A DNA stretch of 64,000 nucleotides from a virus, in IMG/VR virus record IMGVR_UViG_3300044713_000194, positions 32,001-96,000 of that record; one strand, written 5' to 3'. Below, in pieces: positions 1 through 64,000 of this stretch. Under the pieces are notes generated by a model that made no database searches, had not been told where the DNA came from, and was given only the letters and a program-made list of their open reading frames with translations. The translations under genes were made by a program, and so were the position numbers. Each line of letters opens with the position of its first letter. Within the stretch, counting starts at the first letter, position 1.

Positions 1-594
1 TGTTTCTTCCTTCTTCTTGCGACGCAGGAGCTTATCCGGTGCGCCTGGAATCCCCTTCTCCTTCTGACGTTTCTTATGCTCCTGCACGTTGCGCTGGCGG
101 ATGATGTTGACGATATTGTGCTGGACGGACGGAAGAATGCGCTCAAACACGGCCTTGCAGTGCTTACAGATGAGGAAGTGATTGCGGAGATCCAGCCGTT
201 CAGTCGGCGCGGTAAGCAATGGGCGTGGCTCTCCTTCAAGCGCATCCCGTTGATTAAGATTCCATTGTGCTCCCCAGTACAGGAACGCAGCGCACGTGCA
301 CGAAGCCTCCACGTCAAGGTTTTTGGCCGAGGTCTCATCGGTTACACTCGACAAGTCAAAGCGCACCTTCACGTCGTGTCCGGCAGGATCGGAGGTTTTC
401 AGGTTGCACTTGACGTTGTAGTTGAGGAAGAGCGAACGGGGATTGGAGCCGGTAAGCTTTGGATTGCAGCCTGGGCGGTTCTTCGTCGAGAATTCGTTTG
501 TCTGCTGGACAAGCTCCGGCACCGAGATGGCGATTTTGTGACTGCCGGGGCGGAAGTACTCGCCGAGCTTGAACTTTACACTGACCTCAGACAA
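1..594 (-). CDS. SWIM zinc-finger protein (partial, runs off left edge; not in ORF track)
   Basis: Manual translation from TTG at 594 after GAGGGGGAG: MSEVSVKFKL...ASCTCAAFLYWG...FLICKHCKAV; CxC...CxH SWIM pattern; frame open to position 1. Confidence 0.75.
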   Translation of the reverse strand, partial: MSEVSVKFKLGEYFRPGSHKIAISVPELVQQTNEFSTKNRPGCNPKLTGSNPRSLFLNYNVKCNLKTSDPAGHDVKVRFDLSSVTDETSAKNLDVEASCTCAAFLYWGAQWNLNQRDALEGEPRPLLTAPTERLDLRNHFLICKHCKAVFERILPSVQHNIVNIIRQRNVQEHKKRQKEKGIPGAPDKLLRRKKKEET

Positions 595-635
595 GCGGAA
601 CTCCCCCTCACAAGAAGCGTTTGAGAGTCGATTTC

Positions 636-857
636 CTAGCGCTTGTCTTCATCCCGCACAAGAATGATCGTGGGGTACAGCGATGTGCGCCGATATTTGT
701 AGTAGCGATGCTTCGCCTGGTACGCGCGCCATTCCTTACGGGACAGGGGCTGCCTACGAAGAAATACCTGGTGCGCCACCGCTGTGACGGCGGTGGCTGC
801 CGCAACGAGGAAGACCTTCATGACAAAGGCCTCTTCGGGGGAGAGATGGAGAAACAA
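636..857 (-). CDS. small hypothetical protein
   Basis: Co-oriented ORF filling the gap between neighbours; start uncertain. Confidence 0.4.
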   Translation of the reverse strand: MFLHLSPEEAFVMKVFLVAAATAVTAVAHQVFLRRQPLSRKEWRAYQAKHRYYKYRRTSLYPTIILVRDEDKR

Positions 858-878
858 GGGCGCGCCCTCCCTGGTGAG

Positions 879-1805
879 TTAGGCTCCGGATTCTGCCGCT
901 GCCTTGGCCTTCTGAATATCCTCGATCAGCTTCGGCTTGGCCGGGTTCTTCTGGTAGGTCAGGCCGTACTTGGTCCGCGCGTACACGAGCATGTCGTTGT
1001 ACTTGAGAAGTGAGAAGTCGATCTCGTCGGTTGTGGCGGCGTTACCGGTACCCTCTGCATCCGCAGGTACTCCGCCTTCATCAGCGCCGGGTCCGTCGTT
1101 TTCAGTGACGGCCTCTTCACCCTCGACCTTCTGCCCGCCAGCACCGGCGTCTTCGCTCTGCTCTTCGAAACCGATCGCCTGCGCCTCGGCATCGGAGAAG
1201 CCCGCCGCCTTCGCGTCTTCGAACTTGGCGACACCGGAGGCCTCGTCGCCGGTTACTGTGTCGGGGGTCTCAACAATGGCCTTAGCAATGGGCTCGGCTT
1301 GCTTGGAGAGCAACTGCGTCCGCTGCTCCCGAAGCTCGGCGGAGCGGAAAGCGAGCGTAGACGAAGATGCCTGGCCCTGGAAGGTCTGATTGGAGAGGTA
1401 CTCAATCTTGGCCAAAGCTCCGTCGATCAACGCAAGTTTCTGGTTGCTGGTTTCGGCTTTTTCGATTTGCTCGGTAAGCGGTGCGAACAGCGCAAAGCAC
1501 GCGGCGCAGTCCCCGTCGCCATTGTTATCCGGACCAAGACCGCAGGTGGTGCAAAGCTTGACCGAAGGCTTTTGAACTGGAGGAGCCTCGGGCGTATCCT
1601 TCACTTCCTTGATCCAGCCGCTGGCAATGAGGGCCGGAACAGAGGCGGCGTTGGGAGCGAATGTGGTAGCCACCAATTTCCGATTGCGGTATACGGACAC
1701 TTTGTTGCTGTTGTTCGAGTCGTACAGAACAATGTCGCCCTTCTCGATATAGGCGTGGGCGAAGGTCATATTAAAGCGCTTTGCAACGACGTAGGTCTTT
1801 ACCAT
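879..1805 (-). CDS. hypothetical protein with acidic linker and C-terminal helical (HeH/Rho-N-like) domain
   Basis: ORF 879..1820; ATG at 1805 follows GAGGGAG. Confidence 0.7.
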   Translation of the reverse strand: MVKTYVVAKRFNMTFAHAYIEKGDIVLYDSNNSNKVSVYRNRKLVATTFAPNAASVPALIASGWIKEVKDTPEAPPVQKPSVKLCTTCGLGPDNNGDGDCAACFALFAPLTEQIEKAETSNQKLALIDGALAKIEYLSNQTFQGQASSSTLAFRSAELREQRTQLLSKQAEPIAKAIVETPDTVTGDEASGVAKFEDAKAAGFSDAEAQAIGFEEQSEDAGAGGQKVEGEEAVTENDGPGADEGGVPADAEGTGNAATTDEIDFSLLKYNDMLVYARTKYGLTYQKNPAKPKLIEDIQKAKAAAESGA

Positions 1806-1860
1806 GCAGAACTCCCTCAAGAGGTAATACCGGTTTAAGGTACCGATCTGAAAATGTGCC

Positions 1861-1891
1861 GAAAAAGAAAAGGGCAGCCGAAGCTGCCCTC
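1861..1891 (-). terminator. intrinsic terminator after major capsid gene
   Basis: AGGGCAGC-TTCG-GCTGCCCT followed by TTTCTTTTT on minus strand. Confidence 0.85.
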
Positions 1892-1919
1892 ATCTGTTGT
1901 CCTCCCCGGACACCGAGGA

Positions 1920-2912
1920 TTAGTCGGTTGTGTTGCCCGGGTACGGGATGGCGTTGCCTTCCGCGATCATTCCGCCGCTCTCGCCAGGTACCGTGGTCGG
2001 CACGCTGACCGTACGCGAAACCACCAGGCGCTGGACGCCGGAGGGGTTGAAGATCGTGAAGCCAAGGATCTCGAAGATCGAGAACCCGATCTGCCGGAGG
2101 TCCGGACGATCCGCGCTCATGACCGTGAGGGGCACGCGCTCGGGGATCACGCCGAGGAACTCGGCTTCCGTCAGGATGTAGACGATGCCGTAGTTCACCT
2201 TACGGGACTGGAGCAGCGTCGCACCCCACAGGTAGCCCATCACACCGGTCTTGATCAACTTGCGCTGAGTCTCACGGTCGATGTTGTCCTGCGTCCACTT
2301 GCGGAGGTCGGCGTAGTCCTTCGGGTTGAAGAACACGTAGGCCACCGAAAGATCGTGACGCTCGACCTGGGCGAAGCCATCGGCCATCGCATCGACGGTG
2401 ATCGGTGCGGTGATCGGCTGGTCCACATTCAGGACGTAGTCGTCGGGCAGCGCGGTCGCGGCGGCGGCTGCCGTCGCATCCAGAAGGCCGAAGATCTTCT
2501 CGTCCTCAGCGGCACCGATCTCGGCTTTACCGAGGTTCAGGGCACGCTGAACGATGTCGAAGCGGCGCTCCTTGATCTGGGTGATCGGAATCATCGGGAG
2601 TTCAGCAATTTCGAAGGTCGGAACCGTGATACGGTTCGGCTTCACAACGCTGACGATGTCCGAGCCCTCTTCGCCGACGTAGAACGCCTGAACGAAGCTC
2701 TGACCGGTGGAATCGAATTCTCGGTCATAGATCGGCAGTGCGCCATCGGGCAGAGTTTCAACCATCAGAGCCTTGCGAGCAATGCTCAGATAGTCACGAC
2801 GCCGACGCAGAGACGGGCCAAGAGAGGCCGCGAGCTTCTGCCGACCGGCAGCGGATTTCAGCAGGGTCCCAAGAATGTTGGTCTGCTGCTGATTGCGAGA
2901 GAGATTTGCCAT
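1920..2912 (-). CDS. major capsid protein (HK97 fold)
   Basis: 330 aa; order protease-scaffold-decoration-capsid; capsid-like segments (VGEEGS, GVMGYLWGATL); strong terminator downstream. Confidence 0.85.
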   Translation of the reverse strand: MANLSRNQQQTNILGTLLKSAAGRQKLAASLGPSLRRRRDYLSIARKALMVETLPDGALPIYDREFDSTGQSFVQAFYVGEEGSDIVSVVKPNRITVPTFEIAELPMIPITQIKERRFDIVQRALNLGKAEIGAAEDEKIFGLLDATAAAAATALPDDYVLNVDQPITAPITVDAMADGFAQVERHDLSVAYVFFNPKDYADLRKWTQDNIDRETQRKLIKTGVMGYLWGATLLQSRKVNYGIVYILTEAEFLGVIPERVPLTVMSADRPDLRQIGFSIFEILGFTIFNPSGVQRLVVSRTVSVPTTVPGESGGMIAEGNAIPYPGNTTD

Positions 2913-2958
2913 GGTAATATTTCTCGTTTCTCGTCGTAGTCCGTTTTCCTGTCAGGGA

Positions 2959-3456
2959 TTACAGGTACGAAGCAACTCCCAACCAGGGATTCTGGGTTGT
3001 GGGCGACTGCGTGCAGACGCCGATTGCTGCGGTGTATGCGCCCGTGCCGGTGGCGGCGGTCGCGGTGATCAGACCCTTCTTCGAGCCGCCTCCGGCATAA
3101 ACCGGAAGGCCGACCGTGAAGGTCGCTGTGGCGTCGTAGGCCTGGCTGTCCACGTAGAACTGGGGCAGACCGCGAAGGATGGGGGCCTTACCTGAACCCG
3201 AAGGTCCGATGGAGCCCGCAAATTCGCCGGGGCCGTTGATGAGGAAGCCGAACGGGACCTGGCCCGCAGAGGCGTCACATGGGCCAATCACCTGGCCACG
3301 GCCTGCGGTTGCGGACGTGAAGAGCGCCATAACAGCGCCACCCAAGTAACCCGCATTCGTAAGCGTGATCTGGTCAGTGCCCGGATTCCCGGTCAGCGCA
3401 ACATCGGGAGCGGTGGAACCGTCCTGCTGACCGTAGTACTTCTGGCGAAGAGACAT
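2959..3456 (-). CDS. head decoration / capsid cement protein
   Basis: 165 aa Gly/Ala/Thr-rich protein directly upstream of capsid gene. Confidence 0.65.
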   Translation of the reverse strand: MSLRQKYYGQQDGSTAPDVALTGNPGTDQITLTNAGYLGGAVMALFTSATAGRGQVIGPCDASAGQVPFGFLINGPGEFAGSIGPSGSGKAPILRGLPQFYVDSQAYDATATFTVGLPVYAGGGSKKGLITATAATGTGAYTAAIGVCTQSPTTQNPWLGVASYL

Positions 3457-3639
3457 GATGTTTTCTCCGAGGAAAGTTGTTGAGGTTTACCGTTCCCAGT
3501 GCGACCTCCCGGAGTGGAAGCAGCGCACTATAGGTCAGGCACAGTTGAAGCACCGATGTGCATCTACAAGAGGCACCCCGTAGTTCGTTTTTCGAATTAA
3601 CTTCGGTTTTTCGGAGGGCTACGGAGTATTTACGGTGGA

Positions 3640-3673
3640 CAAATAGAGAAGGCCACCATCTGCGGTGGCCTTC
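3640..3673 (-). terminator. terminator-like hairpin after scaffold gene
   Basis: GAAGGCCACC-GCAGAT-GGTGGCCTTC then TCTATTT. Confidence 0.65.
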
Positions 3674-3727
3674 GATGCCCATTGCCCCGGGACCAGGGGA
3701 TAGTCCGTTACCGGACTGTGGTGCAGC

Positions 3728-5383
3728 TTACTGGTAGTCGGCCTCGTCGGAGAAGACCAGAGCGGCCAGGTTGCCACCGGCGATCTTCACGGCTTGCGCC
3801 AAAGGATCGAAGTGGGTTGCGAGTTTGGGGAAGGCACCGCCGCCATCGACCTTCTTGCCAGCCACACGGCGAGCCTTGGTACCGGCCTGCTTGTCCTTGG
3901 GCTCCTTCAGTTCGTTGGTTGTATCCTGCTTATCGCGCTTCCATTCGTTGCCCGCAGGCTTGTGGAGATTGGCGATTTCGGTCAGCAGGTCGCCATCGTG
4001 ATCGGTGTCGGCGTCACGGCCCTCCGAACCTTTGTCGGCCTCGAAATGGCTTACGAGATCGCCCGGCTTCACGATGCCGTCGTTGCTCGCGGCCTGTTTG
4101 GACGCGAAGATCGACGCCATGGGATCATCACCGATTTCCTCGACGACGAACATGTCCGCCGGGGAGCCGATGGCCTCTTCCTGATCCAGGACACCTTCAA
4201 GTTCAGCGGCGTCGCTCGGCGCGAACCACGCATCTTCGGCCATTTCCTCGCCATCCTCATCGTTGAGCGCCGAGACCTTGTCCGAAAAATTGTCGTCGGA
4301 GAAGATGTTCTCGATGTTCAGTTCCTCGGGGGCGGGTGCTTCGCCTTCAGCGCTTCCGTCCATCGCCTCGTCCAAGCCACCGTCTTCAAGGGCTGCATCG
4401 AATGCGCCCTCACCGGCAGCTTCCTCGGTCAGGTTGATGTCGTCTGCGTCGCCAAGCTCGTCGTTGATGGCCTCTTCGAGAGTGGAAATGTCGTCCTTCA
4501 CGTCCTCGATCGCATCCTTGAGAGTCTCCTTCTCTTCGTCGAAGACCTCACCCTCGGCTGCTTCCGCGCCCTCGGCGTCCCCGGCGTCTGCGTCGGACTC
4601 GCCCTCAACCGCGTCGGCATCGGCATTTTCCTCGTGCTCCATGGCCGATTCCTCGACTGGGTTCGGTTCGGTCTCGCCTTCGCCAGCGGCTTCCTGGTCA
4701 ACGGCGTCACCTTCAACACCCTCTTCGGCTACCTTCGCGGCAGCTTCCTTCTTGCAGTTCTCACAGCCCTTGCAGCCTTCGCCGCAGGCGGTTTTGGACG
4801 CGGCTTCCTTTTTCTCGCCTTCTTCTTTCTTTTCTTCGTCCATCTTCATGGAGGCAACCTTGCCTTCGCCGCCATCGGTCCAGATTTTCTGCTTGGCCGG
4901 ATCGGTGGAGTTGTCGGCGTCCATGCCCTGGGGCTCGGTACGCTTGCCCTCGTCGTAGGTGGCTGGCTGCTCGCCGCACTCTTTGCGATCGTCGGCGACC
5001 TTCGCTGAAGCGTTCTTGGCATCGCCCTTCAACTCGGACAGGACCGCCGCCTTCTCCTTCGAGAGGCTCGATGGCTCGTCGAGCAGATCGTTGAGGTCCA
5101 TCTTGTGCACGTCCTTGAAAGCCTCGGCGACGCGCGTATAGTGCGCATTGACGGCTGCCTGGCGCAGCATCGCTTTCAGCACGGGTGTCGAGTTCAAAAG
5201 CAGGTTCTTCGCCAGCTTCACATGCTGCTCGGCGGGGGCGGAGGGGAGCATGGTCTTGGCAAGCGTGTAGGCTGAGGCTACGCGGGTCTTGATCTGCCGC
5301 GTCTCCGCCGCCTGCTTCTTTTCAGCCGCGACCCGTCCCGCAAGGGAGGTCCGGTTGGGATTCGTAGTCGTTGAGTTTGCCAT
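3728..5383 (-). CDS. capsid scaffold protein
   Basis: 551 aa, very acidic low-complexity, between protease and capsid genes; many K-x-A motifs. Confidence 0.7.
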   Translation of the reverse strand: MANSTTTNPNRTSLAGRVAAEKKQAAETRQIKTRVASAYTLAKTMLPSAPAEQHVKLAKNLLLNSTPVLKAMLRQAAVNAHYTRVAEAFKDVHKMDLNDLLDEPSSLSKEKAAVLSELKGDAKNASAKVADDRKECGEQPATYDEGKRTEPQGMDADNSTDPAKQKIWTDGGEGKVASMKMDEEKKEEGEKKEAASKTACGEGCKGCENCKKEAAAKVAEEGVEGDAVDQEAAGEGETEPNPVEESAMEHEENADADAVEGESDADAGDAEGAEAAEGEVFDEEKETLKDAIEDVKDDISTLEEAINDELGDADDINLTEEAAGEGAFDAALEDGGLDEAMDGSAEGEAPAPEELNIENIFSDDNFSDKVSALNDEDGEEMAEDAWFAPSDAAELEGVLDQEEAIGSPADMFVVEEIGDDPMASIFASKQAASNDGIVKPGDLVSHFEADKGSEGRDADTDHDGDLLTEIANLHKPAGNEWKRDKQDTTNELKEPKDKQAGTKARRVAGKKVDGGGAFPKLATHFDPLAQAVKIAGGNLAALVFSDEADYQ

Positions 5384-5461
5384 AGATGGTTACCTTTCCA
5401 TGCATTTGGTGGGTAATGCCCCCACTAAAGCTGAATTTGAAAGTTCCTTTCCTCAATTCAC

Positions 5462-6334
5462 TTAGAAAATCTTGCGCAGATGCGCATCGAGCTTTGCTTC
5501 GTCCGGCGTGATTACAAGCCGGTTATGAGCCGAGCCGGTCTTTGTTGCAGCGGCCACCTGTGTGAATGGCGTCTTTGGGCCGACCCAGCCGTCGAGAATG
5601 ATTGCGCGGTTAGCCGCGCCGGGAAACGCCGGAGTGCCAACCCAGGAGGCCTCCACGAACTTCACGCCGCCAAACGGCAGTGATTTGTGACCGCATAGCT
5701 CGGCGATACGACGGGGAATGCCGTCGTTATCCGTCAGGAATTGCCCCTTCATCGCAAGTAGGTGTTGGCAAAAAGAGTTGGCATCGGTACAACGAGCCCC
5801 GCAATAGCTGCACACAACCAGATCGGTGGTACAGCCCATCGACATGTAACGAACCTTGTTATTACGAATGTCTGCGACCAGGGATTCGTGCGCTAGATCG
5901 GTTGCTACCAGAATGTCCACGTAGTAGACCCAGACGTCCGGTGCGATCTTCACCTTGCGGAGGATCGCGTCGAGAATGTGTCCCTTGGCCGCCTTCCGCT
6001 TCTGGAGATGTTCGAGGAAATTGAACGCGCCGACGAATGTCTTGTAGGAGAGCCGCATCACGGTGTTCTCCCAGGCGTCGTCGTTGTTATTTACAAGGTG
6101 CGAGCACTCGGGCTTGATTAAGTGGTCTTCCGGGTCGGGCTCGACCATTACCGAACTCATAATGGTGCAGTGGGATAGGAGAAACTTGGATTGCTCGGCG
6201 GCGAAGCGCTTGATCCCAGCCGCAGCCGTCTTCTGGCCGAACGCGCGATCATGGTGCATCTTCTCCCAAGCCGGGAGGGAAACGAGATCCACAACCTCCG
6301 CATTCGCTATCTTGTTAAACGCCACCTGTAGCAC
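5462..6334 (-). CDS. prohead maturation protease with Zn-ribbon insert
   Basis: FLEH, YMSMGC, CSYCG...CQH and FVEASWVGTPAF resemble the HK97-type protease His, Ser and E-x-S-x-V-x-x-PA motifs; synteny. Confidence 0.75.
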   Translation of the reverse strand: MLQVAFNKIANAEVVDLVSLPAWEKMHHDRAFGQKTAAAGIKRFAAEQSKFLLSHCTIMSSVMVEPDPEDHLIKPECSHLVNNNDDAWENTVMRLSYKTFVGAFNFLEHLQKRKAAKGHILDAILRKVKIAPDVWVYYVDILVATDLAHESLVADIRNNKVRYMSMGCTTDLVVCSYCGARCTDANSFCQHLLAMKGQFLTDNDGIPRRIAELCGHKSLPFGGVKFVEASWVGTPAFPGAANRAIILDGWVGPKTPFTQVAAATKTGSAHNRLVITPDEAKLDAHLRKIF

Positions 6335-6400
6335 TCCTCTATATAGAGGAGTTCCGAAGTCATTTCCCTTGCCGGTACCTCACCACACGATCGAACCGGG

Positions 6401-7132
6401 TCAGTCTTCGCGGTCCTCTTCCATTTCCTTCTTAACGTCCTCGTCCAGGTGCGAGCGCATGTCATTCCTGGGCGGCAGGATTTTGGGGGTCTCGTGTAAC
6501 TTGATTTCGGCTTCCTTCTTGAACGAACAGGCGTTGCCGCACTTTTCACACACCACGTTGCTGGCTTGGTTATGGCCGCAGTCGGAGCAGGTGTACGTGG
6601 TGGCAATTCGGCGGAATCCCCGATGAGCCGAGGCCGTCATCCGCACCGAGCGGCGATCCTGCGAGATCCAATCTCGAAGATCGACGGTGCCATCGGCGGC
6701 GAATGACTGGATATGGCTACCTTTTGGAGCCACACGGGCCAACAGGTCAAGAGAGGCCGCGATCGCCTCGGCGAGCTTTAAATAATCGACCTTGTTTGTT
6801 CCGGCGGCTGCCGTCCGAGCCTGGCGCATCTGATAGCGGCTCACTTGGTCAATGAGATTCCAGATCATCTGTCGAGCAAGATTGTCCGGACTGAAACCTG
6901 ACGCTCGTTCCAGTGTGTGGAGGGTCTGATCGAGGAGTTTGCGGAATTCCATGGTGCGGCGAGAAGGCTCGTCGCTCTTTACCCCACCCATCTTGGTGGG
7001 ATCGAATTCGGTGCCCTTCGCAGCCCAAGGGCTGTTCCAATCCTTATCCGCAGCGGGATAGTCGGTCTCTTGAAGAAGCTCCTGGTTGGCCGCGTCCATG
7101 CCGCGCTTGCGAAGTAGAGGATGCTGGGCCAT
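6401..7132 (-). CDS. hypothetical virion-associated protein with C-terminal Zn ribbon
   Basis: 243 aa; CSDCG...CEKCG; R/K-x-A linkers. Confidence 0.65.
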   Translation of the reverse strand: MAQHPLLRKRGMDAANQELLQETDYPAADKDWNSPWAAKGTEFDPTKMGGVKSDEPSRRTMEFRKLLDQTLHTLERASGFSPDNLARQMIWNLIDQVSRYQMRQARTAAAGTNKVDYLKLAEAIAASLDLLARVAPKGSHIQSFAADGTVDLRDWISQDRRSVRMTASAHRGFRRIATTYTCSDCGHNQASNVVCEKCGNACSFKKEAEIKLHETPKILPPRNDMRSHLDEDVKKEMEEDRED

Positions 7133-7140
7133 GCGTCACC

Positions 7141-7173
7141 TAAAAAGAAGGGAGGGCCGGTGCGGCCCTCCCA
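7141..7173 (-). terminator. intrinsic terminator after tail tube gene
   Basis: GGGAGGGCCG-CAC-CGGCCCTCCC-TTCTTTTT. Confidence 0.85.
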
Positions 7174-7187
7174 TGAGGAGGCGAAAC

Positions 7188-7871
7188 TTACGCGTTGACG
7201 TTGTTCTCAGCGAAGATCAACGACGCGCCGGTCACCGAGGAGGGATCGTTGCCGGAGTCGATGAACTCGCCGTAGACGGAGCCGGAGATGTCGAACACGT
7301 CGGTAACCAGGATGGTGCAATCCTCGGTCACAGCCGTCTGGTCGATGTTGTAGGTGGAATTGTACGACTCCATCCAACAACCTTCGTACACTGTGGCCAC
7401 GCAGTAGAGCGGTGGAACATTGCCCAGGTTATTGAGGCCGCCCTCGGGATTCACGGAAGCCGGGGTCGCCTCATCGACAGTCGGATCGGTCGAGGCAAGT
7501 TCCGAGAAGACAATCTCGGTCTTGATGTCAAAGGGCCACTTGTGATGCTTCAGCGAACGGACCAATCCGGAAACACCGGCCTTATAGCCGAACTGCTGCA
7601 TCAGGTTGCCGAGGTAGAGAGCGGTACGGGTCACGCTCAGCGACATCGGCTGGGTAACACCCGGTACAAGTTCGGCCACCTGGTCGCCGTACCCGAGGCC
7701 GCGTACCGTGTCGATGTTCTTCGACTCGGAGATCCCGAAGGACGAGGTTACACCCATGCGGGTGAACTTCCCCACCGAAACGACGGGTACATATATTTTG
7801 AAGCGGGTGCTGATGACAGACGAGGTCTGTGCCGTCGTACCCTGACGGTAGATGTAACTGGACGTGGCCAT
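7188..7871 (-). CDS. tail tube protein
   Basis: 227 aa; VRGLGYGDQVAELVPG, WPFDI and YEGCWMESY motifs typical of contractile-tail tube proteins. Confidence 0.75.
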   Translation of the reverse strand: MATSSYIYRQGTTAQTSSVISTRFKIYVPVVSVGKFTRMGVTSSFGISESKNIDTVRGLGYGDQVAELVPGVTQPMSLSVTRTALYLGNLMQQFGYKAGVSGLVRSLKHHKWPFDIKTEIVFSELASTDPTVDEATPASVNPEGGLNNLGNVPPLYCVATVYEGCWMESYNSTYNIDQTAVTEDCTILVTDVFDISGSVYGEFIDSGNDPSSVTGASLIFAENNVNA

Positions 7872-7901
7872 CTAAAAATCCTCCGAATCGAGACCGGTCT
7901 C

Positions 7902-8741
7902 TTACTGGGTCTCATCAGAGGGGTTCAATAGCTGGTTTACGTTTAAATACATTTTTTCAGGTCTCGGCTCATTGAAGGGCTTGCCTAGGGCTGCGGCGGC
8001 TCGTTTACGGGCACACCAGCCGTTAAACTCCGGGGATCGGCGACGGTTGTACTTTGTAGCTCGTTCCGAAGCGGACCGGACACGCTCCTCGGTCCAATTT
8101 TCTTTAAGATTGGAGGTTACAACGGCTTTTCTATAGTGTGGGTCATCTTTCCATCGCTTTTGATTTCTTCGGGCTGCCTGCTTGCGCCCCTCAATGGATT
8201 TATTAAAGGCGACGAGGCGCGCCGTCACACTGTCTTGATCGGTCGTACTACGACACCGTTTCATGGAGGCTCTAAGAGATGCCAGCCCCTCCGGGGATAT
8301 GGTCTTCTTGATGCCTTTGTTACTAACTGCGATGTTTTGTCGCCATTGGGGCGATTTAGCGACTCCTATGCGTTGCCTGGACATTTGTTGCCGAGTCTTG
8401 ATCGAGTGCTGCCGTCCACGCATTGGAGCATCGGCTACGGCGGACATGTTATACCCGGAGCGGAACGCGTCAAACTGATCGATCAACCTCTGCTCATTCG
8501 AAAGTAGGGCTTCGCGCTCACACTCAAAGTGAACTGAAAAGCAGAATACAGATCCTCCGTGTTTGTTCCAGGCGTTCTGCAACTTTCGATTTACGTGTAC
8601 GTTTGCTTTTAAGGCGCGCCGATGTCTGCGCCATCTAGCTTCTATATCGAACGAACTACCGACGTACACCTTCCCATCGTTGGTATTCGTAATGAGATAC
8701 ACACCGCAGTATTTTTGCCGTCTCATTATTCTAGCCCGCAC
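7902..8741 (-). CDS. GIY-YIG homing endonuclease (NUMOD-type C-terminus)
   Basis: CGVYLITN...KVYVGSS...RWRRH...E...GYN; lower GC; basic tail. Confidence 0.85.
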   Translation of the reverse strand: MRARIMRRQKYCGVYLITNTNDGKVYVGSSFDIEARWRRHRRALKANVHVNRKLQNAWNKHGGSVFCFSVHFECEREALLSNEQRLIDQFDAFRSGYNMSAVADAPMRGRQHSIKTRQQMSRQRIGVAKSPQWRQNIAVSNKGIKKTISPEGLASLRASMKRCRSTTDQDSVTARLVAFNKSIEGRKQAARRNQKRWKDDPHYRKAVVTSNLKENWTEERVRSASERATKYNRRRSPEFNGWCARKRAAAALGKPFNEPRPEKMYLNVNQLLNPSDETQ

Positions 8742-8855
8742 GTTCTCTAGTTGGCTCCGGTAAATCTGGCTAAGATCGGGGATTTTGAGGCCACCGGCTA
8801 TGGTGGCCTCGTATCTCTTTCCGCGCGGTGGAAGGATGAAAAATCGCTTATTTCT

Positions 8856-10958
8856 CTATTTTTCTTCTTCCCGGTCAGCGGCAGCCAGGTGCAGACCGCC
8901 CAGGCGAGAGGACTTCTTGCGGTTGGCGACGGCCTTAGCTGCCTCGGCTTCTTCCTCTTCCTGATGCTTCTGCTTGACAAGCACCTTGAGCGCCTCACCC
9001 ATCATCTCCATCGCGGAGAAGATTGATTCAACGGCCTCGCGCACGGGGCGCGACTCGTTGACAGAGGTGATCGGCTTCGAATCCAGGTAGAGCGCCTTCA
9101 GCTTGTCGGCGGCAGACTCGGCCAGCTTGATGGCCTTGTCGGTCGTGACATCGGCGGCGACCTTCAAATTCGCACCCTTGAAATACTCGTGAGCACGGAG
9201 CGCCTTCTCGGCCTCACCCTTGGTGGCGTGAGAATCGAGGACCTTGCCGTCCTTCACATTGCACCAGGGGGCTTCATCACCCTCGGAGTTCTTGTGTCCG
9301 GGGCGATGCTCGATTGTGGCCGTTTTAGCGGAGGCCTGGTGATCAGCCAATGCCTGTGGGTCGGGGGTGTTCTCGCCGGTATTCGCGAAGCTGTCCGTGT
9401 GCGCGTCGCCGGTCAGACCGGACTCGCCGTCCTCTTCCGTTGCGCCCATACTCTCAAGCTCCTCGGCGACCGCGTGCAGAAACCACTTCATGTGCTTGAC
9501 GTTTCCGAAAATCTGTCCGATGTTTGCGGCCACATCAAACACAACATCGTCTTCGTCTTCGATTGCACGCTGGGCGGCTTCGATGAACTTGGGGTCGATG
9601 GTTTTGGCGGCCAACTTCTCAGGAAGGGTGGTTGCAGGCAGCGTGATGCCGGTATGATCTTCAACGCCGGTTACGCTGGGAACCACGCTCTTGTCGCCTT
9701 CGAGAACCTTGGCGGTATCTTCATTCGTCGGAGGCGCGGTGGACGCCAACTTGCTGGGTTCGGTTGTCGCGGGCTTCTTCACGCCTGATTTATCCTCGAC
9801 ACCGGTGACGGTGGGGGAGACGCTCTTGTCTCCCTCAATCACTTTGCCGGTGCTGTTGGCCGACGCGGGCTGGCTGGTTGTCGCAAACTTGCTCGGAGTA
9901 TCGGTCTTCGGACGCTTGATGCCCGTGTGATCCTCAACTTTGTCGCGCCCATCCGGAATGGACTTGTCGCCTTCGAGCACCTTCGAGGTCTCCTCGTTGA
10001 CGGCGGGTGCCCCGGAGCCCATTGCGGCTGCGGTCTTCTGCTCCTCGATCTGCTTGGGGCGCGTGCGAAGTTCTTCGCTCATTCCTGCGACAGCTTCCTG
10101 CGCGGCCTTGTCATTGGCGAAGTCGGAGGTTTTCGAAAGGGCCTCGATGCAAGCCGTAAGAGCCTCGGCGGTCCAGTACTTGTACTTGCCACCGGCGGCG
10201 CTTACACTTGGGACTGCCTCCGGAGCGGCCACGGGTGCCGTGGGCTCCGTCTGAGCCGGAACCGGAGTCTCTTCGGCGGTCTTTGCGCTCGCAGCCTTCT
10301 TCTCAGGGGCTTCTTCAACTTCCTCGGCCTGGGGCATGTGGTTCACAATCTGGTTGCCGGGTGCGCCTTCGAACGAAACCGTGTGGCCGAGCAGAAGCTC
10401 TTCGCCCGCGCTCTCGTGTGCATGCTTCTCGTGATAGTAGACGCGGCCATCCGGCGCTTCGAGAACCGGCGCTTCGATAAACTGACCGAGGTCACCGGCA
10501 TCCAGCCACTGCCAACCGCCTTCGAAAGCAGAACCGAGAAGTTTGTGCAGGACTTGTCCGTCACTCCAGACCTGGTTGACCTTGCGCTCGGGGTTGACAA
10601 ATTCACCAAGTTTTTCAAGTGTCTGAGTGTGCAGGTGGTGCGAATTGCTCTCGACAAAGCGGTGCATGCCATCGGCGTTCGGAATGAGATTGAGTTTGTT
10701 GTCGTCGGTCTGAACCAAAGTGACGGTACCGGCATGTGAAACCACTTCGGCGATCTTCACAACGCCCGTCTGGGCGGCAGTCTTTGTGTTCTCGTCCTTC
10801 TCTGTGGAAGCGAGGCGAACGTCATCGGTACTCGGTTGCTCGATCTCCGGAGTGCGATCGGTGGAAAAATTGTCGCCGCCGCTCGCCGCCCGATTCTGCG
10901 CCTGCCGCCTCCGTTCAAACATTCTCGACTTGCTCATATCTGTCTCCGTATAACTCAC
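8856..10958 (-). CDS. large internal virion protein with three ~45-aa repeats
   Basis: 700 aa; repeats KV(L/I)EGDKS...VED(H/K)(T/S)G...P(S/E)K(F/L)A. Confidence 0.7.
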   Translation of the reverse strand: MSYTETDMSKSRMFERRRQAQNRAASGGDNFSTDRTPEIEQPSTDDVRLASTEKDENTKTAAQTGVVKIAEVVSHAGTVTLVQTDDNKLNLIPNADGMHRFVESNSHHLHTQTLEKLGEFVNPERKVNQVWSDGQVLHKLLGSAFEGGWQWLDAGDLGQFIEAPVLEAPDGRVYYHEKHAHESAGEELLLGHTVSFEGAPGNQIVNHMPQAEEVEEAPEKKAASAKTAEETPVPAQTEPTAPVAAPEAVPSVSAAGGKYKYWTAEALTACIEALSKTSDFANDKAAQEAVAGMSEELRTRPKQIEEQKTAAAMGSGAPAVNEETSKVLEGDKSIPDGRDKVEDHTGIKRPKTDTPSKFATTSQPASANSTGKVIEGDKSVSPTVTGVEDKSGVKKPATTEPSKLASTAPPTNEDTAKVLEGDKSVVPSVTGVEDHTGITLPATTLPEKLAAKTIDPKFIEAAQRAIEDEDDVVFDVAANIGQIFGNVKHMKWFLHAVAEELESMGATEEDGESGLTGDAHTDSFANTGENTPDPQALADHQASAKTATIEHRPGHKNSEGDEAPWCNVKDGKVLDSHATKGEAEKALRAHEYFKGANLKVAADVTTDKAIKLAESAADKLKALYLDSKPITSVNESRPVREAVESIFSAMEMMGEALKVLVKQKHQEEEEAEAAKAVANRKKSSRLGGLHLAAADREEEK

Positions 10959-10994
10959 TTATGAGTTCTGAAAGTCTTTCGTCGAAATCTGACC

Positions 10995-11468
10995 TTAGAT
11001 CGTCGCGTTCGGCAGGGATGTCGTCGCCGACTGTTCGCGCAGCGTTGTCATGGCCGTCTGTACCTTCGTCTGAATAGCGGCGGCCCATACGGTTGCGGCT
11101 TCGGTAGGGTTCTGAGTGATGCAGTCGAGCGGACCGCGCTCGGGAGGCAGAGGGACCCTCTGAGACCATCCTGGGTACTGCGGTTCACCTGGAAGCGGGA
11201 CCTGCGCGGCGGGTAAGACTGTCATAAAGCGCGCCGTCACGCCGCTCATCTGCGTCGTGATGCCGACAAAAAGCTCGGCTGCCGGAAACGTGAAAGTGAA
11301 GCTGGTGTTGTTCGGGTCCGTATACGAACCACCCAGATTGACCTGTGGATCTCCAAGGGCCAGGATGAGCGCACGGTCGGTAGCGTCGGTGTCCGCGCCG
11401 GTAAAGAGCGCCTGCATCGTAACGCTGATGATTCCGTTCTGCTCGGTTACCTGTGGATGAATCTGCAT
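10995..11468 (-). CDS. hypothetical structural protein
   Basis: 157 aa in structural operon with GGGAGA RBS. Confidence 0.7.
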   Translation of the reverse strand: MQIHPQVTEQNGIISVTMQALFTGADTDATDRALILALGDPQVNLGGSYTDPNNTSFTFTFPAAELFVGITTQMSGVTARFMTVLPAAQVPLPGEPQYPGWSQRVPLPPERGPLDCITQNPTEAATVWAAAIQTKVQTAMTTLREQSATTSLPNATI

Positions 11469-11480
11469 TCTGTTCTCCCG

Positions 11481-11515
11481 AAAAGAGCCCGGAGGAGCAG
11501 GTTCGCTCCTCCGGC
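11481..11515 (-). terminator. terminator after tail sheath gene
   Basis: CCGGAGGAGC-GAACCT-GCTCCTCCGG-GCTCTTTT. Confidence 0.75.
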
Positions 11516-11520
11516 AGTCC

Positions 11521-14500
11521 TTAGTTGTTCATGCTGATGTTGACCGAGAAAGTCACGTTGATCCACAGAACGGACCACATCGGCGCGTAACTTACGGTCA
11601 CGTCGAAGGTGGTTGGATCGGAAGAATCCTGTACCACGCTCACCGGTCCGGCAGCGCTGATCAGATTGTTGACCCAGCCGTTCATCAAGGAATTGCCCAC
11701 CGCTTCCATCGAGGACGGCAGCGTGCTCAGTTCCTTGCGGCCCACGAACTGCTTGAAGTTCTTCCGGAACGCCTTCGCCACAAAGTCGTTGATAGTGGTG
11801 ACATACGGTTCGGAAGTCAATGGGTTGGCCGGGTTGGTGGTCTTGTAGTGACGGCACTCCAGAGCCCCCGGTACGCTGTCAAACACCGTGATACCAGCCT
11901 GCGCCAACTGGTCCTTCGTCGGCGAATTGTATTCCTGAAGTGCACGGCTGAAGCCGATCACCTTCTGGCCGGTAAGGGTGGTGGCCACGTCGTTCGACGG
12001 GTTCAGGTTCAAACCCGCAGTCGCTGCCGCCAGGAATTCACCGGAGACCAGGTTCTCAACCGCTGGCTGTGAAACCGAAGGTTGGAGCATGATTCCCAGG
12101 GCGGGCGGCCAGACCGCGATCACGCGCTGGTTGGCGATCGCCTGAGCCGTCGCGGAAGCAGCCGTTGGCGTCGAATACTGGTTGAAGCCAACGAAAGCAA
12201 TGGCCTCTCCCTTCTGACGCGGAGTCGCCTGCTTGGTCAGGAACTGGCTAAGCGCCTGCTGCACATTGACCGAGGTGGACAACGGTACGATCACACCCGC
12301 CTTGCCGCCGCCAGGAATCGGCGTGGTGAGCGAATTGATCGCGTCGATGAAGCTCTGATCCGACGCAAAGGCCGTGCCCGCTACAACCGGCACCTGGATG
12401 ACCCCGAACTGGCCCGCACCGTTAGCGGTCAGCAACTGAATCGCAATCGAGAGGCGGTTGTTGACACTGTTCGGCTGGCCATACTCCGCATACGCATCGT
12501 CAGGGCTGGCGAAAGTCTGAAGAGCGAAGTCGGAGGCCTGCTTGTTGACCGTGAACGTCACGTAGTAGTACTCGCCGACAGCCGGGGAGTTACCCGAACG
12601 GCTGAAGGTTGAAATCAATGCCGTGTCGCCCACCTTATTGCCCAGCGTGCTGACCACGTCGGTCTTGAGGCCGGGGACGGCAACGATAGTCTCTCCGGTC
12701 ACAAAGCCCGCCGTGCGGCTGATGACGAAGCTCAGTGTGTCACCTGGAGTGAATTTGTAGCTCGGGCTCGGCAACTGAGTGTAACCGTAGCTGAGCGCGC
12801 TCGCCGGATCGACGATCGTGAACTGCACACCCGTGGTCTGGTCGATGTAGGTCTGGCCGAGATAGCCGGACGCGCCAACCGCACCCGAGCCGGAGTCTGC
12901 ATTGCCACCTTCGGGCGTGGTTGCGCCGCCCGTCAGACCGAGGCCGTCGGCCTGTGCCTGCTGCGCCGTGCGGCTGGTGGTGACAAGAAAGCGGTTGGCA
13001 AACGGAGTCGAAACAGCCGCCGCGCCGCCTGCCAGGTTGGTGGCCGCCTGTGCGGTCGCCTGGCCGGAAGTCGATGCACCCTCCGCCGCCGAGCAAAGAA
13101 TCACGCCAGCACCGGATACGGTTGGCGGGAAGCTGGAGAACAGGGCGATGACCTCCGCCCAGGTGCGCACCGTCTCCTGATCGGCCATCAACAGTTCGAC
13201 GGTGACGGCGGTCCCACTGACGCTGATCGCCGTGGCATCCGCCTGACCGGTGCCGCCACTGAGGAGAGCAATGGTGACCGAGTTGCCAGCGGTGCCCGGG
13301 GTGGTTGCCGTGAACACCAGGGTTGAGGCAATCTCGATTGATGCCTGCACTGCTGGGGTGGTAATGGTCGAGAGACCGTCGTCCTGGAATGTCAGGGTGA
13401 CCGTTTCCGCCGCGCCGCCGATGGCCGCCTGAAGATCCGAGAAGTTGCTCGGCCAGACGATCCCGGTGTCGGCAAAGTTCGCGTTGGCTACGGTGTCGGT
13501 GCCGTTTGACGCAACTGGAACGATCTGGTTGTTCTCGTCCGTCACGGTGTAGGTGCCCTGACCCGAGGTGCCTGCGGTCTTGACTGCCACGGTGAACGCG
13601 TGGTCGTTCAGTACGCTGCGGTAGTAGGTGGCATAGACGTTCTGCCCTTGTGCCGCCGGGTTGTAAAGGGTGACCTTAGCGCTGGCACCGGAAAGCTGAG
13701 CCACGGTGACTGCACCGCTGCTCGCGGCCTCGATTGGGTTGGGGCCGACATAAACCTTGACCAAAGATGGGTCATCGGTTGGGACGCCAAGGCCCGAGCC
13801 GTCTACCGGCACATCGGGGAGAGTGAAAACGGAGTTGACCCCGCTCGTCGCGCCGGAGAGGAGCCGCAGGTAGACCTTCTGATCAACCAGGGTTGTATTG
13901 ATGTCAGTCGCGTTGAAAGCCGGAAACCCAGCCGTGTTCTGACCGGCGGCGGTCGAAACCGCAGCGCCCCAAGCAATCGAGTTGCCGTTCAGGGTGTAGT
14001 CAACGCCCTCGACGAAATTGGAGGTGTTTGGACCGAAGCCGATTTCGACGATCGAAGCAACATTCGAAGACGGAAGCTGGTCGGAGGTGTTCTGCCAAGT
14101 GTTGGTGAAATAGGTGGCCAGAAGGGTTGCACCCGCAGGTACGGCGTTCGCTAGGGTGACAAGGCCGGTCGAGCCGTCCACGGCGGTAACCGTGGCTGGC
14201 TGTCCATTTACTGTGACGGAAACCTTGGTCGGATCGGTCGTTACGACACCACCGTTTGTGCCATCGACAATCGGAGTCTGCTGCACCTTGAAGATGGTGT
14301 TGGTGTTCGGACCCGCGCCGCCTGTGAAAGCGGTGGCCGTGAGGGCTGCCCCAGCCGTCGAGGAGGAGCCCCCGGAAACGACGGTAATGTAACCGGCGGT
14401 GGTCTCGATGCCCGCGTTGATCAGTGCCGCGACTTCGGCCAGCGTGCGGACCGTGTTGTCGGTGTTGCGAAGCTCGATTGAGATCGCGTTGGTGCCCGCA

Positions 14501-15126
14501 CCGGACACAGCCTGAAGATCGGAAACGCCCGAGCCGGTCGTGGCCAAAGTCAGCGCGAGCGTGACGTCGTTGCCGAGCGCGCCGGGGATGGTGAGCGACA
14601 AGTGCAGTGTCGCCTGGATCGCGAGGGTAGCGAAAGTCGGAACCTGGAACGAATCGTTTTCGTTAAGGACCTGGGTGTCGGTGCGCTTGAAGTAGTAGTT
14701 GACGTAGAGACTGCTGCCTTCGGGAACAATCGTCTGGGTGCTGAACTGGCCGGTCGCTCCGTTTAAGGAGAGGACCGTCACCGGCAACGCCGCAGTCTGT
14801 CCCGGCGCTACCACAGTGACCGAAAGATAGGAGGGATTGTTGGTTACGGTGCCGGTTCCATTGCCGGTAACAACGGGGAAGTGCGACAATTGAAAAGGAC
14901 CTGTGGTGCCGTTGACCTGCGCGGTGAGGTTCTCAGCCACGACCTGGTCATCGGAGGTTGCACTCGAACCACGATGCATTTCAACGTTGGATTCGGTGAA
15001 AACCTGCTGGCCTTCTCCGATCAACACCGGAATCCGCGCGCTCGGCGGCAGGGATGCAACGGTGTCGTTCAGGATCGTCTCGGTGTAGACACCGGGCGGC
15101 GTGTAAGACGTGGAGAAAAGTGCCAT
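11521..15126 (-). CDS. tail sheath protein with inserted Ig-like domains
   Basis: 1201 aa; N-terminal YTPPGVYTE; C-terminal DPTTFDVTVSYAPMWSVLWINVTF sheath signature. Confidence 0.9.
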   Translation of the reverse strand: MALFSTSYTPPGVYTETILNDTVASLPPSARIPVLIGEGQQVFTESNVEMHRGSSATSDDQVVAENLTAQVNGTTGPFQLSHFPVVTGNGTGTVTNNPSYLSVTVVAPGQTAALPVTVLSLNGATGQFSTQTIVPEGSSLYVNYYFKRTDTQVLNENDSFQVPTFATLAIQATLHLSLTIPGALGNDVTLALTLATTGSGVSDLQAVSGAGTNAISIELRNTDNTVRTLAEVAALINAGIETTAGYITVVSGGSSSTAGAALTATAFTGGAGPNTNTIFKVQQTPIVDGTNGGVVTTDPTKVSVTVNGQPATVTAVDGSTGLVTLANAVPAGATLLATYFTNTWQNTSDQLPSSNVASIVEIGFGPNTSNFVEGVDYTLNGNSIAWGAAVSTAAGQNTAGFPAFNATDINTTLVDQKVYLRLLSGATSGVNSVFTLPDVPVDGSGLGVPTDDPSLVKVYVGPNPIEAASSGAVTVAQLSGASAKVTLYNPAAQGQNVYATYYRSVLNDHAFTVAVKTAGTSGQGTYTVTDENNQIVPVASNGTDTVANANFADTGIVWPSNFSDLQAAIGGAAETVTLTFQDDGLSTITTPAVQASIEIASTLVFTATTPGTAGNSVTIALLSGGTGQADATAISVSGTAVTVELLMADQETVRTWAEVIALFSSFPPTVSGAGVILCSAAEGASTSGQATAQAATNLAGGAAAVSTPFANRFLVTTSRTAQQAQADGLGLTGGATTPEGGNADSGSGAVGASGYLGQTYIDQTTGVQFTIVDPASALSYGYTQLPSPSYKFTPGDTLSFVISRTAGFVTGETIVAVPGLKTDVVSTLGNKVGDTALISTFSRSGNSPAVGEYYYVTFTVNKQASDFALQTFASPDDAYAEYGQPNSVNNRLSIAIQLLTANGAGQFGVIQVPVVAGTAFASDQSFIDAINSLTTPIPGGGKAGVIVPLSTSVNVQQALSQFLTKQATPRQKGEAIAFVGFNQYSTPTAASATAQAIANQRVIAVWPPALGIMLQPSVSQPAVENLVSGEFLAAATAGLNLNPSNDVATTLTGQKVIGFSRALQEYNSPTKDQLAQAGITVFDSVPGALECRHYKTTNPANPLTSEPYVTTINDFVAKAFRKNFKQFVGRKELSTLPSSMEAVGNSLMNGWVNNLISAAGPVSVVQDSSDPTTFDVTVSYAPMWSVLWINVTFSVNISMNN

Positions 15127-15234
15127 TTGTCGGCTCCTCGCCCAATTACTTAGCGATTGGGTGCGCTGGGAGTGAAATCCATCTCTATGAAGAGATTGGA
15201 AGTCCGTTTATTTCTACGCTTCGATTTTGGAGCC

Positions 15235-15657
15235 TTAGCGGGGCTGCTCGACGAGTTTGGTCTGGGCGTCGGCATCCGGCTTGTGACCGTCCCGCTCGAC
15301 ATACCCTAAGGCGCGGGTACGGGCCAGGCGCTGCTCAGCCGAGATGGGGGTGAACTCGTTGTAACCGGTGGCGACCAGGCCCTGCTTACCGGCCTCGCGG
15401 CGGACCTTGTTGCGCTTGTTCTGGCGCTCGTTAATGCTGGACCAGCGCGCTTCGGACTCGCGGCCTACAACCGCGTCGATCGGAGCGTTGGACAGGCCGT
15501 TGGTTCCGATTCCGGGAACAGAAAGTTTGGGCCACGCGGGGGTATGACAGAACTTGCAGGGTATGGTGGACGGCTTGGAGGCCGACATGGGCTGTACAAG
15601 CTCCGTCACCGCCCCGCAGCCGCCTTCGCCTTCACACTTGTATTCGTAGATTGCCAT
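15235..15657 (-). CDS. FmdB-family zinc-ribbon protein
   Basis: MAIYEYKC...CG...PCKFC. Confidence 0.75.
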   Translation of the reverse strand: MAIYEYKCEGEGGCGAVTELVQPMSASKPSTIPCKFCHTPAWPKLSVPGIGTNGLSNAPIDAVVGRESEARWSSINERQNKRNKVRREAGKQGLVATGYNEFTPISAEQRLARTRALGYVERDGHKPDADAQTKLVEQPR

Positions 15658-15724
15658 GAAACTCCTTCGAGATAACGCCTATCAAGGGGTAATACCGCTT
15701 GGAGGGGGGTGGTTCCTTTATTTG

Positions 15725-17281
15725 TCAGCGATAATCCGGAAGAAATCCGATGGCTCCCACGGAGAAAAGACGAGGACCTACCTTCAGCTTGCCCGGGTAG
15801 TCGGTAGTAAAGAGAATTGAATCGATGTTGAAATTGGTGACGCGGGTGACGAGCGGCTTATAGACGCGCCAGTCAGCGAGCGCCGTGAACTGTAATGAGG
15901 CGACCCAGCCGGGTGCGGTTGCGCTTCGGTCACGTTGGTTTACAAGTGCGGAGCGCGAGCCCTCAAGAATGGTCAGCCCATCGGCTTCGATCCTGGCTCG
16001 GCGGTTGATAAGAAGCTCTTGCTTTAGAAGCTCGACAATATCGGAGGCCGTGGCGGGATCGTTTGCCTTCACATCGACTGTAAAGCCAATGTTGTCTTTC
16101 GATCCGTATACATGGTAAGTTTCGCTAACATTTGGAGATACAAGGAGAGCGCACTGGTCTCCCTCGGTCACCTTGTCGCCGATTGCAATACGCATCCCAA
16201 GCACTAAGTTGATGTTCGAGGACATCTTCTTACCCACAACGGTGCTCTGGCCGATCAGGGTGCGCACATCATACCGACACCAGCCTCCGGGGGCAAGTGG
16301 CGTGTTCAGGGTTACCGTTCCGGTCTCCAGGTTTACCGTGACCGGTACGTTGGCGGCGGCGTTCGTCTCCACCCACACCTGATCCTCAACCAATGTCTCG
16401 CCCGAAGCGAGCGTGAAACTCAGCGTGTTCTCCGAATTCATGCAGTTGCCGGGAACAGAGGGATCAACCCGTACGACGCCCGTCGCCGTAATAGTGTTCC
16501 CCGCCGGAGTCCATCCGCTAAGTTGGACGGTAGTCGCGGAAGTGAAAATGTAGTCGATTCCATTGCGTAGAGTGAAACCGTCCTGATCCAGGAGCGCGAC
16601 TGAAGAATAATCGGAAGGAACGGTGGCCGTCTGGGTCCCAAATACGGTGGCCGGAATAATGACCGTGCTCTGAGTCTGCTCAACCCAAAAGTCCGTCAGC
16701 GGTGTAAGCGGATTGCCGCCGGAATCCTTTACTCCAAGAGCGACTACCGAACTCAGAAGGTAAATGAAATTTGAACCGCCTTGGAAGGCAATCGCGTTAC
16801 TGGGGTTCTCAATGTCGTAAGGCTGAACCGTTAAGGCGTCAATGCCTCGGGCGAAGTTGACCTTGGAGCCTCGGGCATTCTTGACCAACCCTTCGTACCA
16901 GTGGTAGGTCTGGACGGTAAACTTTACGTCGCGGGTCTTCTCATCCACAGCATCCACGTTGAACATGTAGATCCCGGCGACCGGCGTCTGAAGGGTGGGG
17001 TCGATCTCATCGGCCCATTCAAAAAAGTCCCCGTCCTTGTCCTCGATTTTGGCGACCAAGGAGCGACCCATCTGGGTGTACATGAAGTAGTCGGGGGAGA
17101 GGCGGGCACCGGAGCCGGTGATGTCCTTAATGATGCATTGCACGTCGCCGAAGGAGATCATGTTGTTCGAGGTGAGGGACACCTCGCCCAGACTGGCGCG
17201 AAACCGGGGATTCCGCGTCACGATGTCTCGGATGACGCGGAGCATATACCCGGCCAAATGATTTCCGGTTAAATCGAACAC
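15725..17281 (-). CDS. structural protein (tail completion/neck-like)
   Basis: 518 aa beta-rich protein upstream of sheath gene. Confidence 0.55.
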   Translation of the reverse strand: MFDLTGNHLAGYMLRVIRDIVTRNPRFRASLGEVSLTSNNMISFGDVQCIIKDITGSGARLSPDYFMYTQMGRSLVAKIEDKDGDFFEWADEIDPTLQTPVAGIYMFNVDAVDEKTRDVKFTVQTYHWYEGLVKNARGSKVNFARGIDALTVQPYDIENPSNAIAFQGGSNFIYLLSSVVALGVKDSGGNPLTPLTDFWVEQTQSTVIIPATVFGTQTATVPSDYSSVALLDQDGFTLRNGIDYIFTSATTVQLSGWTPAGNTITATGVVRVDPSVPGNCMNSENTLSFTLASGETLVEDQVWVETNAAANVPVTVNLETGTVTLNTPLAPGGWCRYDVRTLIGQSTVVGKKMSSNINLVLGMRIAIGDKVTEGDQCALLVSPNVSETYHVYGSKDNIGFTVDVKANDPATASDIVELLKQELLINRRARIEADGLTILEGSRSALVNQRDRSATAPGWVASLQFTALADWRVYKPLVTRVTNFNIDSILFTTDYPGKLKVGPRLFSVGAIGFLPDYR

Positions 17282-18108
17282 GTTGGAGTCCCCTCAATGG
17301 GAGAGCCCGTAATCCTCTTGGAGGATTTCGCAACTCTTCGGTGGTTCTCTTTCCAGCAAGTGCGATTGCAGAATTTACCGCCGCGACTGACTGAACGTTC
17401 AAAGACTGCTGAGCAGCCCGCGCATGTCACCGTGACTCGATTCCGTCGTAAGGCACTAGCGGCGCGAATCCGGGCTACGCTCTCCGGGGAACGCTTCTTA
17501 CCGCGTAAGGAAGCCGATCTCTTATCTCTTGTTTGTTGTGTTACGGGTCGTGCTCTCAAAGTCGCTGAGATTTTGGCACGGGATTCTTTCGTAAAACCGG
17601 CTAGACGCCGCGCCACCATCTCCGGTGTTTGGGACCTTCCTTTGAGGGCATCGCTACGTTTTCTCTTAGATGCGACGGTCTGCTTTATACCTACACGTGA
17701 CTCGACAAACTTTTGGCGAGTTTCGGGGCTGTGCTTCTTACCGAAGAATGGGTTACCACTACCCGTCATCTTTATTCGAAGCTCGGCCCTACGTTCTTCG
17801 GAGCACGGACGTGCGCCGCCATCGCCGCCATGGGCAATGTTATAACCCACGGTTACTTCTGTTGAACGGTACTTTGCTATGTATTCAATTTCTAAGGCGT
17901 TAAGGGTCTCTAGTGACTCAATACCGGAAACTAGAGTCGTTACCTCGAAGCAATCTTCCCCGTATTTACGAATGGCGGTTGATAGCCTTGCTCGTCCGTT
18001 ATTACGCGCGGTGTAGCAATGTTCCTTCCATCGTCTTTCGACCGTCTTAACGGTCTTACCGATGTAGATCTTTCCGTTGACCCGATTTCGAACCAAGTAG
18101 ATAAGCAT
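17269..18108 (-). CDS. GIY-YIG homing endonuclease with NUMOD3 repeats
   Basis: MLIYLVRN..NGKIYIGKT...GYN; GNPFFGKKHSPETRQK. Confidence 0.9.
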   Translation of the reverse strand: MLIYLVRNRVNGKIYIGKTVKTVERRWKEHCYTARNNGRARLSTAIRKYGEDCFEVTTLVSGIESLETLNALEIEYIAKYRSTEVTVGYNIAHGGDGGARPCSEERRAELRIKMTGSGNPFFGKKHSPETRQKFVESRVGIKQTVASKRKRSDALKGRSQTPEMVARRLAGFTKESRAKISATLRARPVTQQTRDKRSASLRGKKRSPESVARIRAASALRRNRVTVTCAGCSAVFERSVSRGGKFCNRTCWKENHRRVAKSSKRITGSPIEGTPTCSI

Positions 18109-18151
18109 GCCTATCCTGCACTCTGGCTTCCGAGCACAAAATCGGCGAACA

Positions 18152-18628
18152 TCAATCCTGAACCCTCACGTCTAGGACACCGTAATCAACGCCCTTCGGT
18201 ATTGGGGGCACGGTTTGCTGGATAGGGTGCACCCACTGAGCGATTGAGCGCCTTACATCCTGTACGCTCACTACCCCACGCTGTCTTGGGTACCACACGT
18301 TCCGTATACCTACTGCGCCTTCGAAATCGTAGTCCTCAATTTCCCACCACGACCCGTCATGTGCGGCAAACCTTGATCCTGGAACCATATAGGTGAAAAA
18401 TAAGTCATCGCCTTGAAGCGGCGAAAGGGGATTGGCCAACAACTCATTTCCAATCTCGGGGCTCGTTTGACTGAAGATGCCCTTCTGCTCGCCGGAGTCC
18501 CCGACAATCGCCTGTAGCTTGATGTCCAGAACCGGCTGATCCGTGGGGGGCGTCATGGCGTTCGCCTGTTTGGGGGCGATACCGGCGAAGGCAATGAGGG
18601 AGGAAGCTAAAACGTTCGATTTAATCAT
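18152..18628 (-). CDS. hypothetical protein
   Basis: 158 aa with RBS and late-type promoter motif upstream. Confidence 0.65.
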   Translation of the reverse strand: MIKSNVLASSLIAFAGIAPKQANAMTPPTDQPVLDIKLQAIVGDSGEQKGIFSQTSPEIGNELLANPLSPLQGDDLFFTYMVPGSRFAAHDGSWWEIEDYDFEGAVGIRNVWYPRQRGVVSVQDVRRSIAQWVHPIQQTVPPIPKGVDYGVLDVRVQD

Positions 18629-18684
18629 GCTGGGCTCCGGAGGCGACTCTCTTTAATGGAATCCGGAAGTCAGAACACAGAAAG

Positions 18685-18714
18685 TTCGCCATTTTGAGCC
18701 GGACAAGGCAGAAT
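18685..18714 (+). promoter_or_regulatory. class A promoter TTCGCC-N18-CAGAAT
   Basis: Same motif and 18-bp spacer recur at 19281, 21085, 22174, 61844(-) and 62255(-). Confidence 0.75.
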
Positions 18715-18723
18715 GTATGAGAG

Positions 18724-18948
18724 GTGATTATGGAGAACAGACGGGAGCTAGTACGCGCGGTACGCGAGTACGCACGAGCCCACTACGAAAAAAGCGGCTG
18801 GGATGTTGTCGTCGAGAGCTACGACGACGCCGACATCATCTCGGCCATGGGACCGGCTGAGACCCCGGAGCAGGCGATACGGGCGGTAGGTGAGGAAATC
18901 GGCATGCACGACAAATACCGGAGCGACATCGAGGCGACGGCCTTCTAA
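18724..18948 (+). CDS. small hypothetical protein
   Basis: ORF with GAGG RBS after class A promoter. Confidence 0.7.
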   Translation: MIMENRRELVRAVREYARAHYEKSGWDVVVESYDDADIISAMGPAETPEQAIRAVGEEIGMHDKYRSDIEATAF

Positions 18949-18949
18949 A

Positions 18950-19249
18950 ATGTTGGACACCGAACAAATGACTAAAGTTTTTGGTATCCAGCTTCATCGC
19001 ATCAGCGGTGACCGTCTTTTGGCGTGCGAAGCCGTTTATTGCGAACGTGGTGGATTAGCGGTGGATACCGTGTTGCGTAGGGCAGCGATCTCCGGACGTG
19101 TCGAGATCGAAGGACCCTTGGAGCGCCACTTTGCGGACCTGCTCGATCTTCAGGGAGACATCGTCTGCTCGGTCGCCCTAGACGCCGGGTCTTACCGTGC
19201 AATCAAATATAGATGGGCACCAAGCAAGCTGATAGTTGAGCCGCAGTAG
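18950..19249 (+). CDS. small hypothetical protein
   Basis: ATG one base after upstream stop. Confidence 0.6.
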   Translation: MLDTEQMTKVFGIQLHRISGDRLLACEAVYCERGGLAVDTVLRRAAISGRVEIEGPLERHFADLLDLQGDIVCSVALDAGSYRAIKYRWAPSKLIVEPQ

Positions 19250-19280
19250 GCCCGAGATCGCCGCAAGGGAGAACCCTAAG

Positions 19281-19310
19281 TTCGCCGATTTTGCTCGGCC
19301 CGGACAGAAT
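19281..19310 (+). promoter_or_regulatory. class A promoter
   Basis: TTCGCC-N18-CAGAAT. Confidence 0.75.
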
Positions 19311-19329
19311 GTACGTAGGAGAGTGAGCC

Positions 19330-19749
19330 ATGGTAAACGCACTTGATTACTTTAGTGAACAAGCCTACAACGAAGCTGTCGATGCCGAGCGCGAAGAGAC
19401 GATGGGTGACGGTTACCGCAACGAATCCCAGCGGTTGTTCGCTCACTCTAGCAACACGATTCCATACAGGGATGAGAGCGCCAAGATCGACGCGCTGGCC
19501 GCCGCTGGCAAGTTCGTGGTCTATCGCATCGTCGAGGTTTGCTGCCCGCATACCGACGCGTTGATTCGCGTCGAGGAGCGCATCTCTTCAATTCACGACA
19601 CCTATGTGGCGGCATCCGATGCCGCGCACGGACCCGATGGAGACTTTGACGATATGACCGGCATCCGGATGCCGCAGGCGGAAGTTACGCCGGAACCCCG
19701 GTCGGTCGTAGACGTGGCCGAAGGTGAAACCTGGGACATTCCCTTCTAA
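19330..19749 (+). CDS. hypothetical protein with C-terminal WDIPF (SSB-tail-like)
   Basis: AGGAG RBS; acidic tail ending DIPF. Confidence 0.7.
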   Translation: MVNALDYFSEQAYNEAVDAEREETMGDGYRNESQRLFAHSSNTIPYRDESAKIDALAAAGKFVVYRIVEVCCPHTDALIRVEERISSIHDTYVAASDAAHGPDGDFDDMTGIRMPQAEVTPEPRSVVDVAEGETWDIPF

Positions 19750-19757
19750 GGAGCAGT

Positions 19758-19979
19758 ATGGCAACAGCAGCCGCAGTGCCTGTGCCTGATTTCCTGGTGT
19801 TGGATCATGGATCAGTCGTGATCCTGATGTCAATGAACGACGATGCCCAGACTTGGTTCGACGAGCACGTCTCGTGCAAGTGCTGGCGGACATGGGGGCC
19901 GCGCGGCGTCGCCGTTGATCCACGCTACGTGGACGGTCTGGTCGAGGGTATGATCGAAGAAGGGTTTACGGTCCAGTAA
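19758..19979 (+). CDS. small hypothetical protein
   Basis: AAGGAG RBS. Confidence 0.7.
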   Translation: MATAAAVPVPDFLVLDHGSVVILMSMNDDAQTWFDEHVSCKCWRTWGPRGVAVDPRYVDGLVEGMIEEGFTVQ

Positions 19980-19981
19980 CT

Positions 19982-20266
19982 ATGAAGACTTTCGAAACCG
20001 GCGAGACGAAGCGGGATCTCACCAGCACTGTGGCCGTAGTAGGACCCGCCGACAAATACACCACCGAGGAGCTAACCAAGATTGTCGCGTGCGCCGAGAA
20101 GCTAGACGCCCAGTACGATCGCCTCTTCCCTTTCCGGCGCGGCTGTAACATGACTGTCTTCGACAAAGACGCTCCCGACTGGTGGCTGCGTAAGCGGTTT
20201 AGCTGGTACATGGGACCGATGTATTCCGAGTCCCTGGATGAAGCGATTGCGTTTATGCTGCGCTAG
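19982..20266 (+). CDS. small hypothetical protein
   Basis: Tightly coupled ORF. Confidence 0.65.
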   Translation: MKTFETGETKRDLTSTVAVVGPADKYTTEELTKIVACAEKLDAQYDRLFPFRRGCNMTVFDKDAPDWWLRKRFSWYMGPMYSESLDEAIAFMLR

Positions 20267-20318
20267 TCTAAAGATGGACCCAAATCCCATTTTCAGCAAT
20301 CATAAGTAAAGGACCCAG

Positions 20319-20828
20319 ATGCGTTCGAAACTTCTCAATCCGCCCGACGCCGCCCGGCCCATGCTGGATCACTTTGCCGCACTCAACCGGCGCACCCAGG
20401 CTGCCCGTAAGGAGGCTGCCGAGCCCGAGGTGGGCATCTTCTTTGTTTACAATGGTCGCGTCCTTGTAGACGGAACCCCTGTGAGCCAGGCGGAGTCCTA
20501 CGGCAACTTCAAAGGCCACAATGTCGGCCACGACCGGTATTGGGACAATCTCAAGAAGGTTGATCTTGTTCCTCGTGATGTCGAATACGACGAGGTCCCA
20601 AGAGGGCGTGTCGGATACGACACTAAGGAGCGAAAGTTTTTCATTTTTGCCGACCCTTGCATCTTGAAAGATCAGCGGGCCATTGACCAGGTGGAGCGTC
20701 TTCTACATCTCCCCTCGGTCAACATGGCACCTCCAAAGCGGGATTCCCACTATAGGTGTCCCGGATGTATGAAGACGCAAAAATCGACGAAGCGGCTTCA
20801 ACAGGAAGAGGAAGATTGGGATTTCTGA
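20319..20828 (+). CDS. hypothetical protein (PRGRV motif)
   Basis: AAGGA RBS; globular-looking sequence after RKEAA. Confidence 0.7.
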   Translation: MRSKLLNPPDAARPMLDHFAALNRRTQAARKEAAEPEVGIFFVYNGRVLVDGTPVSQAESYGNFKGHNVGHDRYWDNLKKVDLVPRDVEYDEVPRGRVGYDTKERKFFIFADPCILKDQRAIDQVERLLHLPSVNMAPPKRDSHYRCPGCMKTQKSTKRLQQEEEDWDF

Positions 20829-20830
20829 TT

Positions 20831-21076
20831 ATGGCCGAAACAACACAAGAGACGAACTGGTGGGGCGAGATCTCGCACCCGAGCGACCAACTGGTGCACT
20901 GGTCCCGCACCAAGAACACCGATGAGGCCCGGCGGGAGATCGCTGAGTTGCGAACCGCATGGGACCTCATCCACGCCGACCCCAAGATCGCCGCCGCAGC
21001 CAAGGTACTAATCCACTGGACGATCGAACTCGAAGGGTCGAACGCATCGGAGGCGGCGGCGGGCGCGGACCTGTAG
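20831..21076 (+). CDS. small hypothetical protein
   Basis: ATG two bases after upstream stop. Confidence 0.6.
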   Translation: MAETTQETNWWGEISHPSDQLVHWSRTKNTDEARREIAELRTAWDLIHADPKIAAAAKVLIHWTIELEGSNASEAAAGADL

Positions 21077-21084
21077 AGGGGATC

Positions 21085-21114
21085 TTCGCCGATTCTCGTT
21101 CGACGCGCCAGAAT
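21085..21114 (+). promoter_or_regulatory. class A promoter
   Basis: TTCGCC-N18-CAGAAT. Confidence 0.75.
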
Positions 21115-21119
21115 ATGGG

Positions 21120-21416
21120 GTGGGAGGAACCGTGACAAAGAAGCAAGCGCTCCTCAAAGCAAAAGAGCTTCTAGGCGATGACGCCTTCGCAATCCTCACT
21201 ACCGTAGATGCCGAGCGGGATCGTGCAATGCAGAACCGCTTTGGCAGGTCGGCTCGATCATTCACGGTTGGCGTCAATAGGGGCGGCGTTCTGATACCCT
21301 ACGGCGCGGCGGATGGCTGGCAGGCGGCGCTCCGAAGTGCCGCAGTTTACCAGCCCGGCAACGAGAACAGATTTGCCGATCTCCGCAAGGCATACATCGC
21401 ACTCAATCGCACCTAA
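21120..21416 (+). CDS. small hypothetical protein
   Basis: GGAGG RBS before GTG at 21132. Confidence 0.65.
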   Translation: MGGTVTKKQALLKAKELLGDDAFAILTTVDAERDRAMQNRFGRSARSFTVGVNRGGVLIPYGAADGWQAALRSAAVYQPGNENRFADLRKAYIALNRT

Positions 21417-21467
21417 TCTAGCCGATTCCATTTTGCCAGGCCAGAGCATTGTATAGGAGACTGAACC

Positions 21468-22067
21468 ATGCCGACCGTCACGCACGTTTTATGGCCCAAG
21501 ATGGGCCTCGATTACGGAAAGATGTTCAAAATTACCTCTATGTCTGAGCTTCATTCTTATTGGGATGAGGGCCGAGCAGTGAGGTTGCGCGACGGCATGA
21601 ACAACTACCTCAATAGCGCGGAGTTTGCGCGCCAAACTGGGGTGAATTCACTATGTCAGCACCACCTGTCACACCCCGACGCCGCGTACCTGGACATCGC
21701 CTGTACGGGCGAATCCATGAAGGACTCACCACGCAGCGTCGTTGAAGTCACCGTCGATGCTTTTAACGGAATCCTATTCGGGATGGTAGACGTCCTGGTC
21801 AAGTTCGGTGCCATCTACGTCAATGAGCAAGGCGGTTACTTTACACTCAGCGACGGCATGGAGGAGAAAAGTTCTCAGACCGTTGCAAGCTGGGTCATTC
21901 CGGGTGCCGACATTCGTGTTAAGCATTGGCCGCGCGGTACCCACTGGTACGCCTACGTCGGTTCCGTATCCGTTACCAGGGATGGAAAGAACAGTTGGGA
22001 TACCAAAGACGAGGCTTACGAGAATGCCCGCCTCTGGGCGAAAGAGCATCGAGTCAAACTGGAATAG
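21468..22067 (+). CDS. hypothetical protein
   Basis: AGGAG RBS; 199 aa. Confidence 0.7.
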   Translation: MPTVTHVLWPKMGLDYGKMFKITSMSELHSYWDEGRAVRLRDGMNNYLNSAEFARQTGVNSLCQHHLSHPDAAYLDIACTGESMKDSPRSVVEVTVDAFNGILFGMVDVLVKFGAIYVNEQGGYFTLSDGMEEKSSQTVASWVIPGADIRVKHWPRGTHWYAYVGSVSVTRDGKNSWDTKDEAYENARLWAKEHRVKLE

Positions 22068-22173
22068 TAGGCGTGGTTTTGAGGCGGAGGCGGTTGTAAA
22101 AAGGAACGCTATCGTCGCATCCGCCCGAAAGCTATACCACGACGGCTCCTTCCGGGGATAGAGTCCCGGAGAC

Positions 22174-22203
22174 TTAACCGCTTTCACGCCGACGCGCCAG
22201 AAT
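22174..22203 (+). promoter_or_regulatory. class A promoter
   Basis: TTAACC-N18-CAGAAT. Confidence 0.65.
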
Positions 22204-22224
22204 GTAGTGTAGGGGGATTGAGCG

Positions 22225-24006
22225 ATGGGCAAGGTAGCCATGAGGGCTCAAACGAGAGCGAGCACCAATCCGCAGAAGGCACCCGCGCCGCTGCCGCCTC
22301 ACCCATTCTGGAAAAGCATGAAAGACGGGAAATGTGCACGCATCAAGCTGGTCACTGGCGAATTGGTTCGCTGTGGACTGCCCGAGAACGACCCAATCCA
22401 TGTAGACGAGGAAGAGGGAGCATGAGGCGCGGCGTGCGATGGATCGATGGCCGCGAGTTCCTGCTATGTGGGCGCGAATCCAGCCGCGAGGATGCCGAGC
22501 GGGCCAAAAAGACGCTGCGCGATAGCTGGGAACGCGTGCGAATTGTCAAGCTGAACAACTGGGATTTCATGCTCTACGTGCATGGCGGCAGGCCGACGAG
22601 TAGACTCAGCTAAGGAGAATCGATGAACGTTTACGAGTTCCAACCCGGCGATCTCGTCAAATTTTGCGGTGATGAGGCGACGGTCCTCTCAAATTACGGC
22701 GACCGAGGCGTCGTTCGTCTGGGCAGTGGCCAGGGCACCTGCCGGTGGCATTGGAGCATTTTCGGCGAGTCCGTTAAGCTTGTCCGGAAAGGCGACGCGA
22801 GTGTCCGCACAGGGGTGCCGCGCGACACCGAAGTTCGTGTCGTGGAGGAGTAATGAGCGAGAGAAGCGTTTGTTCGCAATGCGGCGTCACATCGGTGGCC
22901 TATACCGAAAAGCGGCTGGGACAGGGGGTCATCGTGCAACGGGACCACATGCCCGTCACTTTTGTGATTCGGCTCCGGCCCGGCACCACGACGACGTATG
23001 TAGTCACGCCTGAGGTTGAACACCTCGACGTTCATATCCGCTCTCTGAACGATGGGAAACTCGACTACGCGATCGACGTCCCGCTCTGGCAGTATCGTGA
23101 GGCGCTCAGGGCGTTTGAGGCCGACGTACGGGTCGAGTCCCTATACACGGAGCATTCGGCTCCGGTCTGCGCGTCCCATCAGCACTTTCATGAGACCACC
23201 CAACCACAGGCCCGCTATGCCTAAATCCGCGCATGAAGAGGCGCTCGGACGCATCGTGTGGCTGGCCCGCGAGTGGAGCGCCAACCGGCTGGGCGGAGTG
23301 GCTATCCAGCGGAAACGCTGGGAGACACTGGCGGAGATCGCGGGCGCTGCCTTGGCTCCTTCGGAGCCGACGCCGGAGATCAATGATCGGCCCGCGCCGA
23401 AGGGCCGGACGTGCTTAAGCCATGATTGAACCGCCCAAAACAACCCCGGAATACATGCACCCCGCCTGGGCTGCGGCTCTACAGGCCGCGCTTCTGAACG
23501 ACGACATTCGAGGGGCGTTTGAACGTGAGACCGGGATGCGGTGGGCTCCCCCTCGCCATCCTATCGAGACCATGATCGACGAATCCACCGGCTTTACCAG
23601 TGACTTCATCCATAAATTCGCGGACTGGTTCAACCGGAACGTCTGGGGAGATGTGACTGCGCCCGACGAAACTGAACGGCACCAGTCTGAATAAAAAGCG
23701 GCCCCGATTGCGTAGTTCGGGGGGATTGAGCGGATAGGTCACAGTTCGACGATGACACGGCCCGGGAAGTCCCATAACGGAGGAGAAATGAAGCAGGGAG
23801 ATATGGCGCGGGCAATCACTCAAATTGAGTTCACGACCGAATACAACTCGAAAACAGATTCCGTTGTCGGTCATCTAAAGGCTACGCGGGTCGATGGGAC
23901 CTCAACCACGCACACAATCGACTTTAGTCGGGACCTGATCTCGGTTGTTCCCGGGGCGGAGCGGGTTGTCCAGTCATTGAGTTTCATGCTCCGTGAAGGG
24001 CGGTAA
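22225..24006 (+). other. run of small coupled hypothetical genes (22225-22425, 22422-22613, 22623-22853, 22853-23224, 23217-23429, 23422-23694, 23788-24006)
   Basis: Overlapping start/stop codons and RBSs; no recognisable domains. Confidence 0.6.
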
Positions 24007-24018
24007 GCATCTCTTGTC

Positions 24019-25299
24019 TCATGATTGAATGCGACCAAACGTAATCGACCGACCGACCTGCGGATCGGGGTTCTCCCAGTGCTTCCCTGGCACCGTGGTC
24101 GCCTCGTAGATCGGCTCCGCGCCGCCCTTGCCATCGAGAGGGTCGCCCGTGACAGCCGGGTTGTAGATAACGGGCTCCTCCGGCGACGCGATCGGGATCA
24201 GGTAGCGGGTGTCGCCTGGCGGCAGCAACTCCACATCGAAATCCTGCTGGAGCAGAACCCCGCGAGGCATCTTGTAGGTGACGTTTGAAATCACCAGACG
24301 CTCACCGTTGCGGCGGATGATCATGTCGCCGTCCTGGACGATCGGCGTCGGTCCCAGGAACGACTTCGATGGCCGTTCCACCTTGATACCACCCTCATCG
24401 AGCGTGCGTACTGCCGGTGAATCGGGATCGATGAACTGCATGTCGTAGGGGCCATAGTAACCCCCCACGTAGCCAACCTCGAAGCATATCGGGCACCGGG
24501 TACGGGGTGTACCGGTCTCGGTCGTGGTGCAGCCACACAGTTCCCCTGCCCGCTTGCGGTACATGAGGTAAGTTGGCTCCGCGACCTGCTCAAAAATCCA
24601 CTGGTTACGGCGCACCATTTCGTGCTGCATGTAGTCCATCCGATCCACTTCAATCGAATTGACGACCTCGGTCCCCGGAGCGCCGGGAGCATGGAACTCA
24701 CCGTGATCCCCGACTGGCACGACAGTGTAGTAGGTCCGGATCAGGTTGGCCGCGATGTCCACATAGTTCTCCACCGTGTGGAAAATAGCGGTAAATGATT
24801 CAACCTGCTCATAGTTAATGATCGGCCAGGCGGCTACGGAACCGGCCTCTGGAGCGGCGGCACCCTGAACAGCCTCGCCGATTGGAAGGGTCACGGTCTG
24901 ATCTATCGCGCTCACCATCCCGGAGCGCACAACTTGCTTGGTGCCATTCTGATAGGAGACCTCGATCAGGACATCCTCCGGCGCGGACAGATACTTCACC
25001 TTGCCGTTCTCGACCTTCGACGCAGGCATCTCCGGGATCTTGAAAATGCGCGGGCCGGTAACGCCATTTTGATCGATCCAATCGGTGGTCTGGATGGGGT
25101 ATTTGACCAAGCGCAGGCGCGTGGAGTCGCGAAAGAAGTGGCCCGGGACGGGGCCGTCTTTGTTCAGCTTGACCCAGTTGAAGGGGGCGTCGAAGGCGCG
25201 ATAGACGTTGTAGCCTTTTGTCGCCTTAGGGACGAGCGGAAACCAGAGGTCCCGACTGCCTGAGTAGGCGCTATTGAGAATGAGTAGACCCCGGACCAA
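24019..25299 (-). CDS. neck / head-tail connector-like structural protein
   Basis: 426 aa; CGC...CPICFEVGYVGGY motif; AGGAGG RBS. Confidence 0.6.
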   Translation of the reverse strand: MVRGLLILNSAYSGSRDLWFPLVPKATKGYNVYRAFDAPFNWVKLNKDGPVPGHFFRDSTRLRLVKYPIQTTDWIDQNGVTGPRIFKIPEMPASKVENGKVKYLSAPEDVLIEVSYQNGTKQVVRSGMVSAIDQTVTLPIGEAVQGAAAPEAGSVAAWPIINYEQVESFTAIFHTVENYVDIAANLIRTYYTVVPVGDHGEFHAPGAPGTEVVNSIEVDRMDYMQHEMVRRNQWIFEQVAEPTYLMYRKRAGELCGCTTTETGTPRTRCPICFEVGYVGGYYGPYDMQFIDPDSPAVRTLDEGGIKVERPSKSFLGPTPIVQDGDMIIRRNGERLVISNVTYKMPRGVLLQQDFDVELLPPGDTRYLIPIASPEEPVIYNPAVTGDPLDGKGGAEPIYEATTVPGKHWENPDPQVGRSITFGRIQS

Positions 25300-25353
25300 A
25301 GCGAACGCCTCCTATTAAGGAGGCGAGTAGCCGAGACCTGTGTATCTGGTTGC

Positions 25354-28300
25354 TTATTTTGCAGCAAGACCGGCGCTGAAGCCGGACATCCAGTTGACGA
25401 TGCCCAGCATGTCACTCTGGCGAAAGCGCTTGTCTACCATAAGGTAGGTACCGTCTGCCAAGGTCTCAACCGAGAACGTGTAGTAACGCTTCCAGGGAGA
25501 AGCATTGAGCGCAGCGGCGATCTTCTCACCGAACTCGGGATTGACCTTATCGATCGCGCGGAGTTGCGCGGAAATCTCTTTCGATGCTGCCATCTTGGCT
25601 CCTTCTTCACCATATTCTGGCGACTTGTCCGCGATCCGGCGAACATCGTCTTCCGGAAGATGGCTCGCCGTCCTCACCCAGAATTTCCCTTTAAGCGGCC
25701 CGGCGTTCAGGTCCTGTTGCTTGAACCCGAAGCTCTTCGCCAGATTGTCGTAGTACATCTTCACTTTACCGGGCTCGACGGCCTGGTCCCGCGCAGCGAT
25801 TGAATCGACCGTATGCAAGGCTACGTGCTTGATGCCATGACGCCGCGCGATCTCCAGCAACGTCGAGAGCGCGTGCGAAGCCCAGTCCTTGAAAAGATGG
25901 GTAAGCTTGTCCTTGATCTCGTCCAGCTTCTCGGCGGTATAGCCCTGGGCGATGAACGAACGCCGGACCTGGGTGAACCGGGCGGCATCGATTCCCTTCT
26001 CGCGTATCGCCTCCCGAATTTTTTCACTCTGAACCTTCTCCATGAACTCGGCGAAGGTGCGCGATTCCACGATCGCCTTTGCCTGGGTAACAGAATTCAC
26101 CAGATCGGTCTGAACCTCGTCCACAAGCAGGTAGTGCTCGTTGACGAAGTCCACGCGGAGCCAGCCTACGGTCTTGTCACCGGACGGGTGGCCCGACATC
26201 GTGCTCGACTGGCGCACCATGTCCACATACTGCTCAAGGACTGGGTCCTCAGCAAGAATGCTCTCCGCGTTTGCGCCCTGGTTGATCTGCAAGACAAGCT
26301 GCTCAACATCGCGGAAGGAATTTTCGCCTGCATGGTATCGATCGAAAGAAACCTCGTAGTCCGGCGCGGCGGTCTCGTGATAGGACTCCAGCCATTGGGC
26401 CAGGTCCTCGCGCGTGACGACGGGACGGTTGTGCCGGATCTCATTCAGGAGCGGCGTGTACTTCTGTGCGATCTGTTGGAACTGCTTCTGGAACCGAGCC
26501 CACGGCAGTGAATCCACATTGTTGTCACCATACCACTGGTAGACGCGACGGATGGCGTCGTATTCCTGGGTAAGCGGGCGGTCCGGAATATGAAGCTGGT
26601 TGGGGATTGAGGCGGTCTTATCCGCGTCCGGATGCAGATTCTCCACCACGCCGTCCGGGGACTCTTGTTTTTTCTTCCGGTAGGTCACAAGCTGAGGATA
26701 GTCGTTCTCCCATCCGGCGTACGGCTCAATACCTTTGTCGATTGCCTTGAACATCGCGGAGGCGTGGTCCCAGGTGGGGTGTTTTTTGATCAATTCCAAA
26801 GCGTGCTGGACCATCTTTGCCGCCGTTTGCTCGCCGGTAATGGAGTCGTGTTCCTCCTGAGTGATCGTCTCAAAATTCTGTTTTGGGTCCTGGCGGCCCA
26901 GGGATACCCGGCAAGCGTGGGCACCCTCCTCCAGGATCGTCGTCATCTGATCCTGGCTCTGAGGATTCATGAAGATCGTCATCTTCCCCTGGTAGCTTCC
27001 GAGGGCTCCATGAAAAATGTAATCCTTGTTATCAACAACACGACCGTTCTCCACTGCTTTGTTCAGCGCCATAATGGGAACGTTCAGTGCTTTCCGGTAG
27101 AGGTCGCGAAGCGCCTTGCCTTGTAAGAAATCGCCTAGTGTACCGATGATCTGTCCATTGCGAGCACCGCGAAGCTTTCCATAAAGGTCCATGCTCACGC
27201 TGCATGGTTGATTTTCAGAGAGGTATTGCGTCTTTGGGACCTCGTGGGGCTCCTTCTTGGCCGCCACTTTACTCGACGGCGCATACCTCCCTATAATGTC
27301 CTCGCCTTCCTCCCACAGCTTCTCGACCTTCGCGGTCTGCTCCTCGTTCTGTGGATAGGCGGAGCCGCTAAGGCCGATGGTCGGCGACTTCAAATAGAAA
27401 CGGTCGTTCGTCTTGAAGAGCTTGTAGCGGTAGCTGCCTGGGTTTTTGTGCTCGACTATTTCGGTAATGCGCTTCTCCATCTTCGGACTCAACCGGCTCG
27501 CGTGCGCCCACATGAGCTTTCCGTTCACGTACCGGTGCATCAGGACAAAGAAAGGTTTGATCACCGACTCATCGACCACATAGCTCTCGTCCGAATGCGG
27601 CGTAACGAATCCCTCGCCATATTTGGCGTTGAAGCGGGCCGCGATTGCGAGCCATGATGGGCCGTGTCCCTTGGTGAAGTCGTACTGCTGGCGAATCTTA
27701 AACAGCTTATAGCCTTTCTCCTCCAATTCCTTCCACTTATTGACGAGGTTGTCCTCGTGGTGAGCCAACTCGTGGGCGAGGACGCGGCGCACAGTATTTT
27801 CATCGCTCATGATCGATTTTTGAAGCTCGATCGTTGTATTGAGAGCCCCGTGAGGGTCCCCGTTTTGCTGTTGCCCGAACTTCCAAACATCACACCCGAG
27901 CCAACCTGCACTGGGCCGGTTGACGATTTTGACTTCCGGCGTTTCAAGCCCCGGCTGGAGTACTGCCATCAACTCGGTTAGAATAGGACGCCAGTTTACC
28001 TGCTCGGCTGCGATGTGCGCCCGCTTGGAGTATGGCTCCAGGTTCTCATCATTGAGGAGAATATAATCATCGAGTTCTGAAGCTTCGGGCGGAATTTCCC
28101 CATCAAAGTAAGCGTTCAAAACCTTTTTCAAATCGGCCCACGTCACGACGTATGCCTCGATTTCAGCCTTCTTAGCGTTCAGTGCCGCCTGAAGCCGATG
28201 GTTCCCGTCCAGGACAAGGTAATGACCATTCCGACGTTTGGCAACGAGGATCGGAGACAACTCCCGACCTTCTTCCAGGCTCTTCGATAGAGATGTGACC

Positions 28301-31300
28301 TTCCCCTTATCCGTCGAATTGAAGAAATCGAACTTCTGCGGATCGGTGAGTGGTAGAGTCTCCGTCGTTGCGATGGCGAAAATCTCACCCAACCTACGTC
28401 CGGCCTTTTTCGACGCGGCGAGCTTCGGCTCACTGGCCGGACTTTCGATCGAAGGAACGTCGAGCACGTGTACCTGTTTTGGATCGAAAATCACGATGTT
28501 GCGAGGTGTTATTGAACCCTCCGCCTTGATTCCACCAAAACCAGTTTCCTGGATTATACGGTCGAGGAACGCCCAATTAGGTTCGCCGCGCGGATCACTC
28601 CAAATCTCCGCCCTATGCGTGTCGTAAAACTCAGCCCCCTTCTTGCGTCCATAGAGCTTCTCCAGAATCGCCAGAGGTGTGTTGGGCGATTCGGCGTTGA
28701 TCGTCAGTAACCGCACATCTCCGATCGAGAGCGAAAGAATCTGATGATTCTCATGCTTCTTGAAATGCGGGTGCATCGGCTGCTCGCTGACGTAGACGCC
28801 GGGGCCGAGTTCGCCCCCCACACTCGGGCGAAACCCCTCCCTGCGAATCACATCTGCAACGCCGGTCGAGTGGTAGTAGATTTTATTTTTGGAAGCGGTG
28901 ATGCTTGCCTTCTCGGGATTGAAGTCGCCGTTGTTACCTATTGCGCTCTTGATCTGGTTGGCGCTAAAGACCGCATAGATGTTGCCCGACGCAGGTGTGC
29001 CGTCATAGCCGTTCTCGAAGATGACACCATCGTTACCCTGTTTCTTGGCGCTCTCAATCTCACGACCCTTGACATAGCGGATGTCGTATACAGTCTTATT
29101 TCTAAGATTGAAATACTCGCCGCGAAACTCATCGGGCATTTTTGCCAGATCAACAATTCGTGGGTCCTTCAGTGCCAAATACACCGGCATTAAACGTGCC
29201 CCATCGCGCCAGCCACCAAAGTAGGTTGCAACTTCAGGATTCGAAGCAAACCAGGACACCCCAGCGATATTGTCCACGGGACTATCACTCGCCCGCTCAC
29301 CCTTGTCCGGGTCAAAGGTGTCAAAGTAGGCATTAGTACCGTGATAAACGCGCAACGGACGTCTATGGTCATCGACTACCTTCGACCCGGCAAACCACGC
29401 CTTAAATGCCTGGGTCTCGGTGATGTCACCCGGCTGACCCATCCAGTCCTGGTCTTGTGTCGGCCCATCGGCAGTCTTCGCTATAGTGCCGTTCAGCGTA
29501 ATAACCTTCCTCTCCTTGCTCGGCGTAATGACGGTGACTTCACGAATTGTGAAGCTCTTCCCTTTCGTAGTGTCCAGCCCCACATATTTAGCTTCCGCGC
29601 CCGGCTTGACGTATGCGATCGTGCAATGGGGCTTGTAATCGAAGTTGGGCTCGGTGAACCAGTGACCGTTCGTCCTATCACCTTGGCGGCCCAGATAATC
29701 GTTGACCTCAAACAGTTCGGGGCATTCGACCGGTGCAATTATGACCGCAGCATTGTCGCTCGACTCGGAAGGCGGGAACGACGCAGTACTTCCGAGTTTG
29801 GCCTGCATAGGGGGTACGGTGCCGAGATATGCCTCGATAGCCGAAGTGTCCTCGAACTTGACGCCGTAACGTACGGTAACGTGGTTTTTACCGACGCGGG
29901 CTCCCATGCCAGCAAGATCCGTCACGTCGATTTGATCGCGCACTTCCTCGATAGCCTCGTTGGCGGCGCTATCTTCGGGAAGGTCTGCCTGGACAGTGCC
30001 ATAGCTGACCTTGGCGGGTGCGTTGGCTCGTTTCTGCGTTGCATCTAGGGGGATCACATACCGGTTCAGCCTCTCGTCGAAGCTCACGGGGTATCGCTGC
30101 TTAAGATGATCCCACGCTCTTTCGTCGGTCGGCTGGCGTTGATCGTCAGAAAGGAAGAACTTCGCGCCGCGCTTCTTCGCTTCCGCAATGGCCTTATCGT
30201 AAAGAATCTGGCCAAGGCCCGTACCGCGCCATTTGGAGTCCACTCCGATATAGCGCAAGCGAAAGGCCTTTTGCCCGTCATATCTCGTGCGATATACTGA
30301 ACATCCCCCGACATGCCGTATCTCGGCAGGCTCATTCCGGAGTTCTGCGACCAGGTCGAACATGGGACCGTCGTTAGTGATCCGTAATTCCAACTCAGAG
30401 ATTGGAGTCGGCGGTTGCTTAAGTTCGGCCTGCTTCGACGCGTAATGCTGGGGCCGCCGCGCCTCAACAGCCTTACAGTTGCTGAGAACGAACCACTCCG
30501 CCTGCATCCCGCTGTAGTGACTCTCACCCTGTCGAACGCGCATACGCCAGGTCACGAGGGACTCAAGCGCCACACCTTGCACCTTACCGACCGTCTTCCA
30601 GACGATTCCGTTCGGGCCATCCGCGAAACCCGCAGCAGTCTTGTAATTCGCGGACCACGATAGAAGCGGGAAGTGGCTCCCTGTCCAAACCGCCTTTCCG
30701 TCGTGATAGTAAGAGTCGGCCCCGGAGTAATATGGTTCTCCGCGATATAGACACTTGTCCTCGGGATCGGCGGCCCACGGATTTGGAGTGAGAGTTGGTA
30801 CTGTTTTGATCAACGCCACCAGCTTGTCTGTGAGCGGCGATTCGCTGAGAATGTCCGGGTGTTGAACGTAGGATGTGATAAGATTCCAGAGATCGTCGTC
30901 ATTCGCAATCTCATAGCAGACCTTGTCATACTTCGTTTTAGGAGTTCCATCGTCGTCAAATGCAGCGGCCTTTGGCCCCTTACGCCGATTCAAGTTCCAA
31001 CGATTCGGCTTATCGGAAAAATGGCTTGGAGCCAGTTCTTCACCGAGTTCAAAATCCTCGCGCGAAATGGGCGCAGTTTCATCCTCTTTAAGAGCCCGCA
31101 CCACGTTAGTCAGGAACTTGCGAAAAATCGGCGCTCCGACCGTGGGGTTGAAGAGATAGATGCGATAGTAGCTCTGAAATGCGTTGCTCTTCCGCGAGAG
31201 AATATCCCAGCCGCCTTTGCGCCGAATCCAGATGTAGACTTCGCGGTCCTCCATCCCCGACTCGCGAAAATCGTGTACGGCCTGGCGAGCAAACGCGGCG

Positions 31301-34300
31301 ATCTCCACCTCATTACCGAGATACTTCGTTACATCCCCGTATGGGGACGCTTGCTCGCTTTGGGGAGTGTGGTAGCCTTTATCGAATTTCTCTAAAGTCT
31401 TTTCGTAAGCTTGACCACTGGGGTCTTTTTTGCCCTTGTCTGTACGCCAGCGATCGAACTGGAGCGCGTGTGTGCGCTCATGCACCAGCACACCGGTCGC
31501 CTGTTTGACAAAATCGTCCCACCAGCTTGTTCCGTTCGCTGCGGCATCCCCCAGGTACGATCCCAGACCCGGGCTCAACTTCAAAAGGATCGGGTCAGTA
31601 CCCGTCCCCATTGCGTTGTATGCGCCGCCCACTCGGAACTTCAGTGTCCCCGATGCGACAACGGTCGCCGGTGTTCCTTGATAGCGCACCTCAACCGCGT
31701 AATCAAGCGCGGCGCTGATTAGCCGAGCAAACTGATCATCGCTAACCGCTCCGTGCTTAGCCTCGTCGGCAATCCAATCTCGCGCCCGCTCCAACCCCTT
31801 CTTTGCCCACTCTGCATCCGAATCGATCTTTGGGAGGGAGGCATAAACGCTGTGACGGTTCTCATCAAATTTGCCGGAATTATTCACCGACTTAATCTGA
31901 TTGGGCTCAAAGACGGCGAACACCGAAGGGTCGCTAAGATCGATACCGCTCGATGAGATGAACTTTTCACCGGCGACCCACAAGCCGTCGAATCCTTTCG
32001 ACTTTAAATTCTCGCGCCAGCGCTCAAACCAGGCAGTGTCCTTCGCGTGCAGATCGCGAATCTCATTCCAGCGGCTGCTCGTGATCTTGTATGGCCGCCG
32101 CATCCGGAGGTAAACCTCCATCTGATTCTTGCCGAACAATTCGGAGAGATTCGGGTCAGTGGTGAACCAGAAGCCAAACTTGGATGGGCCTGACTGCGAT
32201 TTCGCGCGATCGAAGGTGTCAAATTCCGCATCGGTTCCGTGGATCACCGGCAGCGGGTTGCCTTCGCTGTCCACAATCTGTGAGCCGTTGAACCAGGTGA
32301 TGAATGCTGAAGTATCTGTTACGGGTCCAGCAGACTGCGGCTTAGCCACCTCCCGCTCAGGGGGAGCCGCAGGTGCGGTGGCTGCGGTCTTAACTGCCTT
32401 GCCATTCTCAAACCACTTGATACTTTTGATGGCGCTACGGGGAATATCCGCCTCGATGCGCCGATAGCAATCTCCTTGTTTCTTATGCTCAGGATCGGGC
32501 TGGCTTTCCCCGGCCCATTCGAACGTAACAACCGCGCTCTCTCCGGGCTTGTCGAGTTCGTGCCATGAGATCGACTTACCATACTCGTAAGCGAAACCCG
32601 GCAACGTCGTGCACCACACATACTTCTTGGGGTACCTTGGATTCTTACCGTGCCCGGCTTTGATGCCTTCCTGCGCGATCTTTTCAGCAGCGGCCCAAGT
32701 GGTGCCGTGATAGTAAAGGCGTGTTGTAGACTCCGCTGGTGCCTCCACTGCGGCGGTCACCTTGTTGCTCTCCGGATCGAAGGTCCCCACATTGCCTTCA
32801 GCGTCTACGATCTGGGAGCCGGAGAACCAGGCCTTGAAGGCCGGGCTCCCGGTGACCGGTGCGCCTGGTGTTTTGACGGCGGCAATCTTGGTTTCCGCAA
32901 GCAAACGACCGTAATCCACATCCATGATCTTTTTTGCTTTTGCGACTGGAACCTCTTCGCCGCCGATCAGGTAGCGCGTATTGCCGGGGCCGAAAACCTT
33001 CTCGCGAATTTGAAGCGGGCCACTTCCTTCTAGGGCTCCCCGTAACAGGTGTACCCCACGGGCCTTCAACTCCTTCTTCGCCATTTGGTACAGCTTCAGA
33101 GCAATGCCTTGGCGTTGGTAGTTTCCCTTGACATCGACAGCCATCACCGTCGCCGAGCCTGGGTTGCGGTAGTCGATCTGGAGGAGACCTACGCGAGGGA
33201 TGCCGTCCTCATCGTCGGAATCCATATCAAACGCGGCCAGGTCGAAACCATTCGGACGGCGGGTGATACCATATTGAAGCGATTCTTTAGATTCTGTGGT
33301 TGAGGCCTCTTTCGGAATTCCCGCGTCAACGTCGCGCGTTACAACCGAGATATTCGACGGCGGAATGGTTGTCCCGACCACCAGTTCGTAGTCGGCGGTA
33401 GTCTTTAGCAACTGCGCGTCGGATGGGACACTGACCTTAAGCAGCGCCAACCTGGTTTCCTCTCCGAACTGCTCACCCAACCAGTTGTCAAGGGCAGTCT
33501 CCACTGCCTCCACATCACGGAATAGATAAATAGCGCCCAATGGCTCGCCCAGTGCACGGGACCGTGGCCCCTGCTTTGGTACCAGCCCCTCGGTCATAAT
33601 CCGCTTAAGGTTCCGCGCCGGTGTAATGTGGTACCCAATACGCGAGGCCTGACCAGGGGTAATCACGGAGGCCGTCTTCGACTCACCCACGGGGAAGCGT
33701 CCGGATTTCTTGATCTCCTTCATCATCGAGCGGATTTCACGCATCGTTCCGTACAAAGGGAACCGCTCATGATTGCCAATGAAGTCGCGGCGGAATTCTT
33801 CCGGCAGCCAGGGACCCTTGAGATCGTATTGCCCAGGGGCCATGCCGAAGTCGTGGGCCATCTCGTCGAGCGTCCGCTTGCCCTTCACATCGAAGTCACC
33901 CTGGCCGGGGACGCGGCAAAAGGCATGTGTTATTTCGTACGGTATCCCGTCATCCCACGCCTTTCCATCGGGATTCGATAGGGCGTACACCTTCGCGCCG
34001 GGGTTCAGCAGACCAAGGGCGACGGCAAAAACGCCGCATTCTTTGCTCTCGCGAATATCGTGATCGAGGGCGGAGGCCGACTTCTTTGTCTCCTCGGCAG
34101 GAACGACCGCCAAAATTTCAAGCTTCGACGGATCGAAGACACCCAGATTCACGTGTCCTTCCCCCGTTTCAAGGAAGGAGTCGTAACCGTTCGCCTTCAT
34201 CCAACGCACGAATTCGGGGCTCTGCGTCGCATCCCAATTCCGCTGCGCGAGCGCCTTCATGTATCCTTCAGGATCTTCACTGCCGTCCGGCCAAATCTCA

Positions 34301-34629
34301 TCGGCACAGATGGCGTCGTAGACTTTCTTCCCGAGGGCCGGATAGGTTTTAGGGTCGAGGTAGTACCGCTGGCTGTAATCAAGCAGGGTATCCCCATCAA
34401 AGGTGTTGCTTACGTCGGCGCGGACGGTGTAAACCCACCCGTGGAAGCCAGCATGTGCTCGTGCAAAGCCTAGATCGGGTGTGAGAAAGATCGGCTGCTC
34501 TGCGATCTCCCGGGTAACGCCCCCCTTTGACGTGGTCTTGAACTGGTCGAAGCGATGGTGCGAGCCGTGGTACCACGTCCGTGCTGCCGCATCGTTACCA
34601 GGTTTTGGAAGCAGCCGGTCCAATCGCAA
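25354..34629 (-). CDS. giant polyvalent protein: several ADP-ribosyltransferase-like modules, papain-like C-H-D, two GNAT, zincin, 2H phosphoesterase, ParB/Srx, SprT
   Basis: 3091 aa; motifs YHG/HGT, LYRG..SWS..QAE, QRQGIA, RGTGLG, HERTH, HVT..HCT, LDGNHR, HELAH, DEVQTD. Confidence 0.85.
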   Translation of the reverse strand: MRLDRLLPKPGNDAAARTWYHGSHHRFDQFKTTSKGGVTREIAEQPIFLTPDLGFARAHAGFHGWVYTVRADVSNTFDGDTLLDYSQRYYLDPKTYPALGKKVYDAICADEIWPDGSEDPEGYMKALAQRNWDATQSPEFVRWMKANGYDSFLETGEGHVNLGVFDPSKLEILAVVPAEETKKSASALDHDIRESKECGVFAVALGLLNPGAKVYALSNPDGKAWDDGIPYEITHAFCRVPGQGDFDVKGKRTLDEMAHDFGMAPGQYDLKGPWLPEEFRRDFIGNHERFPLYGTMREIRSMMKEIKKSGRFPVGESKTASVITPGQASRIGYHITPARNLKRIMTEGLVPKQGPRSRALGEPLGAIYLFRDVEAVETALDNWLGEQFGEETRLALLKVSVPSDAQLLKTTADYELVVGTTIPPSNISVVTRDVDAGIPKEASTTESKESLQYGITRRPNGFDLAAFDMDSDDEDGIPRVGLLQIDYRNPGSATVMAVDVKGNYQRQGIALKLYQMAKKELKARGVHLLRGALEGSGPLQIREKVFGPGNTRYLIGGEEVPVAKAKKIMDVDYGRLLAETKIAAVKTPGAPVTGSPAFKAWFSGSQIVDAEGNVGTFDPESNKVTAAVEAPAESTTRLYYHGTTWAAAEKIAQEGIKAGHGKNPRYPKKYVWCTTLPGFAYEYGKSISWHELDKPGESAVVTFEWAGESQPDPEHKKQGDCYRRIEADIPRSAIKSIKWFENGKAVKTAATAPAAPPEREVAKPQSAGPVTDTSAFITWFNGSQIVDSEGNPLPVIHGTDAEFDTFDRAKSQSGPSKFGFWFTTDPNLSELFGKNQMEVYLRMRRPYKITSSRWNEIRDLHAKDTAWFERWRENLKSKGFDGLWVAGEKFISSSGIDLSDPSVFAVFEPNQIKSVNNSGKFDENRHSVYASLPKIDSDAEWAKKGLERARDWIADEAKHGAVSDDQFARLISAALDYAVEVRYQGTPATVVASGTLKFRVGGAYNAMGTGTDPILLKLSPGLGSYLGDAAANGTSWWDDFVKQATGVLVHERTHALQFDRWRTDKGKKDPSGQAYEKTLEKFDKGYHTPQSEQASPYGDVTKYLGNEVEIAAFARQAVHDFRESGMEDREVYIWIRRKGGWDILSRKSNAFQSYYRIYLFNPTVGAPIFRKFLTNVVRALKEDETAPISREDFELGEELAPSHFSDKPNRWNLNRRKGPKAAAFDDDGTPKTKYDKVCYEIANDDDLWNLITSYVQHPDILSESPLTDKLVALIKTVPTLTPNPWAADPEDKCLYRGEPYYSGADSYYHDGKAVWTGSHFPLLSWSANYKTAAGFADGPNGIVWKTVGKVQGVALESLVTWRMRVRQGESHYSGMQAEWFVLSNCKAVEARRPQHYASKQAELKQPPTPISELELRITNDGPMFDLVAELRNEPAEIRHVGGCSVYRTRYDGQKAFRLRYIGVDSKWRGTGLGQILYDKAIAEAKKRGAKFFLSDDQRQPTDERAWDHLKQRYPVSFDERLNRYVIPLDATQKRANAPAKVSYGTVQADLPEDSAANEAIEEVRDQIDVTDLAGMGARVGKNHVTVRYGVKFEDTSAIEAYLGTVPPMQAKLGSTASFPPSESSDNAAVIIAPVECPELFEVNDYLGRQGDRTNGHWFTEPNFDYKPHCTIAYVKPGAEAKYVGLDTTKGKSFTIREVTVITPSKERKVITLNGTIAKTADGPTQDQDWMGQPGDITETQAFKAWFAGSKVVDDHRRPLRVYHGTNAYFDTFDPDKGERASDSPVDNIAGVSWFASNPEVATYFGGWRDGARLMPVYLALKDPRIVDLAKMPDEFRGEYFNLRNKTVYDIRYVKGREIESAKKQGNDGVIFENGYDGTPASGNIYAVFSANQIKSAIGNNGDFNPEKASITASKNKIYYHSTGVADVIRREGFRPSVGGELGPGVYVSEQPMHPHFKKHENHQILSLSIGDVRLLTINAESPNTPLAILEKLYGRKKGAEFYDTHRAEIWSDPRGEPNWAFLDRIIQETGFGGIKAEGSITPRNIVIFDPKQVHVLDVPSIESPASEPKLAASKKAGRRLGEIFAIATTETLPLTDPQKFDFFNSTDKGKVTSLSKSLEEGRELSPILVAKRRNGHYLVLDGNHRLQAALNAKKAEIEAYVVTWADLKKVLNAYFDGEIPPEASELDDYILLNDENLEPYSKRAHIAAEQVNWRPILTELMAVLQPGLETPEVKIVNRPSAGWLGCDVWKFGQQQNGDPHGALNTTIELQKSIMSDENTVRRVLAHELAHHEDNLVNKWKELEEKGYKLFKIRQQYDFTKGHGPSWLAIAARFNAKYGEGFVTPHSDESYVVDESVIKPFFVLMHRYVNGKLMWAHASRLSPKMEKRITEIVEHKNPGSYRYKLFKTNDRFYLKSPTIGLSGSAYPQNEEQTAKVEKLWEEGEDIIGRYAPSSKVAAKKEPHEVPKTQYLSENQPCSVSMDLYGKLRGARNGQIIGTLGDFLQGKALRDLYRKALNVPIMALNKAVENGRVVDNKDYIFHGALGSYQGKMTIFMNPQSQDQMTTILEEGAHACRVSLGRQDPKQNFETITQEEHDSITGEQTAAKMVQHALELIKKHPTWDHASAMFKAIDKGIEPYAGWENDYPQLVTYRKKKQESPDGVVENLHPDADKTASIPNQLHIPDRPLTQEYDAIRRVYQWYGDNNVDSLPWARFQKQFQQIAQKYTPLLNEIRHNRPVVTREDLAQWLESYHETAAPDYEVSFDRYHAGENSFRDVEQLVLQINQGANAESILAEDPVLEQYVDMVRQSSTMSGHPSGDKTVGWLRVDFVNEHYLLVDEVQTDLVNSVTQAKAIVESRTFAEFMEKVQSEKIREAIREKGIDAARFTQVRRSFIAQGYTAEKLDEIKDKLTHLFKDWASHALSTLLEIARRHGIKHVALHTVDSIAARDQAVEPGKVKMYYDNLAKSFGFKQQDLNAGPLKGKFWVRTASHLPEDDVRRIADKSPEYGEEGAKMAASKEISAQLRAIDKVNPEFGEKIAAALNASPWKRYYTFSVETLADGTYLMVDKRFRQSDMLGIVNWMSGFSAGLAAK

Positions 34630-34783
34630 TCTCCAGGGGCATAACGGTTAATACTTCGGCGTGGTTGTGAAGTCTCCCCAAATGCCCCACTAAAGAGCCA
34701 AAAAGTCTTATGCGATCAAGGCGCAGGGTTTACAGACCACTTCGATATGTCCATAGAGGGGTTTAAAAGTCAGTTTCCCGGCG

Positions 34784-35638
34784 TCATCCGAGAATCCATC
34801 TGTTTTGTCTCAATCCAGACGAGCAGGGGCGGTTAGCGGTGAGGTTGACGGCCCACTCCTGAAACTCGGATTTGTAGGACTCGGCCAGGGATTGGTACGT
34901 GGCCGATTTGTTGATGTCGAGCGAAACGCCGTTGAGGGAGTAGCCAAATTCCTCCTCGGCCCATCGGGCTGCTTCTTTGCCCAGGCAATGGCCCGCCGCG
35001 CCGACTGCCGCCGCATCGGCCCATACGTCGGGGGCGTTCTCCAGCCTGTATTCGGTCCAGTTCATCGGGTTCCAAGTATTCAACTGGCTAATGGACAGGC
35101 GGAGCATGCGAGTTATGGTTGAATCGGTCCAGATGTAGCCGACCCGTGTGTTGAATCCCGCGACGACTTTACCCGGCGTCGGCGGACGGAAGTGATAATT
35201 ACGGTCCGGGTTCTCATCGGAAAGAAGCTCGCGGACTGTCATGATGTGGCGAGCAATCTTGGGGCTGAGGCCCGGCTTAGAGGTCATCAGAACGGAGGGC
35301 GCTTCAAAACTCGTCTGCGCGGGATCTATACGAACGACTTCGAACTCTTCGTACACCTGACGCTCTTGATCGTTGGGGTACTGAACGACGTACCAGACCA
35401 GGTCGTATCTGCCGTCCCAATTTGAAGGGATCGTGAGATTGACGTAGTAGGTGCCGTTCCCGGCGCGAGCCGGTACCTGCTTGGGCGGACTGGCCAACGT
35501 GCGGACATTGGTAGCCGGGTCAACCGAAAAAATTGAGTAGGAAATGTAAGCGGGATCGACGAAGTAGCCGCGCTCATCGCGTAAATTGATGCCCAGATCG
35601 CCTGGGGCCAGGGTCTTGCCTTGGTTGATAACAATCAT
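34784..35638 (-). CDS. head completion / adaptor-like structural protein
   Basis: 284 aa; N-terminal Ig-like part and helical C-terminus; AGGAG RBS. Confidence 0.55.
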   Translation of the reverse strand: MIVINQGKTLAPGDLGINLRDERGYFVDPAYISYSIFSVDPATNVRTLASPPKQVPARAGNGTYYVNLTIPSNWDGRYDLVWYVVQYPNDQERQVYEEFEVVRIDPAQTSFEAPSVLMTSKPGLSPKIARHIMTVRELLSDENPDRNYHFRPPTPGKVVAGFNTRVGYIWTDSTITRMLRLSISQLNTWNPMNWTEYRLENAPDVWADAAAVGAAGHCLGKEAARWAEEEFGYSLNGVSLDINKSATYQSLAESYKSEFQEWAVNLTANRPCSSGLRQNRWILG

Positions 35639-35749
35639 TCCGGCTCCTAGGAGAATCGGGGGAAGCCCTGCCGGGGGCGCTAAATCCCCGGCCCGGACAT
35701 CCCCTACAAAGGGCCTGATAGCCGAAATAAAGAATTTTGCGCGATCCTC

Positions 35750-35778
35750 GCAACTTTCACGCGTAGATTACGTCCAAG
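35750..35778 (+). promoter_or_regulatory. tRNA-array promoter 1 (ECF-like GCAAC-N16-CGTCCAAG)
   Basis: Same motif and spacing before all three arrays. Confidence 0.75.
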
Positions 35779-35783
35779 GAGAT

Positions 35784-35888
35784 GTGAAACATTTATTGTC
35801 GAGTTCGCTATCCCTCTCATCGCTGTGCTATTTGCTCAGCGGTACGGGTTCGCGTGCTGGAAAGCGGGACGGTTACGATTACTACTAA
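35784..35888 (+). CDS. attenuator leader peptide 1 (MKHLLSSSLSLSSLCYLLSGTGSRAGKRDGYDYY)
   Basis: 16 consecutive Leu/Ser/Cys/Tyr codons that match the downstream tRNAs; GTG start possibly leaderless. Confidence 0.8.
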   Translation: MKHLLSSSLSLSSLCYLLSGTGSRAGKRDGYDYY

Positions 35889-35913
35889 CCACCGCTGACA
35901 AGCAGGAAACGCG

Positions 35914-35944
35914 AACCCCACCAGAAATGGTGGGGTTTTGCTTT
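35914..35944 (+). terminator. attenuator terminator 1
   Basis: AACCCCACCA-GAAA-TGGTGGGGTT-TTGCTTT; 5' arm competes with 35846-35855. Confidence 0.85.
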
Positions 35945-35946
35945 GT

Positions 35947-36032
35947 GCGGGCATGGCTGGAATTGGCAGACGCGACGGTCCCAAACACCGTTGTCCCTGG
36001 ACGTGGGGGTTCGACTCCCTCTGCCCGCACCA
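35947..36032 (+). tRNA. tRNA-Leu(CAA), C33
   Basis: Cloverleaf, loop CC-CAA-AC, variable arm, CCA. Confidence 0.85.
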
Positions 36033-36047
36033 ACATATTTAGTACGT

Positions 36048-36136
36048 GCACACGTGGGTGAGCGGCTAAAACCACCTGTCTGTAAAACAGGCGCTCCATG
36101 CGGGCTACGCAGGTTCAAATCCTGCCGGGTGCACCA
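36048..36136 (+). tRNA. tRNA-Tyr(GTA)
   Basis: CCTGT-CTGTAAA-ACAGG; CCA. Confidence 0.9.
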
Positions 36137-36154
36137 GGTTTTGTTTTGCAATGA

Positions 36155-36229
36155 GTGTCGGAACCTAATCGGCTAAGGAATGGTCTGCAAAACCATATTT
36201 GGCGGGTTCGACTCCCGCTCGACACTCCA
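36155..36229 (+). tRNA. tRNA-Cys(GCA)
   Basis: ATGGT-CTGCAAA-ACCAT; U73; CCA. Confidence 0.9.
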
Positions 36230-36249
36230 TTAGTTTTGATTTGAAATGT

Positions 36250-36334
36250 CGGGACGTGGCGGAATTGGTAGACGCGCAGGCTTGAGGTGCCTGTGTCCTT
36301 GGACGTAAGGGTTCGACTCCCTTCGTCCCGACCA
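36250..36334 (+). tRNA. tRNA-Leu(GAG)
   Basis: CAGGC-TTGAGGT-GCCTG; CCA. Confidence 0.9.
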
Positions 36335-36340
36335 TCGAGA

Positions 36341-36452
36341 TTGTGTACTGATCCTCGTGAAACGAGGCGCTGGCCGAACCCCCAGTGGACTGGACGAGAG
36401 TTGTGGCAGGCGAATTGACGCCAAGACGTTAGCGTACTCCGGTCGTACACAA
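36341..36452 (+). ncRNA. unknown multibranch RNA between tRNAs
   Basis: Closing helix TTGTGTAC/GTACACAA with internal hairpins (CCTCGT-GAA-ACGAGG). Confidence 0.45.
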
Positions 36453-36465
36453 AATTCAGTTATGT

Positions 36466-36554
36466 GCCCGCGTGGCGGAATTGGCAGACGCGCACGGTTC
36501 AGGTCCGTGAGGCCCTTCGGGGCCGTGGAGGTTCAAGTCCTCTCGTGGGCACCA
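36466..36554 (+). tRNA. tRNA-Leu(CAG)
   Basis: CACGG-TTCAGGT-CCGTG; CCA. Confidence 0.92.
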
Positions 36555-36662
36555 TGAGGTTCAAAGCGTTGAAACGTGAACTACGAGTTGTCAACTCACA
36601 AGTTGTCTAGTCATACATAGTCAAGTCGTACGTTGGTGCCTATGTATAGATAGTCGGGCCAT

Positions 36663-36751
36663 GGGGGCGTAGCAAAATGGCAAAGCGCCGGTCTTAGAAA
36701 CCGGAGGAGGTAACCCCTTCATTGCGAGTTCGACTCTCGCCGCCCCCACCA
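36663..36751 (+). tRNA. tRNA-Leu(TAG)
   Basis: CCGGT-CTTAGAA-ACCGG; CCA. Confidence 0.85.
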
Positions 36752-36903
36752 CAAGTTCATGCTGTCGCGCGATCGCAAGTGTTTCGTGCGTCCACAAGCA
36801 AATAGTGTTGTGCGATTGCAAGCTTTTCATGTTGTGCGTTGGTTAGCTTTTAGCGTCAAGGTCTGATGGTTTCGAGAAGAAATCCGACGGTACCTGACGA
36901 CGA

Positions 36904-36981
36904 GCCCGAGTGAAGGGAAATGGCAGACCTCCCCGCCTTAAGATCGGGGGCTTGTCGGTTCGAAGCCGACCTCGGGCACCA
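36904..36981 (+). tRNA. tRNA-Leu(TAA), short variable arm
   Basis: Loop CT-TAA-GA; GCCCGAG/CTCGGGC acceptor; CCA. Confidence 0.8.
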
Positions 36982-36992
36982 AAATCTGAAAC

Positions 36993-37080
36993 GGTGAGTT
37001 GGGAGAGAGGCTGATTCCAGCGGATTGCTAATCCGCCGAGCCTTCGGGCTCCGCGAGTTCGAATCTCGCACTCACCGCCA
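36993..37080 (+). tRNA. tRNA-Ser(GCT)
   Basis: GCGGA-TTGCTAA-TCCGC; long variable arm. Confidence 0.92.
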
Positions 37081-37190
37081 TATTTGCTGTGCAGCAAATA
37101 TTACCGTTTAGGAGGCCTTGAGCCCTTAATCGGTAAAATGTTGCCTATTAACGAGGAATGTGTGAAGCTCCCGCCTCGTTAATGAATCAA

Positions 37191-37285
37191 GGTGTCGTGC
37201 GTGAGAGACTGAAACGACTCGCTTGGAAAGCGAGCAGCCCGGCTGAAACCCGGGCTCCTGGGTTTGAATCCCAGCGACACCGCCA
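37191..37285 (+). tRNA. tRNA-Ser(GGA)
   Basis: CTCGC-TTGGAAA-GCGAG. Confidence 0.88.
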
Positions 37286-37343
37286 ATTTGTCCCCATACA
37301 TGGGGCGTTAATCGGCTTTAAAGGGCTATATATGGGTATTTAC

Positions 37344-37438
37344 GGTGGGGTGGCAGAGCCCGCTTTATTGCACCGGTCTCGAAAATCGGCGTGGCCGTGA
37401 TCCGGCTACCGTGGGTTGAAATCCCACCCCCACCGCCA
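37344..37438 (+). tRNA. tRNA-Ser(CGA)
   Basis: CCGGT-CTCGAAA-ATCGG. Confidence 0.85.
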
Positions 37439-37489
37439 GCTTGGTGCACGAATCGTAGCTCAGCTACGACGTATAGAATCGTTTCAAAC

Positions 37490-37577
37490 GGAGGGCTGCC
37501 GGAGTGGTTTATCGGGCCGGTCTTGAAAACCGTTGAGCCTTCGGGCTCCGTGGGTTCGAATCCCACGCCCTCCTCCA
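37490..37577 (+). tRNA. tRNA-Ser(TGA)
   Basis: CCGGT-CTTGAAA-ACCGT. Confidence 0.9.
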
Positions 37578-37579
37578 TC

Positions 37580-37867
37580 TCAGTTCGTGAGGCAGATGGC
37601 AATGACCGCCAGGATGAGCCCGACCCAACGCCTGGCGCTCATGGGCTCGTGGAAATATAGCGAGCCAAGTGTTACCCCGATGACTATTGTGCCCAAAGAC
37701 CAAAGGATTGCAACGCGCCCGAACGCCGCGTCTCGATAGAGGAACCAGGCCGGGATGGCCGACAGCGAATAAAGAGTCATTCCTAAAATGAAGCCGCGAT
37801 TCTTCAGAACGCAATCCGCCCACTGCGCAATCAACAACTGAACGATGAGATAGAAAGCGATCCACAT
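37580..37867 (-). CDS. small multi-TM membrane protein (SMR/EamA-like)
   Basis: Four hydrophobic segments; YFHEPMS..RWVGL. Confidence 0.65.
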   Translation of the reverse strand: MWIAFYLIVQLLIAQWADCVLKNRGFILGMTLYSLSAIPAWFLYRDAAFGRVAILWSLGTIVIGVTLGSLYFHEPMSARRWVGLILAVIAICLTN

Positions 37868-37875
37868 TTCGGAAA

Positions 37876-38085
37876 CTACCCGTCCCTTTTAACTTTGCGT
37901 ATCGCCGGGCCGGTCTTCTCGCGGTCCTCACAGATCAACTCGTGGATTGTGCTGCCAGGCCCACAACAAGGCGCACAGTGGTCCATGCCGATCTCTCCAT
38001 GACACGGACAGTGGCACTCGATCATGCATTGGCACGGAGGTCCAAGCAGCGAGTTGAATTCGAGACATCCTCGACTGAAGCACAT
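37876..38085 (-). CDS. small Cys/His-rich protein
   Basis: Multiple CxC motifs. Confidence 0.45.
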   Translation of the reverse strand: MCFSRGCLEFNSLLGPPCQCMIECHCPCHGEIGMDHCAPCCGPGSTIHELICEDREKTGPAIRKVKRDG

Positions 38086-38090
38086 AGGCG

Positions 38091-38411
38091 TTACTTTGAC
38101 AGGTCGCCCGCGTTGTCTTCGAGCCCGGTTACGACCGTCGCGCGTTCAAGATCTCCGGCCTCCGCCTTGGCACCGTGATCGCTCTGGAAGATGTCGAGGA
38201 AGTGAGACATGAGCTTGCCCCAGAGCTTCCCTTCCGTCGCCGCGCGGGCACTGTGAGAGGAGATTGTTTCGTCTGGAGCGCCATTGAATATAACGACGTT
38301 GCAAAGCTGATCGAAGGCCACTAGAGCGCGGAGGATGTAGTTCTCGCGTCCGGCCTGCTGTTCCTGGGTGGCGGTCTGCTGCGGTGAAAGCGGGGTGATT
38401 CCTGAATCCAT
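38091..38411 (-). CDS. hypothetical phage protein (DQ..N...PDETISS)
   Basis: GGAGG RBS. Confidence 0.7.
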   Translation of the reverse strand: MDSGITPLSPQQTATQEQQAGRENYILRALVAFDQLCNVVIFNGAPDETISSHSARAATEGKLWGKLMSHFLDIFQSDHGAKAEAGDLERATVVTGLEDNAGDLSK

Positions 38412-38487
38412 AGGACCCTCCGCTTAAGGGTCCAAAAGACCATCTTTAGTAATCCGGGTCGGCTGGGCGGATGCGGTATTACCCCTT

Positions 38488-38955
38488 ATGAGTATGACTG
38501 TCGAAGAGTTTAGGGAACGGATCGAACCCTGTTGGTCGGCGGCAACGTCCTTCTGGCCGGAGACCTGGACGGAGGAGAACCCGGCGCATGGTCAGTGTCT
38601 GGTCACTGCGCTCGTGGCTCGCGATGTCTTTGGTGGCTCGATCGTCTACGGCCACATATCCGGATTGGCCCACTACTGGAACTACTTGCCGCGTCTTGGG
38701 GAGATCGATTTCACCCGTTCACAGTTCGGACCCGGACCGCATGAGATGGTGATCATTGGCATCACGACGCCCTCGGAGCGCGGCATGCTGCGGCGGCTGC
38801 CCGGGCCGCTCCTTTCAGATAAGCACTTTGCCGTCCTAAACGTCGATGGTGATCTGGAGCGTCGATACCTGCTTCTCAAGCGTCGCTACGCCTTCAATGG
38901 GGCTTATCCGCGCCAGAGAGACTTCAAGCCGTTCGGTGAACTGGCATGGGGCTGA
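38488..38955 (+). CDS. YunG-like transglutaminase/papain-fold protein
   Basis: GQCLVTAL, HYWN, IDFTRSQF. Confidence 0.7.
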   Translation: MSMTVEEFRERIEPCWSAATSFWPETWTEENPAHGQCLVTALVARDVFGGSIVYGHISGLAHYWNYLPRLGEIDFTRSQFGPGPHEMVIIGITTPSERGMLRRLPGPLLSDKHFAVLNVDGDLERRYLLLKRRYAFNGAYPRQRDFKPFGELAWG

Positions 38956-39347
38956 AGAACTTCAAAAGCGTTCTGTGGCTTGACGACAACCGGATGCCCC
39001 TGATACTCGGCATCGATTGGGTGAAGAACTACGATCAGTTTGTGTCGTATCTTGAGAACAAGGGCATTCCAGACCTGATCTGCTTCGATCATGACTTGGC
39101 GATTGAGCACTATCCGGTCTTCGAAAATCGGCCAGGGATGCAGGTTCCCTACGACAGCTACAAAGAGAAAACCGGCCTCCACGCCGCCCGCTATATCATT
39201 GAGCGCCGTCTTCCGCTGCGTCAGTGGTCGGTTCATTCTATGAACGTCCAGGGCCGAATCAACATCGAGACCGAGCTTAGACGGTATTGCCCGCAAGGCG
39301 AACTTCGCGGGCTGCAACTGCCTTACCGTGTCATCTCCGGTAACTAG
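38946..39347 (+). CDS. cyclic-phosphate-processing receiver-domain protein
   Basis: LWLDDNR...FDHDL...TG...VHSMN. Confidence 0.75.
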   Translation: MGLKNFKSVLWLDDNRMPLILGIDWVKNYDQFVSYLENKGIPDLICFDHDLAIEHYPVFENRPGMQVPYDSYKEKTGLHAARYIIERRLPLRQWSVHSMNVQGRINIETELRRYCPQGELRGLQLPYRVISGN

Positions 39348-39754
39348 GCAACCCCTCCGAACAACCTTCGATCATACACATCAGTTGTTCGGAGGTTTTA
39401 CGTTGAAGCCTACGGCCCCCCATCCATATCCCGCCAATCGATATACGGCAAAACCGGATGACCATTCACCGATCTCCAACGAAGTCTTACTGATAATGAC
39501 CGAACGGAATGAGAGACATCGGTCCAAGCTCTTAAAAAGATCGTCCCCGGCCAGCCGCGTCGAACTTCGTAACATTCTGCGACAGGCCCTTGTGTTCGCT
39601 CGGGGCATGCTCTCCGAACTGGATCATCTCCCAGACACCATGAGGACCAACCGGAGAAAACCCCTCAGTTCGTAGTATACGCCGAGACCTTGACGACAAT
39701 CCTGGTGTTGTCATTTACGGAAGCGATGACAACTTGTACGTTGTCAAGTCCGAC

Positions 39755-39785
39755 AAAATAGAAGGCCCCGATCTCCGGGGCCTTC
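39755..39785 (-). terminator. terminator after 39828-40658
   Basis: GAAGGCCCC stem / GGGGCCTTC followed by TATTTT on minus strand. Confidence 0.7.
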
Positions 39786-39827
39786 ATTAGGCACACCAAA
39801 CGTTCCCTCGCAGGGAACGATTCGCGA

Positions 39828-40658
39828 TTACAGTAACACGAGCGCGGTCCCGCACTCGGCGCAGAACTTATTTGTGGCCTTATTAACGCGTCCGCAGGTT
39901 GAACACTTCGGCTTGCGGTTCACAGTCACAGCCCGCTGGACGGGCTGCTCGCCGACGCGCCCGCGAAGCCTCAGTACGATCGTGTGGCTCTGTGACTCGG
40001 TCGGGAACCAATCGCCGTTCACGAACACCTGATCGCTCTCGCTACCGGGCACCGTGATCCCCGCTTCGTTTACGGATGCCTCATTCATATTGAACGAGAC
40101 GGGAGCCGTCACATCGACGCTAGAGGTATTGCAGAAAGAGACGGGAGCCAGGCCGCCTATAAGAGGCCCCTGTGTTCCGCCTTGAACGTTCCCGGACCAT
40201 ACGGGCTGGGAGCCGAGATGGACGCGCGGCCATTCCCAGTAGGGCCGATAGTAATCGTGGTTGTGGTAATGATGATGTTCAACGATCGACCGAGATTCTC
40301 CCTGCGGGATCTCAAAGCGGTACTCGACGCGAATCAAACCGTCCTCGGCCTTGATGCCGCGATGGTTCTCGATGCCCTCGGTCCGCTCGATGAACTTGAA
40401 ACTATTGCCGGTCTTCAAGTTTCCGTTGCGAATAAACCGCTGGAGGTCGATTTCGCCGTTGGCCGGAACAATCAATCCGGTGCCGTCCGTCGTATCGGTC
40501 CCATCTATCCAAACCTGGGCGATAGCACGGACGGAGTTGAGGTTCTTCAAAAGAACGGTGTAGGCGGAGCCGAATGGGAGAGTGACTGTGTCGTCCTGCT
40601 CACGGAGGATCTGGCCCCCGGATTTTACGCACACGACGAATCTGTTGCGATAGGTCAT
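39828..40658 (-). CDS. hypothetical protein with C-terminal Zn ribbon
   Basis: 276 aa; CSTCG...FCAECG. Confidence 0.75.
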   Translation of the reverse strand: MTYRNRFVVCVKSGGQILREQDDTVTLPFGSAYTVLLKNLNSVRAIAQVWIDGTDTTDGTGLIVPANGEIDLQRFIRNGNLKTGNSFKFIERTEGIENHRGIKAEDGLIRVEYRFEIPQGESRSIVEHHHYHNHDYYRPYWEWPRVHLGSQPVWSGNVQGGTQGPLIGGLAPVSFCNTSSVDVTAPVSFNMNEASVNEAGITVPGSESDQVFVNGDWFPTESQSHTIVLRLRGRVGEQPVQRAVTVNRKPKCSTCGRVNKATNKFCAECGTALVLL

Positions 40659-40815
40659 GATTTACCTTCTACGGCCCACCGGCTAAGGACCTGCGTTGCT
40701 GTTTTAAGCCGGTTAGATTAGGGACTGGCGTCCCTGTATAAGGGTCCGATAATCAGTTTCCGTTTTTACTTCCGCTTCTCCCGTTTCAAGCCGCTAAATG
40801 GGTCTGCCCGAAATA

Positions 40816-40891
40816 TGGAGCGAGCGATGGGACTCGAACCCACGACCAACAGCTTGGAAGGCTGAGACTCTAGCCGCTGAGTTACGCTCGC
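40816..40891 (-). tRNA. tRNA-Gly(TCC)
   Basis: Loop CT-TCC-AA; CCA. Confidence 0.92.
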
Positions 40892-41154
40892 AGTTTTAAC
40901 CTTGACACCGGAGGTCGAATATGACCGATCGCCCTAGACAAAGGGGGATGGAAGTAGCGCGTCACAGAAACCCCGTCTTGGGGAGGTTTGCTACAGACAA
41001 TTGCAAGTGAAGTTGAAATCAAGTGGGGTTGACTTTGGACTCCTCGGCGGCGGCTTCATTACGCCTTCTCACGGCACAGGAGCGATCGCTTAAACCGAAG
41101 AAAAGCAGGACCAGAAGAACCAGTGCGAACTCCATTACGATACCTCTAAGAAAA

Positions 41155-41231
41155 TGGTCGGCCCAGGTCGCATCGAACGACCAACCTCGGCCTTATCAAG
41201 ACCGCGCTCTAGCCAATTGAGCTATGGGCCG
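41155..41231 (-). tRNA. tRNA-Ile(GAT)
   Basis: Loop TT-GAT-AA; CCA. Confidence 0.9.
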
Positions 41232-41234
41232 CAC

Positions 41235-41873
41235 TTAAACTCCACGCCGCGTCAGTAACCAAGACCGCTTCGACACTTTCACTCCGACAGGTTCGTTATC
41301 CGCACAACACGCGGGCTTGAAAACCGGGTGGCCGTGGTACTTACACCACTCCGTACGCCCCTCGGAGTCCGGTACGTCCAATTGCTGCTGTCCGTACTCG
41401 CAACGCTCACACGAGAACCCGAGCGGATTGTCCGTCGATCCGGCGCTGAGGCGCTCGTCTTTCCATCGTCCGCTGGGACAGCGCCTGCCTTCGGGGTCGC
41501 CTGTGTTGGGCTGCTCCCAAAAACCGCAGCTAAAATTGTGCGGCTTATTGATTACCTTGGGATCGCGTAGGAGGCATTCATGGTTAAGAATGACGAACAT
41601 GTTACATGAGGGAGAACTTCCGTTCTTCCGCCCGCCACAAAGGTAGGCTCCCGTCTCGTCGTACGTGTTGGGGAGGCCGCACCGAGCATCCGCGTAGTTG
41701 GATGTCCGGACTCCACGCATGCGGAGCTTTGCAAACATGACCTCCTGGTCTTTGGTAAGCGCTCCCTTAGGCTTTGCGAAGAAACCATCCGCATCAAGCG
41801 GAGCGTCGAGGATGGGCCTGCCCTCGACCTGAGTTTGATCAGGCATAATCCGAGACTCCGTTGGACTCAGCAA
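41235..41873 (-). CDS. Cys-rich hypothetical protein
   Basis: 212 aa with about 11 Cys. Confidence 0.65.
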   Translation of the reverse strand: MLSPTESRIMPDQTQVEGRPILDAPLDADGFFAKPKGALTKDQEVMFAKLRMRGVRTSNYADARCGLPNTYDETGAYLCGGRKNGSSPSCNMFVILNHECLLRDPKVINKPHNFSCGFWEQPNTGDPEGRRCPSGRWKDERLSAGSTDNPLGFSCERCEYGQQQLDVPDSEGRTEWCKYHGHPVFKPACCADNEPVGVKVSKRSWLLTRRGV

Positions 41874-41924
41874 GAGTGCGAAAGCCTATTTGCACGCACT
41901 CCCTACATAGGCCTGAAAAGTTCA

Positions 41925-42715
41925 ACGGCGCATCGCCGCCCTAACCACCGGCGACATCTACGCGCGAGAGTCAGATCGCTATCACCATCGACCTGCGCCC
42001 GGGCTCCGGAACGGGTACGTCTGATTCAGGCCGGGCTCTTTGCCAATTAGAAGACCTCACCGCCGCGTGCAATCTACCTGCTGTGGGCAAGCCGCATCTG
42101 CGGTAATTGAGGGAGGGATTCGAACCCTCATTCCCCGGCATCTCAATGTTTGCCCCCTGCGGCCACCCCTCGCGCAGGGTTACAGCCGTATTTGGTCAGG
42201 AGGTCTTTAGCGCGGATCATGGGGCGCTTCAACGGACGAAGTCCTCGACCATCCCTCACGGCTCGACCGGGTATCTAATCCGGCCTACCCCTTTACGTTG
42301 CGCCTTACCGCCGTGGCCGCATCGCGCTGCTCCACGGTTCTCTTATGGGGCCGGTAGCCCGTTTCCGCTCTAATGCACCTGCGTGCGGCTGGGAGTCGAA
42401 CCCAGCCAAGCTGCCGTTGCCCAGCCTGGTTGATGACGATGCGCGGGTCGGGTCGGATTCGAACCGACGATCGGCGGTGGTGCCCACCGCTGCTTTAGTC
42501 CGCCTAAGCTACCGACCGCGCATCTTTCCGCCCGGTCCCATCGACCACGCGACTACCGTCTCTTGGCGTTTCGGACCCCACCCCCGGGGTCCAGACGGTG
42601 CCTGCTCGCTCGGAACCTTACCGGGCGGAAACCTAAATGGGGTCTTTTATCCCTTACGGGTGTCGCTCAGAGCGCCTGCCGAAGCATAAAACTCCGCCAC
42701 AACATTTTCCCCATA
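41925..42715 (-). ncRNA. large (~800 nt) structured ncRNA candidate with an embedded tRNA-like domain (GOLLD/ROOL-like size)
   Basis: No credible ORF; three T-loop hairpins; long-range helices; GGATTAGATACCC hairpin. Confidence 0.6.
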
Positions 42716-42718
42716 CCT

Positions 42719-42795
42719 TGGTGTGCAGTCTCGGGCTCGAACCGAGGGCCTCCTCTTTGTAAGAGAGGCGCTCTAACCAACTGAGCTAACCACAC
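42719..42795 (-). tRNA. tRNA-Val(TAC)
   Basis: CCTCT-CTTACAA-AGAGG. Confidence 0.92.
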
Positions 42796-42803
42796 ACATC
42801 GCG

Positions 42804-42908
42804 TTGGGTGACGAACCTCACCAGTTCCAGCTTCGACGGGATCGAACCGCCTCCGTCCCTCGCGGGACTCTCGCCTGATGAGTACGACTGCCGCCGCTCA
42901 TCACCCAA
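42804..42908 (-). ncRNA. ~105-nt structured RNA with T-loop
   Basis: Ends pair (TTGGGTGA/TCACCCAA); internal GGTTCGATCC. Confidence 0.45.
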
Positions 42909-42946
42909 ATTCACACGGCCAAGATAACTACCATGGCCGTGTTAGT

Positions 42947-43105
42947 TCACCTCAACTTCGGACAGACCTCGTGGTAGTGGTCCTTCGACCCACAGTAGCT
43001 GCACTTACGCCTCGCCAGGTTGCCCTGCCCGTTCCAGGTCTTCGGACAGTGGTCCGTGTCGTGGCAATGACTGCCGCAGTAGGAACACCAAAGTCGCTTG
43101 GTCAT
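42947..43105 (-). CDS. 52-aa double CCHC zinc-knuckle protein (not in ORF track)
   Basis: MTKRLWCSYCGSHCHDTDHCPK...CSYCGSKDHYHEVCPKLR; ATGA overlap with upstream stop. Confidence 0.8.
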   Translation of the reverse strand: MTKRLWCSYCGSHCHDTDHCPKTWNGQGNLARRKCSYCGSKDHYHEVCPKLR

Positions 43106-43326
43106 TTGCGCACAATCACAAGTATGATGACGAGGACTATTCCGGCCAGCAGTACCATGTCTATCATCCGCACACTCGGAAGCGCCGACGAATCCGAACT
43201 ATGCAATTTGACTGACCGCTTTTTCGGTTGGTGTTGGGGGCAATAGTCCGAACCGAATGCCGACTTCTGCCAGCAGCGTCCTCGCCCGCTTCCCGTTCCG
43301 TAAATACAAGCTTTCATCGCAACCAC
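43102..43326 (-). CDS. small protein with C-terminal TM helix
   Basis: Cys motif plus hydrophobic tail. Confidence 0.55.
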   Translation of the reverse strand: MVAMKACIYGTGSGRGRCWQKSAFGSDYCPQHQPKKRSVKLHSSDSSALPSVRMIDMVLLAGIVLVIILVIVRK

Positions 43327-43327
43327 C

Positions 43328-43405
43328 TGGCACCCCGAGTAGGACTTGAACCTACGCCCTCTTCCTTCGGTGGGAAGTGCTCTGATCCGACTGAGCTACC
43401 GGGGC
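43328..43405 (-). tRNA. tRNA-Arg(CCG), A33
   Basis: CTTCC-CACCGAA-GGAAG. Confidence 0.85.
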
Positions 43406-43472
43406 AAAATCAAAAACCTGAAATGACTACGATCCGAAATCGCGACAATTCAAAAGCCGAGTGAACCGTAGC

Positions 43473-43709
43473 CTATTTCTTCGCCTTCAACTCTGCCCGC
43501 ATTGTCGCAGCATCTTTGGGCCACAACCATCTCTTAAAACTGGTCAATTTGCTCTCCGGGACGTGGGTGCGCTTGCAAGCGGCACAGCAGGCGATCACAT
43601 TGAGAGCGTCCTCGGTCTCTACGGTGTAACCGTATGCCTGGGTATTCGGGCAGAAGTCGCACTTCACAGTCTTCTCCGAATATTTTTCTTCCAAAATCTG
43701 CTTCGCCAT
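43473..43709 (-). CDS. small Zn-finger protein
   Basis: CDFC...CAAC; AGGAG RBS. Confidence 0.65.
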   Translation of the reverse strand: MAKQILEEKYSEKTVKCDFCPNTQAYGYTVETEDALNVIACCAACKRTHVPESKLTSFKRWLWPKDAATMRAELKAKK

Positions 43710-43727
43710 ACTTCTCCTGCAACCTTA

Positions 43728-43804
43728 TGGTGTCCCCGGAGAGACTTGAACTCCCGACCTGTTGATTCGTAGTCAGCCGCTCTATCCAACTGAGCTACGA
43801 GGAC
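43728..43804 (-). tRNA. tRNA-Arg(ACG)
   Basis: Loop CT-ACG-AA. Confidence 0.92.
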
Positions 43805-43987
43805 ACGGCCATTTAGAAAAATCCGCCGATCGTCAGATCGCCTGGATGCAAGCAGAGGCAATTGAGAACCGTCAACTCCTTCACGGTTAGTGGAGACTTC
43901 TTTTTCTCCGCGCTCGACCGAAGATCCGTGCAGACGACCTCAACTAGCCTACTGAAGCAGTATGGGCATAGATCACCCGCTTTCAAT

Positions 43988-44440
43988 TCACCCATTTCGC
44001 GCCGCCTCCCTACCGCTGCCTGTGATAGCCCAAAGCGTGCGCGGACGACGGTGAAGATTGTCGATTCCCGCATCCACAATGAAACCCTTCTTGACAAGGG
44101 GCTCCATGCGCGGCGTGATCGATCCGTACCAGGTCTGCGTGCGTTCGGCGATAGCGTGACACGTGAGCGGCCTGTCGGCGGCCATAAGGCATTGCAAAAC
44201 CACTTGCTCGGATTCGGCTACATTCATCCGGCTCGCGGCGATCTTTGAGGTTGCCCGATCCCCGTTACGCGCAAACGCCGCGCCAGGCCTTGGTGTACGG
44301 TAGCGTCGCGACGGATAGGCCGCGTCGAGAAGTTCCTCGGCTTTGACCGCGAAGCCTGGCGGGATCTCGTACCCCATCAGAAGCCTGACAAGCTCGCTGG
44401 CGACCGCGCGATTATCGGAGTGGCCGGACAAAACGCCCAT
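43988..44440 (-). CDS. winged-helix DNA-binding protein
   Basis: LTCHAIAERT...SITPRMEPLVKKGFIVD. Confidence 0.65.
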   Translation of the reverse strand: MGVLSGHSDNRAVASELVRLLMGYEIPPGFAVKAEELLDAAYPSRRYRTPRPGAAFARNGDRATSKIAASRMNVAESEQVVLQCLMAADRPLTCHAIAERTQTWYGSITPRMEPLVKKGFIVDAGIDNLHRRPRTLWAITGSGREAARNG

Positions 44441-44474
44441 GAGGGTTAGTACTGTCCGGCGTTCCGTTTCCCGA

Positions 44475-44660
44475 TTACTGCTTCGCTAAAGCCGCCTTAT
44501 CGGCGTCGATATGCTTATCGATACATTCACCGCACCACCAGGTGTCGGCCACGAGATCGTGATCGTTGCAGGGCTTGCCGCACTCGCAGCATTTGCCGTC
44601 CATCGGACAATCGCAGGTGCCATCCGGGCGGAAATGGTTCTTCAGTCGGCACATCGTCAA
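44475..44660 (-). CDS. small Cys-rich protein
   Basis: ORF track; CxxC pairs. Confidence 0.5.
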   Translation of the reverse strand: MTMCRLKNHFRPDGTCDCPMDGKCCECGKPCNDHDLVADTWWCGECIDKHIDADKAALAKQ

Positions 44661-44718
44661 TCCCCACTTCTAGTTGACCACTCCGGATTCGGGCCGGTGG
44701 CCTCTGATCTACGGACCG

Positions 44719-44934
44719 TCAATGATTCGCATCCATGTGTTCTCCTAGAAGCTGGAGAACCAGGGCGGCATCGGTAAAGCGCCGATCAAGATTTGCCCGA
44801 AATTGGCATCCGGCCTCCTGGCACCTGTAAAATGAGCTTGTCTCGTCCACGTCGATGCGCCGCGCGGTGGTTGAGTACATGAACGGAGCCATCGAAAACC
44901 GCACTGTGTCCGGCCAACCTTCCAGTACGTTCAC
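44719..44934 (-). CDS. small hypothetical protein
   Basis: GGAGG RBS after GTATTA motif. Confidence 0.55.
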   Translation of the reverse strand: MNVLEGWPDTVRFSMAPFMYSTTARRIDVDETSSFYRCQEAGCQFRANLDRRFTDAALVLQLLGEHMDANH

Positions 44935-44984
44935 GGAACCTCCACTAAGAGGTAATACGCCGCGTCAGGGCGGAACTGAAATAT

Positions 44985-45063
44985 TGGAGGCCCCGGCGCG
45001 ATTTGAACGCGCGACCTACCCGTTAGGACCGGGTTGCTCTTGTCCGGGCTGAGCTACAGGGCC
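44985..45063 (-). tRNA. tRNA-Arg(CCT)
   Basis: ACCCG-GTCCTAA-CGGGT. Confidence 0.88.
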
Positions 45064-45398
45064 GGAATGTTGAAGAAGCCGGTGGCCATACTGAGCTTCA
45101 TCGCGTCGGCGAGGGCGGATTTGATGGTACCTTCGACCCGATCGACCTTACCGACACTCGCATCAAGCCTCTTGACACCCGGAAGAACCAGCGTCTTCAT
45201 CAAGTTCGCGGCTGCATTGAAGTCATCGATACGAGAGGCCAGGTCCTGCTGGTCTAGCTGCGTAAGCAAGGTGTTTAGCCCGGTAACGAGCCCGGCAAGC
45301 ACTCCTTTGGCATCGTCGGATGTGGCGGCGTCCCAATACGCATCAGATGCGCTCTGAGCCGCCTTAGCAACCAAATTGCGTACGTCACTTTGCGTCAT
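45054..45398 (-). CDS. helical hypothetical protein
   Basis: Coupled to lipoprotein gene; stop overlaps tRNA-Arg 5' end. Confidence 0.7.
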   Translation of the reverse strand: MTQSDVRNLVAKAAQSASDAYWDAATSDDAKGVLAGLVTGLNTLLTQLDQQDLASRIDDFNAAANLMKTLVLPGVKRLDASVGKVDRVEGTIKSALADAMKLSMATGFFNIPAL

Positions 45399-46314
45399 GG
45401 TTCGTGTCCTCGGTTACGATCTTGTGATGCTCCGTGGCCAGTCGTTTCAGGCCATCAATCGTGTCGTTCAAGTCCGACTGCGACTTGTCGGCGGCGGCCT
45501 CGATCTGGAACAGTTTTAGGATCTCGGCCCGCTTTTCGACTGGATCGAGGTTTGGATTGTTGTGGATGAATTCAGATTGCTGCATCAGCAGTACGCGATA
45601 GTCTCCCTGGGATTGCACCCGGAGCGTATCCAGATCAGCTTCAAGTAACGAGCAGAGGTCCTGCACAATCGGGTCCGCTTCTTTCATCAGATTGGGCAGC
45701 CGCTTCTTCACCATGTGATGAATGAAGGGCTTCAACGCCGAGTCCATGCCCGACATAATCGAGTTCACTTGCTGCGGCGTCATGATGACGCTATGGCTGT
45801 TCGTCAGGGTGCTGGTGGAGGTCGTCGTCTGAGTGGTGGTGTCGGTGAGCGTCGGGTTTACCTTGACTGCATTGCTCGATGTGGTAGTGTTGGTATTCGT
45901 AGTCGCGTTGCTGGCCATCTCCGTGCGGGCGGCAGCAGTTGTGATGCTTAAGGATTTTGTCTTCGCCTCGACTTCTACCGCCCGCTGATCGGTGGCAAGA
46001 GCATCGATCAGATCGATGTACTCCTTCAGCGCGGCAATAGCCTCAATCCGGGGCTGCACGTCCTTCTCGGAAATGAAAGGAACCAGTTCGCCCGGGTGGT
46101 AGCCGCCTTGTGCATAGTGGCCAACCAGGACCGACTCCTCTTGGAGCGTGTGAATTTCGTTCGCCGATGTGTAGGCCGTTGATGCTCGGACAAGTGGAGG
46201 AGCGACATTGGCGGAGAATTCGGCCACCTGCCTGGCCCAAGGCCCGTATCCAGCACAACCGGTCAGAAAGAGTAGCAGACTTAGCAACGGCGCGAGCTTT
46301 GAGTTGACCCCCAT
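45385..46314 (-). CDS. lipoprotein
   Basis: MGVNSKLAPLLSLLLFLTGC lipobox. Confidence 0.75.
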   Translation of the reverse strand: MGVNSKLAPLLSLLLFLTGCAGYGPWARQVAEFSANVAPPLVRASTAYTSANEIHTLQEESVLVGHYAQGGYHPGELVPFISEKDVQPRIEAIAALKEYIDLIDALATDQRAVEVEAKTKSLSITTAAARTEMASNATTNTNTTTSSNAVKVNPTLTDTTTQTTTSTSTLTNSHSVIMTPQQVNSIMSGMDSALKPFIHHMVKKRLPNLMKEADPIVQDLCSLLEADLDTLRVQSQGDYRVLLMQQSEFIHNNPNLDPVEKRAEILKLFQIEAAADKSQSDLNDTIDGLKRLATEHHKIVTEDTNHDAK

Positions 46315-46541
46315 CAAGCACCTCTCGCTATAAGCTAAATAGTCTGAGGGTCGAAAATCGCTAAGCCCTCGGAAGAAACCACCTCGGCTGCCCAAACAAC
46401 TGGTGAGTGAGCGAATGCCGGGCCAGATCGCACAGCATGCACTCCTCGCGATCCAGGCTGACCGGCTCGAACCGATGTCCCGCCAGCAGTGTGCACACCG
46501 GACGCAAAAACGTTCTCCACTTCATCGTTAACTCCTCGATT

Positions 46542-46618
46542 TGGTGCTCCAGATGGGATTCGAACCCATATCTCCGCCGTGAAAGGGCGGCCACCTAAAC
46601 CATTAGTACGACTGGAGC
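46542..46618 (-). tRNA. tRNA-Glu(TTC)
   Basis: CCGCC-CTTTCAC-GGCGG. Confidence 0.9.
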
Positions 46619-46680
46619 GTCTTTAAAGCTGCAATTTTCTACGCTTGAGCCTCTTACAAACTGCTGTTTTTCAAAACCAG

Positions 46681-46757
46681 TGGAGGGCGCGGCAGGACTC
46701 GAACCCGCCTGATCCACCTACGGTTTCTCGTTTAGAAAACGAGACCGATACACGCCC
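46681..46757 (-). ncRNA. atypical D-armless tRNA-like RNA (loop TT-TCT-AA)
   Basis: Acceptor stem, T arm and CCA present; D arm absent; long 3' variable region. Confidence 0.6.
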
Positions 46758-46782
46758 AACTTGACCGTATTCGCGAACAAAC

Positions 46783-47010
46783 CTATACGTACTTGAAGGT
46801 GCCCTTTTGTAGCATCTTAAGCGCCGATTCGAGCGCCTTCTCGCCGTTCGGCCTTTTGAGCCTCTGAATCGGCGTCAGTCCTGCAAACCTGTGCTTGGGT
46901 AGCTTGAGCCACCGCTGAGCCCGGAATCGGCTGCCGTGAACCTGGATCGCCAACTTCATTATCGAAGCGGGCACTTTTACCTGCGCGGGCTTGACCGTTT
47001 TCTGCCTCAT
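46783..47010 (-). CDS. MbcA/ParS/Xre antitoxin C-terminal domain protein (DUF2384-like)
   Basis: AQRWLKLP..RFAGLTPIQRL...GEKALESAL. Confidence 0.7.
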   Translation of the reverse strand: MRQKTVKPAQVKVPASIMKLAIQVHGSRFRAQRWLKLPKHRFAGLTPIQRLKRPNGEKALESALKMLQKGTFKYV

Positions 47011-47123
47011 GAATGGTAATACTGAGGCTTATGGTCAGTCCGGATTAAAAGCCTTTTATTTTTCGCCTGGAAGCTAGGCGGCCCAATAAACAGCGGTTGA
47101 ACTTCAAGTGACTTCTCCCTCCA

Positions 47124-47498
47124 TTGCAGAGGGTATTTATGACCGCCGCCGAACTGCTAGTCCAGAGCATTCGCAAAGCAACTCAGCTAGAGATGCAGAC
47201 GGATGAAGACGTCTTTACCCCATTCATCGTCTTCTTCAATCCCGTCAGCGATGCATCTGAGGTTGTTTGCCTCGTCTATGAGAACGCCGAAGACCTCCTC
47301 GAAGACCTGAAAGAGGCTCTCCAAAAGAAATGGGAACCGGTCGCCGTCGAACTATGCGAAGGCGAGGACGTCGAGAAGGATGACTTCCCGTGCCTCGGGT
47401 GGATGTATTTCAGCGATGATCCCAGCCTCGAACACCAGGCCATTATGGATAGTCTCCACGAGCCCGATGTCGCCGAGGACCATGTCTCCGAAGCGTAA
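47124..47498 (+). CDS. acidic hypothetical protein
   Basis: Very D/E-rich; antisense within tRNA array 2. Confidence 0.6.
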   Translation: MQRVFMTAAELLVQSIRKATQLEMQTDEDVFTPFIVFFNPVSDASEVVCLVYENAEDLLEDLKEALQKKWEPVAVELCEGEDVEKDDFPCLGWMYFSDDPSLEHQAIMDSLHEPDVAEDHVSEA

Positions 47499-47499
47499 C

Positions 47500-47591
47500 T
47501 GGTGCGCCCGGCAGGATTCGAACCTGCGGCGGGAGTTTCCTCCGTCCGATTAAAAGTCGGGTCCCTGCTAACCAGACTCGGGTACGAGCGC
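47500..47591 (-). tRNA. tRNA-Lys(TTT) with long variable arm
   Basis: Loop CT-TTT-AA; variable hairpin GGAG-GAAA-CTCC. Confidence 0.8.
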
Positions 47592-47599
47592 GTTAAAAC

Positions 47600-47674
47600 T
47601 GGTGGGCCGTCAGAGGATCGAACTCTGCTCTGAGGATTAAGAGTCCCCTGCTTCGCCGACAAAGCTTACAGCCC
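47600..47674 (-). tRNA. tRNA-Lys(CTT)
   Basis: Loop CT-CTT-AA. Confidence 0.88.
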
Positions 47675-47771
47675 AAACTTGATGCGTTTTCACTGAAAAC
47701 CCCGTTTTATATGGTGTCATAAAGTGCATCAAAACACCCCGAAAACGGGGGTTTTGCTACAGAGAATGACA

Positions 47772-47848
47772 TGGTGGGCCTGGTGGTGATTCGAACCCAC
47801 AGCCTTCCGATTATGAGTCGGCTGCTCTACCAATTGAGCTACAGGCCC
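47772..47848 (-). tRNA. tRNA-Ile2(CAT)
   Basis: CAT anticodon with GGGCCTG acceptor typical of lysidine-modified Ile2; identity inferred. Confidence 0.75.
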
Positions 47849-47853
47849 AAATC

Positions 47854-47930
47854 TGGTGGCGGCGGAAGCAATCGAAGCTTCGACCTTGGGGTTATGAGTC
47901 CCACGCTCTGACCACCTGAGCTACGCCGCC
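47854..47930 (-). tRNA. tRNA-Met(CAT) elongator
   Basis: GGCGGCG acceptor; loop CT-CAT-AA. Confidence 0.82.
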
Positions 47931-47934
47931 ACGA

Positions 47935-48350
47935 TGATTGCTTCGACGAGCAGGGCTGGCAACCTGCATCTGCGGCTTCTGGATAGGTGGGCCGCTGACT
48001 TCCGTTAGGGGGTTGACACCGTGCCCCCATTCCGCTCCGCCGTTTCCGGAGTTAATCGATCATCGATCTTCGCGCACCCTTCAGATTATCCCCACTCTTG
48101 CAGGAACCAAGCCTGTCGGCCTGGCGGGATCGGCACCACGGTTACCCGCTGCGCTTATATGCCGAACTTTCCGATCGGGTGTGTTGCTACACCAAAGAAC
48201 TCTGACCGGCGAATCGTCGTTTGTTCCTCTTATCCGGAGGACTTCACTAAATCTGTAAATTCGCCGGGTGCGGTATCGCCTTGCGGCGTCCGCGCGGTTC
48301 ACTCTTTAAAGGAAATGGCTACTTTTAGGCCAACCTCCCCGGTCGAAATT
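47935..48350 (-). ncRNA. structured ncRNA with a 23S rRNA GTPase-centre (H43/H44)-like domain
   Basis: GGAGGTTGGCCTAAAAGTAGCCATTTCCTTTAAAGAGT...TTCTTTGGTGTAGCAACAC; no credible ORF. Confidence 0.6.
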
Positions 48351-48352
48351 TA

Positions 48353-48428
48353 TGGCGGGGCCGACGAGCTTCGATCTCGCTACCTCGGCAGTGACAGTGC
48401 CGCGCTCTGCCAATTGAGCTACGACCCC
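48353..48428 (-). tRNA. tRNA-Asp(GTC)
   Basis: CGGCA-CTGTCAC-TGCCG. Confidence 0.9.
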
Positions 48429-48445
48429 GCAAAAACCTCGAAGAT

Positions 48446-48521
48446 TGGCATGGGCAGAGGGATTCGAACCCCCAAGTTCGGTTTTGGAGACCGACAGTTT
48501 ACCAATTGAGCTTATGCCCAT
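48446..48521 (-). tRNA. tRNA-Trp(CCA)
   Basis: TCGGT-CTCCAAA-ACCGA. Confidence 0.9.
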
Positions 48522-48602
48522 GTATGCCCGGCCATCGTGTAGGCCGGGTTCAACTTCACTTTCAATTGTCAAAGACCTTCACCTGGGCCTGAGCCCCGAT
48601 CT

Positions 48603-48692
48603 TGGTGGGGGTGGGTGGGCGGAAGCAATCGAGCAGCCGATCCCACGTCCCTTTGAACGTTTTAGCTGCTCTTTCCTCCGATCCGCATCCCC
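48603..48692 (-). ncRNA. CCA-ended hairpin RNA, first unit of array 2
   Basis: GGGGATG/CACCCCC-A-CCA acceptor-like stem on a long hairpin. Confidence 0.4.
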
Positions 48693-48694
48693 AC

Positions 48695-48724
48695 AAAGCA
48701 AAACCCCCGGCCTTAGCCGGGGGT
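48695..48724 (-). terminator. attenuator terminator 2
   Basis: ACCCCCGGC-TAAG-GCCGGGGGT-TTTGCTTT. Confidence 0.85.
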
Positions 48725-48750
48725 CGTGAACCTACGAGTAAACCACTCGG

Positions 48751-48852
48751 TTACACGGAACCCCCCAGCACGCGATCCCATCCTTCGCGCACTACGCTCT
48801 CCATCCGCTTAACGCGGATGTTGACAGTCGTTTTTATGGTCCTGGAGTTCAT
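48751..48852 (-). CDS. attenuator leader peptide 2 (MNSRTIKTTVNIRVKRMESVVREGWDRVLGGSV)
   Basis: GGAAGGA RBS; codons cover all 13 canonical tRNAs of array 2. Confidence 0.8.
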   Translation of the reverse strand: MNSRTIKTTVNIRVKRMESVVREGWDRVLGGSV

Positions 48853-48873
48853 GTAAAGAGTATCCTTCCCTTG

Positions 48874-48902
48874 CTTGGACGTAATCCCTAGCCAAAAGTT
48901 GC
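48874..48902 (-). promoter_or_regulatory. tRNA-array promoter 2
   Basis: GCAAC-N16-CGTCCAAG. Confidence 0.75.
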
Positions 48903-48933
48903 GAAGTTTTGTAGGATTTGATTCGGAGGTAAT

Positions 48934-49149
48934 ATGTCAATCAACACACTCGTATCCGAAATCGATCATGAAATTGCCGGACTCACTCAAGCCCGGAAGA
49001 TCCTAACCTCTTTAAACGGGCATTCGACACGACCCGCCGCCGGAACGCATAAACGCAGGCCTCTCTCGGTCGCGGCCCGGAAGCGGATCGCTGCGGCCCA
49101 AAAGAAACGATGGGCGGAGCAGAGGAAAGCCGCGAAGAAAACTGCGTAG
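48934..49149 (+). CDS. small basic DNA-binding-like protein (SxxARKRIAAAQKKRWA)
   Basis: GGAGG RBS; coiled coil plus basic tail. Confidence 0.75.
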   Translation: MSINTLVSEIDHEIAGLTQARKILTSLNGHSTRPAAGTHKRRPLSVAARKRIAAAQKKRWAEQRKAAKKTA

Positions 49150-49150
49150 A

Positions 49151-49390
49151 CTAAGCCCGCGCCAGCTTCTCTTCTACAAACCCCCGCACAACTTCTTTAG
49201 CCTTAACCTGATCGATGGGATGGAACGCGCCTACGGCGTGCACGACAGGGCCGCCGCCGCGTTCCTCGATCACCACGACAAACTCATTGAATGGGCAAGC
49301 CTTCGTGAGGCGGTCCGCGAGATCCCACGCGGCATCCGCCGTTCGTGTCTTCGTGATGCGGTTGAGTAGAAGCATAGAAGAGGCCGTCAT
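49151..49390 (-). CDS. small hypothetical protein
   Basis: ORF track. Confidence 0.5.
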   Translation of the reverse strand: MTASSMLLLNRITKTRTADAAWDLADRLTKACPFNEFVVVIEERGGGPVVHAVGAFHPIDQVKAKEVVRGFVEEKLARA

Positions 49391-49438
49391 AACGATGGCT
49401 TCTTCATTATGCTTTGAAGTTGCTTAATCGGAAACTGT

Positions 49439-49515
49439 TGGTCGGGACGGTCAGATTCGAACTGGCGACCTTACGCACCCCAAGCGTACGCTCTACCAGG
49501 CTGAGCCACGCCCCG
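49439..49515 (-). tRNA. tRNA-Pro(GGG)
   Basis: TACGC-TTGGGGT-GCGTA. Confidence 0.9.
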
Positions 49516-49518
49516 ACA

Positions 49519-49788
49519 TCACTTAAACATCCCGATTATCTTGACACAATCGGGAGTTAAACTAAGCAGCGCCTGCTGCAAATTTAGCTCTGTACGAAGT
49601 TTCTCTTCGGTCCAGTCACTATTCTCGATCTTTAGCCGCGCCAGGGCATTGAGATAGGGATACGTTCCGAAGCACATTAACAACTGGGTTGTAGGCCAGT
49701 CAGATGCCTCAATAACCATTCGCGCGTAATTTTGGAATCCAGTCTCAAACTCTTGTCGCAGACGACTTTTCGTTTCACTATCCATCAA
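49519..49788 (-). CDS. small hypothetical protein
   Basis: AAGGAG RBS. Confidence 0.6.
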   Translation of the reverse strand: MMDSETKSRLRQEFETGFQNYARMVIEASDWPTTQLLMCFGTYPYLNALARLKIENSDWTEEKLRTELNLQQALLSLTPDCVKIIGMFK

Positions 49789-49801
49789 CTCTCCTTAGAG
49801 T

Positions 49802-49879
49802 TGGCCCGAGGAGCGGGAGTCGAACCTGCCCACCGGATGACTGCGCAGACCCCGGCGCTACCCACATGCCAGTCCTCGG
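49802..49879 (-). ncRNA. tRNA-like RNA with enlarged anticodon loop
   Basis: CCGAGGA/TCCTCGG-G-CCA; T arm; 13-nt loop. Confidence 0.55.
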
Positions 49880-50146
49880 TTAAAGCTTCGCTGTTGGCGG
49901 AAGCGGGTGATTCCAGTTTTTCTTCATCCACCAGTTGAGGCTGCCGACAATTACGAATACACCGGCTGCCGCACCGACACAACACATCGCGCGAAAAGCG
50001 TCATCGGGGTCGGTAAAGGCCGAATAAACCATGCCACCGAGCGCAAATAACAGACCCGCAACGCAAAGCGTGATCGCAATTGCCTTTGCGACTTTCCCGA
50101 CTGCACCCAGAAACCGCGCCGTCCTATATTGCCATGTCATCACCAA
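49880..50146 (-). CDS. two-TM membrane protein
   Basis: Two hydrophobic segments. Confidence 0.6.
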   Translation of the reverse strand: MVMTWQYRTARFLGAVGKVAKAIAITLCVAGLLFALGGMVYSAFTDPDDAFRAMCCVGAAAGVFVIVGSLNWWMKKNWNHPLPPTAKL

Positions 50147-50910
50147 GCTCCCTCAATTTCTTCCGGCCCCGACAGGATGTGCTCGGGCCGGACGGTTGTC
50201 AGATTGGGAAATCTTTTTGCAACTTCCTCAACAAACCAGCGGATCATCTGACGCCCCTTGCTCGGTGTACATGCGTCAATTATCGCAAACAGCAGAAACA
50301 GGTCAAGATCCTCAACGCTCATCAAGGCATGAAGGAGCTTCTTCTCATCCATACAGGGCTCCTCCGCTCGCGGAGAACCCTCCAGCGCCTTACAGCGCTG
50401 ACAGACGCGCCGTAAGAAGCCCGGCGACGATGTGTTTCGTTCCCATCCTACGAAGTAGGACGCAGCCTTGGGTTCCCACGCGTGACGCGTTTCCTTCATC
50501 TTTTTGAACACTGCATAACCGATGTCGTGCCACTGCGTAATGTTCAGCATACTGCCGTCATCGGTGAACCGCGCCAGATATTCGCGTGCAATCGACGCAT
50601 GACTCTTGGGATCGAGGATGGCGCTGTCGCGCTTGGCCTCCATCTTGAACGAGTCGTGCACGTGAATCAGAACTTTCAGCTTCCAGTACCGCTCGCTGTC
50701 GGCCTCAACGAGCCCTTGGGATACCAACCTCGCGAGGTTGGCTTCGAGATCGGCAATGTGCGCCTTCACCGTTCCTTCGGCGTGCCCCCGGCGTGGTTTG
50801 CCATACTCGATGTTGGCCTGGTAGCGCGGGTCCGCGATGATCTGTTCGTAGACCGCTTTGAAGTTCGTCACACCCATACCTCGATCGGTCTCCGACCATC
50901 GGCTTCGCAC
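50140..50910 (-). CDS. HD-domain phosphohydrolase
   Basis: H..EG...H, HDSFK, H, HD, D; probable start at MGVTNF. Confidence 0.75.
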   Translation of the reverse strand: MRSRWSETDRGMGVTNFKAVYEQIIADPRYQANIEYGKPRRGHAEGTVKAHIADLEANLARLVSQGLVEADSERYWKLKVLIHVHDSFKMEAKRDSAILDPKSHASIAREYLARFTDDGSMLNITQWHDIGYAVFKKMKETRHAWEPKAASYFVGWERNTSSPGFLRRVCQRCKALEGSPRAEEPCMDEKKLLHALMSVEDLDLFLLFAIIDACTPSKGRQMIRWFVEEVAKRFPNLTTVRPEHILSGPEEIEGAW

Positions 50911-51164
50911 GAGACGAGTTTCACCCGCGTGCGGGGAATCGAGTCATCCTTGAGGATCACTGCTTGCCAGATTTGGCCTACCACTGCGTTGTCGTACTGC
51001 ACCGGGACCTCCCCATTCATTGAAGAGAGGAACATAGACACATCGTCGGGATGGAGCCTGACTTCGACAACACGGAGCCGTGGGTCTTTCTCAACCTCTG
51101 AAAAACCGTTAGCCAACTTGTCGAGCGAGAAGAAGTTCAGTTGTTCTGTCATAGCTTTAACCAT
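50868..51164 (-). CDS. hypothetical protein
   Basis: ORF track. Confidence 0.55.
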   Translation of the reverse strand: MVKAMTEQLNFFSLDKLANGFSEVEKDPRLRVVEVRLHPDDVSMFLSSMNGEVPVQYDNAVVGQIWQAVILKDDSIPRTRVKLVSCEADGRRPIEVWV

Positions 51165-51356
51165 CGTCCACTACAAGAAATCACAAGAGTCGGGCACGTT
51201 TGCTTCGCAGGCTGGTAATGCTTGCGAAGCGGCTTCCCGCAGGTCTCACAAATCACTTCCCCGCTTGCTCGGAACGCCTCTTTCCACTCCTCCGGAGGGA
51301 TGTCGTCTTTCTCCCAAGACCAGGCCATCAGTCAGTTTCCTTATGCGGTACTCCCC

Positions 51357-52562
51357 TCAGTCTTTATAGGGGTCCCGCTCTGTCGAAGACGCCATTGCCA
51401 CGCCAACCGGCGTCAGCCGGTGCAGAATCTTGACCGAGTCCTCGACTGAAGCCAGGACCTCGTCAAGGCGCTTGTAGCAATCCGGCGACTCATCGAGGCC
51501 GCCGCCGCGAAGCTCGATACCCGCGCGATCGATCCAGGCACGCATCATCTCCTGGGTAACTTTGCCTTCACGGACGACGCGGACTTCACCCGTCTCCTTG
51601 TTCTTCTTGGTAACACCGGTCGCTTCCTTGCGCCCCATCGCGCGGCCTGCACCGTGCACGGTCGAGTAGAGAGAGTACTTTGCGTTCTCGTTCTCGACAC
51701 CCTCAAGGATCACCGACTGCTCACCCATCGAGCCGCCGACAAAGCCCTTCCGGCCTGGGTAGGCCGGTGTTGCCCCCTTACGGACAACCCAATACCACTC
51801 ACCGCCATGGAATTCACGCCATGCATAATTGTGGTGGTTGTGGACTTCCTCAATAACGGGAGCGCCGAGAATCTTTGCAACGCGATCACATACCCAGTCG
51901 CGGCCCGAATAAGCGTAGGCACCGGCCAAATGCATCGCCAGGAGGTACTGGTCACCGAGATCGCTCTTCACGTCAAGCACGCATGGCTCAACCTCCATGC
52001 CGTCCTTCGCTCCGGCAGCCTTGAGGAACCAGGTTGCGATGCCGTGGCCAAGACCGCGCGAACCGAAGTGCACGCCAATCCAGACGCGATCCTGCTCGTC
52101 GGTGAACAGGTCCACGTAGTGGTTGCCGGAGCCCACCGTACCAAGCTGAACGACAGCCTTCTGATGCAGAGGCTTGCAGGCCGCCAGCTTCCACGCATCG
52201 GCATGGGCGAAGTCTTCCCACAAGACGGAGCTATCGACCTTCTCGTTGTTCTTGCGGCCTACGCCGAAGCTGATCGTCTTCCACACGTCGTCCATGATCG
52301 TCTTGATGTTGGCGCGAAGCTCCGTGCCGGTCATGTCTACGCGGACTGCCTTGTTGCCGCAGCCGATGTCGTAGCCCACGCCGGTCGGGCTGATGGCATC
52401 CTTGTACGCCACCACTCCGCCGATCGGCACACCGTAGCCCAGATGGTTGTCTGGCATCAGCGCCACCTTGTCGGCGGTCTTCGCGCACGTGCGTATCTGG
52501 TTGAGCGTCTTCTCGTCGGCTTCGCCGAATACCGGGATCTTTCCGTCAATGAGTTGCATCAT
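51357..52562 (-). CDS. rtcB: RtcB RNA ligase
   Basis: PDNHLGYGVPIG, VGYDIGCG, LGTVGSGNHY, HFGSRG, HNHHNYA, RKGAT, HGAGR, DESPDCYK. Confidence 0.95.
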   Translation of the reverse strand: MMQLIDGKIPVFGEADEKTLNQIRTCAKTADKVALMPDNHLGYGVPIGGVVAYKDAISPTGVGYDIGCGNKAVRVDMTGTELRANIKTIMDDVWKTISFGVGRKNNEKVDSSVLWEDFAHADAWKLAACKPLHQKAVVQLGTVGSGNHYVDLFTDEQDRVWIGVHFGSRGLGHGIATWFLKAAGAKDGMEVEPCVLDVKSDLGDQYLLAMHLAGAYAYSGRDWVCDRVAKILGAPVIEEVHNHHNYAWREFHGGEWYWVVRKGATPAYPGRKGFVGGSMGEQSVILEGVENENAKYSLYSTVHGAGRAMGRKEATGVTKKNKETGEVRVVREGKVTQEMMRAWIDRAGIELRGGGLDESPDCYKRLDEVLASVEDSVKILHRLTPVGVAMASSTERDPYKD

Positions 52563-54112
52563 TTCTTTTCTCCCGCGACCTCGTCTTTTGACCAGTACCA
52601 CTTTCCCTTATTCTGCACTACGCCCTTGAATCCACGCGGTGGGCAAAACTCGCGGCCTTCTATGTCGAGGAATGCCCGCTTGCGAGCCCGTATAGCGTAG
52701 ATACCGTCCCTCATGCATGGTTGGGGCACAATTGGCAGTAGAACTGCGATCGCCATCAACGTTCACACCTGGGCTGTCCAGTAGTTCTCGCGTCGAATGC
52801 AATCGAGGCAAGCTCCGCAGCCGCTGCAATGGCTTACCGCCGGTACCCGCATTGCCGCGAGGACGCGTGCCGCCAAAGTATCGTCGAACTTTTCGGATCG
52901 TCCATCGAAGAAGCCTCTCATAGGCTCCTGCCGTGGCCGATAGCAATGCTTTCGAATCTCGTCTGCGGTCTTGATGTCTTGTGCGATCGGCTTCACGTCA
53001 CAATGAATGCAGAGGCGGTTGACGATGTTTACCGAGCCGCAACGATCACAGAAGGCGTGACCGTCCGCGCGGTAGTTGATGCCGTCGCGCATGGAGTACT
53101 CCATGGGCTCCGCCGCACATTCGTCTCCCGTGGTATTTGGCATGTTCCGAAAACCTCCCTAGTGGCTAATACTGAGGCGGAAGGACGGAATTCACATACC
53201 CATTAACATTATTCCAAATATTCTTGGTGACCGCCCTGCGCCGCCCGTTTATGTGCTTCGCGGCGTTTCCGCTTGTGTCCAAAGTACTTATCGGCGTGAC
53301 AAAGCTTTGAGCCGCAGCCAAGGTTCCACTTGGAGTATCGACCCCAGGCGGAAGGCTCCGTGGGATGGACACGGTTGATGAGGTTGGTGCGTTCCTGAAC
53401 GCGGTGACTGTCGGTCCAGACGTGGTCATGGATAAAGCGCCGCTTCGCGATGACGCGGTCGCGCTGGTGCCGACGTTCGGCACGATTGGTTGGATGACTC
53501 ATGGCTGATGCCGCCCCCTTCGTGCGGTGTGTTACATCGAAGCCATGAATTCCTCCTCGGACACTTCCACAAGAATCGCCCCCGTTTCGTCTTCAATTAT
53601 CCACTTGCGATCGAGCCCAAGCTCAATCAGTTCGCGTACCCCGATTTCAGGAGGCACATCGGCCAGGTTCCTCAGCCGGATTTCACTCAGCCTAATTTGG
53701 AGAGACCGAAGACTGAACATCGTTCCATTGAGTTCCCGCAGCGCGGCTTTGAAATCGAAGATACCGTTCATAAGTCTGTGCCCTTGTGTGTTTCCAGTTG
53801 GTGTGGATCAGAAGGCGCAAGAAATTCAGTACCGGGCTGTTTTCGATGAACTCCACTGGGAGGCCGTCACGACCGATCGGAGTCTTGCCGAATATCTTCA
53901 CCCTCGCCCCCTTTCTCTACTGGCGCATGATCCGATTCCGGCAACATACACTTAGGAATCTCCGTGCGTATTCCGCCGATATATGCGCACACCTCGATAC
54001 AATCGTCCCAGCTATGCCCGTCCTTGCGCATATTGCGCACCAGGCGCTCCAGCCCGCGCCGAAAGTTCCGGATTTCCCGCCTACGCTGGAGCCACTTTTT
54101 CAGCCAGATCAT
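52559..54112 (-). other. small hypothetical genes (52559-52759, 52763-53143, 53209-53502, 53532-53771, 53867-54112)
   Basis: Co-oriented short ORFs with RBSs. Confidence 0.5.
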
Positions 54113-54164
54113 ATTCGCCTTTCGTCAAACTTCCCGGCGTCTTGCCACTGAGACCACGCGAATG

Positions 54165-54375
54165 CCTCGACATTCGCGGCGGGATTCGAACCCGCGTTTC
54201 CGGGCTTGATGGCGCTCTACCAGCCTGAGCCACTCGCCGCTTGGCACTACCGGTCAAGCCGGGATCTCCATAAGGCGAGGCGGGATTCGAACCCGCGACC
54301 TCCATCCTACTTTTGTCTAACCGGCGTCCTGGGCTTGAACGATTGGGGGGAAGGCGTTCACCCGCAAGTCCAGTG
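54165..54375 (-). ncRNA. permuted/nested double tRNA-mimic RNA (YrlA-like topology)
   Basis: T arm precedes D arm; CTCGCC/GGCGAG and GATGG/CCATC pair; second T arm follows. Confidence 0.6.
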
Positions 54376-54404
54376 GCTCACATAAAGCGATTGGGTAGTT
54401 CTTT

Positions 54405-54483
54405 TGGAGGGAGGGGAGGGACTCGAACCCTCAAAAATCGTGAGCCACAGTCACGCGCGTCTACCAATTCCGCCACCGACCCC
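54405..54483 (-). tRNA. tRNA-His(GTG)
   Basis: CGTGA-CTGTGGC-TCACG; imperfect acceptor stem. Confidence 0.75.
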
Positions 54484-54488
54484 CGGCT

Positions 54489-54725
54489 TTATGCTTGAAC
54501 CTTTACCGTCCCATCTTGCAAAAGTGCCTCGACCTCGGGATCGACCTCCGCTGGAACCGTTGTGGCCCCACTGTCCCTTAGACGCGGCCAGCGAAGCTTA
54601 CCAATGAAATCGCCATGCCTTCGATACACGCAAATATCGAGGACTCCAGACCGTTCATCCTCGTTTGGACAAAGCTCCAGGTCTGGGTGCTTCTCAATTG
54701 CGATTACAGCAGAGATGAAATCCAT
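54489..54725 (-). CDS. small hypothetical protein
   Basis: GGGGAG RBS. Confidence 0.55.
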   Translation of the reverse strand: MDFISAVIAIEKHPDLELCPNEDERSGVLDICVYRRHGDFIGKLRWPRLRDSGATTVPAEVDPEVEALLQDGTVKVQA

Positions 54726-54944
54726 CGTTCTACTCCCTTCAAAAACTCAATCAAAATCCTCGTCTTCAGCACCACACATCAGCGGCAGCAAGGTGACCAG
54801 GCAGCACAAGCAAAACAGGTTTGGATCATCGAGCGAAGCCGCAATGCCTATGCCATACACAGACAGCACCGAGATCAGAAATGCTACGACTTCGTATGGC
54901 ATGCAACACCTCTGATGCCCGGTGCCCCACCGCTTACTTCAAAT

Positions 54945-55021
54945 TGGTTGCGGGACCGGACCCCGACTCCGGCGATTTCCTGGTTATGAGCCAGGCGAGA
55001 CTCCCTTTCTCCATCCCCGCG
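54945..55021 (-). tRNA. tRNA-fMet(CAT), divergent
   Basis: C1:A72 mismatch; loop CT-CAT-AA; atypical T loop. Confidence 0.75.
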
Positions 55022-55059
55022 ACTTGTTGAGCGCGTATATTCGGCGCTCGAATATTTTG

Positions 55060-55143
55060 TGGAGCCGGGCAAGGGATTCGAACCCCCGATGTTTGTGTAG
55101 CGGTTTACAATACCGCCGCTTTCGACCACTCAGCCAACCCGGC
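55060..55143 (-). tRNA. tRNA-Thr(TGT) with long variable region
   Basis: GCGGT-ATTGTAA-ACCGC; GCC acceptor; CCA. Confidence 0.78.
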
Positions 55144-55182
55144 CCTACTCACTAATGTTCTGTCCCGCCGACTCTGGATCGG

Positions 55183-55607
55183 CTAAATTCCGTTCCTGTG
55201 GAACCGATACAGTTCGCCGCGAAGCTCCCTCGTCAGTTCCACAGGTCCGAACGGAGCGGCGGTCTCAGGTCGTTCGCGCAACCCTCGATTGAGCCTTACC
55301 GCACGCTTGTTGAAGCTCGCGTCCCCTTGCTGAACATCAGCCAGCAATACTTCGCACGCCAGCATTGACGGCAGACCTTGATGTGGTGCTCGTACCGTGC
55401 CCTGTCGTCGAGTACGAGCAACGTTCAATCCTTCCCGTAAACGCTGACCGTGGCAGACTTCCGGCTTTTGCCGATTTTTACCCTGACGCCCGCACCGGTG
55501 GTTTCGGATTCGAGTGCCGCCTCGCGAATTTGTGAGGCGAACTCCGGAGCGTTCTCAAGCTCCTGCACCGCGCTGCGAGGCAGCGTCACGTAGATCGTTT
55601 TTGCCAT
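55183..55607 (-). other. two small hypothetical genes (55183-55428, 55425-55607)
   Basis: AGGAGG RBS; overlapping stop/start. Confidence 0.55.
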
Positions 55608-55632
55608 GACATCCTCCTGCGTGACTTTCAGA

Positions 55633-55709
55633 TGGAGCCCGAGACCAGGTTTGAACTGGTGACCTCTCCCTTACCAAAGGAGTACTCTGCCAACTGAGCT
55701 ACTGCGGGC
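55633..55709 (-). tRNA. tRNA-Thr(GGT)
   Basis: CTCCT-TTGGTAA-GGGAG. Confidence 0.85.
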
Positions 55710-55930
55710 TTTGAATTTCTCAAAGCGTCCAGCAGGGCTGTGAGTTCAATCACCAGCCTACCTGGAATTGATAAACCTAACTCGTTGCAATAAATGTCGT
55801 CCAAATGGGTCTTAACTTCTTCACGAGCCTCATAAAGACCCAACACCCAGTCCGGTACCTTAACAAGCTTCCCGGTCCCCGTCTCCCAGAATGTACGCGT
55901 CTCGCCCATTTTCAACCCACTAGGACCGAC

Positions 55931-55954
55931 CTCTGCCAACTGAGCTACTGCGGC
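55931..55954 (-). repeat. duplicated 5' end of tRNA-Thr(GGT)
   Basis: 23-bp direct repeat of 55685-55707. Confidence 0.8.
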
Positions 55955-56004
55955 GAAATCGTGTCGCTAAGGGGTAATACTCCCAAAACCCCTCGGCAAC
56001 CATT

Positions 56005-56517
56005 TCAGTAATAGAGAAACTGCCTCCACGCCGGATCGCGGTGACCGATCTTCCGCATCAGATGGCGGCTCGTGTGGATTGTCGCCGGTCTAGGACGGTT
56101 CAAAAGGACCATTCCCGCCTCTTCCGGCGTCCGGTCGGCCTTCTTCCCGTTACACGACTTGCATGCCGTCACCAGGTTCTCCCAGGTGTCCGGGCCGCCC
56201 TGCGCCCGAGGCGTGACATGGTCCAATGTCAAGTCGCGCACATGGAAGTGTTCTCCGCAATACTGACACTGGTAGTCATCCCGAAGGAAGATGTTCCGAG
56301 CCGAAGGCCGCGTCCTGATGTGCGGGACCTTGCGGAACTCAATCAGCCGGACAACGCTGGGCAGCTTGATGCCCCTGTGAATTTCCTGATCGTGCTCTAC
56401 CTCGGCCAATGCAACGGCCTTGCAAATCAACTTAATCGCGTCGCGGGCCGCCGCGAAACGCAGGGGTTCGTACGAAGCGTTCAACACCAGCACCGGTCTG
56501 TCCATCACTGCGCCCAT
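56005..56517 (-). CDS. HNH endonuclease (McrA-like)
   Basis: VLVLNASYEP...RDDYQCQYCG...TLDHV.P...WENLVTACKSCN; start placed downstream of tRNA-Thr. Confidence 0.9.
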   Translation of the reverse strand: MGAVMDRPVLVLNASYEPLRFAAARDAIKLICKAVALAEVEHDQEIHRGIKLPSVVRLIEFRKVPHIRTRPSARNIFLRDDYQCQYCGEHFHVRDLTLDHVTPRAQGGPDTWENLVTACKSCNGKKADRTPEEAGMVLLNRPRPATIHTSRHLMRKIGHRDPAWRQFLYY

Positions 56518-56541
56518 ACAATTACCCCCGAAACCTTGTTG

Positions 56542-56618
56542 TGGAGCCGGTGAGGGCAATCGAAACCCTGACCTGCGGTTTACGAAACCGCCGCTCTGGC
56601 CACCTGAGCTACACCGGC
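56542..56618 (-). tRNA. tRNA-Thr(CGT)
   Basis: GCGGT-TTCGTAA-ACCGC. Confidence 0.88.
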
Positions 56619-56823
56619 CCGACTCAAACTCTGAACTTCCATCCGCACACAATCGAGGCAAGTCCTAGCCTTTGAGATCCCGTGCAGGAAAATTTCTCTA
56701 TACGTACCACCCTGAGAAAGACGTTCGTAGACGCTCAACACATCTCCGTCCAGGTTGATCTGTGTCATACAACACTCCCTTGATAGGAATACCGTTTCGC
56801 TATAGCGATTCGGAATATTAAAG

Positions 56824-56898
56824 TGGAGCGGGTGGCCGGGATCGAACCGGCGGCATCCTGCTTGGCAAGCAGGTGTTCTACCGCTGAACTACATCCGC
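56824..56898 (-). tRNA. tRNA-Gly(GCC)
   Basis: CCTGC-TTGCCAA-GCAGG. Confidence 0.92.
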
Positions 56899-57036
56899 GT
56901 CGGCCCGCGCCTGGACGCCGTTGCTCGGGCCTCGATACTCACGACAATTGCGCTCGTCGGCGACGTTTGTGGCCCGGGGCCGCTGGCACGGTCGATCGAC
57001 CTAAAAATAGACAATGATTGTTCTCGCAATGAGAAC

Positions 57037-57111
57037 TGGCTGGCGGAGGAGGAATCGAACCCCTCATTCAACGGGCCAAAACCGTTTGTCCGACCGTTAG
57101 ACGATCCGCCA
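57037..57111 (-). tRNA. tRNA-Gln(TTG)
   Basis: AACGG-TTTTGGC-CCGTT. Confidence 0.88.
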
Positions 57112-57826
57112 AAATTCTCTTTATAACGATCCCTACTCTTGTTCCACTAACTCCTAACTGTTCAGCGACCCGACTTTTTGTGCTACACTGGACCATCCTT
57201 AATAACTCATCATCAGTTGGCCACACAATTTTTTGCTTATACTGTGCATTGCTCGACCTCGAACACTTTTGACATAACCGGCTCTTGTGTGCAGTCAAAC
57301 GTTTCTCACATTTTTGGCATTTCGGTAGAGTTGAATTACGTGTGTTCTTTCCGCAAAATGTCTCTAACTGGCTATCGCAATTAGGGCATACGAGCCTAAG
57401 ATTAGGTAGTCTAGCATCGTCGTAGATTCCGTTTTCATGATCCAATCGGAGGACGAGTGGCTTACCATTCCACTTAGGTCCTAGATCGCAAATCGAACAG
57501 CGGTTTTTAAGGATACCTTCCTTAATCAACCTTCTCTTCAGAGAGCGCCGACTGTACTTCGAATGCTCAACCAATATCTGATCCAACGGAACCATGGGGG
57601 CTGCCCATGAGCGCCCGGCGTGCCACCCGGGCTGAAGCGTCTCAAAATGATCAAGGTTAAGTCCGGACTCTTCTACGCGTCTCCTAAAGGTTCGAAAATT
57701 TCCGCCCTTATTATGCAGTCCCCAGTACGCCAACGCCTCCCGAATGCTGTTACTTCTGCGCACGATCTGCGCAAACTCATCGTCCGATACTTGCCAAATG
57801 ACACTTGTTCGCCTTCCCATATTCAC
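57068..57826 (-). CDS. HNH homing endonuclease with C-terminal HTH
   Basis: CSIC...WNGKPLVLRLDHENG...NLRLVCPNC; low GC; overlaps tRNA-Gln. Confidence 0.88.
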   Translation of the reverse strand: MNMGRRTSVIWQVSDDEFAQIVRRSNSIREALAYWGLHNKGGNFRTFRRRVEESGLNLDHFETLQPGWHAGRSWAAPMVPLDQILVEHSKYSRRSLKRRLIKEGILKNRCSICDLGPKWNGKPLVLRLDHENGIYDDARLPNLRLVCPNCDSQLETFCGKNTRNSTLPKCQKCEKRLTAHKSRLCQKCSRSSNAQYKQKIVWPTDDELLRMVQCSTKSRVAEQLGVSGTRVGIVIKRILADRLTVGQTVLAR

Positions 57827-57884
57827 CCCTTCTAAGGGGTTAATACCTACCGAGACCCATCAAACCGGAATATGTACCAGTGTG

Positions 57885-57914
57885 AATATCGTCCTGCCGT
57901 TGAACGAACCGCCA
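57885..57914 (-). pseudogene. orphan 5' half of tRNA-Gln
   Basis: TGGCGGTTCGTTCAACGGCAGGAC resembles the 5' half of 57037-57111. Confidence 0.7.
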
Positions 57915-58124
57915 TCAAAAAATTACCTTACTAGCACTTTCTCAAATTTCATCGGGGACCCGTCGTGGTCGGAAATCGTTCGCCCCGCAAGCACACCCAC
58001 GCCAGCGCCTCAATCTTTCACGGCGGGGCCGAGCTTACAAAGCACTACCACTGCCCTCGTCTTGGTCTTAGAACCCATGCCTCCAAGCTGACGTTGCATT
58101 ATTCGTCCGCGTCGCTGTCGAAAC

Positions 58125-58210
58125 TGGAGCGGGTTCCGGCTTGAAACCATCTCACGGCCCACCCCCACCCGTACGGTGCCGAAAGCAGCCGTTCCTCATC
58201 CGAGGCCCGC
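58125..58210 (-). ncRNA. degenerate CCA-ended tRNA-like RNA
   Basis: GCGGG/CCCGC-T-CCA; weak T arm. Confidence 0.35.
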
Positions 58211-58222
58211 TGTAAACCTTGT

Positions 58223-58296
58223 TGGCAGCCCGTCAGGGATTCGAACCCCAATATGCGCATCCAGAGTGCACTGTCCTACCGTTGAACGAACGGGCT
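58223..58296 (-). tRNA. tRNA-Gln(CTG)
   Basis: Loop CT-CTG-GA. Confidence 0.9.
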
Positions 58297-58355
58297 GTGA
58301 AACCTCGGGTTTTCAAACATCTCACTTCCGTGGCCCTCAGGCCTTCTGGAATTTA

Positions 58356-58432
58356 TGGTCGGGGCACAGGGAATCGAACCCTATCCACATGCGCCCAAGG
58401 CATGGATGCTTGTACCATCACACCCTACCCCG
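58356..58432 (-). tRNA. tRNA-Pro(TGG)
   Basis: CATGC-CTTGGGC-GCATG. Confidence 0.85.
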
Positions 58433-58444
58433 ACATCGTATTGT

Positions 58445-58518
58445 TGGTCTCCGAGCGGGGATTCGAACCCCGGACACCGCGCCCCGAACGCGGGATGTTT
58501 CCACTACACTACTCAGAG
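58445..58518 (-). tRNA. tRNA-Pro(CGG)
   Basis: CCGCG-TTCGGGG-CGCGG. Confidence 0.88.
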
Positions 58519-58567
58519 ACGACAGCTAACTTTGCGCCCGATTTGTGCCTCGGGTCCGGGCGGCTTA

Positions 58568-58643
58568 TGGTGGTCACCTTCGGTGTCGAACCGAACTCTA
58601 CGGCTTTTCAGGCCATCGCTTTCTCCGGATTAGCTTGGTGACC
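58568..58643 (-). tRNA. tRNA-Phe(GAA)
   Basis: Loop CT-GAA-AA. Confidence 0.88.
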
Positions 58644-58766
58644 CCTCAATTTCTCCGATCGGCTTACGTCGCTTCCAACAGCCTCCGATCGCGGCCTTTA
58701 CCGGAGCCATGTCCCTGTCCCGCTGTTTTACGACGGACAGGGTGGTACATCGGTCAAGGAACTTTG

Positions 58767-58842
58767 TGGTGGACATGGGGAGGGTCGAACTCCCATCGCC
58801 GGGTTGCAGGCCCAGCCGGTTCCCATTACCAAACACACGCCC
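58767..58842 (-). tRNA. tRNA-Ala(TGC), C33
   Basis: G3:U70; loop CC-TGC-AA. Confidence 0.82.
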
Positions 58843-58852
58843 ACTGCTAAAT

Positions 58853-58929
<77 letters not shown>

Positions 58930-58985
58930 ACAATGCAACTAACGTCGTTCCTGCTTCGTTCCCTCCCGGGGAGTGTTTACTCCGC

Positions 58986-59016
58986 AAATGAAAACCCCAG
59001 GCGCTTTGCCTGGGGT
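58986..59016 (-). terminator. attenuator terminator 3
   Basis: ACCCCAGGC-AAAGC-GCCTGGGGT-TTTCATTT. Confidence 0.85.
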
Positions 59017-59041
59017 CTCGAAACCTGCGATCGCTGATCGC

Positions 59042-59140
59042 TTAGTCGATGAGACCCCCGTTCAGATGCGCGGGCGTACCGGCCTGCGGCTGATTGCCGT
59101 TGGCTGGTACGGTAAACCGGGTTGTTGCTTGCTGCATCAT
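59042..59140 (-). CDS. attenuator leader peptide 3 (MMQQATTRFTVPANGNQPQAGTPAHLNGGLID)
   Basis: GAGG RBS (alternative GTG at 59146); 23 of the first 25 codons specify amino acids of array 3. Confidence 0.8.
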   Translation of the reverse strand: MMQQATTRFTVPANGNQPQAGTPAHLNGGLID

Positions 59141-59162
59141 CGACACAAAACCTCTTCCTATG

Positions 59163-59191
59163 CTTGGACGTAATGTTTTTGCAAAAGTTGC
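59163..59191 (-). promoter_or_regulatory. tRNA-array promoter 3
   Basis: GCAAC-N16-CGTCCAAG. Confidence 0.75.
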
Positions 59192-59359
59192 GAAGAAAGT
59201 TTACTTCTTACAAAGAGGACCCTCGTGCAGCGATGTCATCGCCTCAATTTGCTCGGCTGCTGTAATCGTCTCCAGTGTTCCTGGGAAACTCGTCTTTGAA
59301 TACAACTCTATTGCTTCGCCTCTCTCGGCGGAGCTAACTATATCGAACACGTGGGCGCT

Positions 59360-60467
59360 TTACGACTTTCGCGCCCCTCGCCGCTTCCTCTTTGGGACAA
59401 TTATCCAATTGTCTGCAAGAATGTCTCCGGTCGTCAGATTCGCATCATCAATTTGATCGAACCCTTCTGCCCGAAATTTGGTGGTGTTTGGATCTTCAAA
59501 ATACTCCCATCCGGGCGGGCCATCCTCCCTGCGCACTCTCTCACCGGCATGAGCCCACCGCGCCGCCTGCATAATGTCTGCCATTACCCCTCCACAGGCC
59601 CCAAGCCGGGTCCCCGCTTGACAACCACAAGATGTTCCGCTTTCCAGAAGCGTGACCCCGCAAGATGCCCTATCAGTGACACCTGGCCGTCACCCTGTAC
59701 CTTCTTGACAGTAACGGCCTTATTGTAGGACGCGAACTCTCCTACGCAAAGCCGCTTCTTCAGGCGCACAGTGTCGCCCGGGAAGATGTTCCATATCGCC
59801 TGCATCAGTTCTGCTGCTGCGCTCGTCCTCATCTCTTCGCCTCGACCGTCCCCTGTGCGGCTTCGGCTTTCCTCAAATACTCGATCTCTCGACGAATCCG
59901 CCTCGCAGTATCCGCCCAGGCTGACGCCAACGTCTGATGGTAAAGATTCGAGGTTGGATCGGTCGAACGGCGAGGCGAAAGAGTTGCATTCAAAGCGTCC
60001 TTCTCATAGTCATCCGCAAGGAACTGAAGACGAACCAGTTCGGGCTCGTCCTTTCCTTTGGCGTCGGCCAGAGATTCCAGTATTTCCACATAAACGGCGT
60101 AGCGTGCGGCGGCCAGAAAAACTCGCTCGCATCCGTCAAAAGACCGACCTCGCCCAGGAAGCACGCCCTCCATGAACTCCTTCAATAGATGGTATTCGAT
60201 GTCACGCAGCCCTGCGATCATCTCCGTAACCGATGCCCTTTCCACTGGCGCTGTTTTCTTGTTCTCTGCCTCGGTCTCTGACCAGGCGATAAGCTCGACA
60301 GCGTGATTCGGTTTGCAGGACAGCTTGAGCGTTATCCAGCCCTCGAAGTTCGTGGCAGGGTTCTGTAGGCCCTCGTACGAGACCTGCTGGCGCTTGAGGT
60401 ATTCCCGCGCCTCCTTCTCCCCGCCAAGGCTCTTGATAATCGATTTGACCGCGTGTGTCGCCATCAC
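59360..60467 (-). other. coupled hypothetical genes (59360-59584, 59584-59832, 59829-60467)
   Basis: Overlapping stop/start codons. Confidence 0.6.
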
Positions 60468-61282
60468 TTCTTCTCCTCCGCCAAAGTCTTTTCGTACAGT
60501 TCGCGCACCTTGCGGACGTGTTCCGACGTCTGCGGCACGCCGCCTTCGTTAAGGTCGAGGAACATCCGTAGCACATCGACCGGCTTGACGACATCGCCAT
60601 TCAACAACACCATCTGGGTCATAATGTCGCCGAACGAGAACTTGTCCGCCCCACTCAATTCAAACCAGGTGTGACCTTTGTAGGGGAACCGGCCTTCGCG
60701 GAAGTCGCGAAGCGCGGCGAGTCTCTGCTTACCATCCACGATCTCCAGCCGGTACTCAGGATGTGGGTGCTCCAGGAAAACAAACTTTCCGATGTCCACC
60801 CGCGCGAAGACACTCCCAATCAGACGCTGCTTGTCTTCTAGCGCCCACACATAGTCGCGCTGGTAAATCGGGCTGTCGATCAGACCGCGATGGTAGGTCA
60901 TGTCCAGTAAGCTCCGGAGGTCGCTCTGGCGATAATCCCCGTGAAGACGCGGACGGCTGAAATTGGTGTTCTTCACCGTTGTTTTCGGGTATACATGATT
61001 CCACCAGGTAACGATCGGCAGGCGACGCTGATTGTCGTACGGCTTCCCACGTACCTCACCACGATCGTGATGACTGAGCACCAAAATGCGCCCGTTATCA
61101 TGAACTTCTTCGACGCGCACGTCCGGCTGGTTCCCGAAAATAACCTCCTCGCCGGGCTGAAAGGGGTAGTTGGATGCGGGAATAGTATCTTCCCGATTCA
61201 TGCTCCGAAAGTGACCCCATGCCCTGACAAGAAACTCATCCCAGGTCTCGGGCTCTTTAATTTTTGGTTGGCCCTTGGCCAT
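60464..61282 (-). CDS. DUF262 (ParB-like, GmrSD N-terminal) domain protein
   Basis: PIYQRDYVW...IVDGKQRL...MFLDLNEGG. Confidence 0.85.
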   Translation of the reverse strand: MAKGQPKIKEPETWDEFLVRAWGHFRSMNREDTIPASNYPFQPGEEVIFGNQPDVRVEEVHDNGRILVLSHHDRGEVRGKPYDNQRRLPIVTWWNHVYPKTTVKNTNFSRPRLHGDYRQSDLRSLLDMTYHRGLIDSPIYQRDYVWALEDKQRLIGSVFARVDIGKFVFLEHPHPEYRLEIVDGKQRLAALRDFREGRFPYKGHTWFELSGADKFSFGDIMTQMVLLNGDVVKPVDVLRMFLDLNEGGVPQTSEHVRKVRELYEKTLAEEKK

Positions 61283-61448
61283 GATCCCCCCAATTTCTCC
61301 TGCGGACTATCCGCAATCCCGACACCACTTAACACCGGGCTGATCCTCATCCACTTAAAAGGCGTGTCAGTAGGACTCGCACGAACTCCATGTGTCAAAC
61401 GTAGTCGCTGAACCCTGCGTATTGGATTCCTTTGTCCGTACCGCTCAC

Positions 61449-61826
61449 CTACTGCGTTAGCTTCCCCGCATCGCGATCTGTGATCCGTTGCAGTACTTCG
61501 AGGCGCTTTGCCTTGAACTTGTCGATCTTCTTTTCCTGATCGGGAATCTCGCGGGAGTAGACCGGCCACCCCCGTTTTATCCGTTCCTCCAATTCCCTGA
61601 TGACCCAATACCCGCGCTCAATGTACATATCGATACGGGCTAACTCGGCCTCGCTCCGCTGATTGTAGTGCACATTCGGCACCAGGAAGGTCTCGCCAGT
61701 ATCCGGGTCCCTGTAACGCAGTTGACCGGTCCGGTTGCTCCCCTCGACCAATTCAAGGAGATCGGCGGATTTCGGTAGGCATTGCCGGAAGTCCGGCTGC
61801 TGATAAGGTGCGACGTAGATGCCCAT
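61449..61826 (-). CDS. hypothetical protein
   Basis: RBS and class A promoter upstream. Confidence 0.65.
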   Translation of the reverse strand: MGIYVAPYQQPDFRQCLPKSADLLELVEGSNRTGQLRYRDPDTGETFLVPNVHYNQRSEAELARIDMYIERGYWVIRELEERIKRGWPVYSREIPDQEKKIDKFKAKRLEVLQRITDRDAGKLTQ

Positions 61827-61843
61827 GTTCCTGCCTCACTGCT

Positions 61844-61873
61844 ATTCTGGCTGGTCAGTTCAAAAGTGGCAAA
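61844..61873 (-). promoter_or_regulatory. class A promoter
   Basis: TTTGCC-N18-CAGAAT. Confidence 0.7.
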
Positions 61874-61875
61874 CT

Positions 61876-62115
61876 TTACACTCCCCGATTTACCAATGGA
61901 ATTGTCGCCACGTATTCTTTCGGAGTCTTCCCGGTCCTGAATGCATCGAGGGCAAAGTCAAGCGAGTACCCATCGACGGTCTGATCGCCGTCAAGGGCAT
62001 GCCCGACGATCTGCTCGGCCTGAGCGATCCAAGCGAGCCATGGGTTGCCTCCCGTGGCCTCGTGCGATTCAAACGCAATCAACTCGTTGTCCATCGGAAT
62101 CTCCTTCAGTTTCAA
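61876..62115 (-). CDS. small hypothetical protein
   Basis: AAGGAG RBS before MDNEL. Confidence 0.6.
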   Translation of the reverse strand: MKLKEIPMDNELIAFESHEATGGNPWLAWIAQAEQIVGHALDGDQTVDGYSLDFALDAFRTGKTPKEYVATIPLVNRGV

Positions 62116-62254
62116 CCTGGCGAGTCGATCGAAAACCGGCTAAGTTCTCCTTATAGGAAATACCGAATTGCTAGGCCAAACGTGATGTAAGCGCAAAATC
62201 ACTACCCTCTGAGAGCGAGCGGCCTACTCCGCAACCCCCGAAAGCTCCCCTTAT

Positions 62255-62284
62255 ATTCTGGCGTGTAGAGGCAAAAACGGCTAA
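62255..62284 (-). promoter_or_regulatory. class A promoter
   Basis: TTAGCC-N18-CAGAAT. Confidence 0.7.
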
Positions 62285-62327
62285 GAATAGGTGATTTTTG
62301 TGTTATTTTGGTGGGATTTTGGCGTTA

Positions 62328-64000
62328 TTAGACGTTCCGAACCCAATTTTCTTCAGGGGTCAGTTCGTCTTCCGTGGCGGCGGGCACCATTATGTCAACC
62401 GGTGAGCCCGCGTACGCGCCATCCCGCTGATCCGGAAACAGAGCCCAGCCGTTGGACTGCTCACGGTAATCGGCATCCGGCTTGAGCGCTGGGTTTTTGC
62501 TGAGGCCAGCAGTCTTAAGGTTTCTAAGCATCCGCAACACTGCGACGCGGGCGCGGGCCATTTCCTGGGTCCGATACGGCGGCTCACTGTTTGCCAATCC
62601 AGCGTTCAGCAAAACCGTATCGAGAGGGCACTCGAAAATACCTTCGGCACCGACGATTCCATCTAAGAACTCGGCTTCCGTCAGCCGTCCACGAGCATCG
62701 TAGTAAGCCTCTCCGACTTTGAGACCGACATGGCCCGGATACGCCGATTGATTTGTGGATACAAATACACCTTCCCGGAATTTCTCCTTCAAAGCCAAAG
62801 CGAAATCAAAGCAGCCACCCGCCAACCATGGACGCATCCACGCCTCATATTTTGCGGTCTTGACCAACTCATCGTCAATTCCTCGCGCCTTTGCCTCATC
62901 GCTCAAATCCATCACCGTGAAATGAACCCCGTCTACACTAAAGAGATGGCGACGCCCAAAGTTTACCCAGTTCTGAAGATTATTCAGGTCGGCGTACTGC
63001 TGACCCCACACATAATCGGCCCCAAGATCCAGAGGAATCGCACGAAGACGACGGCCAAGACCTGAACCACGGTATTCAGGAATTACAAACAGGGCAACGC
63101 CTTCAACACCCCGAAGATCTCGATATGGGGCTGTGGCTGGAACCTCTGGGTTGTAAATCGACCGATGTGTGAGAATATAGCCGCCAACCACCTTCCCTTG
63201 ATCTTTTGCGACGTAGGAGTGCGAAAAATCACCTCCGGTTGCGTCTATGATGATCGACCGAAAAAGGTTCGCGTACTGTGGGAAGCTCTGCTCACCAGCG
63301 ACTAGTAAGGCGGGGATGTCAGATTTTGAAACTACCGAAATGGCAGGGGCGCTCGCTTGCTTGGCTCCGTTGACATCCTCAGTGACGGTAAGCCGCCGGA
63401 TCAATTCATAGGAATTTGTGAACAAAGCCACCAACCCGGAGTGATAATCACCGGGATTGTTCTTGATGTCCGCTTCCAAGTCCTCAAAAGTCACCCAGGC
63501 GATGTGGTCCGTCTCCCAACCAAAGCCGGGCTCGGGATGGAGTTCAAATTCCTCTGCGACCTCGCCGAGAAAATTGTAATACTTGAATGATCCGGAGGAG
63601 AAGACAAAAGCCGGATGCAGCGTGATCGATCCGTGGTAGCCGGTCTCCTCCTGAAGCTCGGACATGGCACTCTCTGAGGGGTTCTTGTCCTTCTGAATCG
63701 CGCCCCCCAGGGTACCGAAGCAGTCGCCCTGGTTCACTTCGCTACTGCGCCAGGCGAGGCAGATGCGCCTTGTGCTCTTGCAGATAGGCAGGATTCCGGA
63801 CGCACCCCCACCTTCGCCGACCCAGAAGCCGTTATCGTCGTAGTGGTCTGCAACCTTAATCGCCGGTGTCTCACGGGATGCCACGATTGTGATGTCGGCG
63901 ACTGAGAACATGCCGGTGCCTGGCTCGACCTGGCGAGCCTTGTCGTCCCAGTGCTCCACCATGCCCGGGTCCTTCTCATTCGTCGCGTCGAGGCGCGTGC
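62328..64000 (-). CDS. second polyvalent protein (partial): NUDIX + GNAT + papain-like C-H-D modules
   Basis: GGAI...AMSELQEETG Nudix box; YRGSGLG; GGCFDFA..H..YDARG; frame open to the right edge. Confidence 0.8.
   Translation of the reverse strand, partial: TRLDATNEKDPGMVEHWDDKARQVEPGTGMFSVADITIVASRETPAIKVADHYDDNGFWVGEGGGASGILPICKSTRRICLAWRSSEVNQGDCFGTLGGAIQKDKNPSESAMSELQEETGYHGSITLHPAFVFSSGSFKYYNFLGEVAEEFELHPEPGFGWETDHIAWVTFEDLEADIKNNPGDYHSGLVALFTNSYELIRRLTVTEDVNGAKQASAPAISVVSKSDIPALLVAGEQSFPQYANLFRSIIIDATGGDFSHSYVAKDQGKVVGGYILTHRSIYNPEVPATAPYRDLRGVEGVALFVIPEYRGSGLGRRLRAIPLDLGADYVWGQQYADLNNLQNWVNFGRRHLFSVDGVHFTVMDLSDEAKARGIDDELVKTAKYEAWMRPWLAGGCFDFALALKEKFREGVFVSTNQSAYPGHVGLKVGEAYYDARGRLTEAEFLDGIVGAEGIFECPLDTVLLNAGLANSEPPYRTQEMARARVAVLRMLRNLKTAGLSKNPALKPDADYREQSNGWALFPDQRDGAYAGSPVDIMVPAATEDELTPEENWVRNV

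Follow-up and report, generated by a model that had tools for sequence, protein, structure and literature searches.

A leader reading frame that mirrors the tRNA array behind it

Why does a short open reading frame (ORF), followed by a terminator, stand directly ahead of a large phage tRNA array, and could the two together regulate the array? This question arose from a locus in a 64,000-nt stretch of viral DNA, which we call the window. The window is part of a 107.6-kb record and represents a portion of the genome of a jumbo phage, that is, a giant phage of soil origin; its closest cultured relative is the jumbo phage Tunturi 5 of Tunturiibacter. A preliminary description had proposed an attenuator here, and all features that it listed for this locus were found where it had placed them.

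The ORF (leader 1; positions 35784 to 35888, plus strand) has a GTG start and 34 codons followed by TAA. Its codons 4 to 19 (35793 to 35840, plus strand) form a putative regulatory run of 16 successive Leu, Ser, Cys, and Tyr codons, each of which was confirmed by translating the ORF. Across all six frames of the record, this is the longest run of Leu, Ser, Cys, and Tyr codons, and it is unique in that no other run of at least 9 codons exists. By chance, about 3.5e-7 such runs of 16 codons are expected in the record.

The downstream array (block 1; 35947 to 37577, plus strand) consists of the 11 tRNAs expected from the preliminary description. ARAGORN detected five tRNAs for Leu (CAA, GAG, CAG, TAG, and TAA), one for Tyr (GTA), one for Cys (GCA), and four for Ser (GCT, GGA, CGA, and TGA), and the block 1 amino acids are exactly the four of the run. 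The Rfam gathering score for tRNAs was reached by 10 of the 11; tRNA-Leu(TAA), located at 36906 to 36976, scored only 20.6 bits. The fraction of leader 1 codons that correspond to its own block was 0.61, higher than in any of the 754 small ORFs of the record (maximum, 0.48). We conclude that at the amino acid level a chance match between leader 1 and block 1 is excluded and that the match is robust.

Three cassettes partition the 20 amino acids

Cassettes of this kind occur three times in the window, in each case with a short ORF between a shared promoter-like motif and a terminator. Sister cassette 2 (48695 to 48903, minus strand) comprises the motif at 48903 to 48874, the leader ORF at 48852 to 48751, and the terminator at 48723 to 48704. 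It heads block 2, which extends on the minus strand to 40816 and carries tRNAs for Trp, Asp, Met, Lys, Glu, Arg, Val, Ile, and Gly (TCC). Sister cassette 3 (58985 to 59192, minus strand), with the motif at 59192 to 59163, the leader ORF at 59140 to 59042, and the terminator at 59016 to 58994, heads block 3, which extends on the minus strand to 49439. Block 3 carries tRNAs for Asn, Ala, Phe, Pro, Gln, Gly (GCC), Thr, and His and includes rtcB (51357 to 52601). Together, the three blocks partition all 20 amino acids.

The sister leaders match their own blocks as well. Leader 2 is charged and has an own-block fraction of 0.62, which only 4 of the 754 small ORFs reach; leader 3 is polar, and its fraction of 0.68 is reached by none. 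The ranks of leaders 1, 2, and 3 among the small ORFs are thus 0, 4, and 0, and their fractions for the other blocks were 0.06 to 0.28. The rank-based chance of three such matches in the window phage was about 1e-8.

For comparison, we used Tunturi 5 (L129) and the metagenomic phage B (L118/L228), which together with the window phage gave nine cassettes. Tunturi 5 is known as a cultured jumbo phage with a host of the Acidobacteriota; the paper describing it lists 43 tRNAs, and the words attenuator and leader are absent from its text. Both relatives contain three cassettes and the same partition into blocks, with diverged sequences. Orthologues of leader 1 were found at the same place, with 35 codons in phage B and 32 codons in Tunturi 5, and their runs comprise 15 codons, again all for Leu, Ser, Cys, and Tyr but differently ordered. 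In both relatives, tRNA-Leu(TAA) was also called directly upstream of tRNA-Ser(GCT). The own-block ranks were 1, 0, and 0 among 376 small ORFs for the leaders of Tunturi 5, and 0 and 0 among 241 for those of phage B. Hence, in the three phages all eight evaluable leaders favor the amino acids that their own blocks serve. All nine cassettes retain an open frame of 32 to 49 codons that has a start codon and whose stop is fixed in position, and leader composition is conserved at the amino acid level, not at the nucleotide level.

We also analyzed the match at the level of isoacceptors. As had been claimed, a cognate codon for each of the 11 tRNAs is present in leader 1, with TAT and AGT being decoded via G:U wobble. 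However, one codon per isoacceptor is suggestive only: with the peptide kept fixed, the presence of codons for all 11 tRNAs had a P value of 0.44 under wobble rules and of 0.04 if only Watson-Crick codons were counted. In Tunturi 5, codon roster and array do not match at this level. Its leader 1 uses CTA and TCA, yet tRNA-Leu(TAG) and tRNA-Ser(TGA) were not found in its block 1, and TTA is absent although the array has tRNA-Leu(TAA). Rare codons read by a single tRNA are over-used in the leaders. TTA and CTA make up 6 of the 20 Leu codons in the three leader 1 ORFs, versus 9.4% expected (P = 0.008), and ATA is present in all three leader 2 ORFs.

Terminator and candidate antiterminator of leader 1

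The strong intrinsic terminator of cassette 1 (35915 to 35946, plus strand) consists of a hairpin (35915 to 35936) and a T tract and directly abuts tRNA-Leu(CAA). The hairpin, which can be extended to 35913 to 35938, has a ΔG of about −17 kcal/mol; the two strands of the record together have 22 terminator-like hairpins at or below a ΔG of −14 kcal/mol, this one included. A terminator is present in all nine cassettes and is weaker for leader 2 of Tunturi 5 and of phage B. The distance from the stop codon to the hairpin is 26 nt for leader 1 and 24 to 27 nt in eight of the nine cassettes. The Rfam model of the Pseudomonas rnk leader aligned to positions 35840 to 35947 with 29.7 bits against a gathering score of 55 and was disregarded.

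The 10-bp pairing proposed beforehand was also present. The plus-strand sequence GGGTTCGCGT (35846 to 35855; segment 2), the 5′ strand of the candidate antiterminator, is perfectly complementary to its 3′ strand at 35909 to 35918 (segment 3; plus strand), which overlaps the terminator stem base by 4 to 6 nt. The pairing of segment 2, which comes just behind the codon run, can be extended to about 35840 to 35868. The extended duplex had a ΔG of −34.5 kcal/mol (P = 0.002 versus codon shuffles), and a narrower test gave a ΔG of −23.0 (P = 0.006 versus random genomic windows). Random genomic windows replaced the codon-shuffle null for the antiterminators, because the latter is unsuitable for the G-rich leaders 2 and 3. 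The complementarity was also significant for leader 1 of phage B (P = 0.003) and for the nine cassettes combined (Fisher, 2e-4); individually, four of the nine were not significant and two were marginal. The antiterminator is thus significant mainly for leader 1. Furthermore, RNAalifold analysis of the three orthologous leader 1 pre-terminator transcripts revealed a 17-pair helix with five pairs changed on both sides. These five changes are compensatory, and the orthologues keep the pairing with differing sequences.

In transcripts ending before the 3′ arm of the terminator, the 5′ arm was paired upstream more often with the ribosome in the middle of the run, and it was least paired once the ribosome had reached segment 2. 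Without a ribosome, the truncated transcripts favored the antiterminator. In full-length equilibrium folds with a masked ribosome, the terminator was favored at almost every ribosome position in five of the seven cassettes folded. With the terminator prevailing so broadly in most cassettes, this type of folding is uninformative, and a switch must be kinetic. In leader 1, segment 2 is located 30 to 46 nt ahead of the stop codon, so a terminating ribosome leaves it uncovered, and termination has to be explained by timing or steric effects. A protective hairpin between segments 1 and 2 is at best weak: the minimum-energy fold of the full-length RNA shows an imperfect 1:2 pairing, and no more than five pairs, all weak, are supported by the consensus fold. 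Each leader 1 orthologue has a hairpin within the codon run. As no convincing 1:2 protector was found in the phage cassettes, the default state without translation looks ON.

Promoter-like motif and start codons of the leaders

The promoter-like motif of cassette 1, CGCAACTTT-N13-CGTCCAAG, is located at 35749 to 35778 (plus strand). Exactly three copies are present in the record, each heading one tRNA block, and phage B has the same motif at its three cassettes. The motif is not sigma-70-like, and a sigma-70 scan detected no promoter at this site. Its AAC-N16-CGTC spacing may instead resemble that of ECF-type promoters. A search of the fragment for sigma-factor genes gave no match.

The GTG start of leader 1 is preceded by AAGGAG at a distance of only 2 nt, and there is an overlapping ATG-TGA. 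In phage B and Tunturi 5, the leader 1 orthologues lack a Shine-Dalgarno sequence, and their starts are located 8 and 17 nt past the −10-like CGTC and CGTA, respectively. A leaderless leader 1 mRNA, with a short or absent 5′ UTR, is plausible. Good Shine-Dalgarno sites precede leaders 2 and 3, and such sites were found in six of the nine cassettes of the three phages.

Model of regulation and its alternatives

The recurrence of the cassette in three copies, its conservation, the fixed spacing, and the antiterminator of leader 1 (P = 0.006) with its compensatory changes support the proposed attenuator. In our assessment, cassette 1 is probably a multivalent, ribosome-mediated (leader-peptide) transcription attenuator that would exert feedback control on tRNA supply. 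The block 1 tRNAs would then probably be made only when ribosomes read their codons slowly. The anatomy, statistics, and conservation given above come from computation, and from them we infer translation of the leader, the start of transcription, the direction of the switch, and its physiological trigger. Transcription would start at the phage-specific promoter-like motif, and a ribosome would translate the 34-codon leader. With Leu-, Ser-, Cys-, and Tyr-tRNAs in ample supply, the ribosome would clear the run and sit on or beyond segment 2 while the terminator is made. With segment 2 occupied or passed, the terminator hairpin would form, and transcription would end 10 nt ahead of tRNA-Leu. A shortage of any of the four kinds of charged tRNA would stall the ribosome in the run and leave segment 2 free. 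Free segment 2 could pair with the emerging segment 3, sequestering the base of the terminator stem and allowing readthrough into the 11 tRNA genes. The new tRNAs would relieve the stall, closing a negative-feedback loop. Sister cassettes 2 and 3 would similarly control the other two blocks, one of which carries the RNA ligase RtcB. Amino acid starvation would also trip the switch, and in this case extra tRNA would not help.

The terminator could also be a fixed, partial one that senses nothing. The hairpin would then damp a strong promoter, and the ORF would merely load a ribosome that, for example, keeps Rho off or stabilizes the RNA. The equilibrium folds, in which the terminator prevails irrespective of where the ribosome sits in five of seven cassettes, are in line with this, as is the nonsignificant antiterminator complementarity in several cassettes. 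Yet such a terminator leaves unexplained the own-block amino acids in eight of eight evaluable leaders, the over-use of rare single-reader codons, and the compensatory changes in the leader 1 antiterminator, and we consider it unlikely. Transcription-translation coupling is able to suppress hairpins, as established for pyrBI. By this inverse logic, a ribosome keeping pace would suppress termination, and the arrays would be ON with good decoding and OFF with poor decoding; a ribosome at the leader 1 stop codon would, on paper, still permit the helix between segments 2 and 3. However, with the stop codon 24 to 27 nt before the hairpin, a terminating ribosome is too distant to melt it. Furthermore, in leaders 2 and 3 of the window and leader 2 of Tunturi 5, a ribosome that has reached or nearly reached the stop codon covers segment 2, which favors the terminator. 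We regard the pyrBI-type logic as quite improbable.

Leaders that sense tRNA exist in the form of the T-box, and the start codon and ribosome-binding site of window leader 1 are atypical. The RNA might thus act untranslated, as a T-box-like or other tRNA-sensing riboswitch or as a mere processing signal, with an incidental open frame. Against this, Rfam T-box and riboswitch families had no match, and a T-box covariance model found nothing in positions 35600 to 37700 at the gathering score or at an E value of ≤1. Moreover, open frame, start codon, and stop position are kept in nine of nine cassettes despite their divergence, six of the nine have a Shine-Dalgarno sequence, and conservation resides in amino acid composition, not in nucleotides, making an untranslated leader very improbable. 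The Leu- and Ser-rich stretch also looks like a signal-peptide-like segment, as expected if an ordinary gene for a small hydrophobic peptide, with its own terminator, lay there without relation to the tRNAs. This is hardly credible given that the sister leaders are charged or polar, each matching its own block, that the peptide order is scrambled among relatives, and that three such matches are so improbable by chance in the window phage alone.

Relation to known regulatory systems

Multivalent attenuators are known from enterobacteria, e.g., the leaders of ilvGMEDA (Ile/Leu/Val) and thr (Thr/Ile), in addition to trpL, hisL, leuL, pheL, and the pheM leader of pheST. The phage cassettes share with them a short ORF rich in the sensed codons and followed by an intrinsic terminator, an upstream strand that can pair with the terminator 5′ arm and would be freed by a stalled ribosome, and, in our model, the sensing of several amino acids through one leader. 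In contrast to the enterobacterial systems, the putative phage device would regulate tRNA genes and rtcB instead of biosynthetic or synthetase genes, and its product would relieve the stall directly. Each phage leader would sense up to about ten amino acid types, and three of them cover all 20. The device is phage encoded, and the 5′ UTR of the leader 1 type may be very short or missing. Unlike in the trp attenuator, the phage antiterminator is predicted to form by default without a ribosome. The T-box similarly reads tRNA charging with a terminator/antiterminator switch ahead of translation-related genes, but it binds one uncharged tRNA via a specifier codon and is ribosome free, whereas the phage element is an ORF with many codons.

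In Anabaena sp. PCC 7120, the trn L-array is a normally silent, supernumerary tRNA array induced by impaired translation; direct repeats and the TrcR repressor control it at its promoter (PMC8421152, PMC10272220). It resembles the phage arrays in being supernumerary and horizontally spread, with rtcB associated and coregulated, and it differs in its promoter control, as opposed to a leader ORF and terminator in the phage (PMC8421152, PMC10272220). The words attenuator, leader peptide, and terminator are absent from both papers (PMC8421152, PMC10272220). A full-text literature search found no published account of leader-peptide attenuation of phage tRNA arrays.

More tentatively, the three cassettes might constitute a phage tRNA homeostat with three channels for 20 amino acids, in which the replacement tRNAs of the phage and the repair ligase RtcB are switched on only upon loss of host tRNA. 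Such loss could stem from anticodon-nuclease defenses of the host or from a decay of its tRNA that the phage induces, and the device would be sensor and countermeasure in a phage-host tRNA conflict. A leader-peptide gate as such would imply that the phage gauges the decoding capacity of the cell separately for each class of codons, providing tRNAs and RNA repair as needed, and it would extend the principle of trp and ilv attenuation to tRNA genes themselves. The device bears on why large phages carry near-complete tRNA sets and on when they use them. The link to host tRNA-cleaving defenses is directly testable, because the cultured Tunturi 5 has the same three cassettes.

Searches beyond the three phages

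A search for a T tract joined to the start of tRNA-Leu gave 27 matches, none of them beside a tRNA, and a loose promoter pattern yielded 116 single matches in IMG/VR, none of which lay in a window-like cassette among the match contexts inspected. A motif-like match on a 366-kb contig (L032) was located at the edge of the locus. Among relatives of the 284-aa protein encoded upstream, only that of L118 had an array nearby. The closest of 66 RtcB relatives examined (63 to 68% identity) had no more than a single tRNA gene within 10 kb. Our cassette finder detected no matching leader at the unrelated phage arrays L162, L165, L170, L172, L188, and L190, which offer little test power because they are single-block arrays. 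A leader 3 profile run against 1.84 billion proteins revealed two more singleton peptides, P0003 and P0004, for whose DNA an IMG/VR scan gave no match and which have the same composition as leader 3.

Leader ORF composition matches the downstream tRNA genes

The window covers bases 32001-96000 of a 107,636-base IMG/VR virus record and has a G+C content of 56.6%; since CheckV estimated the completeness of the record at ~35%, it is a jumbo-phage fragment. ARAGORN predicted 39 tRNA genes and placed block 1 at 35947-37577 (+), block 2 from 48521 to 40816 (-), and block 3 from 58929 to 49439 (-). According to the preliminary description, block 1 is preceded by an attenuator with a leader rich in codons for the amino acids that its tRNAs carry. 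Indeed, the leader ORF (35784-35888) has 34 codons, of which codons 4 to 19 are 16 consecutive Leu, Ser, Cys, or Tyr codons, and all 11 tRNA genes (Leu ×5, Ser ×4, Tyr, and Cys) were recovered. Rfam supported 10 of the 11 and scored tRNA-Leu(TAA) weakly (20.6 bits). The four amino acids account for 18% of the phage codons. A 16-codon run of them is expected ~3.5e-7 times in six frames, and the record contains no other run of at least 9. Furthermore, the own-block fraction of leader 1 (the share of its codons read by tRNAs of the block that it heads) was 0.61, higher than in all 754 small ORFs of the record (maximum, 0.48). We conclude that the codon run is real and far beyond chance. It had also been claimed that each isoacceptor has a cognate codon in the leader. 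As a description this holds, but its statistical support is weak, with P = 0.44 given the peptide under wobble rules; when only Watson-Crick codons were counted, P was 0.04.

The record contains exactly three copies of the promoter-like motif CGCAACTTT-N13-CGTCCAAG, every one heading a tRNA block. Each is followed by an ORF of 32 to 34 codons and by a clean terminator 25 to 27 nt past the stop codon; we refer to this arrangement as a cassette. Hairpins as strong as the cassette terminators numbered only 22 on both strands. The fractions of codons read by blocks 1, 2, and 3 were 0.61, 0.24, and 0.18 for leader 1; 0.12, 0.62, and 0.28 for leader 2; and 0.06, 0.19, and 0.68 for leader 3. The own-block values of leaders 1 and 3 were reached by none of the 754 small ORFs, and that of leader 2 was reached by 4.

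The cassettes are conserved in two related phages

Using the divergent upstream gene as the query, a search for homologues identified metagenomic contig L118, which carries the same 11-tRNA array (its Tyr gene was missed by ARAGORN and recovered by Rfam) and an orthologous 35-codon leader. A metagenome search with the promoter-like motif added two contigs of that sample, with block-2 and block-3 cassettes; the three contigs are together referred to as phage B. Searching cultured phages at the DNA level revealed Tunturiibacter phage Tunturi 5, a myovirus of 309 kb that infects an Acidobacteriota host (PMC11924767). Its tRNAs are partitioned into the same three blocks, each preceded by a leader ORF and a terminator. 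Of these leader ORFs, only a single one carries an annotation (hypothetical protein gp308). The own-block fractions again placed the leaders at the top of the small ORFs, with ranks of 1/376, 0/376, and 0/376 in Tunturi 5 and of 0/241 and 0/241 in phage B, whose block 3 is truncated at the end of its contig. What this analysis adds is one cultured phage-host pair in which all three cassettes are present.

The three leader-1 peptides share the set L, S, C, and Y in an order that varies between phages, as predicted by selection on codon identity and not on the peptide. The single-reader Leu codons TTA and CTA are over-used, with a share of 6 of 20 Leu codons across these orthologous leaders versus 9.4% in the phage's genes (P = 0.008). 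The isoacceptor roster is not strict: leader 1 of Tunturi 5 contains CTA and TCA, yet block 1 of that phage yielded neither tRNA-Leu(TAG) nor tRNA-Ser(TGA); TTA is missing from this leader, although tRNA-Leu(TAA) is part of the array. The tRNA-Leu(TAA) call directly 5' of tRNA-Ser(GCT) is present in both relatives. A profile of leader 3 detected two more singleton peptides of like composition in other assemblies. No such cassette was seen in the unrelated phage tRNA arrays examined.

Leader 1 is predicted to pair with the terminator stem base

The terminator 1 hairpin (35915-35936) is strong (~-17 kcal/mol) and is followed by a T tract extending to the first base of tRNA-Leu. As noted previously, segment 2 (35846-35855) is a perfect 10-nt complement of segment 3 (35909-35918), which overlaps the base of this hairpin. 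Segment 2, just past the codon run, also gave the best duplex between the leader-1 ORF and the sequence that contains the 5' arm of the terminator. Compared to random genomic windows, this duplex was significant in the window (ΔG, -23.0 kcal/mol; P = 0.006) and in phage B (ΔG, -30.2; P = 0.003); a wider duplex in Tunturi 5 was significant against codon shuffles (P = 0.03). The paired sequences diverge between the phages, and RNAalifold analysis of the three pre-terminator transcripts revealed a 17-pair helix with 5 pairs altered on both sides. Across nine cassettes, the Fisher combined P value for antiterminator pairing was 2e-4; taken alone, four were not significant and two were marginal. 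In leaders 2 and 3, pairing is mainly between a run of G residues close to the end of the ORF and the C run in the terminator arm.

Equilibrium folds of the full-length transcripts favored the terminator at nearly all ribosome positions in five of the seven cassettes folded, and therefore any switch must be kinetic. Hence, transcripts ending immediately upstream of the terminator's 3' arm were folded. In these, the 5' arm was paired upstream more often with the ribosome absent or parked early or mid ORF, and least often once the ribosome reached segment 2. For leader 1, this contrast was modest in the window itself and clear in both relatives. Since the stem of an intrinsic terminator must reach the U tract, sequestering only 4 to 6 nt of the stem base should suffice in this model.

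These data suggest the following mechanism. When the run is decoded fast, the ribosome would reach and pass segment 2 during synthesis of the terminator, and transcription would end. If decoding is slow at a codon for any of the four amino acids, segment 2 would remain unoccupied and pair with segment 3 first, allowing the polymerase to read through into the tRNA genes, and the newly made tRNAs would relieve the stall. A pyrBI-like, inverse logic was also considered. It is argued against by the spacing between stop codon and hairpin, which is fixed at 24 to 27 nt in eight of nine cassettes and, as modeled, would prevent contact between a terminating ribosome and the terminator itself. Attenuation is the best-supported reading of cassette 1, and we regard it as likely.

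Start and promoter-like motif of leader 1

Leader 1 starts with GTG in the window. The sequence AAGGAG (35776-35781, +) lies only 2 nt upstream, and an ATG-TGA start-stop pair (35782-35787, +) overlaps the GTG by one base; because of these features, the exact start is the least secure part of the anatomy. The leader-1 start is 5 nt (window) or 8 nt (phage B) after the conserved motif and, in Tunturi 5, 17 nt after a -10-like CGTA. No Shine-Dalgarno sequence was found in the leader-1 orthologues of phage B and Tunturi 5. Little or no 5' untranslated region (UTR) is predicted for this leader type. The motif is called promoter-like from its conservation only; a sigma-70 scan detected nothing at it, and no sigma-factor gene is present within the fragment. 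A 17-nt palindrome (35737-35753), which could be an operator, overlaps the start of the motif in cassette 1; visual inspection of the sequence preceding the motif in the two other cassettes revealed none.

Comparison with known regulatory systems

Mechanistically, the multivalent leader-peptide attenuators of ilv and thr are closest, with the difference that here the regulated genes are tRNA genes. Full-text literature searches found no published account of leader-peptide attenuation of tRNA genes. In contrast to trp, the phage leaders have no convincing protector hairpin, and therefore the untranslated state looks ON. The leader-1 type also differs from trp in its predicted minimal 5' UTR and in that segment 2 lies 30 to 46 nt ahead of the stop codon, so that termination would rely on timing or on a ribosome sitting between both strands. 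Rfam showed no T-box match at cassette 1. Functionally, the most similar published system is the trn array of Anabaena, where translational stress induces the array and rtcB alike but TrcR exerts control at the promoter (PMC8421152, PMC10272220).

Genes and minor features around the tRNA blocks

An RtcB RNA ligase gene (51357-52601, -; Pfam E = 7e-69) lies within block 3, downstream of putative attenuator 3. The encoded protein shares 72.7% identity with Tunturi 5 gp296, the top match among 50,697 phage records (next, ~50%), and gp296 is likewise encoded within block 3. Because this nearest relative comes from a phage of Acidobacteriota, we infer an acidobacterial host for the window's phage. 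Two HNH homing-endonuclease genes (57068-57826, -, PHROGs E = 8e-40; 56005-56661, -, E = 2e-32) are located among the block 3 tRNAs, the latter overlapping a tRNA-Thr(CGT) call. Upstream of cassette 3 are genes for a GmrSD N-terminal-domain protein (60464-61282, -; E = 1.5e-14) and a NUDIX-GNAT-YunG fusion protein (62328-63962, -); GmrSD-like and NUDIX genes are also found near the Tunturi 5 arrays. A 3091-aa ORF (25354-34629, -) ends ~1 kb upstream of cassette 1. Directly after a zinc-ribbon ORF (39828-40658), a strong terminator (39783-39763, -; ΔG, -16.4 kcal/mol) is probably where the block-2 operon ends.

Two ARAGORN calls, tRNA-Cys(GCA) in block 2 (42443-42518, -) and tRNA-Arg(GCG) in block 3 (49802-49879, -), had no Rfam tRNA match even at lax thresholds, and the former is without a counterpart in block 2 of both relatives. 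Both are probably false or decayed, and Cys would therefore belong to block 1 only. In a gap of block 2, a weak tRNA-Sec-like Rfam match (46685-46757, -; 25.9 bits, below the gathering score) may represent a divergent tRNA overlooked by ARAGORN. Between tRNA-Asp and the Met tRNAs of block 2, 48261-48343 (-) weakly matches a large-subunit rRNA model (RF02540; 23.6 bits, E ~1e-3, below the gathering score) over model positions 1177-1238, the region of the GTPase-associated center.

Follow-up and report, generated by a model that had tools for sequence, protein, structure and literature searches.

Leader-peptide attenuators and inducible tRNA arrays

The trp, his, thr (Thr/Ile) and ilvGMEDA (Ile/Leu/Val) leaders of enterobacteria are transcription attenuators built around a small translated ORF in which regulatory codons are abundant, with regions that form mutually exclusive 1:2, 2:3 and 3:4 helices and a region 2 that is masked by a ribosome at the stop codon. 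They carry runs of codons for one to three amino acids and control biosynthetic enzymes. In the pheST attenuator of E. coli, with its pheM leader, leader-peptide control is applied to a component of translation, the Phe-tRNA synthetase, that matches the codons sensed; this involves a synthetase gene, a single amino acid and a chromosomal locus. T-box riboswitches, which precede translation-related genes, monitor one specific tRNA and according to its state select the terminator or the antiterminator, binding the uncharged tRNA directly without an ORF. Finally, the trn operon of Anabaena sp. PCC 7120 is a long array of tRNA genes that is switched on under translational stress (PMC8421152, PMC10272220); it is controlled at its promoter by direct repeats and the repressor TrcR, and in neither of these two papers is there mention of attenuation, of a terminator or of a leader.

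We analyzed a 64,000-nucleotide stretch of a large uncultured phage (hereinafter the window; positions 32,001 to 96,000 of IMG/VR record IMGVR_UViG_3300044713_000194), in which a block of 13 canonical tRNA genes (block 2) is headed on the same strand by a short leader ORF (leader ORF 2, hereinafter L2). On in silico evidence, without expression data, we consider it probable that L2 is a ribosome-mediated attenuator of the trp/thr/ilv type that gates block 2. It shares with the enterobacterial leaders both the codon-rich ORF and the three exclusive pairings; unlike them, it controls tRNA genes, samples 11–13 tRNA species where they sense one to three amino acids, and is phage-borne, being one of three such units. 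Unlike T-boxes, L2 has an ORF; a search of positions 40500-49500 (gathering score or E up to 1) recovered neither RF00230 nor any other Rfam cis-regulator, only tRNA-like matches. As in Anabaena, an accessory tRNA array is proposed to stay silent until translation is impaired, although the Anabaena control at the promoter is unlike that of L2. The Anabaena operon is associated with rtcB, and in the phage rtcB sits in the third tRNA block. We found no published account of trp-operon-style leader attenuation for tRNA genes, the nearest published system being the repressor-controlled Anabaena operon.

Organization of the leader and of tRNA block 2

The leader comprises the following elements, all on the minus strand:

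48874-48904, minus strand: promoter-like motif TCGCAAC-TTT-N10-TTA-CGTC-CAAG, promoter function inferred
48863-48870, minus strand: Shine-Dalgarno-like GGGAAGGA, 10 nt 5′ of the ATG, read directly from the sequence
48751-48852, minus strand: L2, 33 codons beginning with ATG, plus TAA; proposed sensing stretch, codons 2-24/25
48844-48850, minus strand: region 1, GAACTCC, codons 1-3; from the full-length minimum free energy (MFE) fold and growing-transcript folds
48754-48766, minus strand: region 2, antiterminator 5′ arm, GGGGGGTTCCGTG, last five codons; from co-transcriptional folds
48719-48728, minus strand: region 3, CACGACCCCC, common to the antiterminator and the terminator 5′ arm; from co-transcriptional folds
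48695-48725, minus strand: intrinsic terminator with a 10-bp stem (8 G-C pairs), 4-nt loop and TTTTGCTTT tail; −21.8 kcal/mol
48522-48694, minus strand: spacer of about 175 nt between terminator and first tRNA, with a hairpin just 5′ of tRNA-Trp

The ORF lies 22 nt on the 3′ side of the conserved motif, and the terminator begins 25 nt past the TAA. Beyond the spacer, ARAGORN and Rfam delineate block 2 (48521-40816), recovering the tRNA set that the initial annotation had given:

48446-48521, minus strand: tRNA-Trp(CCA)
48353-48428, minus strand: tRNA-Asp(GTC)
47854-47930, minus strand: CAT-anticodon tRNA, Met-like, identity ambiguous
47772-47848, minus strand: CAT-anticodon tRNA, Ile2-like
47600-47674, minus strand: tRNA-Lys(CTT)
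47500-47591, minus strand: tRNA-Lys(TTT)
46542-46618, minus strand: tRNA-Glu(TTC)
44985-45063, minus strand: tRNA-Arg(CCT)
43988-44440: winged-helix protein ORF, among unknown ORFs separating the Arg tRNAs
43728-43804, minus strand: tRNA-Arg(ACG)
43328-43405, minus strand: tRNA-Arg(CCG)
42719-42795, minus strand: tRNA-Val(TAC)
42443-42519: non-canonical tRNA-like element, a 14th ARAGORN call (Cys), with only 22.7 bits against tRNA-Sec
41155-41231, minus strand: tRNA-Ile(GAT)
40816-40891, minus strand: tRNA-Gly(TCC)

Internal promoters or terminators could be accommodated, given the spacer, a weak terminator-like hairpin inside the block (47752-47736) and the long gaps that contain ORFs. The spacer in particular would fit an alternative in which L2 is an independent small-protein gene with its own terminator and the tRNAs are transcribed from separate downstream promoters. 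We found no convincing sigma-70 promoter in it, however; sigma-70-like sites in block 2 are at chance level (4 versus 4.2 expected), and a search of the contig placed no copy of the dedicated motif within the block. Nor were family matches found for the leader ORF. Together with the peptide comparisons given below, this leaves the small-protein alternative with very little credence.

The codons of L2 match block 2

It had been proposed from inspection that the codons of L2 cover every canonical tRNA of the block. All codons listed then are present (AGG, ATA, AAA, ATC, CGC three times, AAG, CGG, ATG as an internal codon, GAG, GAA, GTN as GTA, GTG, GTC and GTT, GGA, TGG and GAT), and L2 indeed contains a cognate codon for all 13 canonical tRNAs. 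Block-2-cognate codons account for 20/32 of the codons in L2, versus a frequency of 0.375 in the genome (binomial P=3.7 × 10–3). Counted over ARAGORN calls, coverage is 13/14, as compared to a mean of 7.2 in 23,995 windows taken from real genes (P=2.5 × 10–4), none of which jointly matched L2 in coverage and cognate fraction. L2 ranked first in a set of 657 short ORFs drawn from all frames, and no other member reached both 12 in coverage and 0.6 in cognate fraction. Because they lie inside a conserved EGWD peptide motif, the codons for Trp and Asp may not be sensors; without them, coverage is still 11/11 (P=8 × 10–5).

The fit is looser than in the sister leaders L1 and L3, as had been remarked: 2 Asn, 3 Thr and 3 Ser codons have no counterpart in block 2, and seven of these mismatches (two Asn, three Thr and two Ser, with cognate tRNAs in the other blocks) fall within codons 2-24. 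Asn2 is probably a feature of the initiation context. Moreover, each block-2 tRNA is sampled by just 1–3 codons. Such shallow sampling of 11–13 tRNAs, along with the extra Asn, Thr and Ser codons, favors the possibility that L2 is a real attenuator but responds to amino-acid supply or to translation capacity in general, including any slow decoding such as that under starvation or ribosome-targeting stress, instead of the loss of specific tRNAs, as to host nucleases. As established for the trp and his systems, leader-peptide attenuators cannot distinguish an uncharged from a missing tRNA. The Anabaena tRNA operon, too, answers general translational stress (PMC8421152). Yet amino-acid starvation is not cured by extra tRNA, and hence a signal of tRNA supply is the better match for the output. 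Furthermore, L2 includes the usually rare AGG and ATA, which co-occur in only 1.8% of the gene windows and correspond to Arg-CCT and to the Ile2-like tRNA, respectively; the latter assignment is supported by a full-length match to E. coli tRNA-Ile genes. Weighed together with the blockwise correspondence across genomes described below, we regard a general-capacity sensor as unlikely, though it merits being kept in view.

Predicted mutually exclusive antiterminator and terminator helices

The initial annotation had suggested that the last codons of L2 pair with the terminator 5′ arm and would be covered by a ribosome at the stop. Co-transcriptional folds recovered this very pairing, between GGGGGGTTCCGTG (48766-48754) and CACGACCCCC (48728-48719): in transcripts ending before the terminator 3′ arm, the terminator 5′ arm pairs with the last codons of L2. 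The ACCCCC segment is common to the antiterminator and the terminator stem (stem-loop at 48725-48702, followed by the T-tract), making the two helices mutually exclusive. The 2:3 helix including an inner hairpin has a predicted energy of −22.4 kcal/mol, of which the inner hairpin alone yields −10.3. The net gain from the antiterminator is about −12 kcal/mol. In a comparison with shuffled sequences, the gain was −13.2 kcal/mol versus −7.7 ± 2.8, and 3% of the shuffles reached it; this is a modest edge (P about 0.03), owing to the G-rich sequence of the region.

A third pairing, between GAACUCC of region 1 and GGGGUUC of region 2 (−10.5 kcal/mol), is the earliest to form in growing transcripts and is present in the MFE structure at transcript lengths 99-128 and at full length. 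In the folds it buries the AUG, and it would act as an anti-antiterminator in the untranslated leader. We take these helix energies to be similar to those of the trp leader.

Since the antiterminator 5′ arm lies in the last L2 codons, it is masked by a ribosome at the stop codon. Accordingly, in folds masked by a ribosome that was assumed to cover 12 nt past the A-site, the antiterminator remained intact with the A-site at codons 2-24 and was lost at codons 26-28 and beyond. As the terminator is always favored at equilibrium, the switch must be kinetic. These helices are without a covariation test because our search for an L2 ortholog found none.

Sister leaders and leaders of related phages

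The 107.6-kb contig has exactly three copies of the 30-nt motif, each of them 5′ of a leader, although this uniqueness is valid for the fragment only because the contig represents about 35% of the genome. Its layout (AAC plus T-tract, 16-nt gap, CGTC) is ECF-sigma-like (compared with PMC1540707, PMC5758882). The other two copies precede the following:

35784-35888: L1, sister leader, heads its own tRNA block
59140-59042: L3, sister leader, heads its own tRNA block

L1, L2 and L3 share the motif, the spacing and the terminator tail, while their ORFs differ: peptide alignment revealed no similarity beyond Gly-rich ends, which is not what the small-protein alternative would lead one to expect of three ORFs behind one motif. 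The three leader/array units divide a near-complete tRNA set between them, and the 3 × 3 table of leader-by-block codon counts is diagonal ([20,8,6; 4,20,9; 2,6,21]; chi-square P=1.2 × 10–8).

A strong terminator stands about 150-180 nt past the motif at all three sites, an arrangement resembling PR′-tR′. This raises the possibility that antitermination by a protein or by an RNA (lambda Q/N-like or put-like) lets transcription pass a promoter-proximal terminator, or that the terminator is merely leaky and sets a low basal level, with the ORF being incidental; a 33-codon open frame is not by itself improbable at 56% G+C. Besides the proteins in and next to the tRNA blocks, the Pfam or PHROGs scans took in only six large head/tail-region proteins, and the contig lacks roughly two thirds of the genome. 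However, a factor-dependent or leaky terminator explains neither the enrichment of own-block codons and the full tRNA coverage, nor the diagonal table (P about 10–8), nor the Shine-Dalgarno sites before each of the three ORFs and the placement of the antiterminator arm exactly under the terminating ribosome.

It likewise leaves unexplained the mirroring in ten further leader/array pairs that we found, with different promoters, in four distant relatives (G002, G004, G006 and G007; terminase 40-49% identical), and we accordingly judge it improbable. Like L2, these leaders combine a short ORF and a G-rich 3′ end that pairs with the terminator 5′ arm, upstream of an array of matching-isotype tRNAs; in G004 and G007 the promoter is TTGACA-17-TAATAT, in contrast to the ECF-like motif of the present phage. 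Own-array amino acids are enriched in 13/13 leaders (z 2.0-6.3), and the true leader/array pairing is the best permutation in 3/3 genomes with three or more leaders. Block 2 merges isotypes kept in separate arrays in the relatives: there, Ile occurs with Thr/Gln and Met with Pro/Phe, whereas here both tRNAs are in block 2 and their codons in L2. L2 lacks Ala, Gln and Pro codons, all three of which occur in L3. Leader composition thus tracks tRNA content blockwise in three genomes and after rearrangements, neither of which a generic sensor of translation would need; were L2 such a sensor, the mirroring would have to reflect in part a shared history of leaders and arrays.

All that L2 has in common in sequence with the relatives' leaders is the EGW(D) motif, present in three of them. 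In the phage proteins (25,974 aa) EGW occurs 2 times and EGWD 0 times. Its codons differ synonymously between L2 and the relatives, a hint that the peptide is under selection and a point in favor of an independent small-protein gene. The distance from EGWD to the stop is 11 codons in L2 versus 5 in the relatives' leaders.

A proposed supply regulator of phage tRNAs

Every structural and statistical prediction of attenuation that is checkable in silico holds, and the reading of L2 as an attenuator draws support from its anatomy, alternative pairings, codon statistics, paralogs and relatives. We infer an active promoter, a translated ORF, actual read-through, the nature of the physiological trigger and a single 8-kb transcript. 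Under this attenuator model, transcription would start from the motif at 48904-48874 and the 33-codon ORF would be translated, with codons 2-24/25 probing the decoding of three Arg isoacceptors, two Lys, Ile, Ile2, Met, Glu, Val and Gly-TCC, and perhaps Trp and Asp. A ribosome stalled in this stretch would leave region 2 free to pair with the emerging region 3, so that no terminator forms and RNA polymerase may continue into the tRNA genes and intervening ORFs. With fast decoding, a ribosome at the last codons or stop would cover region 2, allowing 3:4 pairing and a stop at about 48700; without translation, regions 1 and 2 would pair first, again leading to termination. The phage would thereby probably make the block-2 tRNAs only upon slow decoding of their codons, and, because the output of the circuit consists of the same tRNAs that it probes, it would regulate their supply by negative feedback.

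Genomic setting and the three tRNA blocks

All 39 tRNA genes of this single virus contig (107,636 bp, of which bases 32001–96000 make up the window; completeness ~35% by CheckV) lie inside the window, grouped in three blocks. The contig further codes for a large terminase, tail-fibre-like proteins, an RtcB RNA ligase and a 3091-aa ORF. The main elements are:

25354–34629 (−): 3091-aa ORF, directly upstream of the tRNA region
35947–37577 (+): tRNA block 1 (Leu ×5, Ser ×4, Tyr, Cys)
48521–40816 (−): tRNA block 2, headed by leader 2
48934–49149 (+): ORF of 71 aa, basic at its C-terminus and preceded by a strong GGAGGT ribosome-binding site; no family hit
51357–52601 (−): RtcB RNA ligase (Pfam E=6.6e-69), within block 3 and downstream of leader 3
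58929–49439 (−): tRNA block 3, which encloses rtcB (Asn, Ala, Phe, Pro, Gln, Gly-GCC, Thr, His and others)

Given the position of rtcB within block 3 and behind leader 3, the phage may control the repair and the supply of tRNAs together. An RtcB-anchored synteny search of IMG/VR recovered 66 loci, the closest ten of which are without tRNA arrays; the closest RtcB relatives in that collection do not adjoin such arrays. The 71-aa ORF, divergent from leader 2 and convergent with the end of block 3, marks the border of the two tRNA transcription units and could code for a regulator. Searches of the ORFs in and beside block 2 with Pfam and PHROGs returned just a weak winged-helix match and a zinc ribbon, and a 336-aa ORF within the block had no relatives in IMG/VR.

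A permissive Rfam scan placed 13 canonical tRNAs in block 2, along with two non-canonical elements:

42443–42519 (−): tRNA-like element, weak Rfam tRNA-Sec match (22.7 bits), Cys(GCA) by ARAGORN
46685–46757 (−): tRNA-like element, weak Rfam tRNA-Sec match (25.9 bits)

The first, in which position 1:72 is unpaired, was demoted from a canonical tRNA-Cys on the strength of the Rfam scan. The CAT-anticodon tRNA at 47772–47848 is matched along its whole length by E. coli genes annotated as tRNA-Ile, at about two per genome, the copy number expected there for the lysidine-type Ile2 tRNA; the ATA match of leader 2 therefore stands. The identity of the second CAT-anticodon tRNA of the block is ambiguous.

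Leader 2 carries a codon for every canonical tRNA of its block

48852–48751 (−): leader 2, an ATG, 32 sense codons and TAA
48789–48778 (−): E-G-W-D motif of leader 2, codons 22–25

This ORF, with GGGAAGGA 10 nt upstream of its ATG, had been proposed in the initial annotation to cover every canonical tRNA of block 2. Each codon listed in support of that proposal is indeed present, and with cognate codons (those read by tRNAs of the leader's own block) assigned by strict wobble rules, all 13 canonical tRNAs (13 of the 14 called by ARAGORN) have one, compared with a mean of 7.2 in gene windows (P=2.5e-4). Codons read by block-2 tRNAs make up 37.5% of the phage coding sequence and 20 of the 32 in leader 2 (binomial P=3.7e-3), a fraction reached in 0.98% of 23,995 real-gene windows; not one of these windows matches leader 2 on both cognate fraction and coverage. 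All reading frames of the contig together contain 657 ORFs of 25–45 codons. Two of these have a codon for each of the 13 canonical tRNAs, and a single ORF combines a coverage of 12 or more with a cognate fraction of 0.6 or higher; we take this one to be leader 2, its coordinates not having been confirmed. The usually rare codons AGG and ATA (4.5 and 3.7 per 1000), to which attention had also been drawn, are both there, a combination that just 1.8% of gene windows contain. Its Trp and Asp codons sit inside the E-G-W-D motif; with both left out, coverage is still 11/11 (P=8e-5).

Codons for Ala, Gln, Pro, Phe and His are missing from leader 2. Its fit is looser, as the initial annotation conceded, in that seven of codons 2–24 specify Asn, Thr or Ser, amino acids served by tRNAs of other blocks. 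Position 2 is Asn in 6 of the 13 leaders of this phage and its relatives (see below), probably as a feature of the initiation context, and Thr is frequent in several relatives' leaders with no Thr tRNA in the array.

Sister leaders and a shared promoter-like motif

The same correspondence recurs in leaders 1 and 3, the ORFs heading the other two blocks: in leader 1, which precedes the Leu/Ser/Cys/Tyr block, 16 codons in a row are for Leu, Ser, Cys or Tyr, and leader 3 is rich in Gln/Ala/Thr/Pro/Asn/Gly/Phe/His codons. Scored against blocks 1, 2 and 3 in turn, cognate codons number 20, 8 and 6 in leader 1, 4, 20 and 9 in leader 2, and 2, 6 and 21 in leader 3 (chi-square P=1.2e-8). Codons for amino acids served by block 2 only (Trp, Asp, Met, Ile, Lys, Glu, Val) occur 15 times in leader 2 and four times in each sister. 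The possibility that the leaders encode lipoproteins or signal peptides was rejected, as all three differ and none has a family hit.

The three leaders share TCGCAACTTT-N10-TTACGTCCAAG at identical spacing and the terminator tail GGGGTTTT..TTTG, the ORFs between being wholly different:

35749–35778 (+): shared motif (GCAAC-TTT, 16-nt gap, CGTC)
48903–48874 (−): shared motif
59192–59163 (−): shared motif

Tolerating as many as five mismatches reveals no further site in the contig. The motif does not fit sigma-70. Promoters of group IV (ECF) sigma factors have a G, an AAC motif and a T-tract at −35, a 16-nt gap and CGTC at −10 (PMC1540707, PMC5758882); by analogy of layout the shared motif may be a promoter of this type, which we regard as a lead and not a finding. 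No sigma factor or sigma domain was found in the ~35% complete contig. Exact-pattern scans with the motif gave 18 matches in IMG/VR and two in a metagenome collection, all in unrelated coding sequence without tRNAs and therefore chance hits. The 11-mer TTACGTCCAAG has one more exact copy, its fourth (chance expectation ~0.05 copies), at 36298–36308 (−), antisense within the tRNA-Leu(GAG) gene of block 1 (36250–36334, +).

A predicted terminator/antiterminator switch

48725–48702 (−), T-tract to 48695: intrinsic terminator with a 10-bp stem, 8 G-C pairs, −21.8 kcal/mol

Predicted folds bear out the earlier suggestion that the last codons of leader 2 pair with the 5′ arm of this terminator. Region 2 (48766–48754, the last five codons) pairs with CACGACCCCC (region 3, 48728–48719), which lengthens the inner hairpin, taking it from −10.3 to −22.4 kcal/mol, and consumes the C-run needed by the terminator. 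In growing transcripts without a ribosome, region 1 (codons 1–3) pairs with region 2 first (−10.5 kcal/mol), burying the AUG, and the full-length minimum free energy (MFE) structure of leader 2 consists of this 1:2 helix plus the terminator. When the full-length transcripts of leaders 1–3 are folded to equilibrium with a ribosome masked, the MFE structure is the terminator in every case; the switch must therefore be kinetic, and because such folds cannot show it, we used transcripts cut before the terminator 3′ arm with the ribosome footprint masked. There the antiterminator is the MFE structure with the A-site at any codon up to 24, is weakened at 26 and is gone from 28 onwards, consistent with the proposal that a ribosome at the stop codon covers the pairing. 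The predicted logic is of the classical trp type: absent or fast translation would terminate, and a stall in the sensing stretch would allow read-through.

The advantage of the antiterminator over shuffled upstream sequence is modest, with 3% of shuffles reaching it, because the region is G-rich. Most of the relatives' leaders show antiterminator geometry as in leader 2, matched by 0/200 shuffles. These shuffle results leave out leader 3 and three relatives' leaders, in which the automatic picker assigned the terminator hairpin wrongly or not at all.

Leader and array pairs in related phages

Relatives found through the terminase (40–49% identity) carry tRNA arrays, and a search for a short ORF followed by a terminator and then a tRNA, complemented by inspection, recovered ten further leaders in four phages:

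Thr/Gln/Ile-rich leaders: before Ile-Thr-Gln arrays (G002, G004, G006)
Leu/Ser/Tyr-rich leaders: before Tyr-Leu arrays
Met/Pro/Phe-rich leaders: before Pro-Met-Phe arrays
Ala/Val/Gly/Cys/Glu/Asp-rich leaders: before Val-Ala-Cys-Asp-Gly-Glu arrays
Lys/Arg/His/Gln/Asn-rich leader (one): before a Gln-His-Arg-Asn-Lys array

The Thr/Gln/Ile leader of G002 also has Cys, and its array includes a Cys tRNA. Amino acids of the leader's own array are enriched in 13/13 leaders (z 2.0–6.3), and in each of the three genomes that have three or four leaders the actual leader–array pairing outranks all permutations (rank 1 of 6, 24 and 24). Ile and Met tRNAs, which accompany Thr/Gln and Pro/Phe respectively in the relatives, belong to block 2 in this phage, and leader 2 has Ile and Met codons; as inferred from these comparisons, leader content tracks the tRNAs through rearrangement. 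The leaders of G004 and G007 stand instead behind sigma-70-like TTGACA-17-TAATAT sites.

In G003 (178001–197000), with 40 tRNAs in mixed isotype order, our pipeline found no leader/terminator cassette, so that either some members of the group lack the system or the pipeline overlooked it here; isotype sorting of tRNAs seems to go together with leader control. The remaining terminase relatives (G008, G010–G015) had too few tRNAs to be informative. The tRNAs of G003 include suppressor-like CTA and TAT anticodons, and pairs of CTA-anticodon tRNAs (Pyl by ARAGORN; amber-suppressor-like) recur in separate small arrays of G004, G006 and G007 (stretches L105, L109 and L110). Stop-codon reassignment or suppression in the phage group is one possible reading of these pairs.

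Leader 2 and the leaders of three relatives have E-G-W-(D) in common, placed five codons before the stop in the relatives:

L109, 5938–6027: relative's leader with E-G-W-(D)
L111, 1960–2091: relative's leader with E-G-W-(D)
L114, 1082–1168: relative's leader with E-G-W-(D)
L105, 3803–3714: relative's leader with E-G-W-(D)

The full E-G-W-D is shared, with synonymous differences, by leaders of G006 and G007. Across 25,974 aa of phage proteins EGW occurs only twice and EGWD never. The codons vary synonymously (GAA/GAG, GGA/GGC/GGT/GGG, GAT/GAC), a hint of conservation at the peptide level, and the motif may be a trace of shared descent, or act on the ribosome as a nascent peptide, rather than serve in sensing.

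Extent of the block 2 transcription unit

Sigma-70-like sites between 40000 and 50000 are as frequent as chance predicts (4, against an expected 4.2), and the dedicated leader motif does not recur inside block 2. The spacer after the leader 2 terminator measures 175 nt, and ORF-containing gaps within the block reach 1.5 kb. One element could be a weak internal or bidirectional terminator splitting the block:

47736–47752 (both strands): palindromic hairpin CCCCGTTTTCGGGG with T-runs at its flanks, between the Ile2-like and Lys-CTT tRNAs

Sequence alone does not settle whether leader 2 governs all 13 tRNAs.

Relation to known systems and significance

The codon content and anatomy of leader 2 are confirmed, and with in silico support we consider it probable that this ORF is a ribosome-mediated attenuator of tRNA block 2. 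The multivalent leader-peptide attenuators of thr and ilv are of the same mechanism type; unlike them, leader 2 would control tRNA genes and sample 11–13 tRNA species, and three such units in this phage partition a near-complete tRNA set. A T-box was rejected for want of an Rfam hit, the Rfam scan having returned neither a T-box nor any other cis-regulator. The nearest published system is the trn operon of Anabaena, which is induced by translational stress, co-regulated with rtcB and controlled by a repressor at the promoter, with a leader or attenuation mentioned in neither paper (PMC8421152, PMC10272220). In full-text literature searches, no account came up of tRNA arrays controlled by leader peptides, and as far as these searches go such control is unpublished. 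Whether leader 2 responds to depletion of specific tRNAs or to any slow decoding remains open.

A broader reading, that the three leaders form an isoacceptor-resolving homeostat of phage tRNA supply and a counter-defence sensor, with an ECF-type promoter on all three blocks, is speculative and, taken as a whole, rather doubtful. On such a scheme, host anticodon nucleases or phage-induced shut-off would deplete particular tRNAs and only the affected block would be turned on; GGA with Gly-TCC (block 2) would be distinguished from GGC/GGT with Gly-GCC (block 3), and AGG would report on Arg-CCT and ATA on the Ile2-like tRNA. The RtcB repair ligase would be switched on along with block 3, and the EGWD nascent peptide might additionally tune ribosome dwell time.

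Why large phages carry tRNA sets, and what use they make of them, is debated, with codon-usage compensation, replacement of losses from host shut-off and escape from tRNA-cleaving defences all proposed. If leader 2 is an attenuator testing exactly the codons of its downstream tRNAs, the phage would gauge tRNA supply and answer block by block, and the debate would become testable by depleting one tRNA and watching one block. It would also provide a compact natural sensor of codon-specific translation speed, reusable as a reporter, and textbook leader-peptide attenuation would extend from amino-acid biosynthesis to tRNA genes, through a highly multivalent leader.

Follow-up and report, generated by a model that had tools for sequence, protein, structure and literature searches.

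What fills the 845 nt between a tRNA gene and the next protein gene in this phage tRNA island, one large structured RNA or several small ones? The window analyzed here is the whole 64,000-nt stretch of DNA, bases 32001-96000 of a 107.6-kb IMG/VR virus record that was judged ~35% complete. Its tRNA island contains 38 true tRNA genes and one tRNA-like call (ARAGORN), with an HNH endonuclease gene among them. The window also encodes an RtcB RNA ligase and a tail sheath gene. It is a fragment of a giant soil jumbo phage related to Tunturiibacter phage Tunturi_5 (Acidobacteriota), and its RtcB is 72.7% identical to that of Tunturi_5. Tunturi_5 itself is a jumbo myovirus of Acidobacteriota that came from tundra soil in Finland; its genome of 308.7 kb carries 43 tRNA genes as well as genes for a CCA-adding enzyme and RtcB (PMC11924767).

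The gap runs from 42718 to 41874. Its RNA strand is minus, as for the neighboring tRNAs, and its features are listed in Table 1. The cysteine-rich protein at the downstream border has 38 homologues with 48-61% identity, none of which carries a Pfam domain, and it has no match itself in Pfam or PHROG. Its AlphaFold model had a pLDDT of 41 and was unusable, and the ESM Atlas gave no usable lead. Close relatives of the neighboring 336-aa gene were sought in viral contigs, and none was found.

Table 1. Features of the 845-nt stretch and its borders, in window positions.
Feature	Positions	Strand	Remarks
tRNA-Val(UAC), encoded CCA	42719..42795	minus	ARAGORN; Rfam 66.6 bits; 3' end is the upstream border
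Module A, stem-closed three-way element, cUUCGg and GUAA tetraloops	42637..42718	minus	directly after tRNA-Val
Module B, 107-nt irregular hairpin	42526..42632	minus	closing 11-12-bp perfect helix UUUCCGCCCGGU/ACCGGGCGGAAA
Module C, tRNA-shaped non-decoding RNA	42438..42525	minus	fold z -5.06 (42527-42435)
Orphan T arm 2 region	42375..42431	minus	flanked by an 8-bp hairpin and a GCAC-GCAG-GUGC hairpin
790-loop hairpin GGCCGG-AUUAGAUAC-CCGGUC	42265..42285	minus	pairing probability 0.99
Acceptor/T-arm minihelix, 6-bp acceptor-like stem AUUGAG/CUCAAU	42105..42147	minus	orphan T arm
Weakly structured 3' tail	41874..42104	minus	z +1.13 and -0.60; no codon periodicity
203-aa cysteine-rich protein gene	41235..41846	minus	downstream border of the stretch

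The stretch is non-coding, because its GC content shows no codon-position periodicity. GC1, GC2, and GC3 were equal at ~0.61-0.63 in all frames. Ten sampled genes had a GC2 of ~0.42-0.54 and a GC3 of ~0.59-0.81 (mostly 0.66-0.75). The longest same-strand ORFs in the stretch were 56-60 aa; they start within RNA helices and resemble reverse-read tRNA sequence. An earlier note, written from the letters alone, had called the region free of ORFs, and the flat codon positions agree with it. The sequence features that it named were all confirmed, on the minus strand.

No known family of large RNA was recognized. Rfam was searched at the gathering score over the window, at E<=10 in 41700-43000, and at E<=5 in 35500-59500. 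GOLLD (RF01998), ROOL (RF03087), OLE, HEARO, and raiA had no match in 41700-43000 even at E<=10. The kinship with GOLLD or ROOL proposed in the earlier note is not upheld, since the covariance-model search was blank for both in the stretch at E<=10 and in the island at E<=5. The models for tmRNA, RNase P, group I and II introns, T-box, and YrlA also had no match in 41700-43000 at E<=10. Riboswitch and leader families of Rfam had none in the same interval. The only matches were weak and of tRNA type: a tRNA-Sec-type match on module C and a truncated tRNA on the minihelix. A YrlA (RF02553) identity for the stretch was rejected on the blank result at E<=10 in 41700-43000. A tmRNA (RF00023) identity was considered because one viral copy of the 790-loop hairpin, described below, sits in a tmRNA. 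It was rejected as well; the stretch has no match, the sole matches in the record are tRNAs at <=29 bits, and CCA is absent. The tmRNA model had no match in Tunturi_5. A Ro60/TROVE gene was not found in the 107-kb record, which covers only ~35% of the genome.

On the minus strand the whole 845 nt folded with a z of -3.4; on the plus strand z was -1.3. This signal derives from 42718-42435, and five sub-windows over 42434-41874 gave z values of -0.60 to +1.13. Significant folding was limited to three adjacent stem-closed modules of 82, 107, and 88-93 nt. Modules A, B, and C abut, and each is self-closed by its own terminal helix with a probability of >=0.9. Their structures are purely thermodynamic predictions, because no homologue was found. 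Module A had a fold z of -2.24, with 3/200 shuffles folding equally well and helix probabilities of 0.89-0.96. Module B had a fold z of -4.65, with 0/200 shuffles folding equally well. It is built on an inverted repeat of 12 bp that is 100% complementary (42525-42536 and 42620-42631), and its tip is an 8-bp hairpin, GGACCCCG/UGGGGUCC. It has no Rfam family; the best match was Scr2736 at an E value of 3.9.

The 3' 560 nt contain high-probability elements that are all local: T arm 2, a 4-bp hairpin, the 790 hairpin, the T arm of the minihelix, and a terminal hairpin. The last of these has 7 bp (41874-41901, probability 0.94) and ends the 3' tail just upstream of the ribosome-binding site of the 203-aa gene. 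One long-range helix was predicted. It has 10 bp, pairs 42428-42419 with 42036-42027 at a probability of 0.98, and spans 400 nt. Among the ~3.6e5 position pairs of this GC-rich sequence, several helices of 10 bp are expected by chance by our estimate. The description of the region as helix-rich holds for 42718-42435 and fails for the remaining 560 nt, where z is like that of shuffled sequence. The single ornate RNA of ~800 nt that had been proposed is not borne out, with the folding signal confined to modules A, B, and C. The stretch instead looks like a lineage-specific mosaic of RNA modules.

Module C is shaped like a tRNA. It contains 31 intact pairs (perfect or wobble). Its acceptor-type stem has 9+4 bp with one bulged C, and the 9-bp helix, in which GATGCGCGG (42438-42446) pairs with CCGCGCATC (42517-42525), encloses the cloverleaf. 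It also contains a tRNA-Sec-like 6-bp D stem and a variable region of 5 nt. Its T arm is canonical (GUCGG-UUCGAAU-CCGAC, 42452-42468), with 5 bp, G53-C61, and a loop that fits UUCRANY. ARAGORN calls it tRNA-Cys(GCA) at 42443-42518. The "anticodon loop" GGGCACC has G33 and C37 and pairs shut into a 7-bp stem with a GCA triloop, and so differs from an open 7-nt loop with U33 and a purine at 37. With G33, C37, and the triloop, module C cannot decode. As a tRNA (RF00005) it was rejected, since the tRNA model does not list it and it falls short of a score of 29 bits. Within the clan, tRNA-Sec matched best, with 22.7 bits where its cut-off is 47, and that alignment deleted the anticodon arm. When a covariance model built from module C alone was run against 190 kb of phage arrays in search of siblings, it retrieved ordinary tRNAs only, at <=43 bits. 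Its 13-bp stem is not that of a typical RNase P substrate. The tRNA-like domain with a closed anticodon loop and no CCA had been described correctly.

Two further T arms are orphans. T arm 2 is GGCUGGG-UUCGACU-CCCAGCC (42387-42407). It belongs to repeat family D1, has a helix probability of 1.00, and lacks an acceptor or anticodon arm; the surrounding 145 nt have a z of -0.26. The minihelix has the T arm GAGGG-UUCGAAU-CCCUC and no D or anticodon arm, and its 3' end is UACC, not CCA. It scores 20.7 bits with the Rfam tRNA model, with 33 model positions deleted. Its T arm is identical to that of the island tRNA-His at 19 of 20 positions. RNase P, RNase Z, and the CCA-adding enzyme classically accept an acceptor/T-arm minihelix as their minimal substrate. 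The stretch does contain the three T-loop hairpins counted earlier, one in the cloverleaf (42452-42468) and two orphans (42389-42405 and 42113-42129), and all three T arms are perfect. CCA is encoded in 38/38 true island tRNAs and is absent from module C, T arm 2, and the minihelix.

Such pieces also occur outside the stretch. Four more orphan perfect T arms were found in the island (42835, 46692, 54179, and 54280), all on the tRNA strand. The orphan T arms are all paired at 5/5 positions. The island also contains a stem-closed tRNA-like element at 42803-42909 (z -3.6) and a YrlA-like match at 54209-54304 (40.9 bits, E value 5e-6). Tunturi_5 has three orphan T arms. Because of these further T arms in both phages, the 42803-42909 element, and the YrlA-like match, non-decoding tRNA look-alikes are a regular feature of the tRNA islands of the window phage and Tunturi_5.

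The unit itself is not conserved. The 845 nt had no BLAST match in 50,697 GenBank phage records, and within the 107-kb record they matched only themselves. Ten loci with homologues of the 203-aa gene (L009-L018) contained no similar upstream sequence, and the whole records were likewise blank; one of the ten has a protein gene in the upstream position instead. When the whole island was blasted against other retrieved phage tRNA arrays, tRNA-to-tRNA matches were the only ones. The 309-kb Tunturi_5 genome had no match to the 845 nt except via tRNA-Val. Both phages share the order Arg(ACG), Arg(CCG), small ORF(s), Val(UAC), slot, Ile(GAU), Gly(UCC). In Tunturi_5 the slot holds a spacer of 258 nt, in which a tRNA look-alike of permuted, YrlA-like form was recognized (29.7 bits, E value 0.0095), and after it a 286-aa ORF that is unrelated to the 203-aa protein. 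The slot is variable, because Tunturi_5 keeps the tRNA order yet fills the slot differently. Each lineage fills it with its own tRNA-derived RNA pieces and an accessory gene.

The 790-loop hairpin of the stretch copies part of 16S rRNA. In the hairpin CGG-AUUAGAUAC-CCG, the 9-nt loop and two closing G-C pairs correspond to 16S rRNA 785-797, the tip of helix 24, and are again presented as a hairpin tip. The 17-mer CCGGATTAGATACCCGG lies at 42283-42267 on the minus strand, and its 13-mer is exact to Escherichia coli 16S 785-797. The claim that the hairpin contains the 16S helix 24 sequence is confirmed by this exact match and by the hairpin probability. By our estimate, ~3 matches to a 13-mer shared with 16S are expected per 64-kb window by chance, so the significance of the match lies in its presentation on a hairpin and in its recurrence elsewhere. 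The third pair of the hairpin is C-G, versus A-U in bacterial 16S. In archaeal 16S, the third pair of the 790-loop stem is C-G. The SSU rRNA model had no match in the record at E<=10, and the internal loop and outer stem of helix 24 are absent. With a score of 29 (z ~2), an extended local alignment to 16S 785-849 was not above shuffles, which averaged 23.6 and reached 35. Only the tip of helix 24 is copied. The 790 motif is absent from the Tunturi_5 genome.

A candidate 23S similarity inside the stretch was rejected as an 11-mer match at chance level. On the same strand 6 kb away, 48261-48343 matches positions 1091-1152 of the LSU rRNA model with 24.5 bits and an E value of 6e-4. Aligned to E. 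coli 23S 1055-1088, the uL11-binding GTPase-associated center, it scored 7 sd above shuffles. The island thus holds at least one other copy of an rRNA site, one with independent statistical support.

Collections were scanned for the 790 hairpin with exact patterns. The 17-mer had 7 matches in IMG/VR. L002 and L006 have 24 of 25 bases in common with the window (22 unbroken), at the tip of 13-14-bp intergenic hairpins. The matches in L003, L005, L007, and L008 were treated as chance because they lie within open frames. A further scan used the pattern of a T loop 95-125 nt upstream of the 13-mer; it found L025, described below, and the following loci. The hairpin of L029 lies between tRNA-Met and tRNA-Pro. 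In L033 it follows tRNA-Arg in a six-tRNA array, on the stem GGGAUGG/CCUUCCC. A group of five contigs (L027, L028, and L030-L032) contains a non-tRNA T arm and then the hairpin 120 nt later. In four of these contigs the hairpin sits within a long terminator-like stem that has a U run, and L027 and L032 differ further downstream. A T loop 10-40 nt upstream of the hairpin gave no viral match. A 596-Gb bacterial genome collection yielded one match, which is coding, forms no hairpin, and is about the chance expectation. A short BLAST of the hairpin against cultured phages gave only a chance coding match, in Acinetobacter phage Presley.

The 15-mer CGGATTAGATACCCG had 49 viral matches (~34 distinct), versus 14 for the reversed control (7 distinct); distinct matches were counted after removing near-identical flanks. 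Markov models of orders 1-3, trained on retrieved viral DNA, predicted a ratio of 15-mer to control of only 0.9-1.5. Most of the 49 matches lie in long open frames and are probably due to chance or codon usage. Five distinct matches (L004, L025, L038, L056, and L074) are found at distances of 14-520 nt from a tRNA and in every case share its strand. Of the five loci, four contain 7 to 19 tRNAs and L004 contains 2. The L025 hairpin is formed on the stem GCGG/CCGC, between tRNA-Glu and tRNA-Asn. Loci of the control pattern showed tRNA association in 0/14. In L056 the hairpin lies within a bona fide phage tmRNA (58.4 bits), in a 44-nt insertion at the tip of PK3.

In a 15-sequence alignment of the stem, 77.8% of cells were paired versus 61% in shuffles (0/500 as high) and 33-50% for slid partners, a statistic inflated by the choice of four rows for forming stems. 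The fourth pair from the loop is C-G, G-C, U-A, or A-U in 13/15 sequences. In the nine array-associated rows alone, the fourth position is paired in 7/9 by our count, with four pair types. The array-associated set is small because most 15-mer matches are coding; it comprises five viral instances and three metagenome families that are tied to a T loop by the search pattern. Covarying homologues, which the earlier note had looked to for the unit, were found for one part of it: none turned up for the whole unit in the searches above, and the stem of the 790 hairpin covaries in other phage arrays. The hairpin behaves as a portable module placed in different RNA contexts of large phages, because it recurs on differing, covarying stems near tRNAs of unrelated large phages and inside a tmRNA. 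It is the only part of the stretch found to recur in the tRNA islands of other phages.

Several known systems resemble parts of the stretch. Small stable structured RNAs, species 1 and 2, are released from the phage T4 tRNA cluster by the tRNA-processing machinery. They are likewise non-tRNA structured RNAs embedded in a phage tRNA operon, but they are single units of ~120-140 nt, whereas here several modules are chained over 845 nt. That other RNAs can copy a protein-binding site of rRNA is well established, from the leaders of ribosomal-protein operons. The 790 hairpin differs in its place: it lies in tRNA islands of phages and, in one case, within a tmRNA, and not in a ribosomal-protein leader. 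YrlA RNAs (RF02553) do not decode; a long closing stem carries their imitation of the tRNA elbow, with its T and D arms. They lie near rtcB and also occur in phages (PMC4201824). The island resembles them in its YrlA-like match, as does Tunturi_5 in the syntenic slot. Module C has the normal tRNA topology, whereas YrlA has a permuted T-arm-to-D-arm topology. The allo-tRNAs and selC*-type tRNA-Cys come from Acidobacteria and phage tRNA clusters, and some are possibly regulatory ncRNAs (PMC5389517). Like module C, they have a long acceptor stem interrupted by a bulged base, and their 6-bp D stem resembles that of tRNA-Sec. They have an open 7-nt anticodon loop and are charged, whereas module C has a closed triloop and no CCA. 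Allo-tRNA has a long variable arm, unlike the short variable region of module C. GOLLD and ROOL are large non-coding regions of phages and prophages that often lie beside tRNA genes (PMC12286853). The stretch differs from them in having no covariance-model match, no conserved family, and no sign of a global fold.

The reading that we prefer, with middling confidence, is that the stretch is a lineage-specific non-coding filler of the variable slot, a chain of independent, processed look-alike RNA modules. The chain would consist of the hairpin elements A and B, the non-decoding tRNA-shaped C, a T arm, the 790 hairpin, and the acceptor/T-arm minihelix. It would be transcribed together with the tRNAs from the minus strand. 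Its CCA-less tRNA-like pieces may be recognized by RNase P and RNase Z. The cuts would yield small stable RNAs and free the mRNA of the 203-aa gene. The released pieces might mimic tRNA and the 30S platform and act as decoys, binding the proteins of those sites. The modules, the replacement tRNAs, and RtcB fit an island devoted to sustaining translation in the attacked cell.

The same sequence could be evolutionary debris, leftovers without function of partial tRNA duplication at a recombination hot spot, with the 790 hairpin as a passenger. The duplications could have arisen, for example, around insertions of a mobile nuclease or an accessory gene. The HNH endonuclease gene of the island agrees with this, as does the flanking 203-aa gene, which looks mobile because it is present in unrelated phages. 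The near-identity of the minihelix T arm to that of tRNA-His suggests a partial duplication, the 3' 560 nt fold no better than shuffles, and the unit is absent from the Tunturi_5 slot, which carries other tRNA-like fragments and another ORF. Decaying sequence would not be expected to keep the 31 pairs of module C or the 12-bp perfect helix of module B (z ~-5). The minihelix has a complementary 5' strand at the right place, the orphan T arms are all fully paired and on the tRNA strand, and the 790 hairpin recurs on covarying stems in unrelated arrays. Mere decay does not appear to account for the intact pairs of module C and the correctly placed strand of the minihelix, and we regard debris as possible but doubtful.

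It is improbable that the stretch is a single ornate RNA of ~800 nt like GOLLD or ROOL, held together by tertiary contacts that T loops and hairpin loops form over long distances. Such an RNA would agree with the minus-strand z of the whole stretch, with the predicted 10-bp long-range helix, and with the occurrence of GOLLD and ROOL in phages near tRNAs (PMC12286853). The three local modules explain the global z-score, several helices of 10 bp are expected by chance alone, and none of the five large-RNA families matched even at E<=10. No long-range pair shows covariation, because no homologue was found. Control of the 203-aa cysteine-rich gene by a long structured 5' leader has an equally slight chance in our view. 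The stretch reaches the ribosome-binding site of the gene, its terminal hairpin lies 27 nt before the start codon, and no promoter-like or terminator-like site separates the two. Against such a leader, the homologues of the gene in ten other phage loci are preceded by no related sequence, and in one of these loci a protein gene takes that position. Matches to riboswitch, T-box, and leader families are absent, and the gene-proximal part is the least structured. The chain of look-alike modules remains the reading that we favor.

The usual view of phage tRNA islands is that they aid codon usage or supply spares against host anticodon nucleases. This island also carries tRNA look-alikes that do not decode, together with short copies of sites that are functional in rRNA. 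As a one-off, the 845-nt unit is itself little informative. The portable 790-loop hairpin is the novel part of the finding, and the literature search found no publication on mimicry of the 790 loop or of rRNA by phages. The 790 loop of 16S rRNA is universally conserved. The hairpin could be an off-ribosome mimic of the 30S platform, acting in one translation-protection island with the 23S mimic at 48261-48343, the replacement tRNAs, and RtcB; we offer this tentatively and consider it rather unlikely. Such a mimic could titrate a factor that reads the 790 loop, with IF3, KsgA, uS11, or a 50S bridge partner as putative ligands. Alternatively, it might soak up a host defense nuclease aimed at the loop. 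Should the hairpin prove to bind a ligand of the platform, it would offer a simple and testable example of viral imitation of ribosomal RNA, and a way into the roles of phage tRNA islands beyond the supply of tRNA.

The tRNA island contains an LSU rRNA-like element, flanked by tRNA-Asp on one side and the next gene on the other. It matched the bacterial LSU rRNA model with 24.5 bits (E = 6e-4), and the matched model positions are those of the uL11-binding GTPase-associated centre. Aligned locally to positions 1055 to 1088 of E. coli 23S rRNA, the element scored 7 standard deviations above shuffles. Coordinates of all features are listed in the table.

Features of the tRNA island and of related viral loci
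Feature	Location	Strand	Detail
LSU rRNA-like RNA element	window 48261-48343	-	bacterial LSU rRNA model, positions 1091-1152
52-aa ORF	window 42947-43105	-	two CX2CX4HX4C zinc-knuckle motifs
203-aa protein gene	window 41235-41846	-	11 conserved cysteines
HNH endonuclease gene	window 56005-56661	-	Pfam HNH, E 6e-18
YrlA (Y RNA-like) match	window 54209-54304	-	40.9 bits, E 5e-6
YrlA-like permuted tRNA look-alike	L089 30167-30276 = Tunturi_5 record 253901-254010		29.7 bits, E 0.0095
Stem-closed 107-nt element	window 42803-42909	-	fold z -3.6
tRNA-like element	window 46685-46757	-	tRNA-Sec model 25.9 bits, under cut-off
Phage-encoded tmRNA	L056 2942-3374	-	58.4 bits
Phage tmRNA	L038 929-1344	-	108.9 bits; second such phage tRNA array
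Hairpins with window-identical tip	L002 3455-3487; L006 5147-5179	-	22 unbroken bases common with window

The 790-loop hairpin, a copy of the 16S rRNA helix 24 tip, was retrieved from other viral loci. L056 encodes 19 tRNAs beside a tmRNA. The tip of the PK3 element of this tmRNA has an insertion of 44 nt, and the hairpin (3107-3121) lies within it. The L056 tmRNA contains an apparent tag frame ending in ...ANDSVLV. In the L038 array (17 tRNAs), the hairpin (175-189) is separate from the tmRNA. It has a 10-bp stem and lies 14 nt upstream of tRNA-Gln. L002 and L006 are phage contigs without tRNAs. The 22 unbroken bases that both share with the window, GGCCGGATTAGATACCCGGTCG, lie at the tip of 13- to 14-bp hairpins directly 3' of a gene stop codon; the BLAST match covers 24 of 25 bases. 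The L002 hairpin is followed by a U-rich tract, like an intrinsic terminator.

The stem-closed element lies between the zinc-knuckle ORF and tRNA-Val. Its closing stem (10+8 bp) encloses a hairpin (GUCCC-GCGA-GGGAC) and an orphan T arm (GGCGG-UUCGAUC-CCGUC), a tRNA-type T arm without the full tRNA around it. It has no CCA and matched no Rfam family. The element matched by the tRNA-Sec model contains a perfect orphan T arm (46692-46708) and was not called as a tRNA by ARAGORN. The YrlA match in the window scored under the gathering score of 69. Two orphan T arms of identical sequence (GCGGG-TTCGAAT-CCCGC) are found at 54179 and 54280, about 1.6 to 1.7 kb from rtcB. No Ro/TROVE gene was found in the 107-kb record. 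The look-alike from the cultured relative Tunturi_5 has a permuted topology, with the T arm first and the D arm second. It lies in the syntenic slot, 3' of tRNA-Val, and is not annotated in Tunturi_5.

The 52-aa ORF immediately precedes the stem-closed element (42803-42909), which is tRNA-like, and tRNA-Val. Its GC3 of 0.81 is consistent with a coding sequence, and a Pfam search gave no match. The 203-aa protein has 38 homologues spread over unrelated phages, all 38 without annotation. Their genes lie 400 to 500 nt downstream of tRNA genes in three phages. The AlphaFold model had a pLDDT of 41. The HNH endonuclease gene is within the tRNA island, and it is possible that it drives the island's mosaic structure.
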